Shown here piece by piece: positions 1 to 64,000 of a DNA stretch of 64,000 nucleotides. The notes under the pieces were generated by a model. That model made no database searches. It worked only from the letters and a program-made list of their open reading frames with translations, and had not been told where the DNA came from. Position numbers and translations under genes: made by a program. The DNA is taken from positions 96,001 through 160,000 of the forward strand of contig CAVQNT010000003.1 of NCBI GenBank assembly GCA_963714275.1, written 5' to 3'. Source of the DNA: Candidatus Bathyarchaeota archaeon (GTDB taxonomy: Archaea; Thermoproteota; Bathyarchaeia; Bathyarchaeales; DTEX01). Each line of letters begins with the position of its first letter. Position 1 is the stretch's first letter.

Positions 1-1
1 C

Positions 2-679
2 CTAAGGTTCAACGATATTTCATTTACTGGTCTTGCCATACCCGCATGCCCTGAAGAAAATGGCACAGTTATGCCTGAGTGCCCAAATCTACCAAAGCTA
101 GGACGAGTCAGAATAAGATCAATACTTATGAAACGTTTGGGATGTAAAGTCGCGTTAGAAAATGATGCTAAATGCTTCATACTCGGGGAATGGCTTGCCG
201 GGGTCGCTAAAAAAACTATGAACATTGTAGGAGTCACTTTAGGAACTGGAATAGGAGTTGGACTTCTATTAAATGGACAACTTTACCGAGGCTATCACTG
301 GTATTCAGGAGAAGTTTGGGACCAACCTATGCTTGAAGGAGGAATCATCGAAGACAGAATCTCAGGAAGAAACTTAGCCAAAAATGCAGGAGCAGCATCA
401 GGCAAGAATGTCGTACAAATGGCTCGTAAAGGAGATCAAAATGCCCTTAAACTGATTGGTTCTTACGGACGTAATGTAGGTTGGCTCCTATCCTTCATAG
501 GGCGATTGCTTGATCCGGAACTTTTTGTTCTTGGAGGTTCATTAGCAGAAGCCTATGATTTGTTTAGGAAAGACATTGACATTTTCATAAAGGAACGATG
601 GGAGATTCGTGTAAGTAAGCTAGGCCATAAGGCTCCAGTGATTGGAGTGCTATGCTTTTACAACATCCGTATCCAGTGA
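2..679 (+). CDS. ROK family sugar kinase/regulator (5'-truncated by window edge)
   Basis: Motifs ALENDAKC..GE, VTLGTGIGVG, LDPELFVLGGS; frame stays open from 71 back to base 2. Confidence 0.85.
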   Translation, partial: LRFNDISFTGLAIPACPEENGTVMPECPNLPKLGRVRIRSILMKRLGCKVALENDAKCFILGEWLAGVAKKTMNIVGVTLGTGIGVGLLLNGQLYRGYHWYSGEVWDQPMLEGGIIEDRISGRNLAKNAGAASGKNVVQMARKGDQNALKLIGSYGRNVGWLLSFIGRLLDPELFVLGGSLAEAYDLFRKDIDIFIKERWEIRVSKLGHKAPVIGVLCFYNIRIQ

Positions 680-891
680 AGCTGAATAACAATATTTTAT
701 AATTGCAGGCTTCCTCAATAATTCTATAAAAAAATTACGAAGATAGGACTGTCTATCCATAATTGAATCGATGAAAGAGCCAAGCTGAAAAAGATTGTAG
801 AAAGAGATGGCTGATAAAAACAAAGTTTTTTTCCATAATTTTAAATATTGTTGAGGGTTTGAACAGCCATTAGTGGATGGAAGACTCCTAA

Positions 892-1752
892 ATGATTTCA
901 AAGAAAATTCTTTTTGTTATCCTTACGTTTGTGGTGGTTCTCTCCATAAGTGTCGTGGCAATCAAGCTCTGGCCTCAAGCTGCGCTCTTCAAGGAGTCCT
1001 TTGAGTTCGATGGCCTGACGCGAACCTATTTGGTCAACGTTCCATCAAGATACGACGATAATATGCCTACACCCTTGGTAATAGTGCTGCATGGATATAC
1101 AGGAACTGCGGAAGGCATGGAAACTTTGACAGGATTCACCACAAAATCAGATGAGGAAGGTTTCATTGTAGTCTATCCGCAAGGACTGGTTCAACGTTGG
1201 AACGTGGGATTTGGAACCCTAAAATTTGACACTGACGACGTCGGCTTCATCAATGAACTCATTAACAGGCTAGAACAAAAATACGCAATCGACCCAAACA
1301 AAATCTACGTTACAGGATTCTCAAATGGCGCAATGATGGCGTACCTTCTGGGAGCCGCGCTCTCGGACAAGATAGCCGCTATCGCTCCAGTCGCAGGCTC
1401 AATCGGCGCTATGATGAACAGTGTCCTTGAAATCATACCTGATCCTTCGCAACCAGTGTCCGTAATCGTCTTTCATGGCACAGCGGACACAAGCGTTCTC
1501 TACGAAGGTGACGGGTTCCTTTCAGTTGCTGAGTCAGCAGCTTTCTGGGTCAGGCATGACGGATGTTCCATAAATCCCCAGAATGAGACTATCTCTAACG
1601 GGCAAGTAATCAAGAGCGTCTACAGTGGTGGCACAAACGGCACAGAAGTCGTTTTATACACTATTGTAAATTTGGCTCACGATTGGCCAACTATGCCAAT
1701 AAAGGCTACTGACATAATCTGGGACTTCTTCATCAGCCACCCAAAACAATAG
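892..1752 (+). CDS. Membrane-anchored alpha/beta-hydrolase esterase (PHB depolymerase/LpqP-like)
   Basis: N-terminal TM helix; LVIVLHG, DDVGFI, GFSNG (GxSxG), FHGTAD, HDWP. Confidence 0.8.
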   Translation: MISKKILFVILTFVVVLSISVVAIKLWPQAALFKESFEFDGLTRTYLVNVPSRYDDNMPTPLVIVLHGYTGTAEGMETLTGFTTKSDEEGFIVVYPQGLVQRWNVGFGTLKFDTDDVGFINELINRLEQKYAIDPNKIYVTGFSNGAMMAYLLGAALSDKIAAIAPVAGSIGAMMNSVLEIIPDPSQPVSVIVFHGTADTSVLYEGDGFLSVAESAAFWVRHDGCSINPQNETISNGQVIKSVYSGGTNGTEVVLYTIVNLAHDWPTMPIKATDIIWDFFISHPKQ

Positions 1753-1822
1753 GGGCTCTGAATCAAAAAAGCTAATTCCGATTCGTATTTAGTAAGTGAA
1801 GATAGTTAATTAACTAAATTTT

Positions 1823-2050
1823 TATTTGTGTTTTTTTTTAGAGAGAGAGTGTATGTATATGTGAGTGAATGAGAGAAGGAAAGCAAGAGCGTATAAGTGA
1901 ATTTGTGTGTGGGTGGGGATTAAAATTTAATCTTTCTCTCTCTCTCTCGTCCTGTTACGTTCTATTCTCTACTGTTCTGTTCTGTTATATGTGCTCTCTA
2001 CACTCTACTCTACACTACTCTACTCTCACAACAAACAACAAACACAAATA
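1823..2050. repeat. Low-complexity intergenic element copy A (11-bp inverted ends, central palindrome)
   Basis: TATTTGTGTTT (1823-1833) and AAACACAAATA (2040-2050) are reverse complements; GATTAAA-A-TTTAATC at 1918-1932; left half recurs at 10501-10612. Confidence 0.75.
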
Positions 2051-2102
2051 TAAAAATACAAAAAGGCAAGAAAACTAATTATTTATCGCAGTTCTCCTTA
2101 TT

Positions 2103-3267
2103 ATGAATGAGATGATGCCATTGGGCTATGATATACACAACATACTCTTCTTTTTTGGTGCTGGAGCGTCGGCGCCATTCGGAATCCCAACCATGAAGCA
2201 ATTTGTGGACGATTTTGAACGGTTTCTGTCTGACAATAGTTCACGCGAAGAAATATCTTTCTATAAGAAAGTGAAAGATACTTTGAACAGTCAACTTAAT
2301 AGAGATATAGACTTAGAGGACGTTTTTACAGTTATTGACGGATATATCAATTTTAACTTTGAAAAACTAGGCGTATTGGCATTATACATTTTTTCTGAGC
2401 TTTCAAAACCAAGATCAAAATCTCCAGATTATATAGAGAAAGATTCTAAAATCTGCGAAAGTCTTAGAGATAAATATCGAAAATTCGTCAAGGATAAGTG
2501 TCTAATACCTGACCAATCCTTTGGAAAAATATCAAATGTTTACAAAGATTTTTTTAATAGATTATTTTTGGAATCTACATCCCCCCGATCTTATGTCGAT
2601 TACCAGAAAGGAGGTTATTGTTACAGTACGAATTGGACGATTTTCACAACAAATTATGATACATGCCTTGAGTATTACTTTCGTGAAGTAGCAGGAGTCT
2701 CATGTTAACACAGGATTCGTCCCCGATGTGGCATCCCAAAAATATGTAATGGATGCACTGACGCTGTTCAACGAACCTGCTGCAATAATAAGGCTCATCA
2801 AACTTCACGGTTCTGTAAACTGGCTTATTGATTCTGAAGGAACAGTATCAGAGGAGTCAGTTTTAGGTCAATCATTTTTCGGAAGGAAAATCGTAGGCGA
2901 GATGATGATATATCCAGTTCAGCAGAAGGACCTCTATCTAGAACCTTATATTTCCATGTACAAACTGTTGAACAATAAACTTTCGGAAAAATTAATTTGG
3001 ATCATTATCGGTTACTCATTCAATGACCCTATCATCCGTGAGATTTTCGTGAGGAACTCGCGTGCAGATAAAATTATGGTTTTCGTTCATCCTGACGCTC
3101 TAAGAATTGCTGTGGAAAGACTGAAGGGTCTCAAAAATGATGTACGACTATTGAATGAGTGGTTTGGGCAAGATGGGCATTACAGGAAGGTCAATTATGA
3201 CATAATAAGTAAACTTATCTCGAATCCGCGATTCGACGCGGAAGAAACACCTGTTTCTCAAAAATAA
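2103..3267 (+). CDS. SIR2-like (SIR2_2-type) NAD-binding protein, frameshift near 2700
   Basis: FFGAGAS..GIP and FTTNYD in ORF 2103-2708; KLHGSVNW and IIGYSFND in ORF 2728-3267. Confidence 0.85.
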
Positions 3268-3406
3268 ATATTCCATTTGCGTGTGTATTAAAATTAGTGA
3301 GCTAGCCCAAACCAAAAAGTAGAATCCTATCGCCTTGATTAATAGCGAGATTTTTTCTTATCTAGAAATTCATCCTTAAGTCGCTGAACATATACATCAT
3401 CACTAG

Positions 3407-4243
3407 TCAATAGCTTTCCTTCGGGGATAGCCCTTTTACTATGAAAGATGCTATTTCATGCCGTACAAGATAGCTTCGGACATTGTTTTTTCCTTTGCAT
3501 TGTTCATGCATCAAAAAATTGTTTAGTGCTATGTTCGAAATCCTCCTCAACCAACTATGACTTGGAAATATCGATATTTGATCGTTAGATATGAAAGCCA
3601 TTGACATCTTATCTGCAACTTGGCTAAGAGTAGGCAAAGTTCTAGCACCGTGAACATAATCGTTACGATAATTATAGTCTTGCTTCAACAACCTTTCAAA
3701 TAACAAATTGGTGTTCCCACGCTTTCCAAGGAATTCAATCTCACGGATCTCGTATTGTGTGAATCTATCAGTTGTAACGTAATTCATAACAAATCTTTTT
3801 AGATTTCTCCATTTTCCATTTCTGTAGAGAATATTTGAAATGCTTTCTAAAGAGAAAACGAGCAGGACAAACGCAATTGAGTAGTTGTTTTCCTTTGTGA
3901 TCAAAGACTCGTTAAATGTCTTAGAGCTATCAATGAAAGCATTGAAGAATGAGGAGTCAATGCAGAGAAGCTTGTTAAATTTTGATTCTACGGCAACTAT
4001 GTCTCTAAATGCACCATTTTCAATAGAAGCATTGAAAACTATATTAGTTCCATTTATTTTTCTACTAAGAATCCTCACTGCTTTGTTTGAAAGAAGAGAA
4101 ACAATATCGGCATATGTTTTAGCTTCAAATTCTTCATTTTCCAGAATAACATATTTAGCAAAGGCTTTGCTAATTCGAAATTCCGCAGATGATTCACTCT
4201 CAGAAGAAAACTTGCATTCTTCCAATTGGATAGAAATTGGCAT
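3407..4243 (-). CDS. Putative HEPN-domain protein (ApeA-like)
   Basis: Helix LLVFSLESI followed by Rx4H motif (YRNDYVHG). Confidence 0.55.
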   Translation of the reverse strand: MPISIQLEECKFSSESESSAEFRISKAFAKYVILENEEFEAKTYADIVSLLSNKAVRILSRKINGTNIVFNASIENGAFRDIVAVESKFNKLLCIDSSFFNAFIDSSKTFNESLITKENNYSIAFVLLVFSLESISNILYRNGKWRNLKRFVMNYVTTDRFTQYEIREIEFLGKRGNTNLLFERLLKQDYNYRNDYVHGARTLPTLSQVADKMSMAFISNDQISIFPSHSWLRRISNIALNNFLMHEQCKGKNNVRSYLVRHEIASFIVKGLSPKESY

Positions 4244-4339
4244 GATCGTAAATTATATTGACCTATTATTTATAGCATGGGAGATTGCTTAAGTCATAAA
4301 TCAGCAATTCTTGGAATCCATGTTTCACGTTCGCCTCTA

Positions 4340-4364
4340 AGGTAGGTAGGGTAGGTAGGTAGGT
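4340..4364. repeat. (GGTA)n microsatellite-like tract
   Basis: aggtaggtagggtaggtaggtaggt, intergenic. Confidence 0.7.
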
Positions 4365-4626
4365 TGTCGTGGGCATCTCAGTACTTTCGCTTGCACTCTA
4401 AAACAGAAATCACCGCCATAACTTCACTAAATAGTTCTCTTTTTTTCCTTCAAATAGTGTTAACTAAGGGAGCGACAGCGAAGTGCACAGACAAAATAAC
4501 ATTTTATTTGGTAACTAACTAGGTAAACATCATTATTCTCTTAAGACGAGATATAATGATAAAGCTAAACTAACCCTGCGGATAATTTATAAACACTAAT
4601 AAATATTTTTTATATGGGTATGTTTT

Positions 4627-4905
4627 ATGAATTTAGAGGAATTGATAGGTAAACAAGTTGTAGATAGCCAAGCGCATATTCTTGGAAAAGTTTTTGGAAT
4701 CGAGTTTGATACGAGTACGTGGAAGATCATGGATATCTGCATAGATTTAGATAAAATGGTCGTAGAAATAATGGGGTTCCAGAAACCAAGGGTCATTGGG
4801 AGCGTTAAGGTCAGTATTCCTGTTGAAGAAGTCAATGCGATACACGATATTATAACATTGAAGAAAAACACGGTTGAGCTAAAAAGCATAGCTAAAAAAA
4901 TCTAA
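4627..4905 (+). CDS. PRC-barrel domain protein
   Basis: ELIGKQVVDSQAHILGKV..IEFDTSTWKI ... IPVEEVNAIHDII. Confidence 0.85.
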   Translation: MNLEELIGKQVVDSQAHILGKVFGIEFDTSTWKIMDICIDLDKMVVEIMGFQKPRVIGSVKVSIPVEEVNAIHDIITLKKNTVELKSIAKKI

Positions 4906-4974
4906 GAATTAAATGTACTCCCAGTTAGCTACTAGATAGCCTCTTTTTTTCTTCTTATAATATTAACTAGCTAA

Positions 4975-5090
4975 TTGTGTGTGTTTTTGTTTGTTTGTTT
5001 GCGTAGAACGTCTGACAGACAGACGGTAGGCGTACGTGTGTGCGTAGCTCAGCTAGCGTCTAAGAGCCCAAAATTAGACTGTTCCCCAAA
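4975..5090 (-). repeat. Low-complexity intergenic element, reverse orientation, degenerate relative of copy A
   Basis: GT/GTTT tracts (CAAA/CA-rich on the minus strand) and CAGA/GGTA motifs; core palindrome not clear. Confidence 0.4.
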
Positions 5091-5184
5091 CACATAGAAC
5101 TTCTAATTCATTTTTCTAGAATTTTCTTTCATATATTTTTTGAGATACAAGAGAAGAACAATCAAAAGAAGGATTTGAATCGGA

Positions 5185-5394
5185 ATGGAAGAACCATTTA
5201 TGGGAAAATATAAAATTGAGATGGTGAATGAATACAAAGTGTTACCTCCAATGGACGAGAAGGCAGTCGAAGCAACAATTAATTCCTACGCTATTGATGG
5301 TTGGAAAGTCTTCGTTTTTAGTCGCACTACAGATGGCGAATACTATGCTCTAATGTTTAGAGTAAAACAGAAAGAACTGAAACCTAAAGGTTAA
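5185..5394 (+). CDS. Small DUF4177-like protein
   Basis: EYKV...EATINSYAIDGWKV...LMFR pattern. Confidence 0.6.
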   Translation: MEEPFMGKYKIEMVNEYKVLPPMDEKAVEATINSYAIDGWKVFVFSRTTDGEYYALMFRVKQKELKPKG

Positions 5395-6748
5395 TTAATT
5401 GTGAAAAAATTTCTCTGCTAGCTTTATACCTATTGCCAAAGCTGATGTCAAGATAGACGTAAGGACCAACATGCCAGAAGAAGCCATCATTAATTGAGAG
5501 GCATTCGTAAATTCACTTAAACCCATCAATACTAAACTTACAAGTAAAGGAATTATTAGAACTACATATGTACATCTTTTTACGTTTCCCAGAATACGGA
5601 CATGCTTATCTAGTAAAGCAATGAGAAACATCATCGGAAGAGAAAAATAAAAGGCTCCTATGAGGAAGCTTGTAGTTAAAATTGCCATGACCACGCTAAA
5701 CTCCGAGCTGAATGTAAGAAAGTTTTGTACTGAAAATGATATACGCATAATACCCATCAAAGGGTAAAGAAAGCCTTTCACAGCCAACTTTGCTGCTTGG
5801 TCTTTCGCAATATAATGTGCTACGCTAGGACTGAATGAATAATACCAAACGTTAAATATTTCTGTAAATTGACTGCCAACAAATGTTGATTTAACTTGAT
5901 TGTCTCTGAATTCTCTTATGAATTGCACTTCTCCTTGTAGCTCTGATTTGATGGTAGCCATGGAAACTAAACAATCTATTAATTCTGAACCGTTTTCCTG
6001 CACCTCTAACAAATACAATCCCGTTTCTAAGCTTACTAACCATAAAATCGACATACTTATAATCGTCCGGAGTCCATCCCAAAGGATTTCTGTCTCCCGT
6101 AGCCTCCACCCAGATCCATCCTGCACCTCTACCATCATCTATGTCCCAGTAAACGTTAGCATTGGGGTATTCAGGGAGATATATTAAAAGGGCAGCGTGA
6201 TCAATCGCATCAACAATCGTCACATCGTAGCCTGCAGCAGAATACATCGCCGTGAGAATGAATGCAAAATCTTCACAGTCCCCATAAGCAACCTCCTGGT
6301 TGTTATAAGCCAGATCGATCATATGAGCCATTTCGTCAGGATTCCAGGCCCATTCTTCTTCTATCTCATTATTAGTAACTGCGAGAACATAGGGGTTTTC
6401 TTCATCATATTTGTATTTTACCATAGATTGTACGAACTTCATTATTTTCTCTGCCCTGGTAACTTGATCAGGATATTCAGTTAGAAACCATCTGCCGTAC
6501 TGATAAGCAAGCTCTCTGTTTTGTCCTAGACTCTCAAAGACTACAGCAGGTAAGTAACCATCATCCCCTGTTGCAGAGTTTCTGTTAATATCCCAGCTAT
6601 CGTACCAATAATATCCTTTTTTAGTAAAGCCTTCACTTTGATCAGCAATCGTACTTTGCACAGGATACAAGAGTATAAGAATCGAACTAATCAAAAGTGG
6701 CAAAGACTTACTTTTCAATTCTCTATTTTCCTCATAGTGGTATAGCAA
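5395..6748 (-). CDS. Secreted transglutaminase-like protein with CFI-box-CTERM domain and C-terminal TM helices, frameshift near 6030
   Basis: Signal-like N-terminus; GDCEDFA, HAAL, WVEATG triad in ORF 5891-6748; CLVSMAT..SEL..EVQFIREFRD...YYSFSP in ORF 5395-6138. Confidence 0.8.
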
Positions 6749-7202
6749 GGCTGGAATTGATTACTAATCCCATAAAAACTTCGTAGCAGAAAATGAATAT
6801 ACCAACAGCTTTTGGCGACTTGTTTATGTTGTCAAGATCTATCCCTTTAGGTTTCACCTTGGCAAAAATATAGTAAAAAAGCCAACCAAAAAAGAGACTT
6901 ACAAACACGCTTATGATTACAATAAGAAACCTTTGAAAGTTAAAGAATCCCGTATACAATACTGTTTGACTTAGGAAAATAGGGTTCAGAGAAGTTCCAT
7001 GGATTACTAGTCCAACAAAAACGAGGAAGCCACCTACAAAGAGAGCAGTAGCATCTGGATCTTTTCTAATAATTGAGAACTCTTTTATGTCTATAGTTAT
7101 TCGGTCAAGAGCAGCTATTCCAAAGAAGCCAATTATCACACAGAACGAACTTGACAGAAGCACCCTTAAATACCACAAAAACATACCCGTTAAGAACGAC
7201 AA
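6732..7202 (-). CDS. Membrane protein with DUF350-like repeats
   Basis: Four TM segments, two LDRIT.DI.EF / KVKP.GIDL type units; overlaps the transglutaminase gene. Confidence 0.6.
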   Translation of the reverse strand: MSFLTGMFLWYLRVLLSSSFCVIIGFFGIAALDRITIDIKEFSIIRKDPDATALFVGGFLVFVGLVIHGTSLNPIFLSQTVLYTGFFNFQRFLIVIISVFVSLFFGWLFYYIFAKVKPKGIDLDNINKSPKAVGIFIFCYEVFMGLVINSSLAIPL

Positions 7203-7460
7203 TATATCTACCTCATTGATGCTCTTAATATTTTTTCTAGCTATGAATTTATATTTTTCCCAATTTTATAATAAATAAATTTTGCTTTGTATGTAGTTGA
7301 ATTTTTTGAAGCAATTTATGTTTGAATCAGCTGTAGTTTTGAGCACGATCTCTTTAAAGAAGGCTATTGCTGAATCACATATTGACAGTAGGAATTCCGA
7401 TTTCTTCGCTACTACAGCTGGAATAGATTGGGTTGAGTGTTATAGCACAAATTGTCAATG

Positions 7461-7790
7461 TTATGAGGAAGCTTTCTTTATAGATTCTTTTAAACCTTCA
7501 ACAGTCTTGTTAAGGACGATAACATCACCGATTGTCTCTACAGTGTCTACTGGAAGGAGAACTTCCATATGTTTCAGGCCAGGAGCCAACTTTAGTGTTA
7601 ATCCGAAAGGCTGTAACATTTTGTCAGACAATGCTATTACTAGGTGGATTACTTTCCAAGTTGAAGTGTCTATTTCAATGGCTGATACTGAGCCCAAATG
7701 TCTACCTTCCTTTGATATAACGTTCTTCGAATTTAAATCGTTTGGACGCAATCCTGCAACACCCCGTTGATGAACGATTATGATTCTCAA
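7461..7790 (-). CDS. PRC-barrel domain protein (start probably TTG at 7751)
   Basis: DLNSKNVISKEGRHLGSV..IEIDTSTWKV ... LPVDTVETIGDVIVL. Confidence 0.85.
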   Translation of the reverse strand: MRIIIVHQRGVAGLRPNDLNSKNVISKEGRHLGSVSAIEIDTSTWKVIHLVIALSDKMLQPFGLTLKLAPGLKHMEVLLPVDTVETIGDVIVLNKTVEGLKESIKKASS

Positions 7791-7995
7791 TAATAAATCT
7801 TTTATGATTCATTATTTTTTCTGTTAGGTTTACTGTGGTTATGGCTAGCTGATATTTTTTAGCGACTGGATAGAATTGACAGATTCTAGTGACTATCTGC
7901 TCAGGTTGGCAATTCTCTACTTATCCTTTCCCAAATTTTGCTTGATTCCTATGAGCTATTTATAGCACACTGCAATATTCCATATTGGTGTCATT

Positions 7996-9679
7996 ATGAC
8001 GCAGTCATCAACAACCAAGCCTTCATTTCTTTCAGTGCAACCTGTCTCAAGGAAGGTTGGGCTTTATGAAAAATTCGAGCTTCGAATCGACTTGAACGCA
8101 ACATATGCCAATCCTTTCAATCCTGAAGAGATTGACTTACAAGCTGAGTTCACATCCCCCACTGGCAAAGAATGGAAGATATGGGGCTTCTATAACCATT
8201 CAAGCTGGTCTCATCTTTGGATGGTTCGTTTCGCGCCGACGGAGAAAGGGGTCTGGAAATATATCGTGAAAGTAAAAGACATAGAGGGCACAGCTCAAAG
8301 CCAAGCTGACACCTTCGAGGTGATTGACTCGTTGCATCATGGTTTCATCAGGATCTCGCCGAATAAGCGCTATCTGATGTATGATGATGGCACATCCTTC
8401 TATGGTGTTGGACTATGGTACAACGATGGTTATGACCTGTTCAACGAGGGACACATTACAGCAGATGGACTTGATGAGCTTAAACGTCGAGGTGCTAATT
8501 TCATCAGCTTCTTTCACACGCCTCTTGAGACTATGGGCACCGGTTTGGGTCGTTATGACCAGAATCGGTGTGGTCGACTTGACCAACTCTTTGAATGGTG
8601 TGAGAAGCGTAATATCCACATATCCTGGAACATGTGGTTTCACTCGCATCTTTCCCAGGCTGTTTGGGGTCCTGGTGGAGCACTATACAGACACAATCCC
8701 TTTCATCTTGTAGCTGATGCTGTTGACTTCTTCGGTAGTAAAGAAGCCTGGAAGTTTCAAGAAAAAATCTGCCGTTACATAATCGCTCGTTGGGGGTATA
8801 GCCATGCATTGTTCCTATGGTTCATCATCGATGAAATTAATGGCACCGAAGGATGGCAGGATGGCGATAAAGATGTCGCCGAAAAGTGGTGTAGAAAGAT
8901 GGACGCCTTTTTCAATGAGCATGATCCCTACGGACGCCCTACCACAGGCACCCAAAGTGGGGGCATCGACGAATGGTGGCCAGGTGGATACAAAATCTTC
9001 GATATTGCAGCTCGCGAAATATATGAAGCGCAGGGACATCCTATGCCAAAGACAGGTAAAATCGACTGTGCCATTGAAAGCCCACTGCAATATAGCCTAT
9101 CGCAACTACTCTACCCAGATCCATAATCTGTGGAAAGGCTTCAACAAACCCGCCATTATCGGTGAGTGTGGCTGGGACCATACATATTATGAACCGGGAA
9201 CGCCAGGATATCTGGCAATGTATCACAATGCCTTATGGGTCAGCCTGACAAATGGTTTATGCTGTACACCATTCTGGTGGGCTTACTCAGATTGGATCAA
9301 CGATAGTGTTGTTACCAATCAAATGCACCACTTAGCAAACTTCGTTTCAGACATCGATTTCGCTCACCATAACCTTAAACCCGCTGAGATCAAGGCAGGT
9401 GACTGCGATGCATGGTGTATGAAGAACGACAAAATTATCTTCGGCTGGGTTGTTAATCCGCGTACCAGTGTTGCCAAAGAATCCTTCACGATCTCGGGGT
9501 TAAAAGATGGGAACTATGAAGTACATATCTATCACACATGGCGAGGTCAATACTTGAATGCGAACACACTTCAGTGTCAAGATGGAAAGCTCACCATCAT
9601 GATTCCAGAATTACAGAGAAGCCAGGACCACGCTTCACACATCGGAAATGACATCGCTTTCAAAATCGTTAGAAAATAA
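7996..9679 (+). CDS. DUF5060 + clan GH-A (GH5-like) glycoside hydrolase, frameshift near 9095
   Basis: YEKFEL..YANPFNP..AEFTSPTG..GFY..W.VRFAP..G.WKY; YIIARWG, IDEIN (acid/base), IIGECG (nucleophile). Confidence 0.8.
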
Positions 9680-9814
9680 TACCTAAAAAACACATGGAAT
9701 CGCCTTTTCACCTATTCTTCGCTAGCTGACTAATATATCAAAAATAGAAAACGAAAAAAAATAAAATGAATCTTCATCAGCATGCAGTTTGCTGATAACT
9801 AGCGTATACTGCGT

Positions 9815-9970
9815 CTAGTATCTTCTTCTACCAAAACTTGACCTTGGGGGTCTTCTCTTGGCAAAGCACTCTTGGCAGTATACTGGTCTTGTGCCGTCGG
9901 GTTTGAAGGGAACTTCGCATTCTTTACCACAATCGGCGCAAACTGCTTTGTGCATTTCACGACTTTCCAT
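9815..9970 (-). CDS. CxxC-x17-CxxC zinc-ribbon small protein (51 aa, absent from ORF track)
   Basis: Hand translation MESREMHKAVCADCGKECEVPFKPDGTRPVYCQECFAKRRPPRSSFGRRRY; AGGAG upstream of ATG. Confidence 0.9.
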   Translation of the reverse strand: MESREMHKAVCADCGKECEVPFKPDGTRPVYCQECFAKRRPPRSSFGRRRY

Positions 9971-10500
9971 GCTCTTTTCACTCCTATGCATTTTGTCTGC
10001 AAGAATAAAGTCTAGTTCTAGAAGCTTTGCTTCCTGCGCAATCTCAGAGAGACGTTTCCCTCTCTATTAAACTTATCCATGACGAAGTTAGAAAACTTAA
10101 TATGGTTAGCTGAAAACTTACGAATTGTGGATACAATGGCAAGGAATTTTAGCTGAAGCTATCTAGCCATGCCAGCCAAACAGCACTTAAGACCGTTTTA
10201 AGCCTAATTCGCTTTCGCAGGCTAAGCTGACTTTTCTCCTTACTAGATCTAGAGTAAATTCTCTTATTCTTTAGACTCTTCGTTAACCAACTTTTCTGCT
10301 TCCATCTTTTAAGAGCCCTTTCCTTTCTTTTTCTTTCCTTTGCTACTTTCTTCATTTTTCTTTTCTCTTTTGTTTTTTTATATTTCTTAGTGGTTCTCGC
10401 TTGATTAAAATTTGTTCTCTTCCATCTATCCTAACAAACCTACTTAACTCTTTAGCATCCAAGATCATCATGAGAAGGAAAAATGTGGGATGCAATCTTC

Positions 10501-10612
10501 TGTGTGTTTTTTAGAGAGAGTGTATGTATGTGAGTGAATGAGAGAAGGAAAGCAAAAGCATATAAGTGAAATAGTGTGTGACGGGGATTAAATTTTAATC
10601 TTTTTCTTCTTC
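10501..10612. repeat. Low-complexity intergenic element copy B
   Basis: Close copy of ~1826-1945 (..gagtgtatgta..gtgagtgaatgagagaaggaaagcaa..tataagtgaa..); palindrome GATTAAA-T-TTTAATC at 10586-10600. Confidence 0.85.
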
Positions 10613-10874
10613 GCTGAAAGTGAAAGAATTGACTGGAAGACAAGCCATTATACAACGCAATATCCAAAATGTTAAGTCAAAACTTTTTTCACAGATAATG
10701 CTACCGTAAGCCAATTTGGTGCCGGGCCTGTGGATACTAAGGCTCAATAAAAGATTCGCCGAAAAGGAAGCAGACTAGAACGCCTAGAATGTGTTAATTC
10801 TTCATAAATTGTTTAAGCGCTAAGAAACGATTTTAGGGCATATCTTAATCTAAGAAACGCGGAAAATCATCGAG

Positions 10875-11505
10875 TTGTTCAGAAAAAAAAGACGCAAAGA
10901 CGAGATAGATCTAGCTGCCGAAACAGTGTTTCAGATTTTGAAGACTGGAGCAAAAAATGTAGAGAAACAGAAGGGAAAAAACCATTGAGGAACCTCAATG
11001 GGAGAAGCATGAATCCGAAGAAATCACTAAAGAAAAAACAACTATACTACCTTCAAATGAAGTGTTAAAGTTTCTTAATCCAATTGATAGAGATCTTGAA
11101 GAGATCGAGAATACTCTAGTAAAGATCCATCCCAAAATTGAATCGATCTCTAAGCTTCTACCAACACTGGACCCGTTGAAGGAACTACTACAACATAATA
11201 TTGCAGAAAATATAAAGGAACTGAAGAAAAAGACTGCTTTTTTACTAGAGCTAAAAAAACAAGAGGAAGATAAAAATCAAGAGCTTCAAAAAATGCAGCA
11301 GATTAAGGAAAATCTGGAAAAAGAGATAAATCAGATGGAAGATGCATTGGTACAAGTACGCAATAAGATACCCGAGATTACTGCCGAAAAAGAAAGAATC
11401 GAGGGCGATGTAACCCAGCGAGAAGAAAATCTTCGTTTGGTTGAAGAACACATTAGACGTATTCTAAATCTTCAGAAAGCCAGCTCAACGCCCCCCACTC
11501 ACTGA
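10875..11505 (+). CDS. Coiled-coil hypothetical protein (probable frameshift in A-run near 10980)
   Basis: Heptad-rich ORF 11062-11505; removing one A joins it to upstream TTG-LFRKKRRKDEIDLAAE frame. Confidence 0.55.
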
Positions 11506-11601
11506 AGCCAGCTAATGTCACTGCAGTGACCTGAAACTCGTATTTTTCTTTAAATACTTAACATATTTTGGAATTCGGTTTCTGTTTGTATAACATGCGC
11601 T

Positions 11602-12252
11602 CTAAGTATTGAAGAACAAGTAACTGAGGTATCGATGGTACTTTTTTATTCTCGGAAAAAACATAGGCACTTTTTCAGCATAGTCCTGATATTCTTTCCC
11701 AAACTCCTTTGTTAACTCGTTCTCTTCTTTCTTTGAAATGAGAAAAATTAACAGAATCATCAATGGAGTGGAAAGTAGAGAGTACCACGCAGAAAATAAA
11801 AAAGTGATTCCCACATGAGCTAGTAAACCTCCAAGATATTGCGGATGCCTAACTAAAGAATAAACACCCGAGGTAACGATTTTGTCCGCTCGATGGGTTT
11901 CAGCCACTTTTAAAGTGGTTCCTTTTACACCTGCAACTCCGAACCAAGCACCTGACAAAAACAAAGGAACAAAGACTATCAAGTGAACTATTGGAATCGA
12001 ATAGTTGATAAACGGAAAAACCACAGACAAATTTAAGAGGAGGGAGATAACAAACCTTGGTTGCGGAGAAACCCAGAGTCCAGCCCAAAAGACGAAGAAC
12101 CCCCAACCAGAAAGGAAACTGTAAATCCCGCCAATTTGTCTCCCTCTGTCTTGCCCATATTTCTCTTCAAGTTTAAGATGCTCCACTGATAAAAAATGAA
12201 GTGGTATCACAGCAATTATGCCAACCACGCAAATGAAGAAGAAAATGTACAT
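11602..12252 (-). CDS. Isoprenylcysteine carboxyl methyltransferase (ICMT/PEMT) family protein
   Basis: Polytopic; GVYSLVRHPQYLG and EENEL..EFG.EY.DY..KVP. Confidence 0.85.
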   Translation of the reverse strand: MYIFFFICVVGIIAVIPLHFLSVEHLKLEEKYGQDRGRQIGGIYSFLSGWGFFVFWAGLWVSPQPRFVISLLLNLSVVFPFINYSIPIVHLIVFVPLFLSGAWFGVAGVKGTTLKVAETHRADKIVTSGVYSLVRHPQYLGGLLAHVGITFLFSAWYSLLSTPLMILLIFLISKKEENELTKEFGKEYQDYAEKVPMFFPRIKKYHRYLSYLFFNT

Positions 12253-12323
12253 TCTGCTATCATAGAATCAATAAAGGCTAACGAAATAAATCATTTCTTA
12301 TGGATACGTTGCCGACACAGGCG

Positions 12324-13265
12324 TCACTGCGTATTCCATTCTTGCTTTCTTCCGCAATTCGGACAGTATAAAGCATCTCCAGGCATCCTTTGTCCACAGC
12401 AGATACAGAATTTCAGCTGCCATTTCTGAATCTGAACACGCCTTCTTTGAAGAACGGTTTGAACGAAAAGACCGATTGCTACGAATGTACAGATTCCTAA
12501 CATGACCTCTCTGAGAAATATGCCGGTCTCTACCGAAATGGCTACTGTGAGGAAGCCTGTGGCATCATACACACCGTGAATCAGCGTAGGTATTAGAAGA
12601 TTTCCGCCTGAAAGATAATACGTCACCGCCATAGCCATTCCAAAGGCAACCAGATTAGTGAACAAGACCAAAGAAGCTACACCGTAAACGAGTCCGTAAT
12701 AGAGATGCACAGCAGCGAAAAGCACCGACGAAGCAAACGCAAGAACCAACCAGTGACGATTCTTAAAAATTGCCAACATACCGCCAAAAACGAAACCTCT
12801 AAAAAGATACTCTTCAACTGGCCCTACAACTAAAAAGGACACTAATACCATGGTCCAAGCTGCCTCAGGCGGTATCTGCAGCAACGGATTGGGTCTGTTC
12901 AGAAGATCAATTGCCGCTGGATCAAGCGCTAAAAAAGCGATTAGAATTACAACCGTAACGATTATAGCTAAATCCATGAAAACTCCGAACATGCCTAACC
13001 CAAACTTGAGAGCGGAAAAAACGTGGTTGTTGGCACGTCGAATTATGGACTTTCCCCAAAGCAAGCTTACGGTTATAACGGGTATTCCATAAACCACGAT
13101 TATCTGCGCGATGGCGCCAAGATCCCCGATAATATACTGGGAGAAAATTGAGAAGCAAATGACAATTAGCCCGATAAGATATGACCATTTTGTAATCGGC
13201 TTTTCCAAGGTTTCGTTCTTTCTCAAAACAGAACCGTCTTTTGCTAGCATTAGTCCAATTCTCAC
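12324..13265 (-). CDS. CPBP (Rce1/CAAX protease, Abi) intramembrane protease with C-terminal zinc ribbon
   Basis: EEYLFRG, FAAVH, HGVYD motifs; C-terminal CICCG...CPNCG. Confidence 0.88.
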   Translation of the reverse strand: MRIGLMLAKDGSVLRKNETLEKPITKWSYLIGLIVICFSIFSQYIIGDLGAIAQIIVVYGIPVITVSLLWGKSIIRRANNHVFSALKFGLGMFGVFMDLAIIVTVVILIAFLALDPAAIDLLNRPNPLLQIPPEAAWTMVLVSFLVVGPVEEYLFRGFVFGGMLAIFKNRHWLVLAFASSVLFAAVHLYYGLVYGVASLVLFTNLVAFGMAMAVTYYLSGGNLLIPTLIHGVYDATGFLTVAISVETGIFLREVMLGICTFVAIGLFVQTVLQRRRVQIQKWQLKFCICCGQRMPGDALYCPNCGRKQEWNTQ

Positions 13266-13474
13266 ATCAATGTTTTGACTGGTAAACTGTCGAAAAGGCT
13301 TACACTTCCCATCATATAATCCTTAGCTATACAAGGCATAATCTATGAAGTGAACACAAATAGCAAAGTCCAAGATCTGTCTGTGATATAGGAAAATCAA
13401 GGTTTATTATTGATGTTATTCGACGAATGTAGAAATCACTGTCATCTGAGCAGTGTATAATTTGTTATTCCTAT

Positions 13475-13590
13475 ATTTTGGACAAAATTTAATTTTTTTC
13501 TCTGTTTATTCTTCTCACGTGTGTTGTGTGTTGTGCGTTATCTGTTATACGCTCTCTAGCCACGATATAGAACAACAAAACAACCATTCT
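13475..13590. repeat. Low-complexity intergenic element, degenerate copy
   Basis: attttggacAAAATTTAATtttttt core, pyrimidine/GT tract, then aacaacaaaacaac. Confidence 0.45.
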
Positions 13591-13707
13591 AAAATTTATT
13601 ACTTGCCATTCTTTTTCTTTTTATTTTCAAGCATCTTTTAATACGGTTAAAAAAAATTATAAGGTTCAACATGCACTAGACCAAACTCTAGACATATCTG
13701 GAGTGTT

Positions 13708-15189
13708 CTAGCCGGGCTTGCTACGTCTTCTCATTACGAAAAGCCCTACAATGACAGCAACAGCAGCAGCTGCTGCTCCAATTATCACGTACATTATTGG
13801 GAAGCCTTCTTCCAGTGGAGTCAGCGTGACAGTCGGGTCGAGGTGCACTGTTTCAATACTTGGAATTATTGTCGCAACATACTCTAGTCCTTGGTATTCA
13901 GGTTCATTGGACCAAAAATTAATTTGAAGTATGATGTTGTGGTCAGATCGTACCGTATGGGTTCCTGGTTGAGTGAATAAGTAATACGAATCGACCTGAA
14001 CCGTTTGAGTGAGACCATCGATTGTTAATTGGGTTTCCTCCTTTGCGAAGAAGTATGCCTCAACAAATGCTTCAGTGGGCAGATGAATCATGGTATCTTG
14101 GTTTGGTTGAATGCCGATAAACATAACTCCATTAGCATACCCCGTGTAAATTCCTCCTAAGGAGGAACGTGTTATTTCGATACTTCCGTTATGAATAAAC
14201 GTTAATGTGATTGGTTTGTCGCTCTGCACAGCAATGGCGTATGCTGTTGGCTGGACTGCAACGCCAGTTCCTCCTGTTACTGTAAACTTAGTCATCAATT
14301 GCTTGGTTTCAAGATCATACACTCTCACTTCAGTATCCTCAGAAGCTAATATTCGGTATCCGTAATCCCTTTGGTTGTCCCACCCCCATTCCCCCCTCAA
14401 CGACCTTGTTAAGAAGAATGTTCCCACAAAACCTCCTTCAGCAGAGGGAACGGGAAAACATGTACAATCACCACCTCCTACAGCTGGAATTGCGACTGAC
14501 TGAATCATAATATTGCCTGTAGACTCAAATTTAAAGACCCTAAAAGGACTCAATATTATATTTTTATACGAGTTGGCATCAAGAGGATATTGTTGTTCAT
14601 CCCCGTCATCTCTAGTCACAGTAACCCTTGTTTTTTCTAAAGCCAGCATTGTGTATTCAGCGTTGATTCCTTGGCTAGAACCCATCAAAACGAATTCCTT
14701 GCCAACATACATGCCATCTGTAGACAAATAGGAGCCACGTGGTAATGGTCCCTCTCTAGCAGTAGCATTAGGAATACTATGATAATTAAGAAGCAAAACA
14801 GAAACCTGCTTATCTGATACTACCTTGAAGACTGTGCCATTGGAAAGTAACACAAAATGTTTCTTCATGCTATTTATTGTTACTTCCGAAACAAGTCTAT
14901 CAAGCGTCAGGTCATAGACCATTACGTTTGTGTCGTCCTCTGCAACGCTAATCGCAATCAAGGAGGTATTACCAACTGAGCCTGTGTCAAGCCTCCAAAC
15001 TGAGTTACGATCGTTCGTATCAGTAAGATTAAATCTGTATATTTTAGATGGCACAACACCATAGTAAGTATAATCCGGGTTTCCTAATGATGGAAAGACA
15101 TGGAGATAAAATGGGTATATGAGGAAAATTGTGAGTATAGTCACAACCAAATAAAATAATTTAATTTGTAAGCCTTTCCAGAACTGCAA
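13708..15189 (-). CDS. Cell-surface protein, IgGFc-binding-like beta repeats, C-terminal TM anchor
   Basis: N-terminal TM; repeated ILASEDTEV / VQSDKPI / VRSDHNI strands; C-terminal hydrophobic helix then RRRSK. Confidence 0.6.
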   Translation of the reverse strand: MQFWKGLQIKLFYLVVTILTIFLIYPFYLHVFPSLGNPDYTYYGVVPSKIYRFNLTDTNDRNSVWRLDTGSVGNTSLIAISVAEDDTNVMVYDLTLDRLVSEVTINSMKKHFVLLSNGTVFKVVSDKQVSVLLLNYHSIPNATAREGPLPRGSYLSTDGMYVGKEFVLMGSSQGINAEYTMLALEKTRVTVTRDDGDEQQYPLDANSYKNIILSPFRVFKFESTGNIMIQSVAIPAVGGGDCTCFPVPSAEGGFVGTFFLTRSLRGEWGWDNQRDYGYRILASEDTEVRVYDLETKQLMTKFTVTGGTGVAVQPTAYAIAVQSDKPITLTFIHNGSIEITRSSLGGIYTGYANGVMFIGIQPNQDTMIHLPTEAFVEAYFFAKEETQLTIDGLTQTVQVDSYYLFTQPGTHTVRSDHNIILQINFWSNEPEYQGLEYVATIIPSIETVHLDPTVTLTPLEEGFPIMYVIIGAAAAAVAVIVGLFVMRRRSKPG

Positions 15190-15535
15190 AATTATACGCT
15201 CCTAAATATCCGAACATTATATATATTAATTTATGTTATATTTAATTATAATGTCTGTAACAATCACGAGGTTTTTCCATGAAGCTTCTATTAGAGTCCA
15301 ATCAAAAAATAACCTAGAATAAGCGGTACAGTCTTAAAAGTCACAGACTAATGAAGGCTTTTTGGTAATAACACTAAATGTTGTCGGTTACGGCTTCTAA
15401 TAGTGCTAAGAAGATAGGTGAGATGACTATTCAAGCGTTTAAAGACTTCTTCGCTGGTAGAAAAGTCAGGAATAACATCAATTTAACTGAATTTGGCATA
15501 GCTTAGATGCGAGAATCATTCAAGATCGTATAAGC

Positions 15536-16072
15536 TTAAAAAGAGAACTTCTTGCCAAACTCTTCTAGGTAAGCTATTTTTTCAAGTTTCTTTCTCGGTC
15601 TTATTAAGTGAACCACCTTAGCTGAAATGTCCAGTTTCTCTTTTGGGTAGCCCAAAGCTAAAAGCGCAATAACCTTCAGGTGACTGGGTAGTTTTAACAT
15701 TTCTCTAATTTCTTTTTCGTTGAAAACGCCTATCCAACATGTTCCTATTCCTTCGCCAGTGGCAGCGAGTACAAGGTTTTCCATTGCAATGCATGTTTCA
15801 CAGGCATACCAGCGTGGAGAAGCTTTCTGATCTCCGCATCCAACAATAACAACGGGCGAATCAGCTAAAAAATGACCATATCTGCATCCCTTAGCGATTT
15901 TTTTTCTTTTATCTGAATCTGTGACTATGATAAAACGCCAAGGCTGAACACTTCCTGCTGAAGGAGCCAGTCTAGCCGCATCTAAAATCTTTTTCAACTT
16001 TGCATGTGGAACCGGCGTAGACTCATAAGACCTAATTGATCTCCGGTTTTGAATAACTTCAAAAACATCCAA
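15536..16072 (-). CDS. Nitroreductase family protein
   Basis: RRSIRSY, ARLAPSA.S.QPW, GIGTCWIG, LALGYP. Confidence 0.92.
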   Translation of the reverse strand: MDVFEVIQNRRSIRSYESTPVPHAKLKKILDAARLAPSAGSVQPWRFIIVTDSDKRKKIAKGCRYGHFLADSPVVIVGCGDQKASPRWYACETCIAMENLVLAATGEGIGTCWIGVFNEKEIREMLKLPSHLKVIALLALGYPKEKLDISAKVVHLIRPRKKLEKIAYLEEFGKKFSF

Positions 16073-16236
16073 CTTAATTCCCTCGATTATTCAGTGAGTT
16101 TGTAACTATTTGAAATCACCATCGACTCCCTATTTAAAAAATTTTATTAGCTCAGCTCACTGTAAATTAATCTTAAAACTTTTAATGCAAAGATACCAAT
16201 ATAATGGCAAACTGCTTAAGAAAAAGTTGACCAATC

Positions 16237-17482
16237 TTGAATAGACCTGATGTTTACTACATTGAGGCACATGTACCAATTGAATATATTCCACAGGTCC
16301 CCTCCAAAAAATGGTACACATACAGCCTGATATATCAAACAAAAGAGCTTGCAGGAAAAATTTTGTTAGATACTATTAAACCGGGAGACACTGTTGCCAT
16401 TAAAACACATTTTGGTGAACGATACTCTCAATATTACATTAGACCAGCCTATGTAAGGAAGGTAGCTGATAAAATTAGGGAATTAGGTGGAAAACCCTTC
16501 GTGTGTGACACGCTTTTTTCTGGTATGGCTGTAGAGAGAGATGAAGCAGACGAACCCTTCCTGACCAGGAGATCTCTTGAAGAGGGTCTAGAAACTGCAG
16601 CTATGAATGGTTTCACCCGTGAAACTATGGGGTGTCCAGTCTTCTTTGCAGATGCTCCAAAGGGATTAAGATCAATAAAACATCCCTTTAATGGGACATA
16701 CATCAAAGAGGTTTTTATCGCTTCAGTTATCGCTGAGGCTGATGTCCTATTGAGCCTGGCGCATTTTAAGGCTCATGACTGTATGTCAGTGGGCGGAACT
16801 CTCAAGAATATCGGTGTGGGTTGCTCAGCTAAACAGGGAAAATGGTGGATTCACCACAGTTCTAAGCTTAAGTGTGGACTTGAAAAAATGCACAGAATGC
16901 GGCGAATGCGTATCTTATTGCCCAGTGGACGCAATAGAGATGGTTCAGGGAAAAGCCCATATTATTCCAGAGAAATGTATCGACTGCGCTGGCTGCATCG
17001 ACCATTGTAAATCTGCTGCATTTATTAGTAGGACATTTCCAACCATAGAGGAACAAGAGGCTAGAATCGCTGAAACTGCTACTGGCATCATTCAGTATTT
17101 TAAAGGTAAAGTAGCATTCATCAACTTAGCTGTTGACATTGTGCCCCTTTGCGACTGCGATCCCTTCCAAGGAGTTCCAATAGTTCCAGACCTAGGCGTA
17201 CTAGCATCAAAAGACCCAGTGGCTATCGATAGGGCATGCATAGACCTTGTAAACAACTCCTCAGGCATCCCTAACTCAATGGCTGAGGCTGCAGGTGTGC
17301 TGAAGCCTGGAGTAGAAAAACTTAACACCATCGCTAAAATGAGGTGGAAGGCTACGCCTGGAGCAACTCATGTGACACCGGACTGGAGGGTCATGCTTGA
17401 TACAGCTGAGAAGGTTGGACTTGGAACTCAACATTACAATTTAATTAAAATAAATTTTGGCTATCCTCCAAAGAAATCATGA
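16237..17482 (+). CDS. DUF362 family Fe-S protein with 2x[4Fe-4S] insert, frameshift near 16868
   Basis: AIKTHFGE, HFKAH, LKNIGVGC; CTECGEC..CP and CIDCAGC..C; CDC, ASKDPVAID. Confidence 0.85.
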
Positions 17483-17628
17483 AATGTCTCAAGGTTACGG
17501 AAAACATTTTAACTAAAAGTGATCCAGGCCATTAAATTAATAAGATTTTTATAATTGGCGCCTTTTTGAGTGTATAAAAATCATCGTTTGGTGGAATTGA
17601 ACTGAGCAAAGTATATTTCCTTAAGGCA

Positions 17629-18537
17629 TTGAGATCCCGATATGACCAATCGGAAAGCTTAGTAAATAAGCTTCCTGAGCTGTTGGAAAAATCGGGAATA
17701 AATGATATTATTGCCAAAAAAAACTTGGTCGCCATTAAGATGCACATAGGTGTCATCGGTGGATATAGAACCATTCGACCTCAATTCGTAAGGAAAATGG
17801 TAGACACAATTAAACAATGCGGGGGAAGTCCATTTATAACTGACACTTGGGGGATAGGGCACATAGAGGCTGCATTCTACAATGGATACAGTTACGCAAC
17901 GGTTAATGCACCAGTACTACCAGCAAACGGAATCAAGGAGAACGATTACAGAATAGTAAAGTTAGACGATGGATTCCACTTGAAGGAGGTTAAAGTTGCA
18001 GGAAACATTTACGACGCCGATGTTCTCATCAACTTTGCACATGGCAAGGGGCATGGATCATGTGGTTATGCTGGTGCCATAAAAAATTTAGCTTTAGGTG
18101 GCACAACAGGAGATATAAGAAGTAAAGAACATGCTTTAGAAAGAACAGAGGAAGGCGCCAGAAAATTCCAAGAAGCCATGGTGGATGTCAATAAGGCGGT
18201 TCTAAGCAACAAGAAAGACAAGGCTTTACATATTGCATGGCTATTCGACATCGTTGAACACTGCGATTGCACCCCCTTTGGAATGGTTCCTTTCCTTCCC
18301 GATTTGGGCATACTTGCCTCAAAAGACATAGTAGCCTTAGAGAAGGCTAGCATAGATCTTATAAACAAAGCTCCTCCATTACCATGGTCAATTGCAGATA
18401 AATTTAACATTGAAGCTGGAGACAACAAGTTCCTAAAAATCCACGGCAAAGATCCTTACATCCAAGTCTACGCTGCTGAAAAGGCGGGTTTAGGCACAAC
18501 CCAGTATGAGATCATTGAGTCTGTAAAAGGCTTATGA
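17629..18537 (+). CDS. DUF362 family protein without ferredoxin insert (start may be CTG at 17602)
   Basis: AIKMHIG, HGKGH, IKNLALG, HCDC, ASKDIVALE. Confidence 0.85.
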   Translation: MRSRYDQSESLVNKLPELLEKSGINDIIAKKNLVAIKMHIGVIGGYRTIRPQFVRKMVDTIKQCGGSPFITDTWGIGHIEAAFYNGYSYATVNAPVLPANGIKENDYRIVKLDDGFHLKEVKVAGNIYDADVLINFAHGKGHGSCGYAGAIKNLALGGTTGDIRSKEHALERTEEGARKFQEAMVDVNKAVLSNKKDKALHIAWLFDIVEHCDCTPFGMVPFLPDLGILASKDIVALEKASIDLINKAPPLPWSIADKFNIEAGDNKFLKIHGKDPYIQVYAAEKAGLGTTQYEIIESVKGL

Positions 18538-19477
18538 AATACGAAACTTCTTCTATTGATATAGGGGGATTAAGGTTGAACCCTTTGGTTCTATGTTTGG
18601 ACATAAGTGAAAGTATGACCTACGGTGAACCATGGAAGATTAACCAAGCATTCACCATGATAGTAAAGACCATACAGAGCTTGAGCCAAGACAAACAGGT
18701 AGGATTGGTCACCTTCGACGTAACATCTGAAGTTTTGCTGGATCTGCAGCCATTAAACAAAGAAACAATTACTACCGAACTTAGTAAAATAGTGCCCAGA
18801 GGAGTCAGCTGCATAACGGCTGGATTGGCTGAGGCTGTCAACCTAATTAAAAAAAACGATAAGTTTGGTGAAGTTCTCCTATTAACTGATGGTCGAGTAA
18901 ACTTATCCAAGAATCAGATGGAAGGATTTGAAGGCAGCATAGACTTAGAGAAGGAACTCCTAAAGATATCAAGGGATGCTGCGCAAGAACAAATCACGGT
19001 TCATTCAGTCGCTGTCGGTGAAGACGCCTTTTCGGGAACTTTGTCCAATATTGCTAAAACAACTCGTGGCTGTTACTGGCTGGCAGAAGATTACCCTGGA
19101 CTTAGCATAGGAACATCATGGCCTTCGAGAGTTTTAGAGAGGTATGAGCTAAGTGTTCACAGTTCTCCAGTTGAGTGCCTTCAGCTCAGCCTACCTGGAC
19201 AAAAGAATCCCAGTTTATGCATGTTGCGGTTGTCTCTCAAAGCTTTTATGATATCTATTTAGGACACCATAAAGCGTTTCTAATTAACGCAGGCAAAGAG
19301 AGAGAAGCAAGAACTGCTTTGATCTCCATCGATTCTGATAAGCTGGCTGGTTACAGAGAGAGAAATCCTAAGATAGCGGAGAGGGTCAAAACTGGAAAAG
19401 CTGCACTTCTCGACAAAAGCTACCGTGACTATCTAAACTTGAGTAAAGGTAGTCTCATTGAACTTAATATTTACTAA
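18534..19477 (+). CDS. vWA domain protein with C-terminal beta domain, frameshift near 19177
   Basis: MIDAS motif LDISESM, LLLTDG; ATGA overlap with upstream DUF362 gene. Confidence 0.8.
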
Positions 19478-19770
19478 AAGCCCACCAGTAGTCAGCCAAT
19501 AAAATTTAATTTTCTCTCTCTTCTTCTCGCGCGCGCACTCGGAATTTCCGTTCATAGAGAAAAGCCTAGAGAAGTTTCTAGAGAATTTTATTTTAGGGAA
19601 GAAAAGGCTGAAGCTAAGACTTGTAAGTTTGAATGGATAGAGGTTAAGGGTCGCCCTCAGATGCGTTACCGTGACCTTAAGACGGGTCGTTTCATAAGAA
19701 AGCCTGAATAATGAATTCCAAAAAGGAATTTATTTGAAGATCTTAATAAAAATTTATAGCTAACTAGCTT

Positions 19771-20343
19771 CTATGTTGTTAATGGAGTAAAGTTTTTTTC
19801 ATGCATTAATATTTTGGATATTTTTATTTCAGCAAAAAATTCTCTTTTCGCTTTGCATATTGGGCAAATGTACGGCGGCTCTTCGCGGAAAACCACGTAA
19901 CCGCACTGTTTACAGTACCAGAATTTGAGTTTCGAACTTGAAATCCCTTTGTTCAATATGCCAAGTGTATCAATTGGTTTTTCAGTAACTGCCATGTTTA
20001 TTCCATGATCTCTGGATTGTTTTTCAATAGGTCGACGTTCAGGGATAGGCATTATGGGAGTTTTGTCTTCAAAGACATCTTTTCTGACGTAAAGTGCGCA
20101 ATAGCAGTATCCGAACTCAAGAACATCGATATCGCGGTAGTCGCAGGGACACATTATGTCTCTGTCAAACTCAAACTTTCCAGAGGCAAGCCTGCATGGG
20201 CATGAAGGATAACCATAACGTTCTTCATTTTTTTTAAGTCCTTCGAGAAGGTCTGCTAGAAATTCAGAGTCAGGGTTCAGGAAATAGCCATGGGTTTTTG
20301 CATCGCTTTCTGCCCTTCGCCGCACTTTTTCAAATTCTGTCAA
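19771..20343 (-). CDS. Ferredoxin:thioredoxin/disulfide reductase catalytic subunit with rubredoxin domain
   Basis: YGYPSCPCR, CPC, CYC; C-terminal CKQCG...CPIC. Confidence 0.9.
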   Translation of the reverse strand: MTEFEKVRRRAESDAKTHGYFLNPDSEFLADLLEGLKKNEERYGYPSCPCRLASGKFEFDRDIMCPCDYRDIDVLEFGYCYCALYVRKDVFEDKTPIMPIPERRPIEKQSRDHGINMAVTEKPIDTLGILNKGISSSKLKFWYCKQCGYVVFREEPPYICPICKAKREFFAEIKISKILMHEKNFTPLTT

Positions 20344-20624
20344 ATTTCTAAAACCTCTCTTAGCCTATCTTCATAGAAACCATTCATTAAATTCTTATTA
20401 TCAATGATTATGACGGGATAGCTAGGCCTTCCACCCTTATTTCGAATGTCTTTCTCAATTTTTTCCCAATCTTCATTACTACATAAATCTACATCTATGT
20501 ACTCATATTCAAAGTTACTTTTTTTAAGGAATTTCTTTAACATTTTGCACCATGCGCACGTACTCAACGTGTACAATAGAATCTTATGTTTTTGGTTTCT
20601 GCCTGAAACTTTTATGGTATTCAT
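20340..20624 (-). CDS. Glutaredoxin/NrdH-like protein
   Basis: STCAWC, YPVIII, GF; overlaps the FTR gene. Confidence 0.88.
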   Translation of the reverse strand: MNTIKVSGRNQKHKILLYTLSTCAWCKMLKKFLKKSNFEYEYIDVDLCSNEDWEKIEKDIRNKGGRPSYPVIIIDNKNLMNGFYEDRLREVLEI

Positions 20625-20821
20625 CTTTTAAACAGACTCTTTCCACAAGCTGGCAATGCCGCATATATTTCTTTCTTCAATACATTAAGACATACAAGAT
20701 GTTCTAATATATTGGTCCTTATAGAGAAGACGTTAAATTGGTTTTTAACACCTCTTAGGGAATTCTCAGACTTTGAAGAGTAAAATTTCTAACTTATAGT
20801 TCATTGCTATTGCACTTTGGA

Positions 20822-20960
20822 TTTTGGGATTAAAAATTAGTCTTTTTCTTCTTCTTACTTACTCTTACTTACATACTCTTCCGCTTCTGTTTACTCGGTA
20901 TATCGTGTGTATCGTATATCACACAAAAAAACAAACACAAACAACCAAAAACAAAAAGCT
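20822..20960. repeat. Low-complexity intergenic element copy C
   Basis: GATTAAAAATTAGTC at 20828-20842, CTT/CTTA tract, then CA-rich tract; same layout as right half of copy A. Confidence 0.6.
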
Positions 20961-21366
20961 GACAAAAAATACTTAGAAGAGTAGGGAATAAATAAGAATT
21001 TAAAAAAATATGTAAATTTCTATTGGATAGCTCATCCTATTTATAGAGATATATATAGGAAAGACACTGTGCCATATTTCTTTATGTTAAAAAGTTTGAA
21101 GAACAAGAAATTTGTTAAACTAAAAAATAACAAAAACAAGCGGTGATAATAGGATTTGAGTAAACTTGCTTTCATCATTTTCTTTCCGCTTTTTCTTTAT
21201 TTCAGACTAGTCTTCTGGTTAGCTAGTAGAATGTGAACGAGTAAACCCTAATGACACAAGTTTCGTGTCTTTTTAACATGTTTTGTGATGCTTCTTCCAC
21301 ACATGAGTGTATGAGCATGAAACATAGAATAAATAAAAGTTATTAGACTAATAATATGTGTTTTAG

Positions 21367-21672
21367 GTGGCGACAGTCATGGTTACATGTACGAAATGTG
21401 GCGTAAAAAATGAAGATGAAGCAAAGTTCTGCATCAACTGTGGAGCTAATTTGCATGGTGGGGAAAGAAGATATGAAAGAAGCAGAGACGAATGCTTTGG
21501 GCTTCCTAATAGTGGCGCAATTGTGGGCATAGTTTTTGGATTACTAATCATTTTCTGGGGGCTATCAACGTTCTTCAATTTGGAAATTAATATTATGGCG
21601 ATCCTAGTGATCATTTTTGGTATACTCATTGTAGCAGGTGCCATCTATAGATTGATTCGAAGAAAGGTATAG
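21367..21672 (+). CDS. Zinc-ribbon membrane protein
   Basis: CTKCG..N...AKFCINCG; ECFGLP; two TM helices. Confidence 0.8.
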   Translation: MATVMVTCTKCGVKNEDEAKFCINCGANLHGGERRYERSRDECFGLPNSGAIVGIVFGLLIIFWGLSTFFNLEINIMAILVIIFGILIVAGAIYRLIRRKV

Positions 21673-21959
21673 ATTTTTAGTTTGGGTTTGGGGACAAGCA
21701 TTCGCTGATACCATTCCATAGTTCAATCAACAGACTCGACTATGAAAGTCGCATACATCCCCCTTTTTGGCAACTAATTTTACTTTTCTGACATTTCAAT
21801 GAAAGCCTATATGAAAAAAACGTAATGAGAAAAGTCCATTTCAGAAGCCACAAACGAAAAACTCGCAAAAGTCATCAGTCGACTAGCAATACTAGCTCAG
21901 ACTAAAATCTACTGCCATGGCGTAACCCTTCACTCAGAAAAAATGGTTAAATCTGTTTT

Positions 21960-23150
21960 TTAGGGTATCTTGGCTTTTGGTCCGATCATGCCAGTTTCGA
22001 GCATAGAGATGAAAGGAGAATCTTCGATGTCAAGAGGCAGATAGATTCTTGCCCGTCTTCGGCTGGACTCGTAAGTGGCGAAAATTAGCTCTGTTGTTTG
22101 AAGGGCTTTTCTTCCGCTTATGACGGGTTCTCTGCCTGTCTTCAAACAGTCAACTAGGTCTCTAACAGCCAACACGTCTTCCATCTGCTCGCTGCTCTTG
22201 TACGGGTAAAGATCGCCAGAAGCATACCTGAGCTCAGGAGTCAACCAGCCCTTCGAATCCTCAGTTAAGACCCGAAGCAGTGGACCTTCCTTCTTTTCTC
22301 CCCAGATCTTGTGGTCCCAGAACATGTCCATCTCAATGATGCCTTTGCTGCCGATCAGCCTGTTTGCGCACCATCCTCCGGTGTCGCGTCCCGTGACCAT
22401 GAGCCCGCAGACCCCGTTTTTCCATTTCACGTAGGACAGCCCGTTGGTTTCGATGGGCACACCGAATATTGTATATGGCTTTTCCCATTCGTAGCTGAGC
22501 TGGCCCATAACCCAATCCGCAGGCTCGTCGTTATTATAGAAATTGAACATGTCAAACCAGTGCGTGCCCCAGTCGTAAAGGTTGTGGCAGTAACCCTCAA
22601 CCCTGTGCAGCTGCCCAATCGTGCCGTTGTTCGCCAGCTCACGAGCCTTAACGAAGAGCGGAGCAAACCTGCGCTGGTGAGAAACCGCAAGCATAACCTT
22701 GCCGTCCACGCACGACTGGTAAAGCTTCTTGGACTCACCCCACGTGGGAGCAAGAGGCTTCTCGAGAAAGACGGCTTTGACTCCAGCCTCGACACTGTCC
22801 ACCACCATCTGAGCGTGCGTCCCAGGCCAAGTACACACGCTGACTATGTCGGGCTTCTCATTCTTGAGCATCAGCTTATGGTCAGTGTAAACCTTGGACT
22901 CTGGAAGGTTCTGTTCCTTCGCCAGCGCGTCAGCATTCTCATTCTTTATGTCCATGCAAGCCACAACCTTGGCTTCCGAATTAACGGCGTAGGCTCTTGC
23001 GTGACATTTGCCGCGATTGCCTGAACCGATAATGGCAACTTTAAAACCCTTCATACTGGAATCCACCGTTTTGCCCCTTAATGTCCACGAAAAAGGATAT
23101 AATACCATCGCCCAGACAAGACACTCACGATTTATGACAGGAAAAACCAA
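21960..23150 (-). CDS. Gfo/Idh/MocA family oxidoreductase (true start likely near 23054)
   Basis: VAIIGSG, EKPLA, HQRRF, WGTHWFD. Confidence 0.9.
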   Translation of the reverse strand: MVFPVINRECLVWAMVLYPFSWTLRGKTVDSSMKGFKVAIIGSGNRGKCHARAYAVNSEAKVVACMDIKNENADALAKEQNLPESKVYTDHKLMLKNEKPDIVSVCTWPGTHAQMVVDSVEAGVKAVFLEKPLAPTWGESKKLYQSCVDGKVMLAVSHQRRFAPLFVKARELANNGTIGQLHRVEGYCHNLYDWGTHWFDMFNFYNNDEPADWVMGQLSYEWEKPYTIFGVPIETNGLSYVKWKNGVCGLMVTGRDTGGWCANRLIGSKGIIEMDMFWDHKIWGEKKEGPLLRVLTEDSKGWLTPELRYASGDLYPYKSSEQMEDVLAVRDLVDCLKTGREPVISGRKALQTTELIFATYESSRRRARIYLPLDIEDSPFISMLETGMIGPKAKIP

Positions 23151-23255
23151 TGTAAAAAAAGATGCAAAAACTTCAACGAAAAAACATAGTATTATAAAAA
23201 AGAATATGTTACCCTTTTTCTGAAACTTCTTTCTTATGATCCTTCAAAATTGTTT

Positions 23256-24176
23256 TTAGTTCATCGTATGCCTTTGAAACTTCAGTTTAGTAGCCTCCCT
23301 TATAGAGTTGAGTGCTTCTTGGGCGTCTCGTTTGATTCCGAACCTTTTTTGGAAAAATCGCAAAACATTCCTAACGTCCCTGCCGAGAAGCATTCCAGCG
23401 TTAGGATGATCCTTTCTTACGAACTGCGGCCAATCTATAATGAGAACATGGTAATTAGGTTCTAGAATCACATTAAACTCGCTGAGGTCAGCATGAATGA
23501 TCCCTGCCATGTGATAAGTCCGTTTTACATTTTCTAGGATTTCATCCAAAACCTTGGTTGGTTCAGGAAGTTCTGGAATGCGATAAAGATCTACTCCCTC
23601 AATCATGCCCATAACGACCACGTGGCGGTTTTGGCTAATGGGTTGGGGAACCGAAACTCCGCACGAATAAACCAGCTTTAAAGCTTCATACTCTTTTTCA
23701 GCAGCCAGTCGAGACTGATAAAGCCAGGAAATGTGCCTTCGGTTTGCGATGTATCCTCTGACACGTCTAGTCTGCCGGAAGCTTGTCCTACCTAAACGGT
23801 GAAATTTTGCAGCAACCCTTTCGCTGTTGGAGGTTAAAGCATCGTAGACATCCGATTCTTTCCCCACTCCTATAGGTTTCCCGAAGGCTGCGAGAACGTT
23901 AGACTTGACAAGAGCGTTTATGGCCAAACAGTCGTATCCTGCGACGTTTAATGTGTAACCGAAGTAAGAGCCTACCCAACGTTTAATCAATTTCAATTTG
24001 TTCAGTCGACTCAGCCTGTATCCGATTTGCCTATGTGTCTGACCTGCAAGATTCGGAAGATCCCTTTCAGGAACAAACTCATGTTTACTCATGCCAAGCT
24101 CGATGGCCAAAAGTACCCTGTAATCCTCAGGTTCAAGCTTAAGGAACACCCTTACTGCAACATCAGCTGAAGACAT
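23256..24176 (-). CDS. rio2: RIO2 serine/threonine kinase
   Basis: N-terminal wHTH; IGVGKESDVY, KFHRLGRTSF, IHADLSEFN, IIDWPQ. Confidence 0.95.
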   Translation of the reverse strand: MSSADVAVRVFLKLEPEDYRVLLAIELGMSKHEFVPERDLPNLAGQTHRQIGYRLSRLNKLKLIKRWVGSYFGYTLNVAGYDCLAINALVKSNVLAAFGKPIGVGKESDVYDALTSNSERVAAKFHRLGRTSFRQTRRVRGYIANRRHISWLYQSRLAAEKEYEALKLVYSCGVSVPQPISQNRHVVVMGMIEGVDLYRIPELPEPTKVLDEILENVKRTYHMAGIIHADLSEFNVILEPNYHVLIIDWPQFVRKDHPNAGMLLGRDVRNVLRFFQKRFGIKRDAQEALNSIREATKLKFQRHTMN

Positions 24177-24304
24177 TAAGTATAGATATAATAAACAGCC
24201 AAAAAGATATTTCTATTAAACAATAACCAGCCCACACAAGAAAACCTTTTAGGCGAAATGAAACAGCAAACATGAAACAGAGACCAAGAAAAGGAGAAGC
24301 AAGA

Positions 24305-25224
24305 ATGACCACCCACAAGTTTCAACCAAAAAAATATTACACAGCCTTCGGTTCGTATGAGCCAGCGCTAAAGGTAGTTGATGGCGACACGGTTGTTACG
24401 TCAACAGCCGACAACGCTGGAAGAGACTTAACAGATAAACAAGTCACTTTTGGTCCAAATCCCCTAACAGGACCCTTCTACGTCGAAGGCGCTGAACCCG
24501 GAGACACCCTCGCCGTTCAGTCTGACCGACTTTGGCCTAACAGGCAGTTAGGCAGGTCAGCCACGGTTGTCGCATCGAACGCCGTCGACCCATACTACGT
24601 TTCTGAACTGCCGCCAAAACAGCCACGCGTAACAGCAGAGTGGAAGCTTAACCTTGACAAGGGAACAGCCACCTTGTTAAGCCCAGAAACGAAGCTTGAG
24701 CCAGCTTGTTTTGCCCTTGAACCCCATGTTAGGATGCATCGGCGTGGCGCCAGAAGACGGGCAAGCCATATCGTCCACGACTTCTGGACCATACGGGGGC
24801 AACATGGACTACAGCGGATTAACGTCAGGAGTGACCGTGTATTTGCCTGTTTATCGTTCCCGGTGGACTTTTCTTCATCGGAGACGGGCACGCCGTTCAG
24901 GGAGACGGAGAAATTGTGGGAACGGGAATCGAGGTTTCCTTTGACGCAAAATTTACATTCAAACTATTAAAAAACAAAAGAATCAACTGGCCACGCGCAG
25001 AAAACGCGAAATACATTATGACCGTGGGCAACACTCGTCCTTTAGATCAGGCTCTCCAACACGCAACGACTGAAATGGTGAGGTGGCTACAGGAAGACCA
25101 TGGCTTAGATGGTCGTTCCGCCCATATTTTGTTGGGGCAGTGCGTCGAATATGAGGTTGGAAACGTCTTTGACCCAGCTTACACTATGGTATGCAAGCTT
25201 CAGAAAAGATGGTTGCAAAAATAA
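24305..25224 (+). CDS. Acetamidase/formamidase family protein, two frameshifts
   Basis: NPLTGPFYVEGAEPGD; PMLGCIGVAP..GGNMD; GTGIE spread over three frames. Confidence 0.85.
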
Positions 25225-25307
25225 ACTGGTTTTTCGTTAGATTAAACCGTTTAATGCGAACCATTGCTGGATGCTGAATATGTTTTTATGCTTATTAACA
25301 GAAATGT

Positions 25308-26579
25308 TTGTGTATGGATTCCTTGAAGGCTGGTATAGCTAAGGCTGTGATCACTCCGCCTGTCGGTGTACGGTTATGTGGATATACTGCTAGAACTCAG
25401 CCATCAATCGGCGTGCTTGATGACTTGTACGCTAAGGCTCTTATCTTGGATGACGGAGAAAAAAGGCTTGCTCTTGTAGTATGCGACCTACTGTGGGTAG
25501 GAAAAGAGCTCGTGAACGACATCAGGAAAAGAATAAGGGAGCAAGCCGACATCAAAGAAGAAAACGTCATGATAGCGGCTATTCACACTCATTGTGGTCC
25601 CGACTTTGAACATATAAGTGACTCTTACATTGAGAACCTTAAGTCCCAAGTCGCAGGAACCGTCTTCGCAGCCTACAACCACATGAAAAATGCCAGAATC
25701 GGCGTTGCCAGCGGAGAATGCTACGTTGGGATGAATCGTCGAAATCCAAAAAGCCCTTCTGGACCGTACTTCCTATATAATTGGCCACAAGGTCTCGTGG
25801 ACCCTACGGTAATGGTCGCAAGAATCGAAGATGAAACAAGACACGTCGTGGGCGTCTTAGTCAATTATGCCTGTCACCCGGTAACCTTGGGTCCGAACGA
25901 ACTTAACATCTCCAGAGATTATCCAGGTCACACCCTTAGAGTCTTAGAGGACGTTTTTGGCGAAAACGTTGTAGCGATGTTTGCGAATGGTTGCTGCGGA
26001 AACATTAATCCAGCATGGATTTTTGACCGACCTGACGTTTCGCCTCCTCCACCACGCGTATTTCCCGAAAGCCTAGAAGAAAGATTAAGAGAAACTAGGC
26101 GTCTAGGCCAAATTTTGGGTGGAGAAGCCCTTAAAGCTCTTCAGTCAGTAACCAACCTTACTTCTGAAGCCAATTTAAAAATCAAACAGTCCGATGTAAG
26201 ACTGCCAGTAAGGAAGGACATGCCAGAAAATGTGTTTGAGTGGATCAAGAGTACAAAGGTCGGTGAGCCAGATTACGAGAATCATCAACGCATTCTGAAA
26301 GGTGAGGATGTAGTTACTGAAATACAAGCCATCCGACTGAACGATACAGCCATATTAGGGCTCCCCGGCGAAGTTTTTGTGGAATATCAACTTGAAATAA
26401 GAAGAAAATCGCCATTTAAACATACTTTCGTAAGCGAGTTGGCTAACGATTCAATCGGATACGTTCCAACAACCGACGCCTATAAAGAAGGAGGATACGA
26501 ACCGAACACGACATTTCTAGAACGCGACGCTGGCTCGAAACTTACACAAGCAGCCATAAATCTTCTAAAAAAACTGTAA
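25308..26579 (+). CDS. Neutral/alkaline ceramidase-like amidohydrolase
   Basis: ITPP.G..L.GY, HTHCGP, NYACHP, GLPGEVF, GYVP..AY.EGGYE. Confidence 0.85.
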   Translation: MCMDSLKAGIAKAVITPPVGVRLCGYTARTQPSIGVLDDLYAKALILDDGEKRLALVVCDLLWVGKELVNDIRKRIREQADIKEENVMIAAIHTHCGPDFEHISDSYIENLKSQVAGTVFAAYNHMKNARIGVASGECYVGMNRRNPKSPSGPYFLYNWPQGLVDPTVMVARIEDETRHVVGVLVNYACHPVTLGPNELNISRDYPGHTLRVLEDVFGENVVAMFANGCCGNINPAWIFDRPDVSPPPPRVFPESLEERLRETRRLGQILGGEALKALQSVTNLTSEANLKIKQSDVRLPVRKDMPENVFEWIKSTKVGEPDYENHQRILKGEDVVTEIQAIRLNDTAILGLPGEVFVEYQLEIRRKSPFKHTFVSELANDSIGYVPTTDAYKEGGYEPNTTFLERDAGSKLTQAAINLLKKL

Positions 26580-26743
26580 AAGACCGATTTGTTTGACTAC
26601 AATTGACTATGCGTAGATAAAAAAATAAATTTTCTACCCCAATTTTACGAAGAAGCCTTATGAAGTGTTTGAGCTTCAAAAGTTGTTGAATGTTTCTTGA
26701 GAAATCCTATTTCAAATTTAAGTAGCGAACTATATATAATATT

Positions 26744-27067
26744 GTGCAGATATTGAGTTTTAGTTTTGACGCTGGCGAAGGGGATTTGCCGGTAGACAAG
26801 ATGATAGAGAAAGCCTACGACCTGATACAGAAAGGAAAGGCGGAACACATAGGTGATGGAGTCTACAATGTAGTCGGGGAGCACGGAACATATACGGTTG
26901 CACAAAAAATCGACGGCGCAGTGAACTGCAACTGCCCCGGCTTCGTCCGAAGGGGAAGATGCTCGCATGCTCTTGCTGTTTTAATGTTAATCCAGCCTGC
27001 ACTTTTGAGAAGCATCGAAAAAGAAATCAATAAATCAGCGGATAGAACCGAGTCCACGGTTAGATAA
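26744..27067 (+). CDS. SWIM zinc-finger protein
   Basis: CNCPGF..GRCSH. Confidence 0.8.
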   Translation: MQILSFSFDAGEGDLPVDKMIEKAYDLIQKGKAEHIGDGVYNVVGEHGTYTVAQKIDGAVNCNCPGFVRRGRCSHALAVLMLIQPALLRSIEKEINKSADRTESTVR

Positions 27068-27177
27068 CGTTTTTGGAAGCCTAAATGTTTAATTAGCTTG
27101 GTTTAGGTTATTTTGAAACCGAATAAAAGGCAACTACATCTCCAAATTCATGCATAATTTCAAGGTGCAAAGCAAGA

Positions 27178-28446
27178 ATGAGCCAGAAAAGAACGTCGCT
27201 TGAAAGGTTTCGTCTGAAAAGGATACTGGACACGCTGGCCTCGAGGGAGGGAAGAGGCACCCAACTCGTCACACTTTATGTGCCTTCTGGACGCCAGATA
27301 AGCGAAGTTACCCAGATGCTTAAGGAAGAATGGGGCACCGCCTCGAACATCAAATCAAACACGACCCGAAAGAACGTTCAAGACGCCATAGTAAAGGTCA
27401 CTCAGCGCCTAAGGCTTTTCAAGACAGTTCCAGACAATGGACTGGTCTTATTCTGCGGAGCAATCCCCCAGAACGGTCCGGGAAGCGAAAAGATAGAAGG
27501 TCCATACGTGGTTGTTCCCCCAGAACCAATCGGAATTTACCTTTACCGGTGCGACGACAAGTTCCACATTGAGCACTTGATGGACTTGCTGAAGGAAACG
27601 GAAACCTACGGAATCCTTTTGGTGGATACAAGCGCAGCGACCTTTGCTACCCTCAGAGGGCGCAGACTAGAAATCGTTGAAGACATAACCTCAGGCATAC
27701 CCGGCAAACACCGTGCGGGAGGTCAATCTGCCAGAAGGTTCGAGCGGCTACGTGAAGCGCAGGTTTTGGGGTTCTTTAAACGCATAGGCGACCATGCCAA
27801 TGAAGACTTTCTTCCTATACAGAACCTGAAGGGCATAATCCTGGGCGGACCGGGACCCACGAAGTACGATTTCGATAAAGGAAGATACCTCGATTACAGG
27901 CTTAAAGAAAAAATTGTTGGAACCATAGACACAGCCTACACTGGAGAACAGGGAATTGAGGAAATTTTTGAGAGAGCTCCCGAAATCGTTAAAAACGTCA
28001 GGTATGTTGAGGAAAAAAACATCGTGCAAAAATTCCTGTACGAGATTGGGCACGACACCGGGCTGGCGACCTACGGAGAAAGGGACGTTAGGAGAGCCTT
28101 GAAAGCTGGCTTAGTTGACACGGCTCTTCTTTCTGAGGCTCTTGAGACAACGCGGGTCAGAGTTGACTGCACATCATGTGGGCACACTTACTTTCAAACA
28201 ATGAAGGCGGCTGAGGTTTCTAGTTTCGAACAGTCTCTGGCTGGCTCCCCATGCCCGAAATGCCAGATTCCCACGCTTCAGGTCACTGAACAAAAGGACG
28301 TGATTGACGAGCTGGCGGAACAGGCTGAACAATCAGGGTCGAACGTCGAAGTGATTTCCACCGAAACCGAGGAAGGGCAGATGCTCTGGAAATCTTTTGG
28401 CGGAATAGCAGCAACGTTAAGGTATAAGCTGCCGAACCAGCCATAG
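27178..28446 (+). CDS. prf1: Peptide chain release factor aRF1
   Basis: NIKS, YRCD and GGQS motifs; CxxC..CPxC insertion in domain 3. Confidence 0.97.
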   Translation: MSQKRTSLERFRLKRILDTLASREGRGTQLVTLYVPSGRQISEVTQMLKEEWGTASNIKSNTTRKNVQDAIVKVTQRLRLFKTVPDNGLVLFCGAIPQNGPGSEKIEGPYVVVPPEPIGIYLYRCDDKFHIEHLMDLLKETETYGILLVDTSAATFATLRGRRLEIVEDITSGIPGKHRAGGQSARRFERLREAQVLGFFKRIGDHANEDFLPIQNLKGIILGGPGPTKYDFDKGRYLDYRLKEKIVGTIDTAYTGEQGIEEIFERAPEIVKNVRYVEEKNIVQKFLYEIGHDTGLATYGERDVRRALKAGLVDTALLSEALETTRVRVDCTSCGHTYFQTMKAAEVSSFEQSLAGSPCPKCQIPTLQVTEQKDVIDELAEQAEQSGSNVEVISTETEEGQMLWKSFGGIAATLRYKLPNQP

Positions 28447-28515
28447 AGACGTAACGCTAATAGTAAGGAAACGCATTTTTACATTCTAGAACAAGTAAAG
28501 GAAAATGGACCTCAC

Positions 28516-28900
28516 ATGTCTGACAGGGAACTTGAATTCATAAGGCGAAAAAGGCTGCAAGAGACTAAAGAGGCAGTTCGGAAAGAAGACGGAAACAGAA
28601 ACTAAAGACGAAAAAGCGGAGACCCCGCAGGCAATTTTGAACCGTTTCTTTGTTGACAGAGCATGGGAAGTCCTTAACGCCGCTAAGGCTCAATACCCTC
28701 AGGCAGCAGAATACGTTGAGAAAACGCTTGTTAAACTCATAAGCGAAGGAAAGTTGAGGACCCAAATTTCTGGAGAAGAACTTTACGGGCTTTTCCTCCG
28801 CCTCGGGTACAGGGTTCGGCTTCAGACAAAAATATCGGTCCTTGAACATGGAAAGGTCAAAAGCCTCGAAGACAAAATAAAAGAAGAAACCTCACAATAA
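28516..28900 (+). CDS. PDCD5-like dsDNA-binding protein, frameshift near 28565
   Basis: MSDRELEFIRRKRLQE in one frame; RAWEVLNAAKAQYP..A..VE..LV in the next. Confidence 0.75.
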
Positions 28901-28907
28901 GAAACCG

Positions 28908-29174
28908 TTATTGAACGAATTTTCTTACGGTTCTCAGGGCTTCGAGGAACTCTCCTCCTCTGTTCGTTATCCTGAAAAGTTTTTTGTCGCCTATGTTCAC
29001 TTCTTTCAGGAGACCCCTCGACAACAGAAACTCAACCACGGTTTTGGTTCGGTCAACCGGAAGCCGAGCGGCATAAGACAACCTCGTAATCGGGCAGGCG
29101 CCTCTACTTCTAACCGTTCCCAGAATGGCAAGGTAAATTTCGTACCTCGTCCGTTTCATCAATCCATTCTCCAA
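28908..29174 (-). CDS. Archaeal winged-helix transcription regulator (HTH_45-like)
   Basis: RTRYEIY..IL, TRLSYAARL, FRITNRG.EFL. Confidence 0.85.
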   Translation of the reverse strand: MENGLMKRTRYEIYLAILGTVRSRGACPITRLSYAARLPVDRTKTVVEFLLSRGLLKEVNIGDKKLFRITNRGGEFLEALRTVRKFVQ

Positions 29175-29284
29175 AAGGCACCTTTCGAATTTTCTGGTTC
29201 AGTATGATTACTGTGGATGATTTTTCAATTGATTGTTATGGATGATTAGGCTTATATTTTCATATAGTCCAGCAGTCGGTGAGT

Positions 29285-29971
29285 TCAGTCTGTTGAAAGA
29301 AATACAGTTTGTCTCCACCTTGTTCTCGTAGAAAAGTAATAGTCCCAGTCACTGGCAAGCACCTTACATCGTTCTAGACTGTTCACGGTCAAATGGAAAT
29401 GTTGGCTTTCAACATGGTTATGTATCTCATCAAGTTCGCCTTCCTTCAATTTTTCTACGAAACTGTTACTCAGCGAAGTGTCCACAGGTAACTCGAATCC
29501 GTAGCCTACGACGCCTTCTTTCGAGATGACTGGTCTAATAGTCCACCTGGCTTCTTTCATGACCAGAACCATGTATAGCACGAAGGAACCGATACTTTTT
29601 ATCCAGACCCCATTTCCACTGTATTCCCATTCCTTCTCTAGTTCGCTGATGTCTCTTTCGAAACCCTCAGTTTTTGTAACCCTTTGGAACTCTTCAAGTT
29701 CTTTTGGGTTAAGCTCCTCGATTGTTGCTCCTGATTCCTGCAATTCCTCTGATAAGAAGATGTCGGGATGCAATCTCCTAAGGAGCAGAAGCTTCTCAAC
29801 GTGCCGATGTCTGGTCACGTAAACGTAGATGACGATTCCTTCTTTCGGTAACTGCTTCCGCACCATTATCGAACTGAAGTTCATCTTCTCGAAATTAACA
29901 TAAAAAGGTGGAACCTCAAGGGTCAGAAAGTTGCTGCCGAGACGAAACTGAATTCTACTAATCTGACTCAT
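29285..29971 (-). CDS. Hypothetical protein
   Basis: 228-aa ORF co-directional with neighbours; no recognised motif. Confidence 0.6.
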   Translation of the reverse strand: MSQISRIQFRLGSNFLTLEVPPFYVNFEKMNFSSIMVRKQLPKEGIVIYVYVTRHRHVEKLLLLRRLHPDIFLSEELQESGATIEELNPKELEEFQRVTKTEGFERDISELEKEWEYSGNGVWIKSIGSFVLYMVLVMKEARWTIRPVISKEGVVGYGFELPVDTSLSNSFVEKLKEGELDEIHNHVESQHFHLTVNSLERCKVLASDWDYYFSTRTRWRQTVFLSTD

Positions 29972-30008
29972 CTCTCAGCCGCCAATGGTATGCCCTTGAG
30001 TTCAATGC

Positions 30009-31342
30009 CTATATCGGAGGCGTTGGAAGATGCGCTGCTTTCACAGGTTCCTTTGCTAAGGTTACTTCCTGTTCTCTCTTCAACTCCTCCGTGTATTGCA
30101 ATTCCCCGATGATTCTGCATCCCCTTTCCAAGTGAACTCTCTTAGTGTAGACGTTTCTTGCAGTAGACTGCTCTTCCATAACCAGGGACTCGGCATAAAT
30201 GTCTTCAACTTCAGCCTTTTCTCCAAGTAATACATCTTTTGCCACAACGACCCCTATGATTTTACCATTCCTTCCGATTTCAACTTTGGTGGCCTTTGTT
30301 CCTTCTTCGGTCTCAATTCTACCACCAACGTCAACTGATGCCTCAAGCTTCAACCCTTCTAGCCTTCAATGAACCCCCAACACCTATAGACTCAGACTTT
30401 TAAGACTTCGCCAGCTTCGGCTGTTCCACCAACATCCAATTTTTTGGTCAATGTGAGATTTTTTTCTACAGATAGTTTCCCACCGACATCAATTGATTCG
30501 CCTTCAGCATCTCCGCGTATTTCTACAGTGCCACCGACGTCAATGTCCTCGAACTTCAGGTTTCCCTCGGTCCTTAAGGTTCCGCCAACATCAACCTTTC
30601 TTCCTTCACACCCACCAGCAAGTTCCACTTTGCCTCCGACATCAATCCAGTCGAAGGTTAAGGGCTTACTTGAAGCAAATGAACCGCCAACGCTTACTCT
30701 TCCTTTTACCTCGCCCCCTGCAACTTTAGCTGTTCCCCCGATGTGCAGTTCTTCGACTATGACCTCGGACTCTGATTCAAATGTGCCTCCGACGTTTATC
30801 TTGTCAGCCTTAACCAATCCTCTGCCATAAAACGTGCCACCTACGCTTATCCTAGAGATCGCTGTTGTGCCTTCTATCTTTGCAGTACCGCCTGCTTCTA
30901 ATTTTTTGGTTTCAACGTCGCCTTTCGCCTCGAAGACACCGCCAACCTCTATTTCGTCTGCCTTAGTGTTTCCTCCGACCCATATTTTTCCGCCTACTTC
31001 AACTTTCCCTGCGGAAAGGTCCTTCTCAACTGAAACCTTTTTGTCAACTTCAACATCGCCTGCCGTTAGGTTGCCTCCGACTTCTAAGCTGCCTTCGTAG
31101 ATTCTTATCGATTTTTCAATCGACAAGTCCCCCTTAACAATGAGGTCTCCATGTTTTCCTCTGATTGAGTTCGCATAAAGGCTGCACTCGAAGACGCAGT
31201 TGCCTTCGTATTGAACGCTACCTGAAACCTCAATTTTTTTAGCATCTTTCGCTTTAACTGTCGCCCCGTAAGTTAAGTTGAGATCACCGTCTACTCTGTC
31301 GAGTGTCTCTACTGATCCAGAATTTACATTTACACTTCCCAT
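30009..31342 (-). CDS. Long polymer-forming (bactofilin-like) beta-helix protein, frameshift near 30395
   Basis: Many ~16-17-aa x-V-G-G repeats; C-terminal IGRNGKIIG..A.DV.LG..AEVEDIYA..LERGCRIIGELQY. Confidence 0.75.
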
Positions 31343-31470
31343 ATTTTTTCGCCTTGGTGAACACATTCTCGGATTCATATATAAGGGTAGGGCACCCGAT
31401 GTGGACACAGGTCGTAATCACAAAATGTTACTAGCTCACTTATGTGTAACAACACTCCAAACGATTCATT

Positions 31471-31490
31471 TTTGTCACTTTTGTGACGAA
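31471..31490. promoter_or_regulatory. Putative operator palindrome between divergent bactofilin-like and KamA genes
   Basis: TTTGTCAC-TTTT-GTGACGAA just upstream of a TTTAAAA TATA-like box near 31504. Confidence 0.35.
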
Positions 31491-31537
31491 CATAATAGAA
31501 AGATTTAAAAGCGTGTTTTGAAACGCATATTTTCTTC

Positions 31538-32680
31538 GTGGCATGTATGTGCCACAGCGCGTGTTACGATAAGATGGTTGAAGACTGGGAAAATAGTCTT
31601 TCTGAAAGCATAACTAGACCCCATCAAATCCTCGAAAAATTTTCGGTCGATACAAAAGCTCTAGGCACCGTTGTCGCAAAATACCCAATGAAAATTTCTC
31701 GGTACTACTTTAACCTTATCCAAGAAGTGGGAGACCCAATCTGGAAACAGTGTGTCCCAAGTCCCTTTGAACTACAAGACCCGTGGGGAACCGAAGACCC
31801 TTTGAACGAAGAAGGCGACAGCCCAATATCAGGCTTGGTTCACCGCTACCCCGACAGAGTATTAATGTGTGTATCAAACAGCTGCGCAATGTTCTGCAGA
31901 TTCTGCACAAGAAAAAGGAAGGTTGGACAATCCTACGTTAACCTCTCAAAAGATGTCCTTTCAGAGCAAATAAGGTATGTTCAGAGGACCCTTGGCGTTC
32001 GAGATGTTCTGTTGTCCGGTGGAGACCCGCTGATTCTGCCTGACGACAGGATTGAATTTCTGCTTAGGAATCTAAGAGCGATACCTCATGTTGAAGTTCT
32101 GAGAATCGGGACAAGGGCACCATGCACGCTTCCACAAAGGATAACGCCTCAACTGTGTAACATACTGAAGAAGTATCACCCATTGTACGTTAACATGCAT
32201 TTTAATCACCCGCGGGAAATAACTGAAGAAAGCTCAAGAGCCTGCGGGCTCCTTGCTGACGCAGGAATCCCACTTGGCAACCAATCTGTGCTGCTTAAAG
32301 GAATCAACGATGACTCCGAGACCATGAAGAGCCTTGTTCAAAAGCTTCTAAAAATCAGGGTTAAACCTTACTATCTCTTCCAGATGGACCTTGTTAAAGG
32401 CACCTACCACTTTAGGACAAGGGTGGAAACTGGACTCAAAATAATCGAAGACCTCACAGGATACACTTCAGGCTTCGCTGTTCCACGCTACGTGATAGAC
32501 GCACCAGGCGGCGGAGGAAAAATTCCGATTCAGCCAAAGTACGTAGTAAGTATTGAAGAGAACCAAGTCATCATGAAAAACTATCAGGGAAAACAGTACG
32601 TTTACCCGCAGATTCCACAGGAAAAGAAGCCTTTGCAACAAATGGAGGGTCCTGTAGAGGTCTCTAGTGAAAGACGATGA
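31538..32680 (+). CDS. KamA-family radical SAM/PLP 2,3-aminomutase (lysine 2,3-aminomutase-like)
   Basis: HRYPDR, CAMFCRFCTR, LSGGDP, RIGTR, HFNHP, NQSVLL.G.ND, DAPGGGGKIP. Confidence 0.93.
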   Translation: MACMCHSACYDKMVEDWENSLSESITRPHQILEKFSVDTKALGTVVAKYPMKISRYYFNLIQEVGDPIWKQCVPSPFELQDPWGTEDPLNEEGDSPISGLVHRYPDRVLMCVSNSCAMFCRFCTRKRKVGQSYVNLSKDVLSEQIRYVQRTLGVRDVLLSGGDPLILPDDRIEFLLRNLRAIPHVEVLRIGTRAPCTLPQRITPQLCNILKKYHPLYVNMHFNHPREITEESSRACGLLADAGIPLGNQSVLLKGINDDSETMKSLVQKLLKIRVKPYYLFQMDLVKGTYHFRTRVETGLKIIEDLTGYTSGFAVPRYVIDAPGGGGKIPIQPKYVVSIEENQVIMKNYQGKQYVYPQIPQEKKPLQQMEGPVEVSSERR

Positions 32681-33732
32681 CGCTTAACGTCGGGTTAACT
32701 TACAACCTGAAAAAACCAGTTGACATGGTTGCGGGGCAACCGGAAGATTTCTACATCGAGTTTGACGATGAAGTGACAGTGGACGCTATAGCAGAGGCTT
32801 TGGGGAAAGGCGGATGCGAAGTAATAAAAATTGAAGCAAACGAAGAAGTATACAGTAAACTCTTGAGCCTAAGACCCGACTTCGTCTTCAACATTGCTGA
32901 GGGAATACGAGGTGAAAGCAGAGAGTCACAGATTCCCGTAATGCTGGAGATGCTTGGGATACCATACACTGGTTCAGGACCGTTAACGCTAGCCATAGCA
33001 TTAGACAAGGCTCTAACTCATCAGGTTCTAAGCGTTAACGGCGTTCCTTCCCCAAACTTTCAGGTGTTTTCGACGCCTAACCAGAAAAGGCAACGTAATC
33101 TTAAATTTCCGCTTGTTGTCAAGCCATTAGCTGAGGGCTCAAGCAAAGGGATCAGAAGCACCTCTCTCGTGAAAGACGAACAAAGCCTGCGGGAACAACT
33201 TTCATGGGTCATAAAGACCTATAAACAACCAGCCATAGTCGAAGAGTTCCTTCCTGGCAGAGAGTTCACGGTTGGCTTAATTGGCAATGATGCCCCCTAT
33301 GTCTTGCCCATAGTAGAAATCCTGCTTGAAAAACTGCCAAGTGGAGCCAGCCCAATATATTCTTACGAAGCAAAGTGGATCTGGGACGTGCCAGAAAAAC
33401 CATTGGACATTTTTAATTGTCCAGCTGACATTCCTGACGAGCTCGAAAAGGAAATACGAAAGACAGCCATTAAAACTTTCAAAGTTCTTAATTGCCGAGA
33501 CCTATGCCGCATGGATGTGAGACTCGACAAGAGTGACAAACCATGTATACTCGAAGTTAATCCTTTACCTGGGTTAATACCTGATCCCGACGCGCATTCC
33601 TGTCTTCCTGAAGCTGCTGGTGAAGCAGGTTTAACTTATGAGCAACTTATTTGCACCGTTTTGTGGCAGGCTCTGAAAAGGTATAATCTTCAACACCTGT
33701 TTAATGACCGTTCGCTTGTATGCCTTTTATAA
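32677..33732 (+). CDS. D-Ala-D-Ala ligase-like ATP-grasp enzyme (paralog 1)
   Basis: FNIAEG, GIPYTGS, VKP..EGSSKGI, EEFLPGREFTV, RMD.R, EVNPLPG. Confidence 0.9.
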   Translation: MTLNVGLTYNLKKPVDMVAGQPEDFYIEFDDEVTVDAIAEALGKGGCEVIKIEANEEVYSKLLSLRPDFVFNIAEGIRGESRESQIPVMLEMLGIPYTGSGPLTLAIALDKALTHQVLSVNGVPSPNFQVFSTPNQKRQRNLKFPLVVKPLAEGSSKGIRSTSLVKDEQSLREQLSWVIKTYKQPAIVEEFLPGREFTVGLIGNDAPYVLPIVEILLEKLPSGASPIYSYEAKWIWDVPEKPLDIFNCPADIPDELEKEIRKTAIKTFKVLNCRDLCRMDVRLDKSDKPCILEVNPLPGLIPDPDAHSCLPEAAGEAGLTYEQLICTVLWQALKRYNLQHLFNDRSLVCLL

Positions 33733-33745
33733 TTGAACTGTAAGG

Positions 33746-34777
33746 TTACTGGCTGCATTGCGATGCCCTATGCAAGGCAAAGTGGATTATTTTTTCGACG
33801 AACTGTTCATACGATAATCCAACAGCCTTCAAGGAACGCGAAAAACCTGCTTCCGGAGAAATGTCTGGGTTAGGGTTAACCTCTAAAATCCACGGCGAAT
33901 TGTCTCTTAGGCGAATGTCGATTCTCGCATAGTCTCTGCAGTAAAGAACCTCAAATGCCTGTAACGCAATCCTTTCAACGTTATTTTTTACTGAAGGGTC
34001 AAGTAAAGCGGGGCACACGGGCTTGGTTTTTTTGTATTCATCGCTTTCCTTAAACCATTTTGCTGAAAAGCCCACTATTTTTGGTTCGTCCTTAAAATCG
34101 AACGTTATCTCAGAGATTGGCAACGCTCTTGGGTTTTCGTTGCCCAATATCGCAACGTTCAGTTCTCTTCCAGCAATGTACTCCTCAACCAAAGCAGGCT
34201 GCTTGTAGCGATTGGTTATGTATTCAACTTGAGCCTTAAGTTCGGCTTCGTTTCTAACATAGCTTTTGTTTGATATGCCAATGCTTGCGTCCTCCCTTAA
34301 AGGTTTTACAAATAGGGGAAACCCTATGTCGTCCTGCAAATTTTGAGGGTTTTCGAGAACCTTGAATTTAGGTGTAGGCAACCCATTTGCTTCCAAAATT
34401 TTTTTAGTAAGCCCTTTATTTTGACACATTCCAAGTGCCAAAGGAGGTGAACCAGTGTAGGGTATGTTTAACAGCTCAAGCATTGATGGTACGTTCAACT
34501 CGTGGTGGCTGTTTCCAAAGGCACCTTCACAAAGGTTTATGACCACGTCAGGTCTGTAATTTTTTAATGCCTTGATTAAAAGTTCGAGGTCAATTTCAAA
34601 AGGCAACATTTGGTATTCGAAGCCCAGTTTATCCAGGGCTTTTTGAACCGATTCTGCTTGTTCCTCAACTTCAGCTTCAGCCACGTAGTCAGAATCTTCA
34701 CCTCTTGGCGGTTCAGCTGGGCGGTTGAAAAGAATACCAACTTTAAGTTTTTTCTTTCGTTTATCGCTTGTGCTCAT
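33746..34777 (-). CDS. D-Ala-D-Ala ligase-like ATP-grasp enzyme (paralog 2)
   Basis: NLCEG, IPYTGS, VKP..EDASIGI, EEYIAGRE, RIDIR, EVNPNPD. Confidence 0.9.
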   Translation of the reverse strand: MSTSDKRKKKLKVGILFNRPAEPPRGEDSDYVAEAEVEEQAESVQKALDKLGFEYQMLPFEIDLELLIKALKNYRPDVVINLCEGAFGNSHHELNVPSMLELLNIPYTGSPPLALGMCQNKGLTKKILEANGLPTPKFKVLENPQNLQDDIGFPLFVKPLREDASIGISNKSYVRNEAELKAQVEYITNRYKQPALVEEYIAGRELNVAILGNENPRALPISEITFDFKDEPKIVGFSAKWFKESDEYKKTKPVCPALLDPSVKNNVERIALQAFEVLYCRDYARIDIRLRDNSPWILEVNPNPDISPEAGFSRSLKAVGLSYEQFVEKIIHFALHRASQCSQ

Positions 34778-34938
34778 TCTCTTTTCATCCTAAATTACGA
34801 AGTAATGAATGTCTTAACATTTAACATTTAATTACTAAATTTATTGGACTTTCTTGAAGATAAGGAAAAACAAAACGTCAAGATAAAGCTTAAATAATTC
34901 CACTTTGGTCTCTTGTTTTATCCCTTTGGAGGGACGCT

Positions 34939-35490
34939 TTGAAACCTGAAATTATTAACGCAAAACAAACTAAACTTAAAGTTAAAGACATCAAAGCCAT
35001 CGCTGAAATAGAGTGTCACGAAAAAGTTCGCGGCTGGCTCATTATACGCGTCGAGAACGACGTTGAAAGAGAGTACCTATCCTATAGAAGATTCTTTCGA
35101 AACTTGCCAAAAAACAGAAGAGCCGAAATCCTCGTAGCTAAACAAGATGACAGAGTCGCTGGATTCCTGGGATTATGGCGGTTGGGAGGATACATGGACC
35201 ATGTTGCAGCCATAGGTGTCAGCGTTCACCCCGATTTTTGGGGAAAAAAAATCGCCACACACCTCATGAAGGCAGCAATCAAACTTGCAAAAAAGAACGG
35301 ACTTCTTAGGTTAGAAATTGAAACTCGTTCAGACAACACAGCAATGCGGCACGTGGCAGAGAAGTCAGGATTCAAACTTGAAAAGTTAAGGCGTAAACGA
35401 ATTCGGAAGAACGGGTCCTTCTTTGACGAAGCCTCATATTACTTACTTATCGACAATGCGGTCCCAGGGAAACTAAGACGAAAGGAATAG
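34939..35490 (+). CDS. GNAT family N-acetyltransferase
   Basis: VSVHPDFWGKKIA, NTAM..AEKSGF. Confidence 0.88.
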   Translation: MKPEIINAKQTKLKVKDIKAIAEIECHEKVRGWLIIRVENDVEREYLSYRRFFRNLPKNRRAEILVAKQDDRVAGFLGLWRLGGYMDHVAAIGVSVHPDFWGKKIATHLMKAAIKLAKKNGLLRLEIETRSDNTAMRHVAEKSGFKLEKLRRKRIRKNGSFFDEASYYLLIDNAVPGKLRRKE

Positions 35491-35635
35491 ATTTCGGAAA
35501 CGATTATATTTATATGAAACCAGCAATTTCAATAGTGAATAATTGTTTGCTGGAGGAAAGGTGGTTCAAACGTTACCGCAACACCGTCATCGCCAAGTAC
35601 TTTAGCCCATTTTGGGCCTCCCTCTAGTATGATTC

Positions 35636-38149
35636 ATGAATCTTCTTTCCCAACTCGAAAAAATTTATTTAAACATCGTGACCGTTATGAAGACTGAAGA
35701 CTCTCAGATGTTCAAGCCCAGTTTAGTCGTGAAGACTTGGGACCCCAAGATTGAACCAGTCTTGTTCCAGAAGTGGCAAGAAGAAGGAATTTTCAGGTTT
35801 GACGAGGTAAGTGAAAAACCAACCTTTAGCATTGACACCCCGCCTCCATACGTGAACACTCCCGTTCACATCGGTCAAGCTTACACGTACACTTGGATGG
35901 ACATTTTCGCAAGATACAAACGGATGACTGGACACAACGTGCTGTTTCCGATGGGGTTGGACAAGAACGGCTTACCAGTAGAGGTTCAGACTGAAAAGAT
36001 TTTTAGAATTTCCATGCATGAGACTCCCCGAGAAGAGTTCATCGAGAAATGCAGGAAAATACTTGGGGAAAGCGGAGACAAGTCTCTGGATACTTTCAAA
36101 AGGTTAGGTTTGAGCTGCAACTCTTGGTCTCTTGAACATAGGATCGGCGGCAGATACGAGACCGATGACCCAGAATACAGGAGGCTCACGCAGCAGACTT
36201 TCATTGATTTCTGGAACAAGGGATTCATCTACGAAGACGAGAAGACAACAAACTATTGTCCAATCTGCGGAACCACAATTTCGGACGCCGAGGTTGAGTA
36301 TGAAGAGAAAGAAACAGAACTGAATTACGTAAAGTTCAAGATTCAAGAAACTGGGCAAGATCTCGCCATAGCGACAACGAGACCAGAGCTCCTGTGTTCG
36401 TGCCGAACCGTAATTTATAATCCAGACGATGAACGGTACAAAAACCTCGAAGGCAAACACGTTATAGTGCCCATTTACGGACACGCAGTCAAGATTCAAC
36501 CTCACCCTTACGCTAAGACCGAGTTTGGTTCAGGATTAGTTATGATATGCAGTTTCGGCGACTACGGAGACGTCCGCATTCTGAGGGAAATGAACCTAGA
36601 CCCAGTTTACGCAATAGACCCGAAGGGTAAAATGAACTCGAACGCGGGCAAATACAGTGGTCTATCAGTCCGAGAAGCAAAGAAACAAATCATTGAAGAC
36701 TTGAAAACGCAAGGTTTGCTTTTGAAGACAGAGAAAATTGTGCAGAGGAGACCGATTTGTTGGAGGTCTAAGAATCCGATTGAGTTTGTTCCGATGAAAG
36801 AGATTTACCTGAAACAAGTTGAGTCGAAGGATGACCTTTTACGGATGGCTGACCAAATGGCTTTCTTTGCACCCGAAAGCAAGCAGATTCTCATCGACTG
36901 GATAAACTCGGTTGGCATAGACTGGGTCATCTCGAGGCGTCGTTACTACGGAACCGAAATTCCATTGTGGTATTGCGTGAACTGCGGATTCGTCTTTGTG
37001 CCACAGCCCGGAAGATATTTTCAGCCTTGGAGAGAGAAGCCTCCCATAGACGAATGCCCAAAATGCGGTTCAACCGAGTTCAGGGGCGAAGAAAGAACGT
37101 TCGACACGTGGTTCGATTCAGCCACGTCCGAAGCCTACATACTCGGATTCCTTTGGAACAAAGCGTTCTTTGAAAAAAACTTTCCGTGCAGCCTTCGCCC
37201 TCAGGGAAAAGAGATCGTCAGAAACTGGCTTTACTTCACAATGCTGAAGTCGCATCTGCTCTTCAACAAAGCGCCCTTCCGTGACGCTTGGATACACATG
37301 CATGTCGTCGACGAAGAGGGCAGAAAAATCAGCAAAAGCGACCCCAAAACCTGGATTGACCCGCAGGAAGCCATCAACAGGTTTGGTTCCGAAGCCTTCC
37401 GAGTTTGGTCAGCCTTAGAGGGTAACATCACCAAAGGCGATATACGGTGTTCGTTTGAAAGGATTCGGGGGAATTCCAAGTTCCTAACAAAACTTTGGAA
37501 CATTGCTAGGTACATCTCGTCATTCCCGCAAACATCAGAAGGTTACAGGCTAGCTGCATTGGACCTGATGATTTTGGCAAAACTTAACGAACTCGTTGCT
37601 GAATGCGTCATAGGGTATGAGGATATGAATGCATTTACTGCAGCAACTGCCATTCGGACTTTCACGTGGAACCTTTTCGCGGACCATTATGTAGAGGCAG
37701 TGAAGTCTCGAGCCTACAACAGAGACGGAGTGTTCGATTCGGAACTTCAGAAAGGCGCATGGTTCACTCTGCACAAATGCTTGGAAACAATCCTGAAATT
37801 GTTGGCTCCTACCTGTCCATTCATAACTGAGGCTTTATGGCTTGAACTCTATCAAAAAAAGAGCATCCACGTTCAGGATTTTCCTAAAGAGACCCCTGAA
37901 TGGAAAAGTGAACTTGCAGAACTGTTTCCAGGACTTGTGGAATTCAATAATGCAGTCTGGCGTTACAAAAAAAGCCGAGGGCTAGCCCTAAGCGAGGAAC
38001 TAGCAACATCCATTTATGCGCCATATAAGCTTGGACCCTTGAAAGAAGACCTTAAAGTCATGCATAAGATTCCGAACCTTGTCTTCGGAAAGCCTGAGAA
38101 CCAAGAAATATTTGAAGAGTTGTCCGAAGGCATCTTCGTCGCGAAGTAA
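35636..38149 (+). CDS. valS: Valine--tRNA ligase (true start probably slightly downstream)
   Basis: FSIDTPPPY, HIGQ, ATTRPEL, DWVISRRRYYG, DTWFDS, KISKS. Confidence 0.95.
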   Translation: MNLLSQLEKIYLNIVTVMKTEDSQMFKPSLVVKTWDPKIEPVLFQKWQEEGIFRFDEVSEKPTFSIDTPPPYVNTPVHIGQAYTYTWMDIFARYKRMTGHNVLFPMGLDKNGLPVEVQTEKIFRISMHETPREEFIEKCRKILGESGDKSLDTFKRLGLSCNSWSLEHRIGGRYETDDPEYRRLTQQTFIDFWNKGFIYEDEKTTNYCPICGTTISDAEVEYEEKETELNYVKFKIQETGQDLAIATTRPELLCSCRTVIYNPDDERYKNLEGKHVIVPIYGHAVKIQPHPYAKTEFGSGLVMICSFGDYGDVRILREMNLDPVYAIDPKGKMNSNAGKYSGLSVREAKKQIIEDLKTQGLLLKTEKIVQRRPICWRSKNPIEFVPMKEIYLKQVESKDDLLRMADQMAFFAPESKQILIDWINSVGIDWVISRRRYYGTEIPLWYCVNCGFVFVPQPGRYFQPWREKPPIDECPKCGSTEFRGEERTFDTWFDSATSEAYILGFLWNKAFFEKNFPCSLRPQGKEIVRNWLYFTMLKSHLLFNKAPFRDAWIHMHVVDEEGRKISKSDPKTWIDPQEAINRFGSEAFRVWSALEGNITKGDIRCSFERIRGNSKFLTKLWNIARYISSFPQTSEGYRLAALDLMILAKLNELVAECVIGYEDMNAFTAATAIRTFTWNLFADHYVEAVKSRAYNRDGVFDSELQKGAWFTLHKCLETILKLLAPTCPFITEALWLELYQKKSIHVQDFPKETPEWKSELAELFPGLVEFNNAVWRYKKSRGLALSEELATSIYAPYKLGPLKEDLKVMHKIPNLVFGKPENQEIFEELSEGIFVAK

Positions 38150-38175
38150 TCCGAATAAAACAATTTAACTGAAAG

Positions 38176-39006
38176 CTAAGGTTCCATGAAACTAGTTAAG
38201 TCTGCCTGTTCATTGGGTTTACTAAAGAGGATTTTTTCGGCAAAGGCTATGCGCATTCCGTCCTTGGCAGCTTTCGTCGTTGTTCCAGTTGATTCCTGTA
38301 TTAAGGATGCTTCGCCGTCCGGTCCCTTAATTATCATCAGCGTTCCAAGATGCGTCATTACAGCCATCTCTGGGCGAACCTCGTTTATGATTTTTACCGC
38401 GTCATCAGTTGACATGTGTCCTTTCCACGGTTTACCTGACGGTCTCAGAACCGAGAGAATTAGGAGCCTTACTCCCTTGAGGGAGTCGCTGATTCCTTCA
38501 TAATATTCCGAGTCAGGCATGTACGCAAAAGACCCAAAGTTTCCCGTCTCGAACCGGAACCCAACAGTCTCTGGGTCGGAATGCACAGCCTTGCAGACCT
38601 TAACGTTAACATTGCCTATGGTGAAGGTGCCTCCAGCTTTGGCTTCAATGATTCTTTCTGGAAGATTTAAGTGATAATGGGAGATTGCCTTGTCGCATAT
38701 TTCGTTCCCGTAAAGGACGCTGTGAGAAGCAGCCAGAAAACCGTGCTTTCTGGTTCCTCCATCAGTCATGGCTTCTATCAGAACCGCAGCGTCATTCGTG
38801 TGATCTATGTGGGAATGCGACACGATTATCCCGTCTAGTTTCTGTGGGTCGAGTCCTGCCTCCAAAGAATAGATCAGAGCTCCGGGACCGGGATCCAAGT
38901 GGACATTCAGTTCTTCTGAGAGTATGCGGATGCCGCCTGTTCGCAGCTTCTGCGTTATCGTTGCGAACCGACCTCCGCCCGTGCCAAGAAAAATTATTTC
39001 AAGCAT
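38176..39006 (-). CDS. MBL-fold metallo-hydrolase
   Basis: FLGTGGGR, DPGPG, HSHIDH. Confidence 0.9.
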   Translation of the reverse strand: MLEIIFLGTGGGRFATITQKLRTGGIRILSEELNVHLDPGPGALIYSLEAGLDPQKLDGIIVSHSHIDHTNDAAVLIEAMTDGGTRKHGFLAASHSVLYGNEICDKAISHYHLNLPERIIEAKAGGTFTIGNVNVKVCKAVHSDPETVGFRFETGNFGSFAYMPDSEYYEGISDSLKGVRLLILSVLRPSGKPWKGHMSTDDAVKIINEVRPEMAVMTHLGTLMIIKGPDGEASLIQESTGTTTKAAKDGMRIAFAEKILFSKPNEQADLTSFMEP

Positions 39007-39157
39007 AGCAATCTTCGCCTTTGATGCAGCCTTAGTTTCTCACATACCTTTATGATGGACGTTTAATAGTTAAACAAACCCATAAAGCAAGCGTTCTGAA
39101 TTGCCACTTGCGGAAAGAGTATGATATTTATACTCAGAAAATCAGAAAGATTGTCTG

Positions 39158-39841
39158 GTGCAATTCATGAGAGTCGTCATACGGATTGGCGGTTCAGTTG
39201 TCGCTTCGCCGCCAAACCCCCAGCTTATACAGAAATATGCTGAGGTTATCAATCGCTTAAGGGCGCAAGGTCACGAATTGGTCATAATCGTCGGCGGAGG
39301 CGCCCCTGCCAGACAATACATTCAACATGCAAAAGACGTGGGACTGACGGAACAAGAACAGGACGAGGTCGCAATAACGGTTTCCAGATTGTTCGCCCAA
39401 TTGTTAGCAATGAAACTGGGAGGTCTAGAATGGAAAAATGTTCCGACGTCGTTAGAGGATGCTCAAGAGCTGCTTTCAGAAAGGGGAATTGTTGTGATGG
39501 GAGGACTAAAGCCCGGTATGACGACTGACACAGTTGCTGCAATGGTTGCCTCGCAGGTGGGCGCTGATTTTATTGTTAAATCCACTGATCAAGATGGTGT
39601 TTATACAAAGGACCCGAAAAAACACGCTGACGCCCGTAAAATCGACACATTAGGCTTTGATGAATTGAGTCAGCTCATGGAGCAAGACAGGCACAAAGCG
39701 GGAATTCATCAGATAATTGACCCAGAGGCTGTTCGTTTACTTAAAGCGAAACACATAAAGACCTTTGTCGTCAATGGAGCAAACCCCGACAATCTGATTG
39801 CCGTATTGGAGGGCAAAAAAGTCGGGACAACGATCCAATGA
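39158..39841 (+). CDS. pyrH: Uridylate kinase
   Basis: RIGGSV, VGGG..ARQY, GG..PG.TTD, DGVY.KDP. Confidence 0.93.
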   Translation: MQFMRVVIRIGGSVVASPPNPQLIQKYAEVINRLRAQGHELVIIVGGGAPARQYIQHAKDVGLTEQEQDEVAITVSRLFAQLLAMKLGGLEWKNVPTSLEDAQELLSERGIVVMGGLKPGMTTDTVAAMVASQVGADFIVKSTDQDGVYTKDPKKHADARKIDTLGFDELSQLMEQDRHKAGIHQIIDPEAVRLLKAKHIKTFVVNGANPDNLIAVLEGKKVGTTIQ

Positions 39842-39881
39842 TGGATTTGTTTTATTGTTTAAATTTTTTAAGCTATCATGT

Positions 39882-41219
39882 TTAGGTATGAACTTTTTCA
39901 ACCTCTCCTTGAAGCACCTTTAAAGCTAAATTGAACGTTTTTTTGGCTAAGTTTGAGATTTGGCTGTTGTTGTAGCCGACAACGTAGCTTTCCACCCGGT
40001 TGTTTAGTGGATCAATCCATTTTTCTGGCAATTTTTTCGCTCCTAACATGACACCGAGGATTGACCCTGTGGTTGCGCCGTTGCAATCTGTGTCCCATCC
40101 GCCCATGACGCTGATGGCTATGCTTTTTTCGTAGTCTCCTTTCCCGTGCAGCAGCCCCAAGAGGACAAGTGCAGCGTTGTTTATCGTGTGAACTCCGTGG
40201 TAGTGACCGTATTTTGCGTTGATTTGTTGCCAAGTGTCTCTCCAGTCATTATTTTTTTTGCTCCAAGCAACCACGTTCTTCATGGCTTCAGCGAGTCTAG
40301 ATTTCATTGGTATTTCTGAAAGCCCAATGTCGATTACTTCTTCGATGCTACTGGTTGTGAACGCTGCGCTGATCATGGCGCTCACGAACATTTCGCCGTA
40401 AATCCCGTTTTTCACGTGAGACAAGCTGGCGTCTCTGTATGCAAGTTCAGCTCCCAGTTCAGGCATTCCGGGCGTCACGTAACCAAACATGTCTGCTCGA
40501 ATTTGAGCACCAATCCATTCGCGGTACGGGTTCACGTAAGAGGCTGTTTCTGGCGGAACAAACCCGTTAACGAGGTTTCTGTAGGCTACTCGCTCAGCAG
40601 TGTAGACTTTATTGTATGGGAGGTTTTCAAGCCAGTTGTTTCCCACATCCATTGCTGAAAAGTTGAATCCTTTGGTTTCGAGAAGGTGAAGGTTAATTAT
40701 CGGATAATCTATGTCGTCGTCACGCGACATGTGGGTAATGTGCCCCGACAATACTTCCATCCATGAAGCTCGACGTTTCAGCCAGTCTGGAACAGCCTTA
40801 GTTTCTGGTAGATGCGGAAAATAGTCGTTAAGCGGATATGCGTCTGCAAGTTTCAGCCACTCCTCAATCTTTTCTTTATGTAAACCTTCAACTGGTTTCC
40901 CGAGAAGACAACCAGCGCATCGCCCCAACCACCCACCGTAAATCTTGTCAAAAATCTGTTCTTCAGAAAGTTTGAGGCCTATTTTTCTTGGACCTTTCGG
41001 GCGTTCATCTCTTATTCCTTCAAGGTCTGAGGGTTCAGCGTAAGGAAAATCGGTTCTTGGGGAGAGTTTAGAGACATTTTTTAATACAGCTTCGAGTTTG
41101 GATTGATTTTTTCCTGTAATGTTTTCTAACACTTTTCTGGCTTCTGCGACGTCGCAGCCTTCTTCTTCTCTCTGGGTGATCTCTTCTTTAACTAGTCCTT
41201 CGAGTTCTTCGTACCTCAT
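39882..41219 (-). CDS. ADP-ribosylglycohydrolase family protein
   Basis: G.LLGKPVEG, DDDIDY, EWIGAQIRAD, SH..NGIYG, GWDTDCNGAT. Confidence 0.9.
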   Translation of the reverse strand: MRYEELEGLVKEEITQREEEGCDVAEARKVLENITGKNQSKLEAVLKNVSKLSPRTDFPYAEPSDLEGIRDERPKGPRKIGLKLSEEQIFDKIYGGWLGRCAGCLLGKPVEGLHKEKIEEWLKLADAYPLNDYFPHLPETKAVPDWLKRRASWMEVLSGHITHMSRDDDIDYPIINLHLLETKGFNFSAMDVGNNWLENLPYNKVYTAERVAYRNLVNGFVPPETASYVNPYREWIGAQIRADMFGYVTPGMPELGAELAYRDASLSHVKNGIYGEMFVSAMISAAFTTSSIEEVIDIGLSEIPMKSRLAEAMKNVVAWSKKNNDWRDTWQQINAKYGHYHGVHTINNAALVLLGLLHGKGDYEKSIAISVMGGWDTDCNGATTGSILGVMLGAKKLPEKWIDPLNNRVESYVVGYNNSQISNLAKKTFNLALKVLQGEVEKVHT

Positions 41220-41319
41220 TGCGGACTCCTCAATATCCTATGTTAGGGGATTGAGGAAATAAATCTTGGCGGAAACAATTAAAACTTAATATAACATAAT
41301 TCAGAATGGTGCAAAGAGA

Positions 41320-42423
41320 TTGAGGTCTCGAGCGAATCTAAAGTTCCGTCACAAGTTCATTGACAGGCACACGATTGTTTCCGGGAACTCTGTTTGTTTG
41401 GTCGCCGATTTCAACGGCGATGGCTTCAACGATGTGGTCGTAGGTAGCTACGCGAACCCTCCGACCGAGGAGGGGTATTTGGTTCTGTACGAGTATCCGA
41501 AATGGACGAAACGTTACATTGCTAGGGCAAATTTGGAGGCAGGCAGCGCTGTTATGGATTTGAATAATGATGGACGATTAGACATTGTTGCGGGACAGCC
41601 ATATTACGGTCATGAGCTTTACTGGTTTGAGAATCCTTCTGACCCAACTGAAGTTTGGACACGGCGCGTGATTGACAACAGCCTCCATAAATACCACGAT
41701 CAGGCAGTCGGAGACGTAGACAACGACGGAGAAGACGAGATTCTTGTTCCCTCGCAGCTGGCAAAGGTTCTGGTCTACTACGATGTTCCCTCTGACCCAA
41801 CGGTTTCTCCTTGGCCTAAGGAGTGCCGCCACCTCATCTGTGGCAACATAAGCATTGAGGGCTTAGCCGTCGCCGACCTTGACGGAGACGGACTGAACGA
41901 AGTTGTAGCGGGACCAAACATTTTCAAGCCGCCAAAAACGCAGAAAGGGAAATGGTCACGCACAATCCTGAAAGAGTTTCACGCACGAACCTACGCAGGT
42001 TTCGTGTTTTCTGAAACTAGGGTTCAGGCAGCTGACGTGAACGGAGACGGCGTCCTCGACCTAGTGATGACTGAGGCTGAAAGCGACATCGGAAGGCTAG
42101 TTTGGTTCGAGAGTCCAGACTGGAAGATGCATGTTATAGCCGATAATTTGTTTCATCCTCACAGTCTCGCAGCGGCAGACTTCAACAAGGACGGACGCGT
42201 GGACATTTTCGTTGGCGAGATGGGTCTTGGAAGGCGCGAGAATCCTAGGTTGCTGATTTATCTCAACAATGGCGATGGCTCATTTACTGAGCACCTTGTC
42301 TCTAAAGGAATTCCGACTCACGAAGCGAAGGTGGCAGACTTCGGGAAAAAGGGAAAACTGAGCATCGTAGGCAAGCCCTACATGCCGCTGACGCAGGTGG
42401 ACCTCTGGGAAAATGTTTCGTAG
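41320..42423 (+). CDS. FG-GAP/VCBS repeat beta-propeller protein
   Basis: Repeated D(F/L/V)NGDG..D(I/V)V motifs; no clear signal peptide. Confidence 0.88.
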   Translation: MRSRANLKFRHKFIDRHTIVSGNSVCLVADFNGDGFNDVVVGSYANPPTEEGYLVLYEYPKWTKRYIARANLEAGSAVMDLNNDGRLDIVAGQPYYGHELYWFENPSDPTEVWTRRVIDNSLHKYHDQAVGDVDNDGEDEILVPSQLAKVLVYYDVPSDPTVSPWPKECRHLICGNISIEGLAVADLDGDGLNEVVAGPNIFKPPKTQKGKWSRTILKEFHARTYAGFVFSETRVQAADVNGDGVLDLVMTEAESDIGRLVWFESPDWKMHVIADNLFHPHSLAAADFNKDGRVDIFVGEMGLGRRENPRLLIYLNNGDGSFTEHLVSKGIPTHEAKVADFGKKGKLSIVGKPYMPLTQVDLWENVS

Positions 42424-42492
42424 CACGGAAAACCGTAGAGAGACCTGATTGGAAAAGAATAATAGAATCATACATTTTTATTAAACAAACAC

Positions 42493-42631
42493 GCGGGGGT
42501 CGCAGAGCTAGGTCAACCCTTTCAAAAAAAGGACCATATGCGCGGAGCAACAGGGCAAAACCCCCATGCACGCAGGACTCAAGATCCCGTCCCGAAGGGG
42601 TTCGTGGGTTCAAATCCCATCCCCCGCACCA
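42493..42631 (+). tRNA. tRNA-Leu(CAA) with two non-canonical introns (21/22 and 29/30), encoded CCA
   Basis: Removing 42517-42537 and 42546-42575 gives an 88-nt cloverleaf: acceptor GCGGGGG/CCCCCGC, D-stem GCA/TGC, anticodon stem CGGGA/TCCCG with CAA at 42580-42582, long variable arm, TTCAAAT T-loop. Confidence 0.9.
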
Positions 42632-42685
42632 TTCAATGACCTTTGTATGGTTTTTTACAGAATTTTCTGATGTGAACGCGAAAAA

Positions 42686-43146
42686 TTATTTGGGAAAAAC
42701 GAGTTCGAAGTTTTCACAGATCACCAGAAGACCTTCTTTCATCGCAAATCCGAGTTTCTGACCTTTTCGGGTCCAGTATTTCCAGTGTTCTCTCCTCCGA
42801 GATTCTAGGGTGCGGTCGTCTTCGCCCTCGGATTAGGCAAACACTTCTTTAACTTCGTTGAATGGTTTGACCTCAATGGCTGTGGTACGGAGGACTGCAG
42901 CGGGTTTTTCTTTGCCGTCAAGAATAACGTTGCGGTCCCCGACCTTAGGCATTTCCCCTCCTTCTCTCTCCAGCTCAATAACCAGCGTCGCCGTTCCTGT
43001 CTTCTTTCCTGTTAACACCAACCTCAACAGTTCATCAGCCAGTTCAGGACCGTCCCCGAAAGACCAAGCGTCAACGAAGGACCCTTAACCCCAGTTTCTT
43101 TCTGAAAACAGTCCCAGTAATCCACGACCTCTTTTAGAAACTTCAT
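42686..43146 (-). pseudogene. ASCH domain protein, disrupted
   Basis: WSFGD..ELADELL.LVL.GKKTGT..PKVGD..EG.DDRTL..HW; one frameshift near 43080 plus in-frame TAA at 42833-42835. Confidence 0.7.
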
Positions 43147-43198
43147 TCAGACACCTTATCACACAAAACAAACCAAGACATGAAAAACTTACTTTCAA

Positions 43199-43492
43199 TT
43201 AAATATAATGTTTATGCGAACTAGCTGAGCTAACCTCGCTCTCTTCCGCAACCATCGCATCAAGCAAGGCGTTCCTGTACATCTGTTCCAGAGTCAGCGG
43301 TGGAGACGGAGTCGGAAAGACGATGCGGAGACCTTCAGACAACCCTAATCCGAGGATGAAACTAGCCATGAAAAGCAAAAGAATTGCTACATAGCCTTTA
43401 TGTACCTTTATGGTAAATGCATCTCCAATTCCCTTTTTCTTATCATCAAATAAATAAATATAACATAAATTGAGCCAACAAATGGTTCGCAA
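43199..43492 (-). CDS. Small membrane-anchored hypothetical protein, possibly a truncated remnant
   Basis: One TM helix, Pro-rich linker, short helical tail. Confidence 0.35.
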   Translation of the reverse strand: MRTICWLNLCYIYLFDDKKKGIGDAFTIKVHKGYVAILLLFMASFILGLGLSEGLRIVFPTPSPPLTLEQMYRNALLDAMVAEESEVSSASSHKHYI

Positions 43493-43563
43493 TAAAAAAA
43501 TTGACCATTTATGCGTCAGAACTCATCATGCCGAGGTCAAGGCTTTTCCCAATGATGGCTAGT

Positions 43564-46500
43564 TCATGCTTGTTGGACACGGATGGTTCTTATTTCGAAC
43601 GGTCTGAGCGTAAGCCTTATTTTATTTGCTTGAGGCTCAAGGGTTTGTAGCTTTTTCTCCGTCAAGTCAACTTCTTCGGCTTCTCGAACATTGAATCCAA
43701 AGGTTAGTTCCGCCTCTACCCCAGAACCTGTGGCGTCGTAGATTCTGACGATGCAATTTTCTGAGTCTTCTGCTGAGCTTGACGCAGGACACGACCACAT
43801 TGTCAGGCTTAACTTGCAGAAAACTGGTTTCCTCAGACGCACACTCTTTCGATACCAATCGATCCACGATAACGAAGGCTTTAAGCGGATGATTAACCTC
43901 GTAGCCTTTCCTGAAGGTTAAGGCTTCCTTCCAGCTGTTTCTGTGCGGATAAACAGAATACTTTATTTCGTGAACCTTTAGGTCTGGTCTGGGGTCAGGA
44001 TTGTAACTGGTTCTGACAAGCGTCATTCTAACCGTGTTGCCTTTAACGTCGAACCCGTACTTAGAATCATTCAAAAGGCTGAACCCGTATTCCTCGTCTG
44101 AAACGTCGACCCACCTAAGCGCAGGAACCTCCGTGCCATCAGCTGGTCTTTCAATGTACCCGAACGGAACCTCAAACGATGCTTTAGAATATCCCAAGAT
44201 TGGAGTGAAAGAAACCTTCAACATGGGTGCCTCGGTTTTTTCGTCGGAAACTTCTTTCCAGTCTACGATTGTTTTAAAGTCTAATCTTGGAACGCCTTTA
44301 CATAAAGAAATGTACTGAACAATCTCGGACCCTCTGAACCTGTGGGTCACTTTAACCGTTGCCCTTACGGGTCCAGTCTCGATAGGCTCGGTTTTCGCGC
44401 CTCTTATGAGATTCTCCGAACGGCTGATTTCGCCTATGATCCAAGCCGACATATTGTGAGGAAGCTCGTACAAAACCTGCAGGAGATTACTGAAAACAGG
44501 TCTCGTGTATAGATACCTATTTTTTTGGACAACGAACCGTCCAGCAGACTTGTCGTAAAGCGATTTAACTGTGCCAGATTCCTTCTCGATTTCAACCCTG
44601 AAAAACTCGTTCTCAAGTACGTTATCGCTTTCAGTAAGATTTGTCGAACCTTCTACGCTGCCTTCTCCCTCAACGAGATAGAAGGTTTTGTAACCCATAG
44701 AAGGCACCTTAGCCAAAAAAAGAACTTCGTCGCCATTCACCTGCACAAAATTTTTTTCTCCACCCTCGGTTGAAACAGCAATTGGGTTCTGCGGAATCAA
44801 ATTTTTGGGAACTTTAGCTTGAACAACTTCAGCACGGTCCCACGACAAAGGGTTGAAAACAACTATCGGCACTCCCGATTTAGAAAATTTTATTTTCTCT
44901 ATAAAGACTTTTAAAAGATGCTATTAGAGTTTCATCTGCAATCTTTAAGGCTTCTTCAGCCAGCTCAAAAGGATATTCGTATGCTTCTGGGGTTCCACTT
45001 CCATCCAGTATATCGTGGAACTGGTTAAAGAGGGCATTCGACCAAGCCTTGCGAAGGGCGTCTCTGGGATAATTGCCTGAGAAAACAGCGAACTTTTCGG
45101 CGTCCACAAGCAGACTTTCACAAAGCCGATTGTAGCGTTTTATGTCGCCGTGCGTAGTGTAACATCCGTCAAGGGTGAACTGAAGCTCATCCCTGACCAC
45201 AGGAGCCTTTTTTACACCAGGGTCCTTTTCGAACTCTTCATAAAACCTGTGGGTTGAACTGAAGATGAGTCAGGGAAAACCTGTTTTTTCTGGAGCTCGA
45301 AAGCGGCTTCGAGGTCATCAACCGTTGCTCCTCCACCATGGTTGCCTACCCCGTAAACAAACATGCTTGTCTTCACCCCGTAATGCTTTACGAGGTAGAG
45401 AACCAGCTCCATAATGTTCCTCGGTGTCACAGTGTTGTTGTACAGGCTTGCGAAAACCAGAACTTTCGACCCGTCGGGTGATTCCCACCAGAAGACAGGT
45501 CCTTTGCTACATCTCGTTAGATAGTAGTATCTGCACCTCGACTTCCTCAAAAGTTGCGGCATAGTCGAGATGTGACCAAAAGTGTCAGGTTCCCAGCATA
45601 CTTTAGGCTCGAACCCGAACGCTTGCTTAATGTAGCGGTTGGCTTCTAGAAACTGCCTAACCAACGCTTCGTTTCCGCCCATGTTTAAGTCAGCTTCGAC
45701 CCACGTGGAAGCGGTGATGTCCCAGTTCCCCCTTTTCACGTGCCTTTTTATCGAGTCAAAGAGGTCTGGAAACTTTTCCTCAACAACCTTGTACGTGAAG
45801 GCTTGACTTTGCGAGAAGTGGAAATCGGGATACTTGTCTAACAATTTAACCATCGTGCCAAAAGTGTCTTTTATGATGTCCACGGTGTCGGTCCAAGGCC
45901 ACAACCAATTCATGTCAATGTGTGCGTGACCCACAAGAAAAACCCTGAACTCCTTAGCTTTTCTGGAAAGAACGGATAACTTGGCTCGTGCTATTTCAAT
46001 TTCGTCAATTAGCACCGAAGGATGCTTCTCTAAAACCTTCACGTTGAATTCTTTGGACACGTTATCGGTGATTTTCTTGTCCAGAACAGTTGCGAACCTG
46101 AGTTCCTGGATGAACGATTCAAGTTCAAACGCCACTTTTTCAACATTACTGTAAGTTATGCCAAAACTAGGTATTCCCACAGGCTCAAACCTAGGAAAGA
46201 CGTGAACTGCAACGACATATTCCTTTTGGGACTTAGTCTCCTCATCAAGAACTATTCTGGGTCCACGGAGCTCAGTCCAGTAATCAGCGCCCAAAACCTT
46301 CTCAGAATTCACAAAAATCTCTATTTTGTTCATTATGATGCCAGACGGCATCTTTACGGTTGAACCGGAGACATCTATGCCCAAAATCTCTTTGGGAACC
46401 AAAATTCTGGTCCTAAGCCAAGCCCCGCCTTTCCTTGCATCAACGGTCAGGGGGAGCTTAACTTGTTCCCAAGCAGAATCGTTAAAATCAGATTTATAGG

Positions 46501-46621
46501 CGTCTGGAGATTCTCCTTGATAGAACCTCCAAGAAAGGCTTTCGCGGTATCTTGTCAACTCTGTATGTTTTTCTAGAAGCTTTTGTAATAGAGGCGAGAA
46601 GTCATAGTTTTGGTTGTGCAT
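43564..46621 (-). CDS. GH38 alpha-mannosidase, split into four frames
   Basis: GHAHIDMNWLW, PDTFGH, YG.GNHGGG, NQFHDIL.G, VFNPLSW, LNDSKYG, PFEIRT. Confidence 0.9.
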
Positions 46622-46828
46622 AAATGTGAAAAAGAGAAATGCATTTATATAATTTACTTTTGGCTCCAGACATGAGTGTTCGCTAAACCTGTTGGTGACA
46701 ATGAGGAGCCATTTTGTATATGATGAGAAAATTACCTAGTAGAAACCCCGCTTTGAAGTACTATGCTTAACACCAAGCGAAAAGTTTAGGGCATAGAAAA
46801 AGAGAAACGATGATCAGCTAATCCTCTT

Positions 46829-48854
46829 TTAGCACATTATGTCATAGAGAACGTGCCCTTCGCTTTGAGCGGGCGCAGGAAAGTCAAGCAAATAGGCTAA
46901 CGTTGGCGCCACATCCACAAGCCATATGGGTTCAGTCCGCAAGTAGCCCTTTTTTACGCCAGGACCAGATATTACGAATATCGCTTCATTCGAGCATCCT
47001 CCCAGTTTCGCAGTAGGCAAGAATCCCGAATGATTGCCTCGTCCAGGTCTTGAGGATATCATCATTTTTTTCTCTTCATCGGTGTATCGCATTTTTTCAG
47101 GCAAAGGAACAGGTCCTGGGTCTCCTGTGTATCCTGGTTTATAGAAATACAGCATGTCTGAAGCTCTTTCTCCCCAATGACCCAGCATTTTTGCGTCCTC
47201 CTTCCGTAAAGCAAGAGCGATGGGGCATCTTCCAGTCTCGGGGTCTTTTAGTCCATAAAGTAGGCTGAGGGTTTGGTCAATGACATCGTCATAGTCTTGT
47301 CCCGGATCAACAATTCCCTGGGGGTCTCGACCCTTCAAATTTACCCAAATATATTCCATTGGGAACCCAGGTCGGATGTAAGCCTTCGTTCTAGACCAAT
47401 CTATCTTTGAATACCCAGTTTCCTTGTCAGTCTTTATTGTCAATAATCTAGCTAACTGCAACACTCCGTTCACTGAAATGGATTTTCTTATTGGTACCGC
47501 AGCGTGGTCTGATATTACGATGGTTAGCATGTCTTCGCTCCAGCATTCCTTAACCATTTTTCCAACCTGCTCGTCCATGTGCTCGTACATCTTCCTGATG
47601 ATTCCCCAGTGAGCCTTCTCTATCTTGGGGTCATAGCCAGGAGCAGAAGGATTAATGCCATCAAAGCCAATCTGATGGCCTATTTCGTCCTGTAAATGAA
47701 GCAAAGAAAACAGTCCGTCCCAACTGTACTTTTTTTTCAGGTAACGGGCTACGTTGACAAAATAGTTCAGTTGATGCGACGTGCATTCAAAGTAAATGTC
47801 TAAGAGCTTAGGTTTCTCTACGCGAATCGGGTGCCTGTAACCCATGTACGTTTCAAAACCGCCAGCGTAAATGCCAACATTTTCTACGATTTCTTGGGCC
47901 AAATTCGGAGGATAGGTCCATCCGTCCGTCTTGTAGGGGATGGTTCGGAAAATTTCGATTTTGTCGCCTTTGGGCGATAGCTCGTTCAGTCTAAACTTGA
48001 ACCCTACCTTAAATCTTTGACTGTCGCTGACAACTTTGTCGTATGTCCAATCGCTCCACTCTTTCACTCTAAGATTGGCTATTGAGGTCGCAATGTTTTT
48101 TTCACGGCAAACGTAAACTTTGTCGTATCCTTCATTTTTAGAGTCAATTATCAATAAATGATAAGTTGGGTCCCAAATTGGGTCGCTCTTTTCTTCTTCA
48201 GTTTTCCCGTAATGTAACTGTTCCCATTCGCTTTGCCACACGTCTGATGCAAGTTTGCTGCTCGTAAAATTACTTGGAATCTTGGATTCTAAAGGTTGAG
48301 AAAACGATTTTGGAAGGTTTTCCCATCCCTCTGCTTTTTTCAACGAAATCTGGAATTCAAATATGTCCTGTGTTTCCTTTGAACTGGGAGATTCAGTGAT
48401 AAAATTCACGGGTACTCCTTTGTTCCACTTAGGCGCACAGCCTGAAGGTGATGGACCACCAACCAACATTCCATTTTTGAAAGTAGGTGGCCACGAGCAT
48501 AAGTAATTCATAACTAAACATTTCTTTCCCGCCTTTTCCGCTGCATCCCAAAGGAACTCGGCTTTACAGAGTCTTTGTTGAGTCTAAACCCACAGTTGAC
48601 CGCCCAACATCCAATGGGTCGCCTGGAAGATGAATCGTAAAACTTGTTATGCCATGGGTACCAGGCCAAGCACCCGTAACTATTGTAACCCAATTAGTGG
48701 GAGAGTCGACGGGAGGAGCTGGAAGCGCTCGGGAGTATGTCCCCTTTTTGATTAATCGTGCAATATTGGGCATGTGTCCTTCATGCAGAAATCGGTTAAA
48801 ATGCTCAGGCATTGCGCCATCAAACCCAAGAATCATGAACTTCTTGGCTTTCAT
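46829..48854 (-). CDS. Alkaline phosphatase superfamily (NPP/phosphodiesterase-like) protein, frameshift near 48565
   Basis: ILGFDG, SPTNWVTIVTG..PG.HGI, DEIGH, ISDH, VDVAPT. Confidence 0.88.
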
Positions 48855-49141
48855 AACTCTGTAATAATAGGTTTCCAATATAAAAGTTACAATGAAGTAC
48901 ACGCAATAATAAAATTTAAACCCAAATTCGAGAATCCTTTTCTTAATTTGATGTGTATTAGAGGATTTCAATAAAATGTTCAACTATAAGAAAAATTGTA
49001 TGTTGTTCATTAAAAGAATGGTCGATTCAGTAAGTGTCGCATGAATTTTTCTTCTTTGAAATGAGAAATCGTATATCTTCTGTTGCTGTAATGGTAGGAC
49101 AATGGGTAATATAACTCGGTTATAATTATAACATATTTAAG

Positions 49142-49156
49142 CGACTATGATAGTCG
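49142..49156. promoter_or_regulatory. Perfect 7-1-7 palindrome, putative operator of the divergent carbohydrate locus
   Basis: CGACTAT-G-ATAGTCG immediately after ATATTTAA; three AGTTAAAA direct repeats at 49191, 49210, 49226. Confidence 0.45.
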
Positions 49157-49257
49157 TAAAATTAAAAAAATTATAACAGTGTATGGTAAGAGTTAAAATT
49201 CTGAAAAGAAGTTAAAATACCGTAAAGTTAAAACATAGACAAATATACATAAAAAAT

Positions 49258-51330
49258 ATGGAAAGAAAAGAGGTAATCATGATGGCAAATGAAAAAAGTG
49301 AAACAAAACCAGTAACATTGAGAGCGATAATAGTTGCTGTACTCATGTTCGCTATCTTTCTACCAATCTCCGAAATTTTGCTCCTTTACAACAGGAACCC
49401 ATCAACATACTACGGTTTTCCATTAACATTCTTCTGGCTTACAATGATGTTCTACGCTTTAGGCAAAGTAAGTAACAAGCTTAGACTAAGCGTATCAGAA
49501 TATGCGTTTGTCTTTGTGGTCGTTAACATTCTAGCAGGCGCTAGAGGAATGAGTATGTGGGCTCAAACAGAGAACTTCCTTAGATTCTCAGACGAAGCTG
49601 CTTCTATTCTGATTACAGGACTATTCAATACACCCAGCCTATACAATTCTTTGGTTCCGGAAATACTCTTCCCCGCTGCTCAAAGAGCAGACGTAGTAAA
49701 CATGGTGATGTTGGGAATTAGTCCAGGACAAATCTTTCCTTGGGCAGCCTTAGCTGTACCTGTGGCAATGTACTCGATTTTCACATTCCTCATAATGTCT
49801 ATTTCTGCGTTCATATCCTTCGCTATACTGAGCCCAGTATGGACTGACATTGAAAAACTGCCCTTCCCTATCCATGCGCTTTCAGCCATAGAATTTGCTA
49901 GAGACGGCATAGAAAAAAGAAGAATCTTTAACCTAAAAGAAGGAGACAGAAAAGTCTTCTGGATATTCTTCCTGATTGGTGCTTTAGCATCTCTGACGCC
50001 AGTATTGCTTGAATTAGTTCCCACGTTGCCTCTACTGAACGCCTTTAACTTCGGAGAAACCCGTGTACCAATACTTTCGTCAATATCGTCTGTTCTACCT
50101 GGATGGATAGGATACGGATGGTGGGTTTTCCCACAGTTCTTCATAGGCCTAGTTGTCTCTAACGAAGCACTCATTTCCGCTATAGTAGCATATCTTGTTC
50201 ATTGCATCTACAACGTCATAGCCGTTCAAGCAGGATGGTACCAGTACTACGTACCTGGATCAGAGGTAACTGGCGGATACTGGGACTTACCTTCAGGACA
50301 ATCTCCATTCCCACTACGATACATGATCATGCCAGGCGGTTTCGTCGGTGTAGGCATCATACTCTTCTGGGCAGCCAGGCACAGAATCAAAAAAGTTGTC
50401 AACGCCTTACTTGGAAAAGAAAACGTTGTAGAAGCGGGTCTATCATTACGTTTCGTGAGTTACATCGGAGTCGCCAGCATTGTCCTATTTCTGGGACTGT
50501 TCGCTGTCGTCGGAGTTCCATTTATAATTGGTCTAATGTGGCTAGTGATGTGGATTTGCTTCTATACTGCTGCTGCAAGAGCTGCCGCTGTGTACGGTGG
50601 CGCAGGTGGAGCTTTGAATTATGGCGACTGGAAAGTGATGTATCCGGTAGGTTCAAGTCTGGGTTATTGGCCAGCCGACCCGCCCGGTAACCAAGCATAT
50701 TTTGTTACAAGAGCTGTTACATATGGATTCGCAGACACAATGGCCAGAGGCGGAGGAATGTACGACATGGTTGCGCTGACAGCGTTATGCCATATCGAAA
50801 AGTCCTTCAACGTTAATATGAAGCACGTTTACATCGCGGTTCTAGTGGTAGCTGGACTCGGAACACCTCTAATGTACCTTTCAGGTTATTGGTTCACAGT
50901 ACACACTGGCGGACTTTATTCAGTAAATTCCATGCCATACTACGACATGATGATGGACTACCAAGGCGTAATGGTCGCTTACTTCACTGCAGGCGGAAAC
51001 TTCTTCCTTGAATCAGCATGGTTCGTCACAGGAATCGGGATATCGGTGGGCATTTATGCATTAAAAATGTTTGTGCCCATACTTCCAATAGACCCTACTA
51101 TACTCACAATACTCTTGTGGAATCCTGAGTGGTTCTGGATGACGGCAATTGCTTCGCTGGTAGTAAAATTCGTCGCAATAAGAATCGTCGGACAAAAGAC
51201 CTTCATGGAATACGCAAAAGCAGTCGTTGTAGGATCGATGGCTGGATTCGGAGCGATATTCACACTGTTGGCTCTTTCCCAATTGGGATTAGTAGCAATA
51301 CCAAGATTCCTAAGCCTATACACTCCATAG
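49258..51330 (+). CDS. Polytopic membrane protein, DUF6785/OPT-like permease
   Basis: 690 aa, many TM helices; TLRAIIVA, LSVSE, W..IEKLPFP motif. Confidence 0.7.
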   Translation: MERKEVIMMANEKSETKPVTLRAIIVAVLMFAIFLPISEILLLYNRNPSTYYGFPLTFFWLTMMFYALGKVSNKLRLSVSEYAFVFVVVNILAGARGMSMWAQTENFLRFSDEAASILITGLFNTPSLYNSLVPEILFPAAQRADVVNMVMLGISPGQIFPWAALAVPVAMYSIFTFLIMSISAFISFAILSPVWTDIEKLPFPIHALSAIEFARDGIEKRRIFNLKEGDRKVFWIFFLIGALASLTPVLLELVPTLPLLNAFNFGETRVPILSSISSVLPGWIGYGWWVFPQFFIGLVVSNEALISAIVAYLVHCIYNVIAVQAGWYQYYVPGSEVTGGYWDLPSGQSPFPLRYMIMPGGFVGVGIILFWAARHRIKKVVNALLGKENVVEAGLSLRFVSYIGVASIVLFLGLFAVVGVPFIIGLMWLVMWICFYTAAARAAAVYGGAGGALNYGDWKVMYPVGSSLGYWPADPPGNQAYFVTRAVTYGFADTMARGGGMYDMVALTALCHIEKSFNVNMKHVYIAVLVVAGLGTPLMYLSGYWFTVHTGGLYSVNSMPYYDMMMDYQGVMVAYFTAGGNFFLESAWFVTGIGISVGIYALKMFVPILPIDPTILTILLWNPEWFWMTAIASLVVKFVAIRIVGQKTFMEYAKAVVVGSMAGFGAIFTLLALSQLGLVAIPRFLSLYTP

Positions 51331-51427
51331 AGTATCCCTTTTATCTGTGGAGTGTAACCTTCTATTTTGTTTATTATCTATCATGATTATGAAAAAGTTT
51401 CTACGAAAATCGAGTGTGGAATGAAAT

Positions 51428-54400
51428 TTGCGAGGTAAACTCCTTAACCCTCATGAAAGCAAATTTGCCACAAAAATCTTAATGGTGATGCTGTTATTAT
51501 GCACGATTGGGGTGACGGTGCCTCTAAGCTTCGGTTCAACAAGTGCAGTCTCCAATTTCTCAAACAAATTCTAATTTGGATTTTTTTCTCGATGAAAACG
51601 TTTACAGTAACGTTCTAGACAGGATAACTTTTCTTTCAAACTTAGGCTCAAGAGTGACGGGGTATGAAGGAAACTATAGGGCTGCCCAATACATAATCGA
51701 CGAATTTTCTAAACTTGGGCTTAACGTGCAAGTCCAGAAATTCAATGTAACAGTGCCCATAGACCTAGGTTCAGACATAACAATCCTTACACCAATCACG
51801 GCAACCATAAATGCTTACGCTGTTTGGCCAAACGGCGTTCAACCTTCCCCTGCAAAAGATTTGGAAGGTCCATTGGTGTACGTGAAGGGTGATTCGTTAG
51901 GAAATTTCGACGGAAAAAATATAACGGATTCCATTGTTCTCATGGAGTTTAACTCCAGCTCCAATTGGCTTTACGGTGTAGATTTGGGTGCCAAAGCCGT
52001 AATATTCATTGAACCTTCCGATTCGTCAAGCAGCGAAAGTCTACAAAAATTCGTTGAAGCCCCCGTCTACTTCCCGAAGTTGTTTGTGAAACATGATGAT
52101 GGACAAAGGCTTAAAAATTTGGTTCAAAGTTCCCAATCCGAAGTTCGAGTAAAAATAAACCTCAGGATGGAATGGAGAACCGTTGAAACACAAAACATCA
52201 TAGCCATGCTTAAGGGTACGGGAAATCCTGGAGATGTCATAGTTCTTACGTCACATTATGACTCGTGGTCGGTTGTTCCCGCCATTTCCTACGGCGCTTC
52301 TGACGCCACGGGCGTTTCATGGCTTATAGAATTGGCTAGGTATTTTTCGGTTAATAAGCCTGTCAGATCCGTTTGGTTTGTAGCCTTCTCTGCTCATTGG
52401 CAGGCTATGGCTGGGGAAAGAGAGTTCGTCGATGAAATGTTCTTTAGCAGTCAGGTTCAAAGTGGAGCGGTCAAACCTTGGGTCTTCATAGGTTTAGGAC
52501 CTTTCTCCGGAGACTCTTTCAATATCCAGCTATTGGACACAAGCTTTTACGCAGGAGCCTGTTCATCTGAGCTGATTACCTCCGACCGATTTACATGGAT
52601 ACAAAGACGCATAACCCAATCTTACCTTCTAAACAACGAATTAAGACTGACAATTGAGGAGCTCACTGGGAGAAATCTTGACCCTACGCTTTTAGTTGAA
52701 GAAAGGCTGTCTACAACCTCTATGTGGTGGGGAACAATCCAACAGCCAATCATGCTTGAAAGCGAAATTCCCCTTACAGCTGGCTGTATATCCTTTAACA
52801 TTCTCAGTTCTCCTGTTTACACATACTCCAAGTACATAGGGTCGCCCGTTAACGACTTGGAACTCGTTAACCTAGAAAATATAAAACCTCAGTTTCTTGT
52901 TTCAGGCTTCATTGTTTCATCCATACTTAACGATAATGAATGGTCCCTTAGTTGGGCCAGCGTTAAACCTGTCAGAAGCGTGTACGTGGGAAGCAGCATA
53001 ATTGCTTCACAAAACGCGGGGTTCATCACGTTGAATGGTAAAGTCCTGTTTTTTAACAATAGTTTAGGTTGGTATGAACCTATTTCCCACGCACTAGTTC
53101 AAGTGCAAATGACGACCATGAATAATCCCTTAGCAAAGATAATTACGATGGCTGATGAAAATGGAAGCTTCCAAATTAGGGGCATAACACCCTACACTCT
53201 CACTTATAACAAGGGCGGATGGGAAACCAAAGCTTGGATTATCGATAAAGAAACCGGGAATATACTATATGCTCCAGACCTCGGAGTTCAAGGCGGCAGA
53301 GTTTTTACAAGCACAATCTTTCCTATGAGTCATCCTGCGCAAGTGTCTGCTGTGGTTGCAGAACTCCGAGCTATAACAGTTTTTAACCTGCTGGACCCAA
53401 GATACGACAGACCACTGATGGTTTTGGACCAAAGGTTTTCCTCGCTTGTCTCAAGCGACATATTTGTATCAGTCAGCGGGTTCATACGCCCCATCGAATT
53501 TTCGTCTAAAAGCGATTTTCTCACTTATGGCGCTTATTATAATCCTTGGGAAACTGTGGGAATAGTTTTTGTCCCGCCGTCCTCAAAAAGTGCTATTTTA
53601 TTGAAAATGGGAGGCACAGGAGCATCTTCGTTAAGCTGGCCCATGTTTCTTACTAATTCGACTGATGAAGAACCTGAAGGGGCAGGAGTTACAATGTCTA
53701 ACGACTCAATCACGATTCCCTTCTCAATTTACGCTTTTGCCTCTGACATGTTCAGAGCAACAAAATCCAGATACGAAAAGTTAACGGCATACAATGTGAG
53801 AAGCCTCAGCATAGAAAAAGCGCTTGATGAATCCCAAAAGAACTTAGCATTGGCTGAAAGCTTGTTTAACAGTAAAAACTACAGCGAAGCTTATAGTTAC
53901 GCTACTTTGTCCTATTCTTGGTCAACCCGAGCTTACAATGAAGTTATGGCTATAATTAACGAAGCAGGCACAAGCATAACGACACTTTTTATCCTTGCCA
54001 TAATAGTTTCCTTCGTAGTGGAGCGAATATTGGTTCAAGCCACGAAAGGTCTTGTAAGGTTACTTTTCATAGTAGGATTCACGGTACTCTCCATTATCAC
54101 GATGAGCCTCATACATCCAGCTTACACGGTCATGAGCAACGCGATCATAGCGAATATTGGTTCAGTTCTGATGATAATGTTCGTTATAAGTCTGGGAATA
54201 CTGGCCATTGAAGCGGAAAAAATGTCAAAAGCCCTTTCTGTACGGTATCTTGGTACGCACAGTATTGAGAAGGCTCGATTGGGCGTCGTAGCCCTAGCTT
54301 CCTCGATATCTGTTAACTTCATAAGAAAACATCGTCTCCGGGCTGTGCTAACGTTCCTAACAGTTTTCATAGTCAGTACAGCCATCACGTCAATTACTTC

Positions 54401-55989
54401 CATGGCACCATTCATAGGTGTCAAGATTTCGCCAAAGTCACTGGGAACATTGGATTTACTTTATCCGACGCAGTTGTTCTTAAAGAATGGTCAAGGTTTG
54501 CCTCAAAATGACATTTTCTCAGCACAAGTCGTTGAAGTCCTTAATCAGGTTTTGAAGGACAAATTCGTAATATTGCCTAGGGTCGTTTACTATCCTCAAA
54601 CAATATTCAGATACGGCGTTTATCAGGGAATATCGTCTCAAACTCAGACAAGTTACTTAAGGGCTATTCTGGGAGTGTCACCTGCAGAATCTGTCTTCCA
54701 GCAAAACTTGACATCTGGAAGATTCTTTTTAGAAGACGATTTTCAAACATGCATACTGTCCTCGGCGCAGGCTGAGGCGTTAAATGTAAAGGTAGACGAC
54801 AAGATTAGCACCGGCGAGCTACGAACTAGTTGTCGTAGGAATCTTTAATGAAAGTACCTTCAGACAATTAAAAGAACCGAACGGTATTCAGTTTGGAGTT
54901 CCAGACCCCTCCTATAATTCCTACATTGCTAAAGACATGGCTCAGCCTTTGAATCCTGGAGTTACTATTCCTCTACTTTCATGGGAATTTGTCTTGGTGG
55001 TTCCACAAAGATTTGCTCTTAGCCTCGGAGGGTTTGTCCAATCAATAGTCGCTGTACCCGTGTCGTCCGAGGTTTCAAGCAGTGAAATTCGAATAATCGC
55101 GAGTAATTTAGCTTTAACTCTGGATTTGAACATCTCGTTCGTTATTAACGGCTTAATTTCATCAGCTTCAAGATTACCTTCGTACGTTACTTTCGGGTTC
55201 GAGTCCCTAATGGTTCTTGTTGTCATCGCAGCTCTAAACATTGCTGTAACAATACTTTCGAGCATAAGAGAAAGAAACAGAGAGATTCAAGTTTTCGCAG
55301 TGACAGGATTGACGCCTCTGGGCTCCATGTCCATGTTTATTTTGGAATCGGAGATTTACGCCATCATCGGAGGGTTCCTAGGATACTTCGCCGGTTTTGG
55401 ACTTAATACTGCCTTCCGCAATTTTGGATTGTTGCCCTCGGAGATACCCTTCAATCACATTTCTTCAACCACAATGCTCACAATTGTCATAATTTTGGTG
55501 GTCAGCTTTGTCACGTCTTTGTGGCCATCTTTTTCAGCAGGCAAATCCGTTACACCTTCACTTCTTAGAAAATGGGAGTTCACCACCGAGCCAGGACAAG
55601 ATGATTGGGAAATACCAATACCTTCAAGAGCCTCATCCAAAGAGGAAGCGATAAGCATTCTTAGATTCCTGAAAGAATTTTTTGACGGTGCCGGCAACGT
55701 GGGACACATGTTCATGATTACTGAAACAAAGAACGTGATGGCAGAAGACGCCACGATAAGGTTTGTGATTAGGCAAGCTCCCTACGAACTGTTGATTCTT
55801 TCAGACGTGGAAATTCGATTCGTAGCGGACACTGAGGGATACTCAACACAAGTGTATCTGAAAAGAACATCGGGAGATAGAAAAGCGTGGATCGTCTCAA
55901 GCTACTATTTCGTGGACTCCCTGAGGAAGCAATTATTGCTTTGGAGAAGCCTTGCGGTTGCTGATCGTAGGAAGTTTTTGAATGACTAA
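51428..55989 (+). CDS. ~1500-aa fusion: signal peptide, PA/M28-like ectodomain, TM bundle, MacB-like loop and FtsX permease; frameshifts near 51550 and 54820
   Basis: SRVTGYEG, GPLVYV..GAKAVIFI (PA), SHYDS..GASDATG..ELAR; RLRAVLT; SIRERNREI.VF..GL.P..F..E (FtsX). Confidence 0.75.
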
Positions 55990-57878
55990 ATCTGTGCAGG
56001 AAAATGCATCGTCTCTTAAGCCTGGACTAACTTGGAGAAGCTTTATTGCAATGCTGACAGCAATCCTAATCTTTTTGCCAGCATCCATATATATGAACTT
56101 GACGTCAGGAGCCGGCACTTTAGGCGTAGCAGCATCCTTCGTTATCGCCATCATATTTAGCGAAATAACAAGGTACTTTGGGAACCCTCTTACAAAACAG
56201 GAACTTTTCATTATGTTTTCCGTGGTTTCAGCGGTATCCAGCCTTGTTACGCCCTATTATGGTCTTATTTGGAGAGTCTACTTTTCAACTCATCCCGTGT
56301 TCTCCCACGTAATGCTTTACGGCGAACCCCTGATTAACCTTATTCCTTCATGGTTTGTTCCTAAAGATGCCAGTGTCCTGCAGTTGCGAACCTTTTTTGT
56401 CGCGGAGTGGTTCCAACCAATCGCCATAGTTCTTACAATGGTTATCTTGTCTCTCATCCAATCGGTTTCTATAGCACTGTTCTGCTCTCATCTATTCATA
56501 GACGTTGAAAAGTTAGAGTTTCCATTCGCCAAGATTCAAAGCAGCCTCGTTCAGGTACTGTCTGAGAAGAAAGAGAACCAAATGAGAATCTTTATTTTTT
56601 CAGTAATGATTGGGCTTGTGTTCGGTTTGATTCTTTACGCTCCTCAACTTATCGGCACGCCCATAATTCCTCTTCCCTTCGTGGACCTTACGAGTTTTAC
56701 TCAAGACATCGTTCCGGGTGCCATAATTGGCTTGTCTACCGACATATTGACGTACGCAATGGGCATAGTAATTCCGCTTAATGTCGCTGCGTGCCTCGTC
56801 GTATCCTCCATCTTCGTGTACGTGATAGCGAATAACCTGTTTTTGGTTACTTTCCCGAACGTATTTCCACAATGGGTTCAAGAATACTACCCCGGAATGG
56901 GCATAGCCAGCCTCCAGTATAGGTCAACTCTACGAATATGGCTCCCGTTCCAGTTCGGAATGAGCATGGCTATGGCTATTTTCTACGTTCTCCTTTTGAG
57001 AAAGGAAGTTTTCAAATCCTTTAAGCTCCTAGGAAAAATCAAAAGCGGAACTGAGGATCATCCGTCAATTCCCATAGTTCTGATAATATTCATACTTTCT
57101 TCGTTGGCTTCGGCTGGTCTTTTCTTGTATTTTGTACCTGAATATCCAGCGTGGATAGCTGATTCTACTGTCAACGGGCTACAGCTTTCTGATGGCTTTA
57201 ATTTCATCAAGAGCTTTAGGTGTAGGAGGTATGAGCCCGTCTTTCCCGTACCCGTGGCGCATGATAACACTGTTCACGGATTATAAAGGGCTAGTAGGAT
57301 GGGACTTCCAACCTGCCATAGAAACAGGGGGATCAGCAGGCATAGTTCAGTCGATGAAAATAGCCTATCTGACTGAGACGAAACCTATGGATTACATAAA
57401 AATGTTCATCATAGGTAACATCGTGGCGCTTCTGTTAAGCGTAATATTCTACGATTTCTTCTGGAGAATGACGCCTATCCCGTCCACCGCCTATCCTTAC
57501 ACGTTAATGTATTGGCCTCAAAGCATGTTAGAGCTTCTAATGTACGCAACTAGGCAGATACAGATCCCTCCAGAAAGAATCGGCATAGGCATGGGAATCT
57601 CGATGCTATTATTAGCAGTCGAGTTTGGCTTAAACAGAATCAGCGTTCCATTCTCAGCCATCGGGTTACTTCTTGGAGCCTTCCAGATACCGCCAGCAGC
57701 CCTAGCCATATTCGTAGGCTCACTCATCAGTGACGTAATAATCGTCAGAATAATACCTGACTGGAAAGACCTTAAATTTATGGCGATGGCAGGTCTGATG
57801 GCTGGTGTAAGCATTAGTGCAGGCTTAGGAGTGTCCGTGTCCATTATTCTTAAATCGTCATGGATATGGTCATGGTAA
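55982..57878 (+). CDS. OPT-like polytopic permease, frameshift near 57160
   Basis: GLTWRS, LTKQE, F..VEKLEFP, PIPSTAYP..W; overlaps upstream gene. Confidence 0.72.
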
Positions 57879-57939
57879 AATCCTATAAAATAGACAATCT
57901 TATGTTCAGTCATTGTACTGTAGAAGGATATGATGCTAT

Positions 57940-58966
57940 ATGATGGTCTCTGAAGAATATGATAAAGAAATGAAAAGAGTACTTTTCGTTGTCATAGACC
58001 AGCTTGCTGGTCATTGGGCTAAAGGGGTCAGCGTCGCCAAAGACATGCCGCCAGTTAACGTTTGGGGCTACCACGAGAAAGGCTTGACTCCAAACTTTTC
58101 ATACATCATCAAAAACGGAATCTTTGCTTTCGCGTGGAACCGAGGAACCTGTGACACTCCGCATGGAATGAAGTATCTCGCGACGGGAAGCTGACAATGT
58201 GGAGCCTTTCTGGAAATCCCTGAAGAACCAGTCATATTATGCTAGGAAAGACTCAGACCCTATAGGTTTGTTCGAATATGCCAAACACTACAATCCTGAG
58301 GGCATTACGTCTGCTTGTTTCACAACCGATAATTGGGCGGCTCCGGGTTACTTTTTCACTGCTGCCGACACGCACGCTTTAACGTCTTATTTTCCTGATG
58401 AGACGATGTGGAGAGAGTTTGCGTTAACGTACTTGAGAAGAAAGAAGAATTGGAACCTTGCCCACGTTTATTTCCCGACCAACGACATTGTTTCTAACTG
58501 TCCGTCTTACGCGTTTTGGAATCCTCATGTTCGCTCATCAAAACATTCGTACATACAATATCTGGATAGCCTTCTAGGAGAAATCGTCGAGTTCCTAAAA
58601 TTCAACGAACTGTGGGACAAAACCTACTTAATATTGGCGTCTGACCACGGTTTTCACGCTGCTTGCTCAGCTGCAAGAAACGTCGGCAAAATGATAGGCA
58701 TTAATTCGCCTAACTGGTGTTGTGACCATCTTCCGCCGTATGACTGCGAAATCTGGGACTACGAAAATGACCATTCGAAAGGCGAATATTCTGGGTGTGC
58801 CAGAAGAGTTTTGTCCATCGTTTCAGGGGGAGCTCTCGAAAAATCCCTTCAAGGCAAAGTCATAAATGAATCAGAAATAATTGACGTCGCACCGACAATA
58901 GCGGACATCCTCAAAATTCCCTATAAATGCGAGGGAAAATCCCTATTTGAAAAATTAAAGCGTTGA
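57940..58966 (+). CDS. Alkaline phosphatase/sulfatase superfamily protein, frameshift near 58193
   Basis: FVVIDQ, TPNF..I..NG, T..G..YLATG, ASDHG, IDVAPTIA. Confidence 0.75.
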
Positions 58967-59040
58967 AGTATCTTAGAAAATTTTTATGTGCATTAATGGA
59001 TTTGCAATAAAACCTTAAGAAAGAAAGCTCGAAGTTGTAA

Positions 59041-61743
59041 ATGTTCGTGAGGTTGGTCAGAAAGATGTCGGATGTGCAGTCTATCGTCGTGTCGCACACT
59101 CACTGGGACCGCGAGTGGTACATGCCTTTTCAAGAGTACAGAATATGGCTTGTGGAATTCATGGACGACCTGTTAAGGGTGTTCGACCAGAAACCGGGCT
59201 ACAAATGTTTCACACTAGACGGTCAAACGTCTGTAATCAACGACTATCTGGAGGTGCGTCCAGAAAAAACTGAAAGATTAAAGAAACTGGTTGCTGAAGG
59301 AAAAATTTTTGTCGGTCCATGGTACACGCAGCCTGATGAGTGGCTTGTCAGTTCAGAGTCGCTTATTCGGAACTTGATGCTTGGTCACAGAGTTGGGCAA
59401 CAATTTGGCAACGTCTTGAAGGTTGGGTACGTCCCTGACAATTTCGGTCACCCTTCGCAGCTTCCCCAAATTTTCCGAGGGTTCGAAATTGACAACTTCG
59501 TTTTCATGAGAGGAATGGGAAACGAAGGGGATAAACTGAAAACCGAGTTTATCTGGCAGGCTCCGAACGGTTCAAAAGTCATCGCCATGCACCTGATCGA
59601 TTCTTACGTTAACGCGGCGTTGTTAGGCCTTCCGCCATCTATGCAGGACAGATTCGTCAGACTTTGGGAGGGACCAAGCGGGTCTCTGACGTATCCAAGA
59701 TCGTTCAGTGATATACTGGACAAATTCGATTGTGAGACTCTTGTTGACAAAGTCAAACGATTGGCAGAGGTGTTATCGCTTAAATCGGTTTCGGGTAAGC
59801 TGTTGTTCATGAATGGCTATGATCATGCACACGCGCAACCGGGAATAGTTGACGCCATAGAATTTGTCAATAAACAAGACATGGGCATCAAGCTAATCCA
59901 GGGAGGACTGGAGGACTACATAAACCCATTGCGTTCAATGATGGGGAAGATGCAGACTTATACAGGGGAGTTTTGGGGAGCCAAGTACCATTACCTTTTG
60001 CCGGGCGTGCTTTCTACTCGCATGTACCTTAAACAGCAGAATCGGCAGGCTGAGATTCTTTTAGAGAGCTACGCTGAACCTTTGTCGTGCTATGCGGTTC
60101 TCTTCGGGTATGAGTATCCAAGGAGTCTTCTTTCGTTGGCGTGGAAACTTCTGCTTCTGAATCAGGCTCACGACAGCATTCACGGCAGCAGCGTTGACGC
60201 GGTTCACGTGGAGATGGAGGCGCGGTACCAACAGGCAATCCAGATTGCTAACGCAGTTACGTATGACGCATTAAGGTACATAGCCAGCAAGGTTGAGAAT
60301 TTTTCGGACACTGATACCTTAAGGGTGGTCGTTTATAACCCGTCAAACTGGGCACGCAGCGACATAGTAAAGCTTTGGGTCGACCTTTCAACAGGCAACT
60401 ATGTAGCCATGGATAAAGAAGGAGACGCTGCGCCCATTCAATTCCTTAAAGAAGAAAACACGAGATTCCCAAAAGAGACCTTTTCACACATATCATTCTT
60501 CGCCAAGGATGTACCTCCTAATGGCTTCAGGGAATTTGCGGTTGTAGAAGCTGAAAAAACTGAACGGAAAAAAGCACAATCAGCTTTGAGAGCAGGTTCC
60601 CACTTGTTAGAGAATGAGTTCTTCCGAGTAGTTGCTGATGTTGATGAAGGCGGTTCTCTAACGGTAACTGATAAACGCAACAATGTCGCGTATAAAGGCT
60701 TTAACTTGTTCGTTGACGAGGGAGACCACGGCGACGTGTGGGATTATTCGCCTCCTAAAGGCGGAGACAAAGTTGTCACAAGCAAAAACAGACGTGCACA
60801 AATAGAGACTGTTGAGAAGGGACCTGTTTCCGCTACTTTAAAGGTTAGCCTAGTTTTGGATGTGCCTAAAAAGACTGAAGGAGATAGGCGCAGCAGCGAG
60901 ACGGCGGAAGTTCCCATAACGTCCTATGTTTCGTTACATTCAGGCGTTCCCAGAATAGACATAAAAACAGTTGTGGACAACACAGCCGAGGACCACAGGC
61001 TCAGGGTAAAGTTTCCAACTGGCATACGAACGTCTTCAGTGAACTCTGACGGACTGTTTGTCGTCAACGAAAGACCCGTGAAAAACGACGTAAAAGGCGA
61101 AAATTGGAAGCAACCCCCTCCGACGACGTTTCCGCAAATGTTCTGGCTTGAAGTTCACGACGACGAAAAAGGCATCACCGTAGCCAACAATGGACTGCCC
61201 GAATATGAATGCAGAGAAGAAGACGGAGTCAGCGTCTACATTACTTTGATGAGATGCGTGGGATCCCTAAGTAAAGAAGACCTATTAACCCGAAAAGGAC
61301 ACGCAGGACCGCCGCTTCAAGTGCCCGGAGCGCAGTGCCATCGACTGCACGCCTTTGAATACTCAATAATTCCACACATGGGAGATTGGGTTAAATCAAG
61401 GTCGTATCAGCAGGCAAAGAACTTCGTTAATCCGCTTGCTAGCTGGAGCGTTAAAGGCGAAGGTGGGACCATTCCGGTTGACGACGGGTTCGTTAAGATT
61501 GGGCCTGACAATCTGGTTGTCACCGCCATTAAACGGGCTGAAGATGACTGTTCCACCATACTCAGATTCTATGAAGTTGCGGGTAAACCATGTACTGCCC
61601 AAATCGAATTTAAAAAAGGTTTCCGCGAAGCGTGGTTAACTAACCTTAACGAGGAAGACAAGCGACGTGTGGAAATAAAAAACGGAAAAATCAAAATCCC
61701 CGTAGCAGCATTCGAAATAATTTCTTTGAAGCTTAAGACATAA
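59041..61743 (+). CDS. GH38 alpha-mannosidase (MngB-like subfamily)
   Basis: SHTHWDREW, LDGQ, GPWY..DE, PDNFGH, NG.DH, QAHDSI.G..D.VH. Confidence 0.93.
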   Translation: MFVRLVRKMSDVQSIVVSHTHWDREWYMPFQEYRIWLVEFMDDLLRVFDQKPGYKCFTLDGQTSVINDYLEVRPEKTERLKKLVAEGKIFVGPWYTQPDEWLVSSESLIRNLMLGHRVGQQFGNVLKVGYVPDNFGHPSQLPQIFRGFEIDNFVFMRGMGNEGDKLKTEFIWQAPNGSKVIAMHLIDSYVNAALLGLPPSMQDRFVRLWEGPSGSLTYPRSFSDILDKFDCETLVDKVKRLAEVLSLKSVSGKLLFMNGYDHAHAQPGIVDAIEFVNKQDMGIKLIQGGLEDYINPLRSMMGKMQTYTGEFWGAKYHYLLPGVLSTRMYLKQQNRQAEILLESYAEPLSCYAVLFGYEYPRSLLSLAWKLLLLNQAHDSIHGSSVDAVHVEMEARYQQAIQIANAVTYDALRYIASKVENFSDTDTLRVVVYNPSNWARSDIVKLWVDLSTGNYVAMDKEGDAAPIQFLKEENTRFPKETFSHISFFAKDVPPNGFREFAVVEAEKTERKKAQSALRAGSHLLENEFFRVVADVDEGGSLTVTDKRNNVAYKGFNLFVDEGDHGDVWDYSPPKGGDKVVTSKNRRAQIETVEKGPVSATLKVSLVLDVPKKTEGDRRSSETAEVPITSYVSLHSGVPRIDIKTVVDNTAEDHRLRVKFPTGIRTSSVNSDGLFVVNERPVKNDVKGENWKQPPPTTFPQMFWLEVHDDEKGITVANNGLPEYECREEDGVSVYITLMRCVGSLSKEDLLTRKGHAGPPLQVPGAQCHRLHAFEYSIIPHMGDWVKSRSYQQAKNFVNPLASWSVKGEGGTIPVDDGFVKIGPDNLVVTAIKRAEDDCSTILRFYEVAGKPCTAQIEFKKGFREAWLTNLNEEDKRRVEIKNGKIKIPVAAFEIISLKLKT

Positions 61744-61795
61744 TAAAAAATTATTTTTGTATTGCTAAGATTTTTTGTTTTTCTCTTTTTTTGAA

Positions 61796-62531
61796 TTAGT
61801 AATGTCGTTTCTTTATTGCCTCAGTTATTGCTGTTTTTGTTGAAACGCCGATTAATTCGCTCATTTTGGTGTGTCCGCCCGTTATCCGCAGCGGCTTCCC
61901 AACCATTTTTCCCGAAGCCACAATGATGTTATCGGTTCCTGTACCAGTCGCCTGATTCTGTGGGGTATATGTGCTTCTGACATTCAAGTCTTGAAGGACG
62001 GCAGTTTTTGCTTCTGTAGCGGTAATAATTGCACGAGCCAACGATCCGTCGCTTAGAGGAGCATTGGTTAAGAGAAGCGTGTTGATTGTTCCAACCGTTT
62101 TTTCATACTTTCCGTCCCTTTCCACCCAGTTTGTTTCGTCCACTCCTGTCCTCATAGCGTTGCCTTTTACTCCAGCGGTTGCCAAACAGCACACCGTGAA
62201 CTCCTGATAGGATTTTTCGCAGACAGCCACGTTGTCCATGTCGACTCCTGTGCCCAAAAAAGTGATTTCACCAGCTGGGATCCCTGAGAGCTAAGGTAGG
62301 GAAACTGTCTTCGAACTCTTGATAATCTTTCATCGCGTACTCCGATACGGGATACGGGATGTAAGCGTTGGCTACATATTTTACGTCTCTAAATCCATCT
62401 AAAGTTGAGAGGACCCTGCGTTTTTCTTCAAAGGAGACGAGTAGGGTGTTCTGCTTTACCCCTTTGAAAGTGTGGTAAATCACCTTTGCCTTTGTCCCTT
62501 CCAGCTTTAACGTGATTTCTTTTTCGTTCAT
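61796..62531 (-). CDS. cbiZ: Adenosylcobinamide amidohydrolase (CbiZ family), frameshifted
   Basis: TAGV.GNA, GTIN, ITATEAK, ATGTGTD, GGHTK. Confidence 0.8.
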
Positions 62532-62548
62532 ATCATGTCTCTCCTTTT

Positions 62549-63821
62549 CTAGTTGGATCCACCCAAAGTATCTGGAATCCTAGATAAAATGGGGATTACG
62601 ACAAGCATCTCGATGAAGACGGGAAGGAGGATAACCAGTTCCATCATTCCCATTTGCCACAAGAAACCGCCCAACATGAATGCTGGAATCGTAATAAGTG
62701 TGTTAAATATACCAGTGAATCCGAACCATCTTCCCCTCTTCTCCGCTGGAACTAACTCCCAGTACATTGTCATGAAGGGAATATAGCTGAGAATGCCTAT
62801 GCCTTCCATTAGTCCCATTGCGCCCAGAACCCCTGCTATGATGAGAAAATTCGGTGCGGGCGCAAAAATTAAAATCAAGGTGCCCAAGTACGAGACAGGG
62901 CGTAGAACATAATATGCCTTTTTTCGCCCAATCTTGTCGGCTAGTCTTCCTATTGGCATCTGTAACAAAGTGGATATTCCCATGCTCAAGGTGCTCATGG
63001 TTCCGAGGATGTAAGGGTCTGCTCCTTTCACGTTCACCATCCAGAGGGGAACGTATGTTACGGATAGACTCGACGCAAAATACCACAGGCTCATTACAAT
63101 CGTCCATTTTTTTAGTCCTTTTTCGCCCTTGAATAATTCTTTAAAGCCTTCAATTAGGTTCATGCCCTTGGATTTTTTATTTACTACAGGCTGATCACGG
63201 GGGCTTTTCATCATGAAAGCCACAAACAGAATAATTATGAGGGTCAAAACCATCTGAATTGTGTACAATGGACGGATGCCTTGAGCCGATATTCCGCCAA
63301 ACGTGATTACAATCACGGATGCTATGATGGGTGTGAAAATGCTTGGTATGGTACCGATTGTCCGCGCGAAGCCTATCGATTGGGCTCTTTTTTCAGGCTT
63401 GATCGACTCAATCAGTACCATGTCAGGAAGAGAATAGACCATGTTGAAGCTGAATCTGGTAAATTATCATTGCTGGAATAAGCATCAACCAGCTGGAAGC
63501 ATTACCATAAATTCCTGAGACAAAAACGGATAAAATTAAACCCAAGATAATAGCCCGTTTTATGCCGTGCCTATCAATAAACCATCCCATGGGAGCCGAA
63601 ATTGCGCAATAGACCAGTTGGCCAATGCTGTATAATGACCCCATCTGAAGCGCATCTGCTCCTAAGGCTGCGACATAAAGCTGGACGTACTTGGATGGAA
63701 GGCCACCTGAAAAGTTGTAAAGCCCAATAGTAGCAAGCATGACTTTGGACCTTCTGTCAAAAGTTTTTATGAATCCGGAGACAGCTTCTTTTACGCCAAT
63801 TTTCATCCCGAAACCATCCAT
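62549..63821 (-). CDS. MFS transporter, frameshift near 63450
   Basis: GWFIDRHGIK and GRLADKIGRK loop motifs; P.EKRG. Confidence 0.9.
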
Positions 63822-64000
63822 GTTGAGTATAGTATTATGGTGTTATATTTTGGGCTGATGAATAATTGCGTATTATAAATATAAATATTATTGGGCTGTC
63901 CGTGATAATTTTTGCTGAAAAATTTTTATGCGATATACAGTTGCGTGCAGGAAAATATGAACACTTTAAAGATTAATACTTCATAGATAGATGCGTCAGG

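Follow-up and report, generated by a model that had tools for sequence, protein, structure and literature searches.

Described systems and the layout of the locus

AblA, a lysine 2,3-aminomutase, and AblB, a beta-lysine N6-acetyltransferase, together yield the methanogen osmolyte N-epsilon-acetyl-beta-lysine, according to the relevant passage of PMC11201294. The locus described here resembles that pair in combining a KamA-family aminomutase with a GNAT that probably acts on a lysine-derived small molecule, and AblA is the equivalog scoring best on its aminomutase; it differs in that two ATP-grasp ligases, one of them obligate, are integral to it. In pyrrolysine synthesis, the radical SAM enzyme PylB and the ATP-grasp enzyme PylC follow a comparable logic: lysine is rearranged to a diamino acid that is not proteinogenic, and this acid is coupled to an amine by a dedicated ligase. 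The Fig. 2 legend of PMC7593587 gives their activities as 3-methylornithine synthase and 3-methylornithine-L-lysine ligase, respectively. The mutase of our locus, in contrast, is a PLP-dependent KamA, and the cassette adds a second ligase and a GNAT while lacking PylD. Membership in the PylB/PylC system was rejected, since no PylC chain was found among the PDB sequence matches of either ligase at E ≤0.001.

A GNAT activity is likewise coupled to an ATP-grasp dipeptide ligase in the Ngg/AsnO route, which yields an N-acetylated dipeptide solute, N-acetylglutaminylglutamine amide, but does so with other ATP-grasp and GNAT families and other amino acids; the cassette has no amidotransferase. In the modification of EF-P, a bacterial target, EpmB, a short member of the KamA family that lacks the C-terminal Zn domain, feeds beta-lysine to a dedicated ligase (EpmA), which is a LysRS paralogue and not an ATP-grasp enzyme. 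Finally, the Ddl enzymes (DdlA/DdlB, VanA family) share with the two ligases their fold and ATP/Mg catalytic residues, and dimerize through the region predicted to join Lig1 and Lig2. Ligases of the window differ in having KamA as their genomic partner, in a host without murein. A full-text literature search retrieved no description of the cassette product and no biochemical or metabolite data for any member.

The window, a stretch of 64,000 nucleotides from a Candidatus Bathyarchaeota archaeon (contig CAVQNT010000003.1, positions 96,001 to 160,000), carries the following features.

31492-31512, + strand: BRE/TATA-like element ATAATAGAAAGATTTAAAAGC, a putative promoter read from the sequence
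31538-32680, + strand: KamA, KamA-family radical SAM/PLP 2,3-aminomutase, 380 aa
32677-33732, + strand: Lig1, Ddl-fold ATP-grasp ligase, 351 aa
33746-34777, - strand: Lig2, Ddl-fold ATP-grasp ligase and Lig1 paralogue, 343 aa
34778-34938, no strand: AT-rich Lig2/GNAT divergent spacer of 161 bp, presumed to hold both promoters
34939-35490, + strand: GNAT N-acyltransferase (GNATa) of a narrow Bathyarchaeia-type family, 183 aa

The layout claimed by the first-pass annotation was recovered in every detail. The KamA TGA stop and the Lig1 start share the ATGA at 32677-32680 in the ORF reading, 13 bp (33733-33745) separate the convergent Lig1 and Lig2 stops, and GNAT diverges from Lig2, as it also does in G093, G021, and L050. 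Lig1 is translationally coupled to KamA. The GNAT gene starts with TTG, and GGAGGG lies directly 5′ of this codon. A TATA sequence (TTTAAAA, 31504-31510) is located ∼30 nt 5′ of the KamA GTG, a distance implying that the kamA-lig1 transcript would be leaderless or carry a very short leader. The putative promoter element and its spacing before a conserved CGTG start recur in three loci of the same family (L032, L033, and L050), and analogous A/T boxes were found in families f19 and f24.

Conservation of the cassette

In a sample of 301 genomes of the phylum Thermoproteota, Lig1 orthologues were detected in 18 relatives in addition to the window genome (66-75% identity; KamA orthologues, 68-77%). 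KamA lies directly upstream of Lig1 on the same strand in all 18; the neighborhood analysis advised by the annotation thus found the cluster conserved. Lig2 is present in 13 of these relatives, convergent beside Lig1 in 12 and elsewhere in 1, and was not found in the other 5. GNAT is linked to the cassette in 9/18 relatives, an outcome in favor of the annotation. Three layouts occur, in which GNAT diverges from Lig2, lies upstream of KamA, or, in G041, neighbors Lig2 at a separate locus. It was not found in the remaining nine, of which five were searched genome-wide and four in the fetched flanks only. Across families, no further gene recurs in the 19 loci from Thermoproteota, a set made up of the window and its 18 relatives. 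The cassette, as newly recognized here, is therefore an obligate core of KamA and Lig1 plus an accessory pair of Lig2 and GNAT, and a product requiring two ligations and an acetyl group is not universal, given the relatives in which Lig2 (5/18) or GNAT (9/18) was not found.

Loci were also fetched with a Lig1 profile; of 77 outside Bathyarchaeia, 61 carry a Lig2-type gene, 56 KamA, 56 a GNAT, and 53 all four genes, counts that do not represent unbiased frequencies because the 80 loci of the underlying set were ranked by likeness to Lig1. The usual order is Lig1-Lig2-GNAT-KamA, with no other conserved neighbor in the 77 loci. Gene fusions were surveyed among the 150 best representatives, where 17 proteins join Lig1 to Lig2, two join KamA to Lig1 (P0126 and P0262), one has Lig1 followed by KamA (P0246), and one links Lig2 to GNAT (P0245). 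The window locus is thus one copy of a gene set widespread in archaea and many bacterial phyla. Co-occurrence of the cassette genes is far above chance, since the same genes stand together in 18/18 relatives and across numerous bacterial phyla. The view of the four genes as a functional unit is borne out by their linkage, both where it is conserved and where it is rearranged, and by the fusions.

Aminomutase, ligases, and acetyltransferase

KamA consists of the Pfam domains Radical_SAM and LAM_C, and belongs to subfamily TIGR00238 (286.6 bits; cut-off, 199.2); the genome yielded no second match to the KamA family. AblA, its best-scoring equivalog, reaches 473.9 bits, below the cut-off of 525.4. 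Alignment to the lysine enzyme 2A5H (E 1.4e-117) revealed a core of ∼60% identity, as counted on the printed alignment, in which C116/C120/C123 (CxxxCxxC) match C125/C129/C132, and R125, D284, D321, and K328 match R134, D293, D330, and K337. Both substrate Asp positions highlighted by the annotation, D284 in FQMD and D321 in VIDAP, are therefore kept, and we read the pocket on the assumption that they have the roles of D293 and D330 in lysine 2,3-aminomutase. The C-terminal Cys cluster is absent, as the annotation had also observed, and the Zn ligand C268 of 2A5H is replaced by Ser260. Among 72 cassette-linked KamA copies, CxxxCxxC, R134, and D293 are kept in all, and D330 and K337 in 71. KamA is accordingly predicted to be a short, Zn-less lysine 2,3-aminomutase that would convert L-lysine to beta-lysine; judged from the alignment, the residues examined do not discriminate between lysine and arginine.

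Lig1 and Lig2, which are 38% identical, match Pfam Dala_Dala_lig_C at 130.3 and 127.9 bits, respectively, and their best PDB matches, by sequence and by fold, are all Ddl. The AlphaFold2 model of Lig1 (pLDDT 95.5) retrieved Ddl as the best folds (TMq 0.73-0.75). No other Ddl-type gene was matched in the genome. Both proteins fall below the NCBIfam Ddl cut-off (205.4 and 173.2 bits against 243), and, together with changed substrate residues, this sets them apart from ordinary Ddl, as the annotation had argued. We scored residue conservation, in DdlB numbering, across 93 Lig1-type and 72 Lig2-type sequences; the Lig2-type clade has SH-like support of 99. Within each type, K97, K144, E180, E187, K215, R255, D257, E270, and N272 are conserved in ≥96% of sequences, whereas H63 is replaced by Glu and Y216 by Trp in both. 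The two types diverge at S150 (Ser in 93/93 Lig1-type, Ala in 66/72 Lig2-type), G276 (Gly in 93/93, Asp in 71/72), and S281 (Ser in 93/93, Ala in 50/72); Lig2 itself has Ala or Gly at S150, S281, and L282 (Gly at the last). The corresponding motifs are EGSS and NPLPG in Lig1 and EDAS and NPNPD in Lig2, so that the Mg-loop difference reported earlier (EVNPLPG versus EVNPNPD) turns out to be a family-wide signature of each type. S308 of Lig1, the equivalent of S281, is invariant, and R314 of Lig2 is 99% conserved.

The reported loss of the Ddl GGxSxE motif held only in part: GG and Ser are gone from both ligases, but a Glu is retained (E28 in 97% of Lig1-type and E34 in 85% of Lig2-type sequences). 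The N-terminal Glu of Ddl, its donor-amine binder, has no confident alignment in these ligases, and HMMER pairs AEAEV of Lig2 with AEHEV of Ddl within a non-significant stretch only. Both ligases retain every ATP/Mg residue of Ddl and, with the Ddl roles of E15/S150/Y216 and S281/L282 taken as presumed, differ from each other by family-wide switches at Ddl substrate positions, a pattern newly recognized here.

A model of the Lig1-Lig2 complex scored 0.82, against 0.00 for the best of three controls, with at least 97% contact agreement between runs and partner pLDDT of at least 85. The mark was reached by 116/157 solved complexes and 2/215 mismatched pairs, counts that apply only roughly here because our own alignments were used, and the pass may reflect Ddl likeness, since Ddl homodimers are already solved. 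The model predicts a Lig1-Lig2 heterodimer, which is likewise new here.

The window GNAT matches Acetyltransf_1 (70.1 bits). Its family is narrow: no more than 30 protein clusters reach ≥58% identity, after which scores fall to 37-39 bits. It is distinct from the bacterial cassette GNAT, against which it scores 14.2 bits and ranks seventh within its genome. The closest folds to its AlphaFold2 model (pLDDT 90.0) are small-molecule amine acetyltransferases, among them YncA, phosphinothricin acetyltransferase, and SpeG, with RimI and RimJ entries listed too. At least three unrelated GNAT lineages have been recruited to the cassette, a further new finding, and the enzyme is dispensable in some lineages, both in contrast to AblA/AblB.

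Proposed product and competing readings

We favor, with a probability of about 0.6, a self-contained biosynthetic unit making a small beta-lysine-containing amide or peptide. KamA would convert L-lysine to beta-lysine, as its family and active-site residues suggest, and Lig1 would receive it directly, the genes being linked. Via an acyl-phosphate, Lig1 would join beta-lysine to a partner bearing a carboxylate beside the attacking amine, as in Ddl; such a carboxylate points to an amino acid, the simplest candidates being a second beta-lysine or lysine. Lig2, probably as a heterodimer with Lig1, would form a second amide bond, likely of different chemistry because its acceptor pocket lacks the carboxylate-binding Ser of Ddl and has gained an Asp. 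GNAT, functionally tied to Lig2, may N-acetylate a free amine of substrate or product. A small molecule residing in the cytoplasm, for example a stress solute or a polycation-like compound, is the most likely product.

The ligases could instead place beta-lysine on a macromolecular acceptor, either at a side chain or terminus of a protein or on the tail of a cofactor, much as EpmA/EpmB act on EF-P, RimK on S6, or LysX on LysW. ATP-grasp enzymes of this general kind, RimK and LysX, do modify proteins, and KamA-family EpmB serves such a modification, but its model scores only 248.2 bits on our KamA (cut-off, 369.3). The annotation had kept this option; it gains no support from context, since neither the 19 Thermoproteota nor the 77 other loci contain a conserved candidate gene for a target or carrier. 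Lig1 also retains the residue with which Ddl binds the free carboxylate of its acceptor, and the nearest folds of GNAT, RimI and RimJ aside, act on small molecules, all of which makes a macromolecular acceptor unlikely. Slightly less likely still is that KamA acts on arginine or a different basic amino acid, so that beta-arginine or some related beta-amino acid would form the basis of the product. All 22 cassette KamAs tested are hit by the model for arginine 2,3-aminomutase (best E 1.1e-133), which, with 351 positions, is short like them, and two Asp could bind a guanidinium equally well. On the window KamA, however, this model yields 343.3 bits (cut-off, 600) and is outscored by AblA, and the close alignment to 2A5H also favors lysine.

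A genuine D-Ala-D-Ala (or D-Ala-D-X) ligase activity of Lig1 and Lig2, serving a polymer like that of a cell wall, as their Pfam and PDB matches might suggest, is barely credible in view of the subthreshold Ddl scores, the Glu and Trp at H63 and Y216, and the loss from Lig2 of the Ddl residues at S150, G276, S281, and L282. Besides, the cassette context is always KamA and never mur genes, and the cassette-bearing bacteria span many murein-making phyla, where a separate Ddl is to be expected. A catabolic role, in which KamA would open a lysine fermentation while the ligases and GNAT belong to other pathways, is highly improbable. Clostridial KamA does start lysine fermentation, and Bathyarchaeia are often described as degraders of protein and amino acids, but no BKACE (3-keto-5-aminohexanoate cleavage enzyme) match was found in the genome (the control matched in one genome), and strict KamA-Lig1 coupling and fusions favor biosynthesis. 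The beta-lysine 5,6-aminomutase alpha model had no match in the genome either, and its control likewise matched nowhere. An ordinary AblA/AblB-type route with the ligases as unrelated neighbors would draw on a known two-enzyme pathway, the AblA likeness of KamA, and the nearby GNAT, and is nonetheless very unlikely. In line with the annotation, which set that route apart, no AblB-family (TIGR03827) match was found in the genome, while the control matched in six genomes. KamA falls short of the AblA cut-off, GNAT was not found in half of the relatives while Lig1 adjoins KamA in all, and KamA-Lig1 fusions exist. The DNA runs bearing the locus carry the labels freshwater sediment, wetland, peat, and sediment, which counts only weakly against a role tied specifically to salt.

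Distribution and layout of the cassette

The aminomutase KamA, the paralogous Ddl-fold ATP-grasp ligases Lig1 and Lig2 and a GNAT acetyltransferase form a real, conserved and apparently uncharacterised cassette, in which known enzyme families seem to be assembled into a pathway without a described counterpart. Base-by-base reading of the window upheld the four-ORF layout proposed in the first-pass annotation. The features read are listed below.

31492-31512: BRE/TATA-like box, conserved at a fixed spacing before a likewise conserved GTG in same-family loci
31538-32680, + strand: KamA, with Radical_SAM and LAM_C domains (Pfam)
32677-33732, + strand: Lig1, Dala_Dala_lig_C at 130.3 bits (Pfam); starts inside the ATGA that contains the KamA stop
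33746-34777, - strand: Lig2, Dala_Dala_lig_C at 127.9 bits (Pfam); convergent with Lig1 across a 13-bp gap
34939-35490, + strand: GNAT, with GNAT domains (Pfam); divergent from Lig2, with 161 AT-rich bases between them

The TTG start codon of the GNAT gene is immediately preceded by GGAGGG. A perfect inverted repeat (GTCAC-N4-GTGAC, 31474-31487) lies 5′ of the KamA TATA-like box; it was dropped as a regulatory site because the equivalent position in relatives lacks it. An Rfam scan of the whole window returned zero families at gathering score, so a known riboswitch or leader is absent, and no RNA run was found among the listed sequencing runs containing the locus.

Among 301 sampled Thermoproteota genomes (G-numbers; families as f-numbers), 18 besides the window genome encode a Lig1 orthologue with 66-75% identity (five in f1, one in f10, five in f19, four in f24 and three in f39). 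Neighbourhood analysis of these carriers revealed that the cluster is conserved. A KamA orthologue (68-77%) is located directly 5′ of Lig1 on the same strand in 18/18, and further KamA paralogues, of 38-56% identity, were seen in genomes lacking Lig1. Lig2 adjoins Lig1 convergently in 12 of the carriers and resides on a separate contig in G041; it was not found in G057, G121 and G246 by genome-wide search, or in G089 and G113 with Lig1 as the query. In G197, Lig2 is read in two overlapping pieces (L034:7007-8229; 7007-7732 and 7834-8229), as would result from a frameshift, gene decay or a faulty assembly. A window-type GNAT is linked to the cassette in nine carriers, where its position takes three forms: it diverges from Lig2 in G093 and G021, lies directly 5′ of KamA in G197, G101, G045, G260, G151 and G193, and adjoins Lig2 in the separate Lig2 locus of G041. 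Genome-wide searches of G057, G121, G017, G025 and G246 did not find this GNAT type. Clustering of the flanking ORFs from 19 Thermoproteota loci yielded no other cross-family gene, whether carrier, transporter or peptidase.

Several lineage-restricted neighbours were recorded alongside. Three genes 5′ of KamA (window 29285-31408, - strand) keep synteny with the cassette in the same-family genomes G093 and G021 and are unlinked to it in other families; they encode a 338-aa (D/E)VGG-rich repeat protein with a weak pAdhesive_15 match (27.5 bits) and proteins of 114 and 228 aa with zero Pfam matches. In f24 and f39, a Cys-rich protein of 208-213 aa, also with zero Pfam matches, directly adjoins Lig2 (L041:6853-7494, L043:6186-6827, L045:10151-10777 and L046:8235-8873). 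It lies 5′ of Lig2 on the same strand in f24, a family without the GNAT, and may represent an addition to the cassette in these lineages. Within the same phylum, this Ddl-like subfamily also includes proteins with other fusion partners, i.e., a 725-aa ATP-grasp and Peptidase_M20 protein in f12 (L025:307-2484, - strand; Pfam) and a 669-aa protein in f25 (L026:1435-3444, - strand), in whose N-terminal half a SAM-methyltransferase-like glycine motif was recognized by eye only.

A Lig1 profile search extended the cassette well beyond the phylum. The best 80 of 598 loci, ranked by likeness to Lig1, derive from three Bathyarchaeia, one Aenigmatarchaeota archaeon and, for the remainder, bacteria of many phyla, with Ignavibacterium album among the record titles. 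The 77 loci outside Bathyarchaeia include a Lig2-type gene in 61 cases, KamA in 56, a small GNAT in 56 and all four genes in 53, and only KamA and Lig1 in 2, fractions that are not frequencies because of the ranking by Lig1 likeness. In most of them the order is Lig1-Lig2-GNAT-KamA on a single strand, and no further conserved neighbour (carrier, transporter or peptidase) was found in these 77 loci. In a FastTree phylogeny of 82 ligase rows, drawn from a total of 166, Lig2-type sequences from bacteria and archaea together form one clade (SH-like support 99), so the ligase duplication is older than the spread of the cassette. The Thermoproteota rows constitute a single clade for each ligase (support 100 for Lig1 and 99 for Lig2), a topology that fits one origin followed by rearrangement.

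Active sites of the aminomutase and the ligases

KamA belongs to the KamA family of radical SAM aminomutases (NCBIfam TIGR00238, 286.6 bits versus a cut-off of 199.2) and falls under all equivalog cut-offs tested, namely those of AblA (TIGR03820, 473.9 versus 525.4 bits), glutamate 2,3-aminomutase (TIGR04368, 434.8 versus 650), EpmB (TIGR03821, 248.2 versus 369.3) and arginine 2,3-aminomutase (TIGR04468, 343.3 versus 600, a comparison of scores). The best E value of TIGR03820 against 22 cassette KamAs was 6.7e-149. It is the single KamA-family gene matched in the window genome. Alignment with the Clostridium lysine 2,3-aminomutase structure 2A5H (E 1.4e-117) equates its CxxxCxxC cysteines C116/C120/C123 and PLP lysine K328 with C125/C129/C132 and K337, and its D284, D321 and R125 with D293, D330 and R134, residues of the lysine-type substrate pocket. 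These three are kept in 72/72, 71/72 and 72/72 cassette KamAs, respectively, from archaea and bacteria. The zinc site of 2A5H consists of C268 and the C-terminal Cys cluster; the window KamA has Ser260 in place of C268 and misses the cluster. Both aspartates (FQMD and VIDAP) and the missing C-terminal Cys cluster, noted in the first pass, hold in this comparison. Cys occupies position 268 in 0/72 cassette KamAs, and a tail with at least three Cys was found in 1/70.

Lig1 and Lig2 share 38% identity and are the sole Ddl-type genes found in the window genome. Both score below the Ddl models NF002378 (cut-off 243 bits) and TIGR01205 (cut-off 245.65), with 205.4 and 168.8 bits for Lig1 and 173.2 and 160.8 bits for Lig2. 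Their solved relatives in a PDB sequence search are Ddl enzymes only (E about 1e-29). The Lig1 model is confident (pLDDT 95.5), and its closest fold matches are Ddl structures (TMq 0.73-0.75, 27% identity). We aligned 93 Lig1-type and 72 Lig2-type sequences with the E. coli D-Ala-D-Ala ligase DdlB, whose numbering is used here. Lig1 and Lig2 each carry the full set of ATP/Mg residues (K97, K144, E180, E187, K215, R255, D257, E270 and N272), which are kept in at least 96% of the sequences of each type, so both ligases should be active enzymes. In both types, Glu takes the place of H63 and Trp that of Y216, and both have acquired extra conserved charged residues (E214/E223, D275/D282 and R282/R289 in Lig1/Lig2 numbering). 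R82 is invariant in Lig1-type sequences only, and R314 (99%) is specific to the Lig2 type. Further switches between the two types are kept from bacteria to archaea.

Positions and motifs distinguishing Lig1-type from Lig2-type ligases (DdlB numbering)
Loop motif: Lig1-type EGSS; Lig2-type EDAS
S150: Lig1-type Ser 93/93; Lig2-type Ala 66/72
Strand motif: Lig1-type EFTV; Lig2-type ELNV
Mg-loop motif: Lig1-type NPLPG with a four-residue insert; Lig2-type NPNPD
G276: Lig1-type Gly 93/93; Lig2-type Asp 71/72
S281: Lig1-type Ser 93/93; Lig2-type Ala 50/72
L282: Lig1-type Cys 63/93; Lig2-type Gly 71/72

H63, S150, Y216, S281 and L282 are substrate residues in Ddl. Read against the Ddl mechanism, Lig1 appears to retain the site for the carboxylate of the acceptor amino acid, whereas Lig2 probably lacks this site and places an Asp there instead. 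The Ddl motif GGxSxE, considered lost in the first-pass annotation, is indeed devoid of GG and Ser, but a conserved Glu remains (E28 in Lig1 and E34 in Lig2). This residue may be equivalent to the donor-amine Glu of Ddl, E15, with which it was paired only within a non-significant HMMER stretch, the MAFFT columns being gappy.

Predicted ligase pairing, gene fusions and the acetyltransferases

Lig1 and Lig2 are predicted to form a heterodimer. The modelled complex scored 0.82, versus 0.00 for the best of three controls; this score was reached by 116/157 solved complexes and 2/215 mismatched pairs, counts that are only a rough benchmark because our own alignments were used for the Lig1-Lig2 model. 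Runs agreed in at least 97% of contacts, with a partner pLDDT of at least 85. The modelled interface involves residues 56-121 of Lig1 and 64-131 of Lig2, a region that presumably corresponds to the Ddl dimer interface. Since Ddl homodimers have been solved, the high score may reflect likeness to them.

Independent support for the predicted heterodimer comes from Lig1-Lig2 gene fusions. Searching the 150 best Lig1-matching proteins (representatives at 50% identity; P-numbers) with our own Lig1 and Lig2 profiles and Pfam identified 17 Lig1-Lig2 fusions. KamA-Lig1 (P0126 and P0262), Lig1-KamA (P0246) and Lig2-GNAT (P0245, 45% identical to Lig2) fusions were also found. Together with the split locus of G041 and the layout in the window, these fusions delineate a KamA and Lig1 core and an accessory pair of Lig2 and GNAT. 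Another 16 of the 150 representatives (P0122-P0124, P0128 and others) combine a Lig1-type C-terminal half with a third, more divergent ligase-like domain in the N-terminal half, which scores 88-253 bits with the Lig1 profile.

The window GNAT (Acetyltransf_1, 70.1 bits versus a Pfam cut-off of 20.7) belongs to a narrow family of 30 clusters at 58% identity or higher, beyond which matches fall to 37-39 bits. Orthology of archaeal and bacterial cassette GNATs was rejected: the bacterial profile matched the window GNAT with 14.2 bits, at rank 7 in its own genome, and the archaeal profile scored bacterial cassette GNATs at 23.9 bits or less. The GNAT domain of P0245 fits neither type (11.3 and 0.2 bits) and has no BLAST match. 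Judged by these scores, GNATs of three unrelated lines occur with the ligases, which argues that acyl transfer itself matters. The predicted structure of the window GNAT (pLDDT 90.0) has its best fold matches among GNAT structures, and the nearest are YncA, phosphinothricin and arsinothricin acetyltransferases, PA4866 and SpeG, at 14-25% identity. These neighbours of the model provide a weak hint that the substrate is a small-molecule amine.

A candidate beta-lysine ligation pathway

We propose a four-step outline, to which we assign a probability of about 60%. KamA would convert lysine into beta-lysine, Lig1 would join beta-lysine with an amino-acid partner, Lig2 would perform a second, different ligation, and the GNAT would N-acetylate an amine. 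Our confidence in any specific product is much lower. A bolder and rather doubtful extension is that a Lig1/Lig2 heterodimer with its dedicated aminomutase makes a new class of metabolite independently of ribosomes and NRPS. This metabolite, beta-lysyl-beta-lysine or else a short (iso)peptide of oligo-beta-lysine with an N-acetyl cap, would function in the cytoplasm as a general protectant or polycation, both in archaea of anaerobic sediments and in bacteria of many phyla.

Known routes for aminomutase products were weighed against this outline. The N-epsilon-acetyl-beta-lysine osmolyte route pairs AblA with an AblB-type acetyltransferase, whereas the AblB model TIGR03827 has no match in the window genome (2.64 Mb, 91% complete, with the window on contig 3); the same model matched in 6/14 control genomes. 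The portion of PMC11201294 bearing on this subject mentions only ablA/ablB. Among other fates, no BKACE gene was found in the window genome, and neither was a match to beta-lysine 5,6-aminomutase (PF09043), although this second negative is uninformative because the model also matched nowhere in the control. The closest analogy, in pathway logic only, is the combination of PylB, a radical SAM enzyme, and PylC, an ATP-grasp enzyme. The ligases are not PylC members by sequence, as no PylC appeared among the 39 PDB sequences matching Lig1 or the 39 matching Lig2 (E ≤0.001). Both Pyl enzyme names are those in the legend to Fig. 2 of PMC7593587. Our literature search covered titles and abstracts, with subscription journals and bioRxiv supplements outside its scope, and found no description of the cassette.

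Replacement of polyamines by the product was likewise considered. The window genome has no match to spermidine synthase (PF01564) but encodes two pyruvoyl arginine decarboxylases, a combination that would suit this idea. PF01564 was matched in 217/301 genomes of the phylum. Among the 19 cassette genomes, the match is strong in 12 (five f19, four f24 and three f39), weak in three and missing in four, and in neighbouring cassette-free Bathyarchaeia families it was obtained in 1/16 (f2), 0/2 (f3), 0/4 (f4) and 0/5 (f5) genomes. PF01564 and the cassette are thus not anticorrelated across the 301 genomes, which leaves polyamine replacement unsupported, and the idea was rejected.

If the beta-lysine ligation outline is true, a whole branch of the Ddl family would have been repurposed for beta-amino-acid chemistry. 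Current annotation labels its members 'D-alanine--D-alanine ligase' or generic ATP-grasp proteins, including those of archaea devoid of murein. Under the same outline, many uncultured anaerobes, among them Bathyarchaeia, Ignavibacteriota, Desulfuromonadales, Acidobacteriota and Verrucomicrobiota, would produce a lysine-derived compound missing from all metabolomics libraries, and the cassette enzymes would be new tools for ATP-driven formation of beta-peptide bonds. The question is directly testable, since the four-gene cassette is compact, is devoid of other conserved parts and, according to record titles, occurs in isolates or named species such as Stygiobacter electus strain 09-Me.

Follow-up and report, generated by a model that had tools for sequence, protein, structure and literature searches.

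A candidate nutrient-uptake module of Thermoproteota that links OPT-like carriers to a PA-M28/FtsX fusion protein

Type VII ABC systems such as MacB, LolCDE and FtsEX share the FtsX membrane domain, and the 'duplicated orphan permease' (ADOP) of Acidobacteria is an FtsX-type permease without an adjacent ATPase. Known members of the OPT family are importers, and M28-like pseudo-peptidases such as nicalin take part in membrane complexes. Two publications describe MacB-fold systems as acting on membrane-embedded or periplasmic substrates (PMC5985334, PMC12646458). Here, we analyzed a locus of Candidatus Bathyarchaeota archaeon in which features of these systems meet. The window, i.e. the whole stretch of DNA that was analyzed, comprises 64,000 nucleotides (C3:96001-160000), and positions are counted from its first nucleotide. 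A literature search found no published work on the FtsX-OPT module.

Layout and integrity of the locus

The three module genes lie on the same strand (+) at positions 49258-57878, and the stop of gene 2 (55989) and the ATG of gene 3 (55982) give an overlap of 8 nt, as expected from the co-directional run with overlapping last genes in the preliminary description. The features of the locus and its surroundings are as follows.

43667-46621, - strand: GH38 alpha-mannosidase, in pieces (Glyco_hydro_38C E 2.3e-44, Glyco_hydro_38N E 2e-54)
49258-51330, + strand: perm1, ORF for a polytopic permease of 690 aa in the DUF6784/DUF6785 family, which forms a distant OPT-superfamily branch
51482-55989, + strand: gene 2, PA-M28/FtsX fusion, ~1,500 aa if read through (start 51482 inferred)
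51549, + strand: extra base in gene 2 that puts the signal-anchor piece out of frame with the main reading frame, without counterpart in relative G002
51594-52964, + strand: PA-M28 extracellular domain of gene 2 (approximate, mapped from the orthologue in G001)
52977-54329, + strand: extracellular region of gene 2 rich in beta structure, with a stalk of three helices and the first membrane-helix set (approximate, AF2 secondary structure)
54336-55551, + strand: MacB/LolC-type unit of gene 2, made up of TM1, a putative periplasmic-core-like domain and TM2-4 (FtsX), with the frameshift at 54816 inside it
54816, + strand: extra base in gene 2, without counterpart in G002, X1 and X4, probably an assembly error
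55552-55986, + strand: C-terminal cytoplasmic domain of gene 2, ~145 aa (AF2), carrying the family signature motifs
55982-57878, + strand: perm2 (gene 3), OPT-family permease, ~631 aa if read through
57161, + strand: extra base in gene 3, without counterpart in G002, X1 and X4, probably an assembly error
59041-61743, + strand: GH38 alpha-mannosidase, intact, 900 aa, four GH38 domains

Genes 2 and 3 are interrupted in this genome. Gene 2 is spread over three frames in all, with main frames at 51543-54848 and 54937-55989, and gene 3 over two (55982-57286 and 57192-57878). DNA comparison with G002 (91% identical) located 1-nt insertions at 51549, 54816 and 57161. Spanning contigs of the runs X1 and X4 (98.6-99.3% identical, from other studies) lack the extra base at 54816 and that at 57161, and a loose contig end of X3 also lacks the latter; the contigs compared from X1, X3 and X4 bear on these two positions and not on 51549. 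The giant M28-FtsX fusion of the preliminary description is real, but as one open frame gene 2 is seen only in orthologues of 1,480-1,530 aa (intact: 1,526 and 1,522 aa). With intact genes in the orthologues and two of the three insertions missing from near-identical contigs, the frameshifts in genes 2 and 3 are likely assembly errors. The opposite reading, that this genome carries a decaying set of pseudogenes, could appeal to the three interruptions themselves, to the fact that none of the insertions lies inside a homopolymer run, and to splits in several neighbor genes and in the contig's second module. We consider it very improbable given the X1 and X4 contigs, and the frames are fully open and conserved apart from single bases; the same kind of split occurs in many unrelated genes of the region, which points to an error-prone consensus.

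The permeases and the fusion protein

A six-frame profile search assigned perm1 to PF20581 (DUF6785) with 69.5 bits (E 1.1e-19, cut-off 25 bits), and hmmscan of the window protein gave zero Pfam matches. Among its relatives, DUF6785 was recognized in 14 of 18 and DUF6784 in 10 of 18, and the nearest Atlas clusters are DUF6784/DUF6785. The C-terminal piece of perm2 matched OPT (PF03169; 31.9 bits, E 7.7e-8, cut-off 25.8), as did the intact G001 orthologue (36.2 bits, E 3.7e-9, residues 16-612 on model positions 2-615 of 623); OPT was recognized in 14 of 60 members of the perm2 family (best E 1.2e-17). Direct BLASTP between perm1 and perm2 was weak (E 0.001, 109 aa), and profile-profile alignment of the two families with hhalign gave a probability of 99.8% (E 3.4e-28, 596 columns). 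All three motif pairs on which paralogy had been proposed beforehand (TLRAIIVA/TWRSFIAM, LSVSE/LTKQE, IEKLPFP/VEKLEFP) align in hhalign, so that the view of the two permeases as OPT/DUF6785-like paralogues is upheld by this alignment and by the Pfam matches. Judged from these profiles, perm1 and perm2 are homologous over their full length and belong to the OPT superfamily. Sequence search found no relative of the permeases with a solved structure.

The extracellular part of the fusion begins with a PA-M28 domain. Peptidase_M28 (PF04389) matched residues 218-296 with 41.3 bits (E 1.8e-10), covering model positions 1-77 of 193 only, and was found by Pfam in all 10 fusion relatives. The AF2 model of the PA-M28 domain reached a pLDDT of 88.4, and Foldseek aligned the ectodomain model with PA-M28 proteins at E 8e-23 (2ek8) to 1e-17, including the transferrin receptor (TfR) and GCPII (~1e-18). 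A phmmer search matched nicalin at E 0.0076 and 2ek8 at E 4e-9, the latter with 'sahwq' aligned to 'gaeen'. At the two positions of the catalytic Glu-Glu, Glu occurs at neither in 71 of 71 members; His is present in 59 and Trp in 54. The first zinc-ligand His is kept in 62 of the 71, and the bridging position holds Glu in 45 and Asp in 24. The absence of Glu-Glu from every member favors a receptor role of the ectodomain over a peptidase role. The His-Trp pair together with the kept His and Asp/Glu ligands could also mean altered catalysis instead of a dead site. The beta-rich region that follows gave a weak match to CarboxypepD_reg (E 0.05).

The membrane half carries an FtsX domain (PF02687, 43.8 bits, E 3e-11, 55210-55539), found in 10 of 10 fusion relatives. 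The MacB periplasmic core (MacB_PCD, PF12704) was matched at E<=0.01 in 5 of the 10, and the G001 protein scored 22.8 bits, below the 27-bit cut-off. Foldseek related this region to the periplasmic region of MacB (5c59, E 1.9e-5) and the FtsX unit to LolC/E, MacB, HrtB, YtrF and YbbP (E 4.5e-11 to 1.6e-5). In the AF2 model, a short helix between TM2 and TM3 lies where LolC/E and MacB-type proteins have their coupling helix. The two membrane bundles of the fusion gave no sign of duplication in hhalign (probability 0.5%). Membership in ADOP (TIGR03434) was considered and rejected, with 25.5 bits (E 3.4e-6) versus a cut-off of 622.3 bits and one FtsX domain by Pfam.

The C-terminal cytoplasmic domain had zero Pfam matches. 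Its predicted order of secondary structure (AF2) is compatible with a helix-grip fold, and Foldseek returned weak SRPBCC-like matches, among them 1z94, PYL and PR-10 (E 0.015-0.05, probability 0.91-1.0), comprising at least 10 chains with target-normalized TM-scores of 0.29-0.51 when the whole 752-aa model was the query. A profile of the domain collected 1,510 cluster representatives (50% identity), 1,246 of them at E<=1e-10. Most of the proteins listed are 1,400-1,570 aa long and carry the domain at or near their C-terminal end, and the conserved domain appears essentially only in the M28-FtsX fusion architecture.

Gene linkage across genomes and the search for an ATPase

Of 61 genomes searched with perm1, 16 contained a match, and the loci retrieved show the three genes again, unbroken and arranged in at least four different orders. 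Searching 185,579 species genomes for the fusion yielded 142 confirmed relatives in 78 loci, in keeping with the mention of related gene sets in other genomes in the preliminary description. Within 6 kb of 80 fusion genes, both permeases were present in 54 cases, perm2 only in 20, perm1 only in 3 and neither in 3; all six fusion genes without a nearby perm2 lie at contig ends. When at least 6 kb was available on both flanks (n=37), both permeases accompanied 30 fusion genes, perm2 only the remaining 7, and none stood without either. In 67 of the 74 cases, perm2 lies no more than 150 nt from the fusion; the median gap is 4 nt. The module occurs in Bathyarchaeia, Thermofilales, Brockarchaeota-type MAGs, Thermoprotei and cultivated strains of Tardisphaera, and some MAGs carry it at multiple loci.

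Of 301 genomes sampled from the phylum, 53 contain DUF6785. In other lineages DUF6785 permeases also occur by themselves, as in one family for which 11 of 11 loci sampled had the permease alone. The fusion's signature domain occurs only 0-2 times in genomes that have 20-39 first-look DUF6785 candidates. The strict co-occurrence named as a check in the preliminary description holds in one direction, since the fusion always lies beside an OPT gene (37 of 37 with full flanks), but not in the other, as DUF6785 permeases often occur alone. Because DUF6785 carriers exist without the fusion in other lineages, their function as carriers does not in itself require it.

This genome has 56 PF00005 places, all of them outside the window; the nearest ones lie ~53 kb upstream and ~44 kb downstream of the module. 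Of the solute-binding families, SBP_bac_5 has six places in the genome and none in the window, SBP_bac_8 has none in the genome, and SBP_bac_1 has one, on contig C2. The earlier statement that locus and window lack an ABC ATPase and a solute-binding protein was correct, in the latter case for these three families. Across the 78 loci there is no consistent cognate ATPase: an ABC-ATPase-like ORF lies within ~10 kb in 7, never at a conserved position, and 71 have none. The ORFs that were inspected are parts of self-contained systems: a fused ABC_membrane+ABC_tran exporter (L073), a divergent single gene (L081), and a gene paired with an FtsX permease of its own (218 aa; L092), a layout also found at L093 by HMM scan. 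In the genome under study, 6 of 13 FtsX-domain places have no ATPase inside 20 kb, and ABC ATPases 57% identical to FtsX-linked ones occur away from any FtsX gene, e.g. at C4:6600-7028. None of the three outcomes that the preliminary description listed as refuting its reading was observed.

The gene neighborhood is heterogeneous, with 123 Pfam families among the 133 ORFs nearest to modules and the commonest, URO-D, counted only 10 times. GH3, GH42-like, CBM_4_9, GFO/IDH/MocA, URO-D, MTTB and TrmB recur near modules, and most genes in the context encode cytoplasmic enzymes of catabolism or regulators of sugar use. The substrate class, and even the direction of transport, are not fixed by context. 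At the present locus, the flanking GH38 alpha-mannosidases look cytoplasmic (no signal peptide was obvious when the translation of the 900-aa enzyme was inspected by eye), which suggests a mannose-containing oligosaccharide or glycopeptide as cargo.

Proposed function and comparison with known systems

Given the observed domain make-up, the carrier homology, the conserved gene linkage and the lack of a linked ATPase, we tentatively read the module as a conserved Thermoproteota membrane machine for nutrient capture and uptake, with a probability of about 0.42. Its core would be the translationally coupled pair of perm2, an OPT carrier, and the ~1,500-aa fusion, with perm1, the paralogous DUF6784/DUF6785 carrier, recruited in ~4/5 of the loci. 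The ectodomain would capture or present an extracellular substrate at the membrane surface, and the two OPT-like carriers would import it by proton-motive force. The FtsX unit would serve as a scaffold or couple conformational changes instead of forming the membrane half of an ABC pump, and a dedicated ATPase would play no part. The physical complex, the transport direction, the energy source and the substrate are what we infer here. In a more specific form, which we regard as fairly unlikely, a MacB-type mechanotransmission scaffold would have lost its ABC ATPase and become coupled to proton-driven OPT carriers; either carrier motion or ligand binding by the helix-grip-like cytoplasmic domain would be relayed via the FtsX stalk to the transferrin-receptor-like ectodomain, amounting to ATP-independent, receptor-gated uptake.

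Type VII ABC mechanotransmission is a fairly unlikely alternative, in which an FtsE/LolD/MacB-type ATPase encoded elsewhere, perhaps shared among modules, would dock on the FtsX unit, ATP hydrolysis would drive the ectodomain, and the OPT-like proteins would be a conduit or separate carriers. Foldseek groups the membrane half with proteins that are all ATPase-dependent, the short TM2-TM3 helix sits at the coupling-helix position, and a shared distant ATPase is possible because ATPases similar to the FtsX-linked ones but remote from FtsX genes exist in this genome; shared ATPases are known from other classes of ABC importer. These points have to be set against the 71 of 78 loci without a linked ATPase and the lack of a conserved position in the others, the FtsX-domain places of this genome that have no ATPase nearby, and a conserved C-terminal cytoplasmic domain that is all but confined to this architecture. 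The genes might instead encode co-regulated but independent parts, i.e. autonomous carriers and a fusion that acts, physically uncoupled, as a surface (pseudo)enzyme or adhesin. We judge this unlikely: solitary DUF6785 carriers and the rarity of the signature domain relative to DUF6785 candidates would fit it, but no fusion gene with complete flanks lacks perm2 (0 of 37), and the gap of ~4 nt or overlap between the two persists across deep lineages despite shuffled gene order, a linkage stronger than simple co-regulation usually gives.

We hold an envelope or lipid machine to be distinctly unlikely. Here a molecule that is hydrophobic or linked to lipid would be pulled from the membrane by the FtsX unit and bound by the putative helix-grip domain, and the OPT-like proteins would be flippases or exporters (of lipid-linked glycans or surface-layer parts), comparable to LolCDE and YbbAP-TesA. 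The SRPBCC, Bet v1 and START-like matches of the C-terminal domain, weak though consistent, fit the handling of lipids or hydrophobic ligands; the substrates cited above for MacB-fold systems and the service of M28-like pseudo-peptidases such as nicalin in membrane complexes point the same way. However, OPT-family members are known as importers, the neighbors are mostly catabolic enzymes and sugar regulators and not genes of envelope biosynthesis, and multiple copies in one genome fit substrate diversification.

If true, an ATPase-less, OPT-coupled machine would be a major nutrient route in Bathyarchaeia and other Thermoproteota, and would give the first well-supported example of a protein with MacB/FtsX fold whose obligate partners are secondary carriers and not an ATPase. 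In sediments, Bathyarchaeia and related lineages rank among the most abundant archaea; their substrate uptake has largely been guessed from annotation. Each part of the module is annotated only as DUF, 'ABC permease' or 'peptidase', and metabolic reconstructions therefore miss or misread it. Two strains in culture carry the module, Tardisphaera miroshnichenkoae MP-3918 and T. saccharovorans AK-3817 (L092 and L093; the record CP117708.1 probably corresponds to the genome described in PMC12542729), so that expression and biochemistry are directly testable.

Among described systems, SusC/SusD of Bacteroidota, of which the module had been called a functional analogue, resembles it in that a surface binder is encoded next to a transporter, that some genomes have several copies and that glycoside hydrolases are sometimes nearby. 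The analogy holds as loose logic only: homology is lacking (the three proteins and their relatives had no match to a SusC/SusD Pfam family), the neighborhoods are not consistent glycan loci, and the module involves no outer membrane or TonB, its partners being secondary carriers of the cytoplasmic membrane. With the OPT family (PF03169, TC 2.A.67), perm2 matches end to end and perm1 through PF20581/PF20580, but the module permeases are very divergent and paired beside an FtsX fusion, and their substrate need not be a peptide. The fusion ectodomain has the fold and domain order of the PA-M28 aminopeptidases (2ek8, PaAP, BSAP), GCPII, transferrin receptor and nicalin. It differs from the enzymes in that all 71 members carry other residues, mostly His-Trp, in place of Glu-Glu and that its tether is a polytopic FtsX unit and not a single anchor, and it is like the non-catalytic receptor members (transferrin receptor, nicalin) in missing the catalytic pair. 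ADOP is likewise an FtsX-type permease without an adjacent ATPase, but belongs to another lineage with other partners, and the fusion has a single detectable FtsX domain. Type VII ABC proteins (MacB, LolCDE, FtsEX, HrtBA, YtrEF, YbbAP, BceAB) share with the fusion the FtsX domain, a putative MacB-core-like insert between TM1 and TM2, the long stalk and the four-helix bundle (Foldseek E 4.5e-11 to 1e-3), whereas the fusion, which is archaeal, has no fused or linked ABC ATPase, adds a PA-M28 N-terminus, extra helices and a unique C-terminal domain, and is obligately linked to OPT-like carriers.

Gene layout and frame breaks

Three genes, all in one direction, make up the module at window positions 49258-57878:

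49258-51330, + strand: perm1 (gene 1), DUF6784/DUF6785 permease, intact ORF of 690 aa
51543-54848 and 54937-55989, + strand: fusion (gene 2), PA-M28/FtsX protein of about 1,500 aa, ORFs in two long frames
55982-57286 and 57192-57878, + strand: perm2 (gene 3), OPT-family permease, ORFs in two frames

The signal-anchor piece of the fusion occupies a third frame, with its start near 51482, and the stop of gene 2 overlaps the start of gene 3 by 8 nt. Compared with a congeneric genome (G002, 91% DNA identity across the module region), the window has one additional base at each of 51549, 54816 and 57161, in no case within a homopolymer run. In two further relatives (G001 and G035) each orthologue reads as one uninterrupted frame, with fusions of 1,526 and 1,522 aa and perm2 proteins of 631 and 632 aa, respectively. 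Logan contigs of four public sequencing runs were compared with the module stretch. Contigs spanning 54816 and 57161 were obtained only from runs X1 and X4 (two studies; 98.6-99.3% identity to the window) and all lacked the extra base; in run X3, a contig starting at 57162 has a loose end that continues into the upstream sequence with no extra base. Contig evidence was confined to sites 54816 and 57161. Many nearby genes, among them GH38, phosphodiesterase-like genes and those of a second module, are similarly split, and the assembly of the source genome (G000) appears to carry frequent single-base indels. Splits into adjacent frames were seen in the window at 43667-46621, 46829-48983 and 57940-58966, in GH38 mannosidase and type I phosphodiesterase/sulfatase-like genes. 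We read the frameshifts in genes 2 and 3 as consensus errors of this assembly; that the genes are local pseudogenes of a module decaying in the source genome is highly improbable in view of the X1 and X4 contigs.

Families and domain architecture of the three proteins

Pfam searches with pieces of the window yielded an OPT match on a perm2 piece (E 7.7e-8), and hmmscan returned no family for the window perm1 even at E 10. The latter was assigned to its family because a six-frame family search matched it to DUF6785 (69.5 bits) and because its relatives carry the same domains: one (72% identical) of the only two close relatives in an index of 5.8 billion proteins matches DUF6785, and among 18 perm1-family members gathered from related genomes DUF6785 was found in 14 and DUF6784 in 10. 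An intact perm2 orthologue matches OPT over its full length (16-612 against 2-615 of 623, E 3.7e-9), and OPT is recognised in 14 of 60 perm2-family members. Pairwise BLASTP between the permeases was weak for the N-terminal piece (E 0.001) and gave no match for the C-terminal piece. Profile-profile comparison of the two families, however, aligned 596 columns with a probability of 99.8% (E 3.4e-28), including all three motif pairs from which the preliminary description had proposed paralogy, a proposal that is thereby borne out. Atlas neighbours are concordant and include an OPT cluster with DUF6785 also present in 19% of its members. Together, the full-length profile alignment and the Atlas neighbours indicate that, at the sequence level, perm1 and perm2 are paralogues that belong, as divergent members, to the OPT superfamily, for which an OPT-like fold is predicted; searching solved structures by sequence with the permease profiles returned nothing useful.

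The fusion pieces matched Peptidase_M28 (E 1.8e-10) and FtsX (E 3e-11) in Pfam, and NCBIfam gave only sub-threshold ADOP, LolC and FtsX matches. In all ten full-length relatives both M28 and FtsX were detected (MacB_PCD in five), in agreement with the earlier view of the middle gene as an M28-FtsX fusion. An AF2 model of the N-terminal half (71-row alignment, pLDDT 88.4, pTM 0.88) matched PA-domain M28 aminopeptidases, namely 2ek8 (E 8e-23), PaAP and BSAP, as well as the transferrin receptor and GCPII (about 1e-18), with alignments covering 480-590 columns. The PA-M28 domain is followed by beta-rich domains and then by a three-helix stalk. In a phmmer alignment, 'sahw' of the fusion family stands opposite 'gaee' of the 2ek8 peptidase. 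Neither Glu of the M28 Glu-Glu pair occurs in any of the 71 members, which mostly have His (59) and Trp (54) instead; the first His ligand is retained in 62/71, and 69/71 have Glu or Asp as the bridging acidic residue. A role of the ectodomain as a canonical M28 peptidase was rejected, the catalytic Glu pair being absent in 71/71. The ectodomain more probably serves as a binding module or as a site put to another use, by analogy with the transferrin receptor or nicalin.

The model of the C-terminal half (72 rows, pLDDT 88.1) matched LolC/E, MacB, the pneumococcal MacB-like transporter, HrtB, YtrF, YbbP and BceB (E 4.5e-11 to 1.3e-3). A duplication of the membrane part is hinted at only by its topology and by long Foldseek alignments with YbbP and BceB; the hhalign test of the two bundles for internal duplication was negative (probability 0.5%). 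The last 145 residues form a beta-alpha-beta-rich domain in the model. Weak but consistent SRPBCC/Bet v1/START-type matches of the C-terminal-half model (E 0.015-0.05, probability 0.91-1.0) probably belong to this domain, judging from its size and secondary structure. A profile of the 145-aa domain, searched against 1.84 billion cluster representatives, matched 1,510, with E<=1e-10 for 1,246. Of the proteins listed, most are 1,400-1,570 aa long and carry the domain at or near the C-terminal end, and the shorter ones look like fragments; the domain is therefore a signature of the fusion architecture.

Linkage of the genes and their surroundings

A perm1 search of 61 relatives gave matches in 16 genomes, and the 20 regions retrieved contain further intact trios, arranged as perm1-fusion-perm2, perm1-perm2-fusion, perm2-fusion-perm1 and fusion-perm2-perm1. 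With the fusion alignment as query, one genome for each of 185,579 species was searched, yielding 142 confirmed relatives, and 78 loci were kept. All are from archaeal records (labelled Bathyarchaeia, Thermofilaceae/Thermofilales, Brockarchaeota, Thermoprotei, Desulfurococcaceae, Nitrososphaerota/Thaumarchaeota or Thermoproteota), among them the complete genome CP117708.1. The loci were scanned with custom HMMs, counting a permease if it lay within 6 kb:

Permeases next to fusion genes
All fusion genes (n=80): both 54; perm2 only 20; perm1 only 3; none 3
Fusions with flanks of at least 6 kb on each side (n=37): both 30; perm2 only 7; perm1 only 0; none 0

The six cases with perm1 only or with neither permease are all at contig ends, and one of the seven perm2-only loci (L097) contains a split perm1 that scored under the threshold. 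Co-occurrence of the genes elsewhere, as previously suggested, was thus confirmed, with perm2 present at 37/37 fully flanked fusions and perm1 as well at 30/37. perm2 lies within 150 nt of the fusion in 67/74 cases (median gap 4 nt) and perm1 in 23/57 (median gap 784 nt), and therefore the tight unit is fusion plus perm2, with perm1 as a frequent third member.

The converse linkage fails: DUF6785 genes are not always accompanied by the fusion. In an even sample of 301 genomes from the phylum, 53 contained DUF6785, against none of 14 control genomes, with up to 39 first-look candidates per genome, of which 4 per genome were scored. Neither fusion nor perm2 was present within about 9 kb of any of the 11 DUF6785 loci sampled in one family, and one or the other was present within that distance in 3/3 loci of two other genomes. 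The signature domain occurred 2, 1, 0, 1 and 1 times in five genomes (four with 20-39 first-look DUF6785 candidates and one with two). Stand-alone DUF6785 permeases appear to be multiplied in one family (L124-L134 in G112, G098, G142 and G105; 20-39 first-look candidates per genome, 4 scored each). Their neighbours include MTTB-superfamily methyltransferase, URO-D-like, GH4, M20 peptidase, thiolase and Nre genes, and among the neighbours of full modules URO-D-like genes are the commonest. The recurring MTTB/URO-D link hints at methylated compounds as possible cargo for some carriers.

The flanks of the module in the window contain two GH38 alpha-mannosidases, one of which is split, and pieces of alkaline-phosphatase-superfamily genes. 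The intact GH38 (900 aa) showed no obvious signal peptide when its translation was inspected by eye; it looks cytoplasmic and would need imported mannosides. Upstream of the module, 41320-42423 encodes a probable surface protein that combines FG-GAP repeats and a dockerin-like segment. Recurrent neighbour clusters were URO-D-like (15 loci), a 237-aa ORF (14), GFO/IDH/MocA (12), a CBM_4_9 protein (9), GH42-like (7) and GH3 (6), counts that are not independent because many loci are related. The 237-aa ORF is conserved but has no Pfam match, is convergent to the fusion 3' end with a slight overlap (L091:14313-15023, minus strand, and 13 further loci), and comes mainly from Thermofilaceae and Brockarchaeota-type MAGs. 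The 133 de-duplicated ORFs nearest to modules contained 123 Pfam families, most commonly URO-D (10), DUF790 and MoCF_biosynth (4 each), MTTB (3), and TrmB, GHL10 and CBM_4_9 (2 each). We read this varied catabolic context as compatible with an uptake family that has diversified, but not as proof of import.

A second, paralogous module is located 3-12 kb past the right end of the window (G000:C3:163064-171804), with an M28-FtsX fusion and a perm2-like gene on the minus strand, both split into several frames, and a divergent 638-aa DUF6785 gene on the plus strand (E 3.2e-17). The module is also present in the cultivated polysaccharide-fermenting Tardisphaera miroshnichenkoae MP-3918 (L092, CP117708.1) and T. 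saccharovorans AK-3817 (L093).

ATPases, proposed mechanism and known systems

The source genome has 56 PF00005 places, and the two nearest to the module (C3:91083-92542, about 53 kb upstream, and C3:197835-199376, about 44 kb downstream) are outside the window, which thus contains no ABC ATPase, as first noted; for the families tested (SBP_bac_5, SBP_bac_8, SBP_bac_1) it also contains no solute-binding protein. Although the genome has several glycoside hydrolases, SBP_bac_8 gave no match genome-wide and SBP_bac_1 one. Sugar ABC importers of the classical CUT1 type seem to be few, which would allow for a further route of sugar uptake. No ATPase lies within 20 kb of six of the 13 FtsX-domain places, namely the two modules and four other orphan FtsX genes. 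A crude Walker A/signature motif scan, which gave one ATPase candidate (L042) in the first 20 regions, was replaced by an HMM built from 34 ABC domains of this genome. ABC-ATPase-like ORFs were then found in the flanks of 7/78 loci:

L073: fused ABC_membrane+ABC_tran exporter
L092: two ATPases plus a 218-aa FtsX permease of their own
L093: layout as in L092, by custom HMM scan
L081: divergent single gene
L055, L057: ATPases at least 9 kb off, at locus edges
L095: fragment

With an ATPase in so few flanks and none near in the source genome, a cognate ATPase is not consistently encoded with the module, and at the level of the locus the original ATPase-less description holds. In L092 and L093 the small FtsX permease and its two ABC ATPases are a few kb from the module. 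Another orphan FtsX class, a second FtsX/MacB_PCD family of about 1,000-1,080 aa without M28, occurs near several modules (L058:17694-20825, L077:4779-7814, L093:199-3447, L105:9191-12256, L031:11994-15116) and at G000:C1:21307 and C5:46897, with no ATPase within 20 kb in G000.

We favour, with a probability of about 0.4, a mechanism in which the MacB-fold scaffold would hold the non-catalytic PA-M28 ectodomain, the ectodomain would capture or present substrate, and OPT-like, proton-driven carriers would receive it, with no dedicated ATPase. The fusion might instead be driven by a shared ATPase encoded elsewhere, for example C4:6600-7028, which is 57% identical to an FtsX-linked ATPase and has no FtsX gene near it; we consider this rather unlikely. 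It is unlikely that the three proteins are co-regulated but physically independent parts, and a role in envelope or lipid handling, as suggested by the helix-grip-like domain, is more doubtful still. The module is widespread and experimentally approachable.

Literature searches found nothing on DUF6785, DUF6784 or an M28-FtsX fusion, nor on the OPT family in Bathyarchaeia or ATPase-less orphan FtsX permeases; passages of PMC12542729, whose supplementary transporter tables may list these genes, do not mention the module. Among known systems, perm2 is a member of the OPT family and perm1 of DUF6785/DUF6784. The fusion has the FtsX/MacB fold of type VII ABC systems, but their defining feature, a cognate ATPase, is not consistently encoded with it; it is not a member of ADOP, and it has the fold of the M28 metallopeptidases without their catalytic residues. 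In the module, an orphan MacB-fold protein has OPT-superfamily carriers as its obligate partners.
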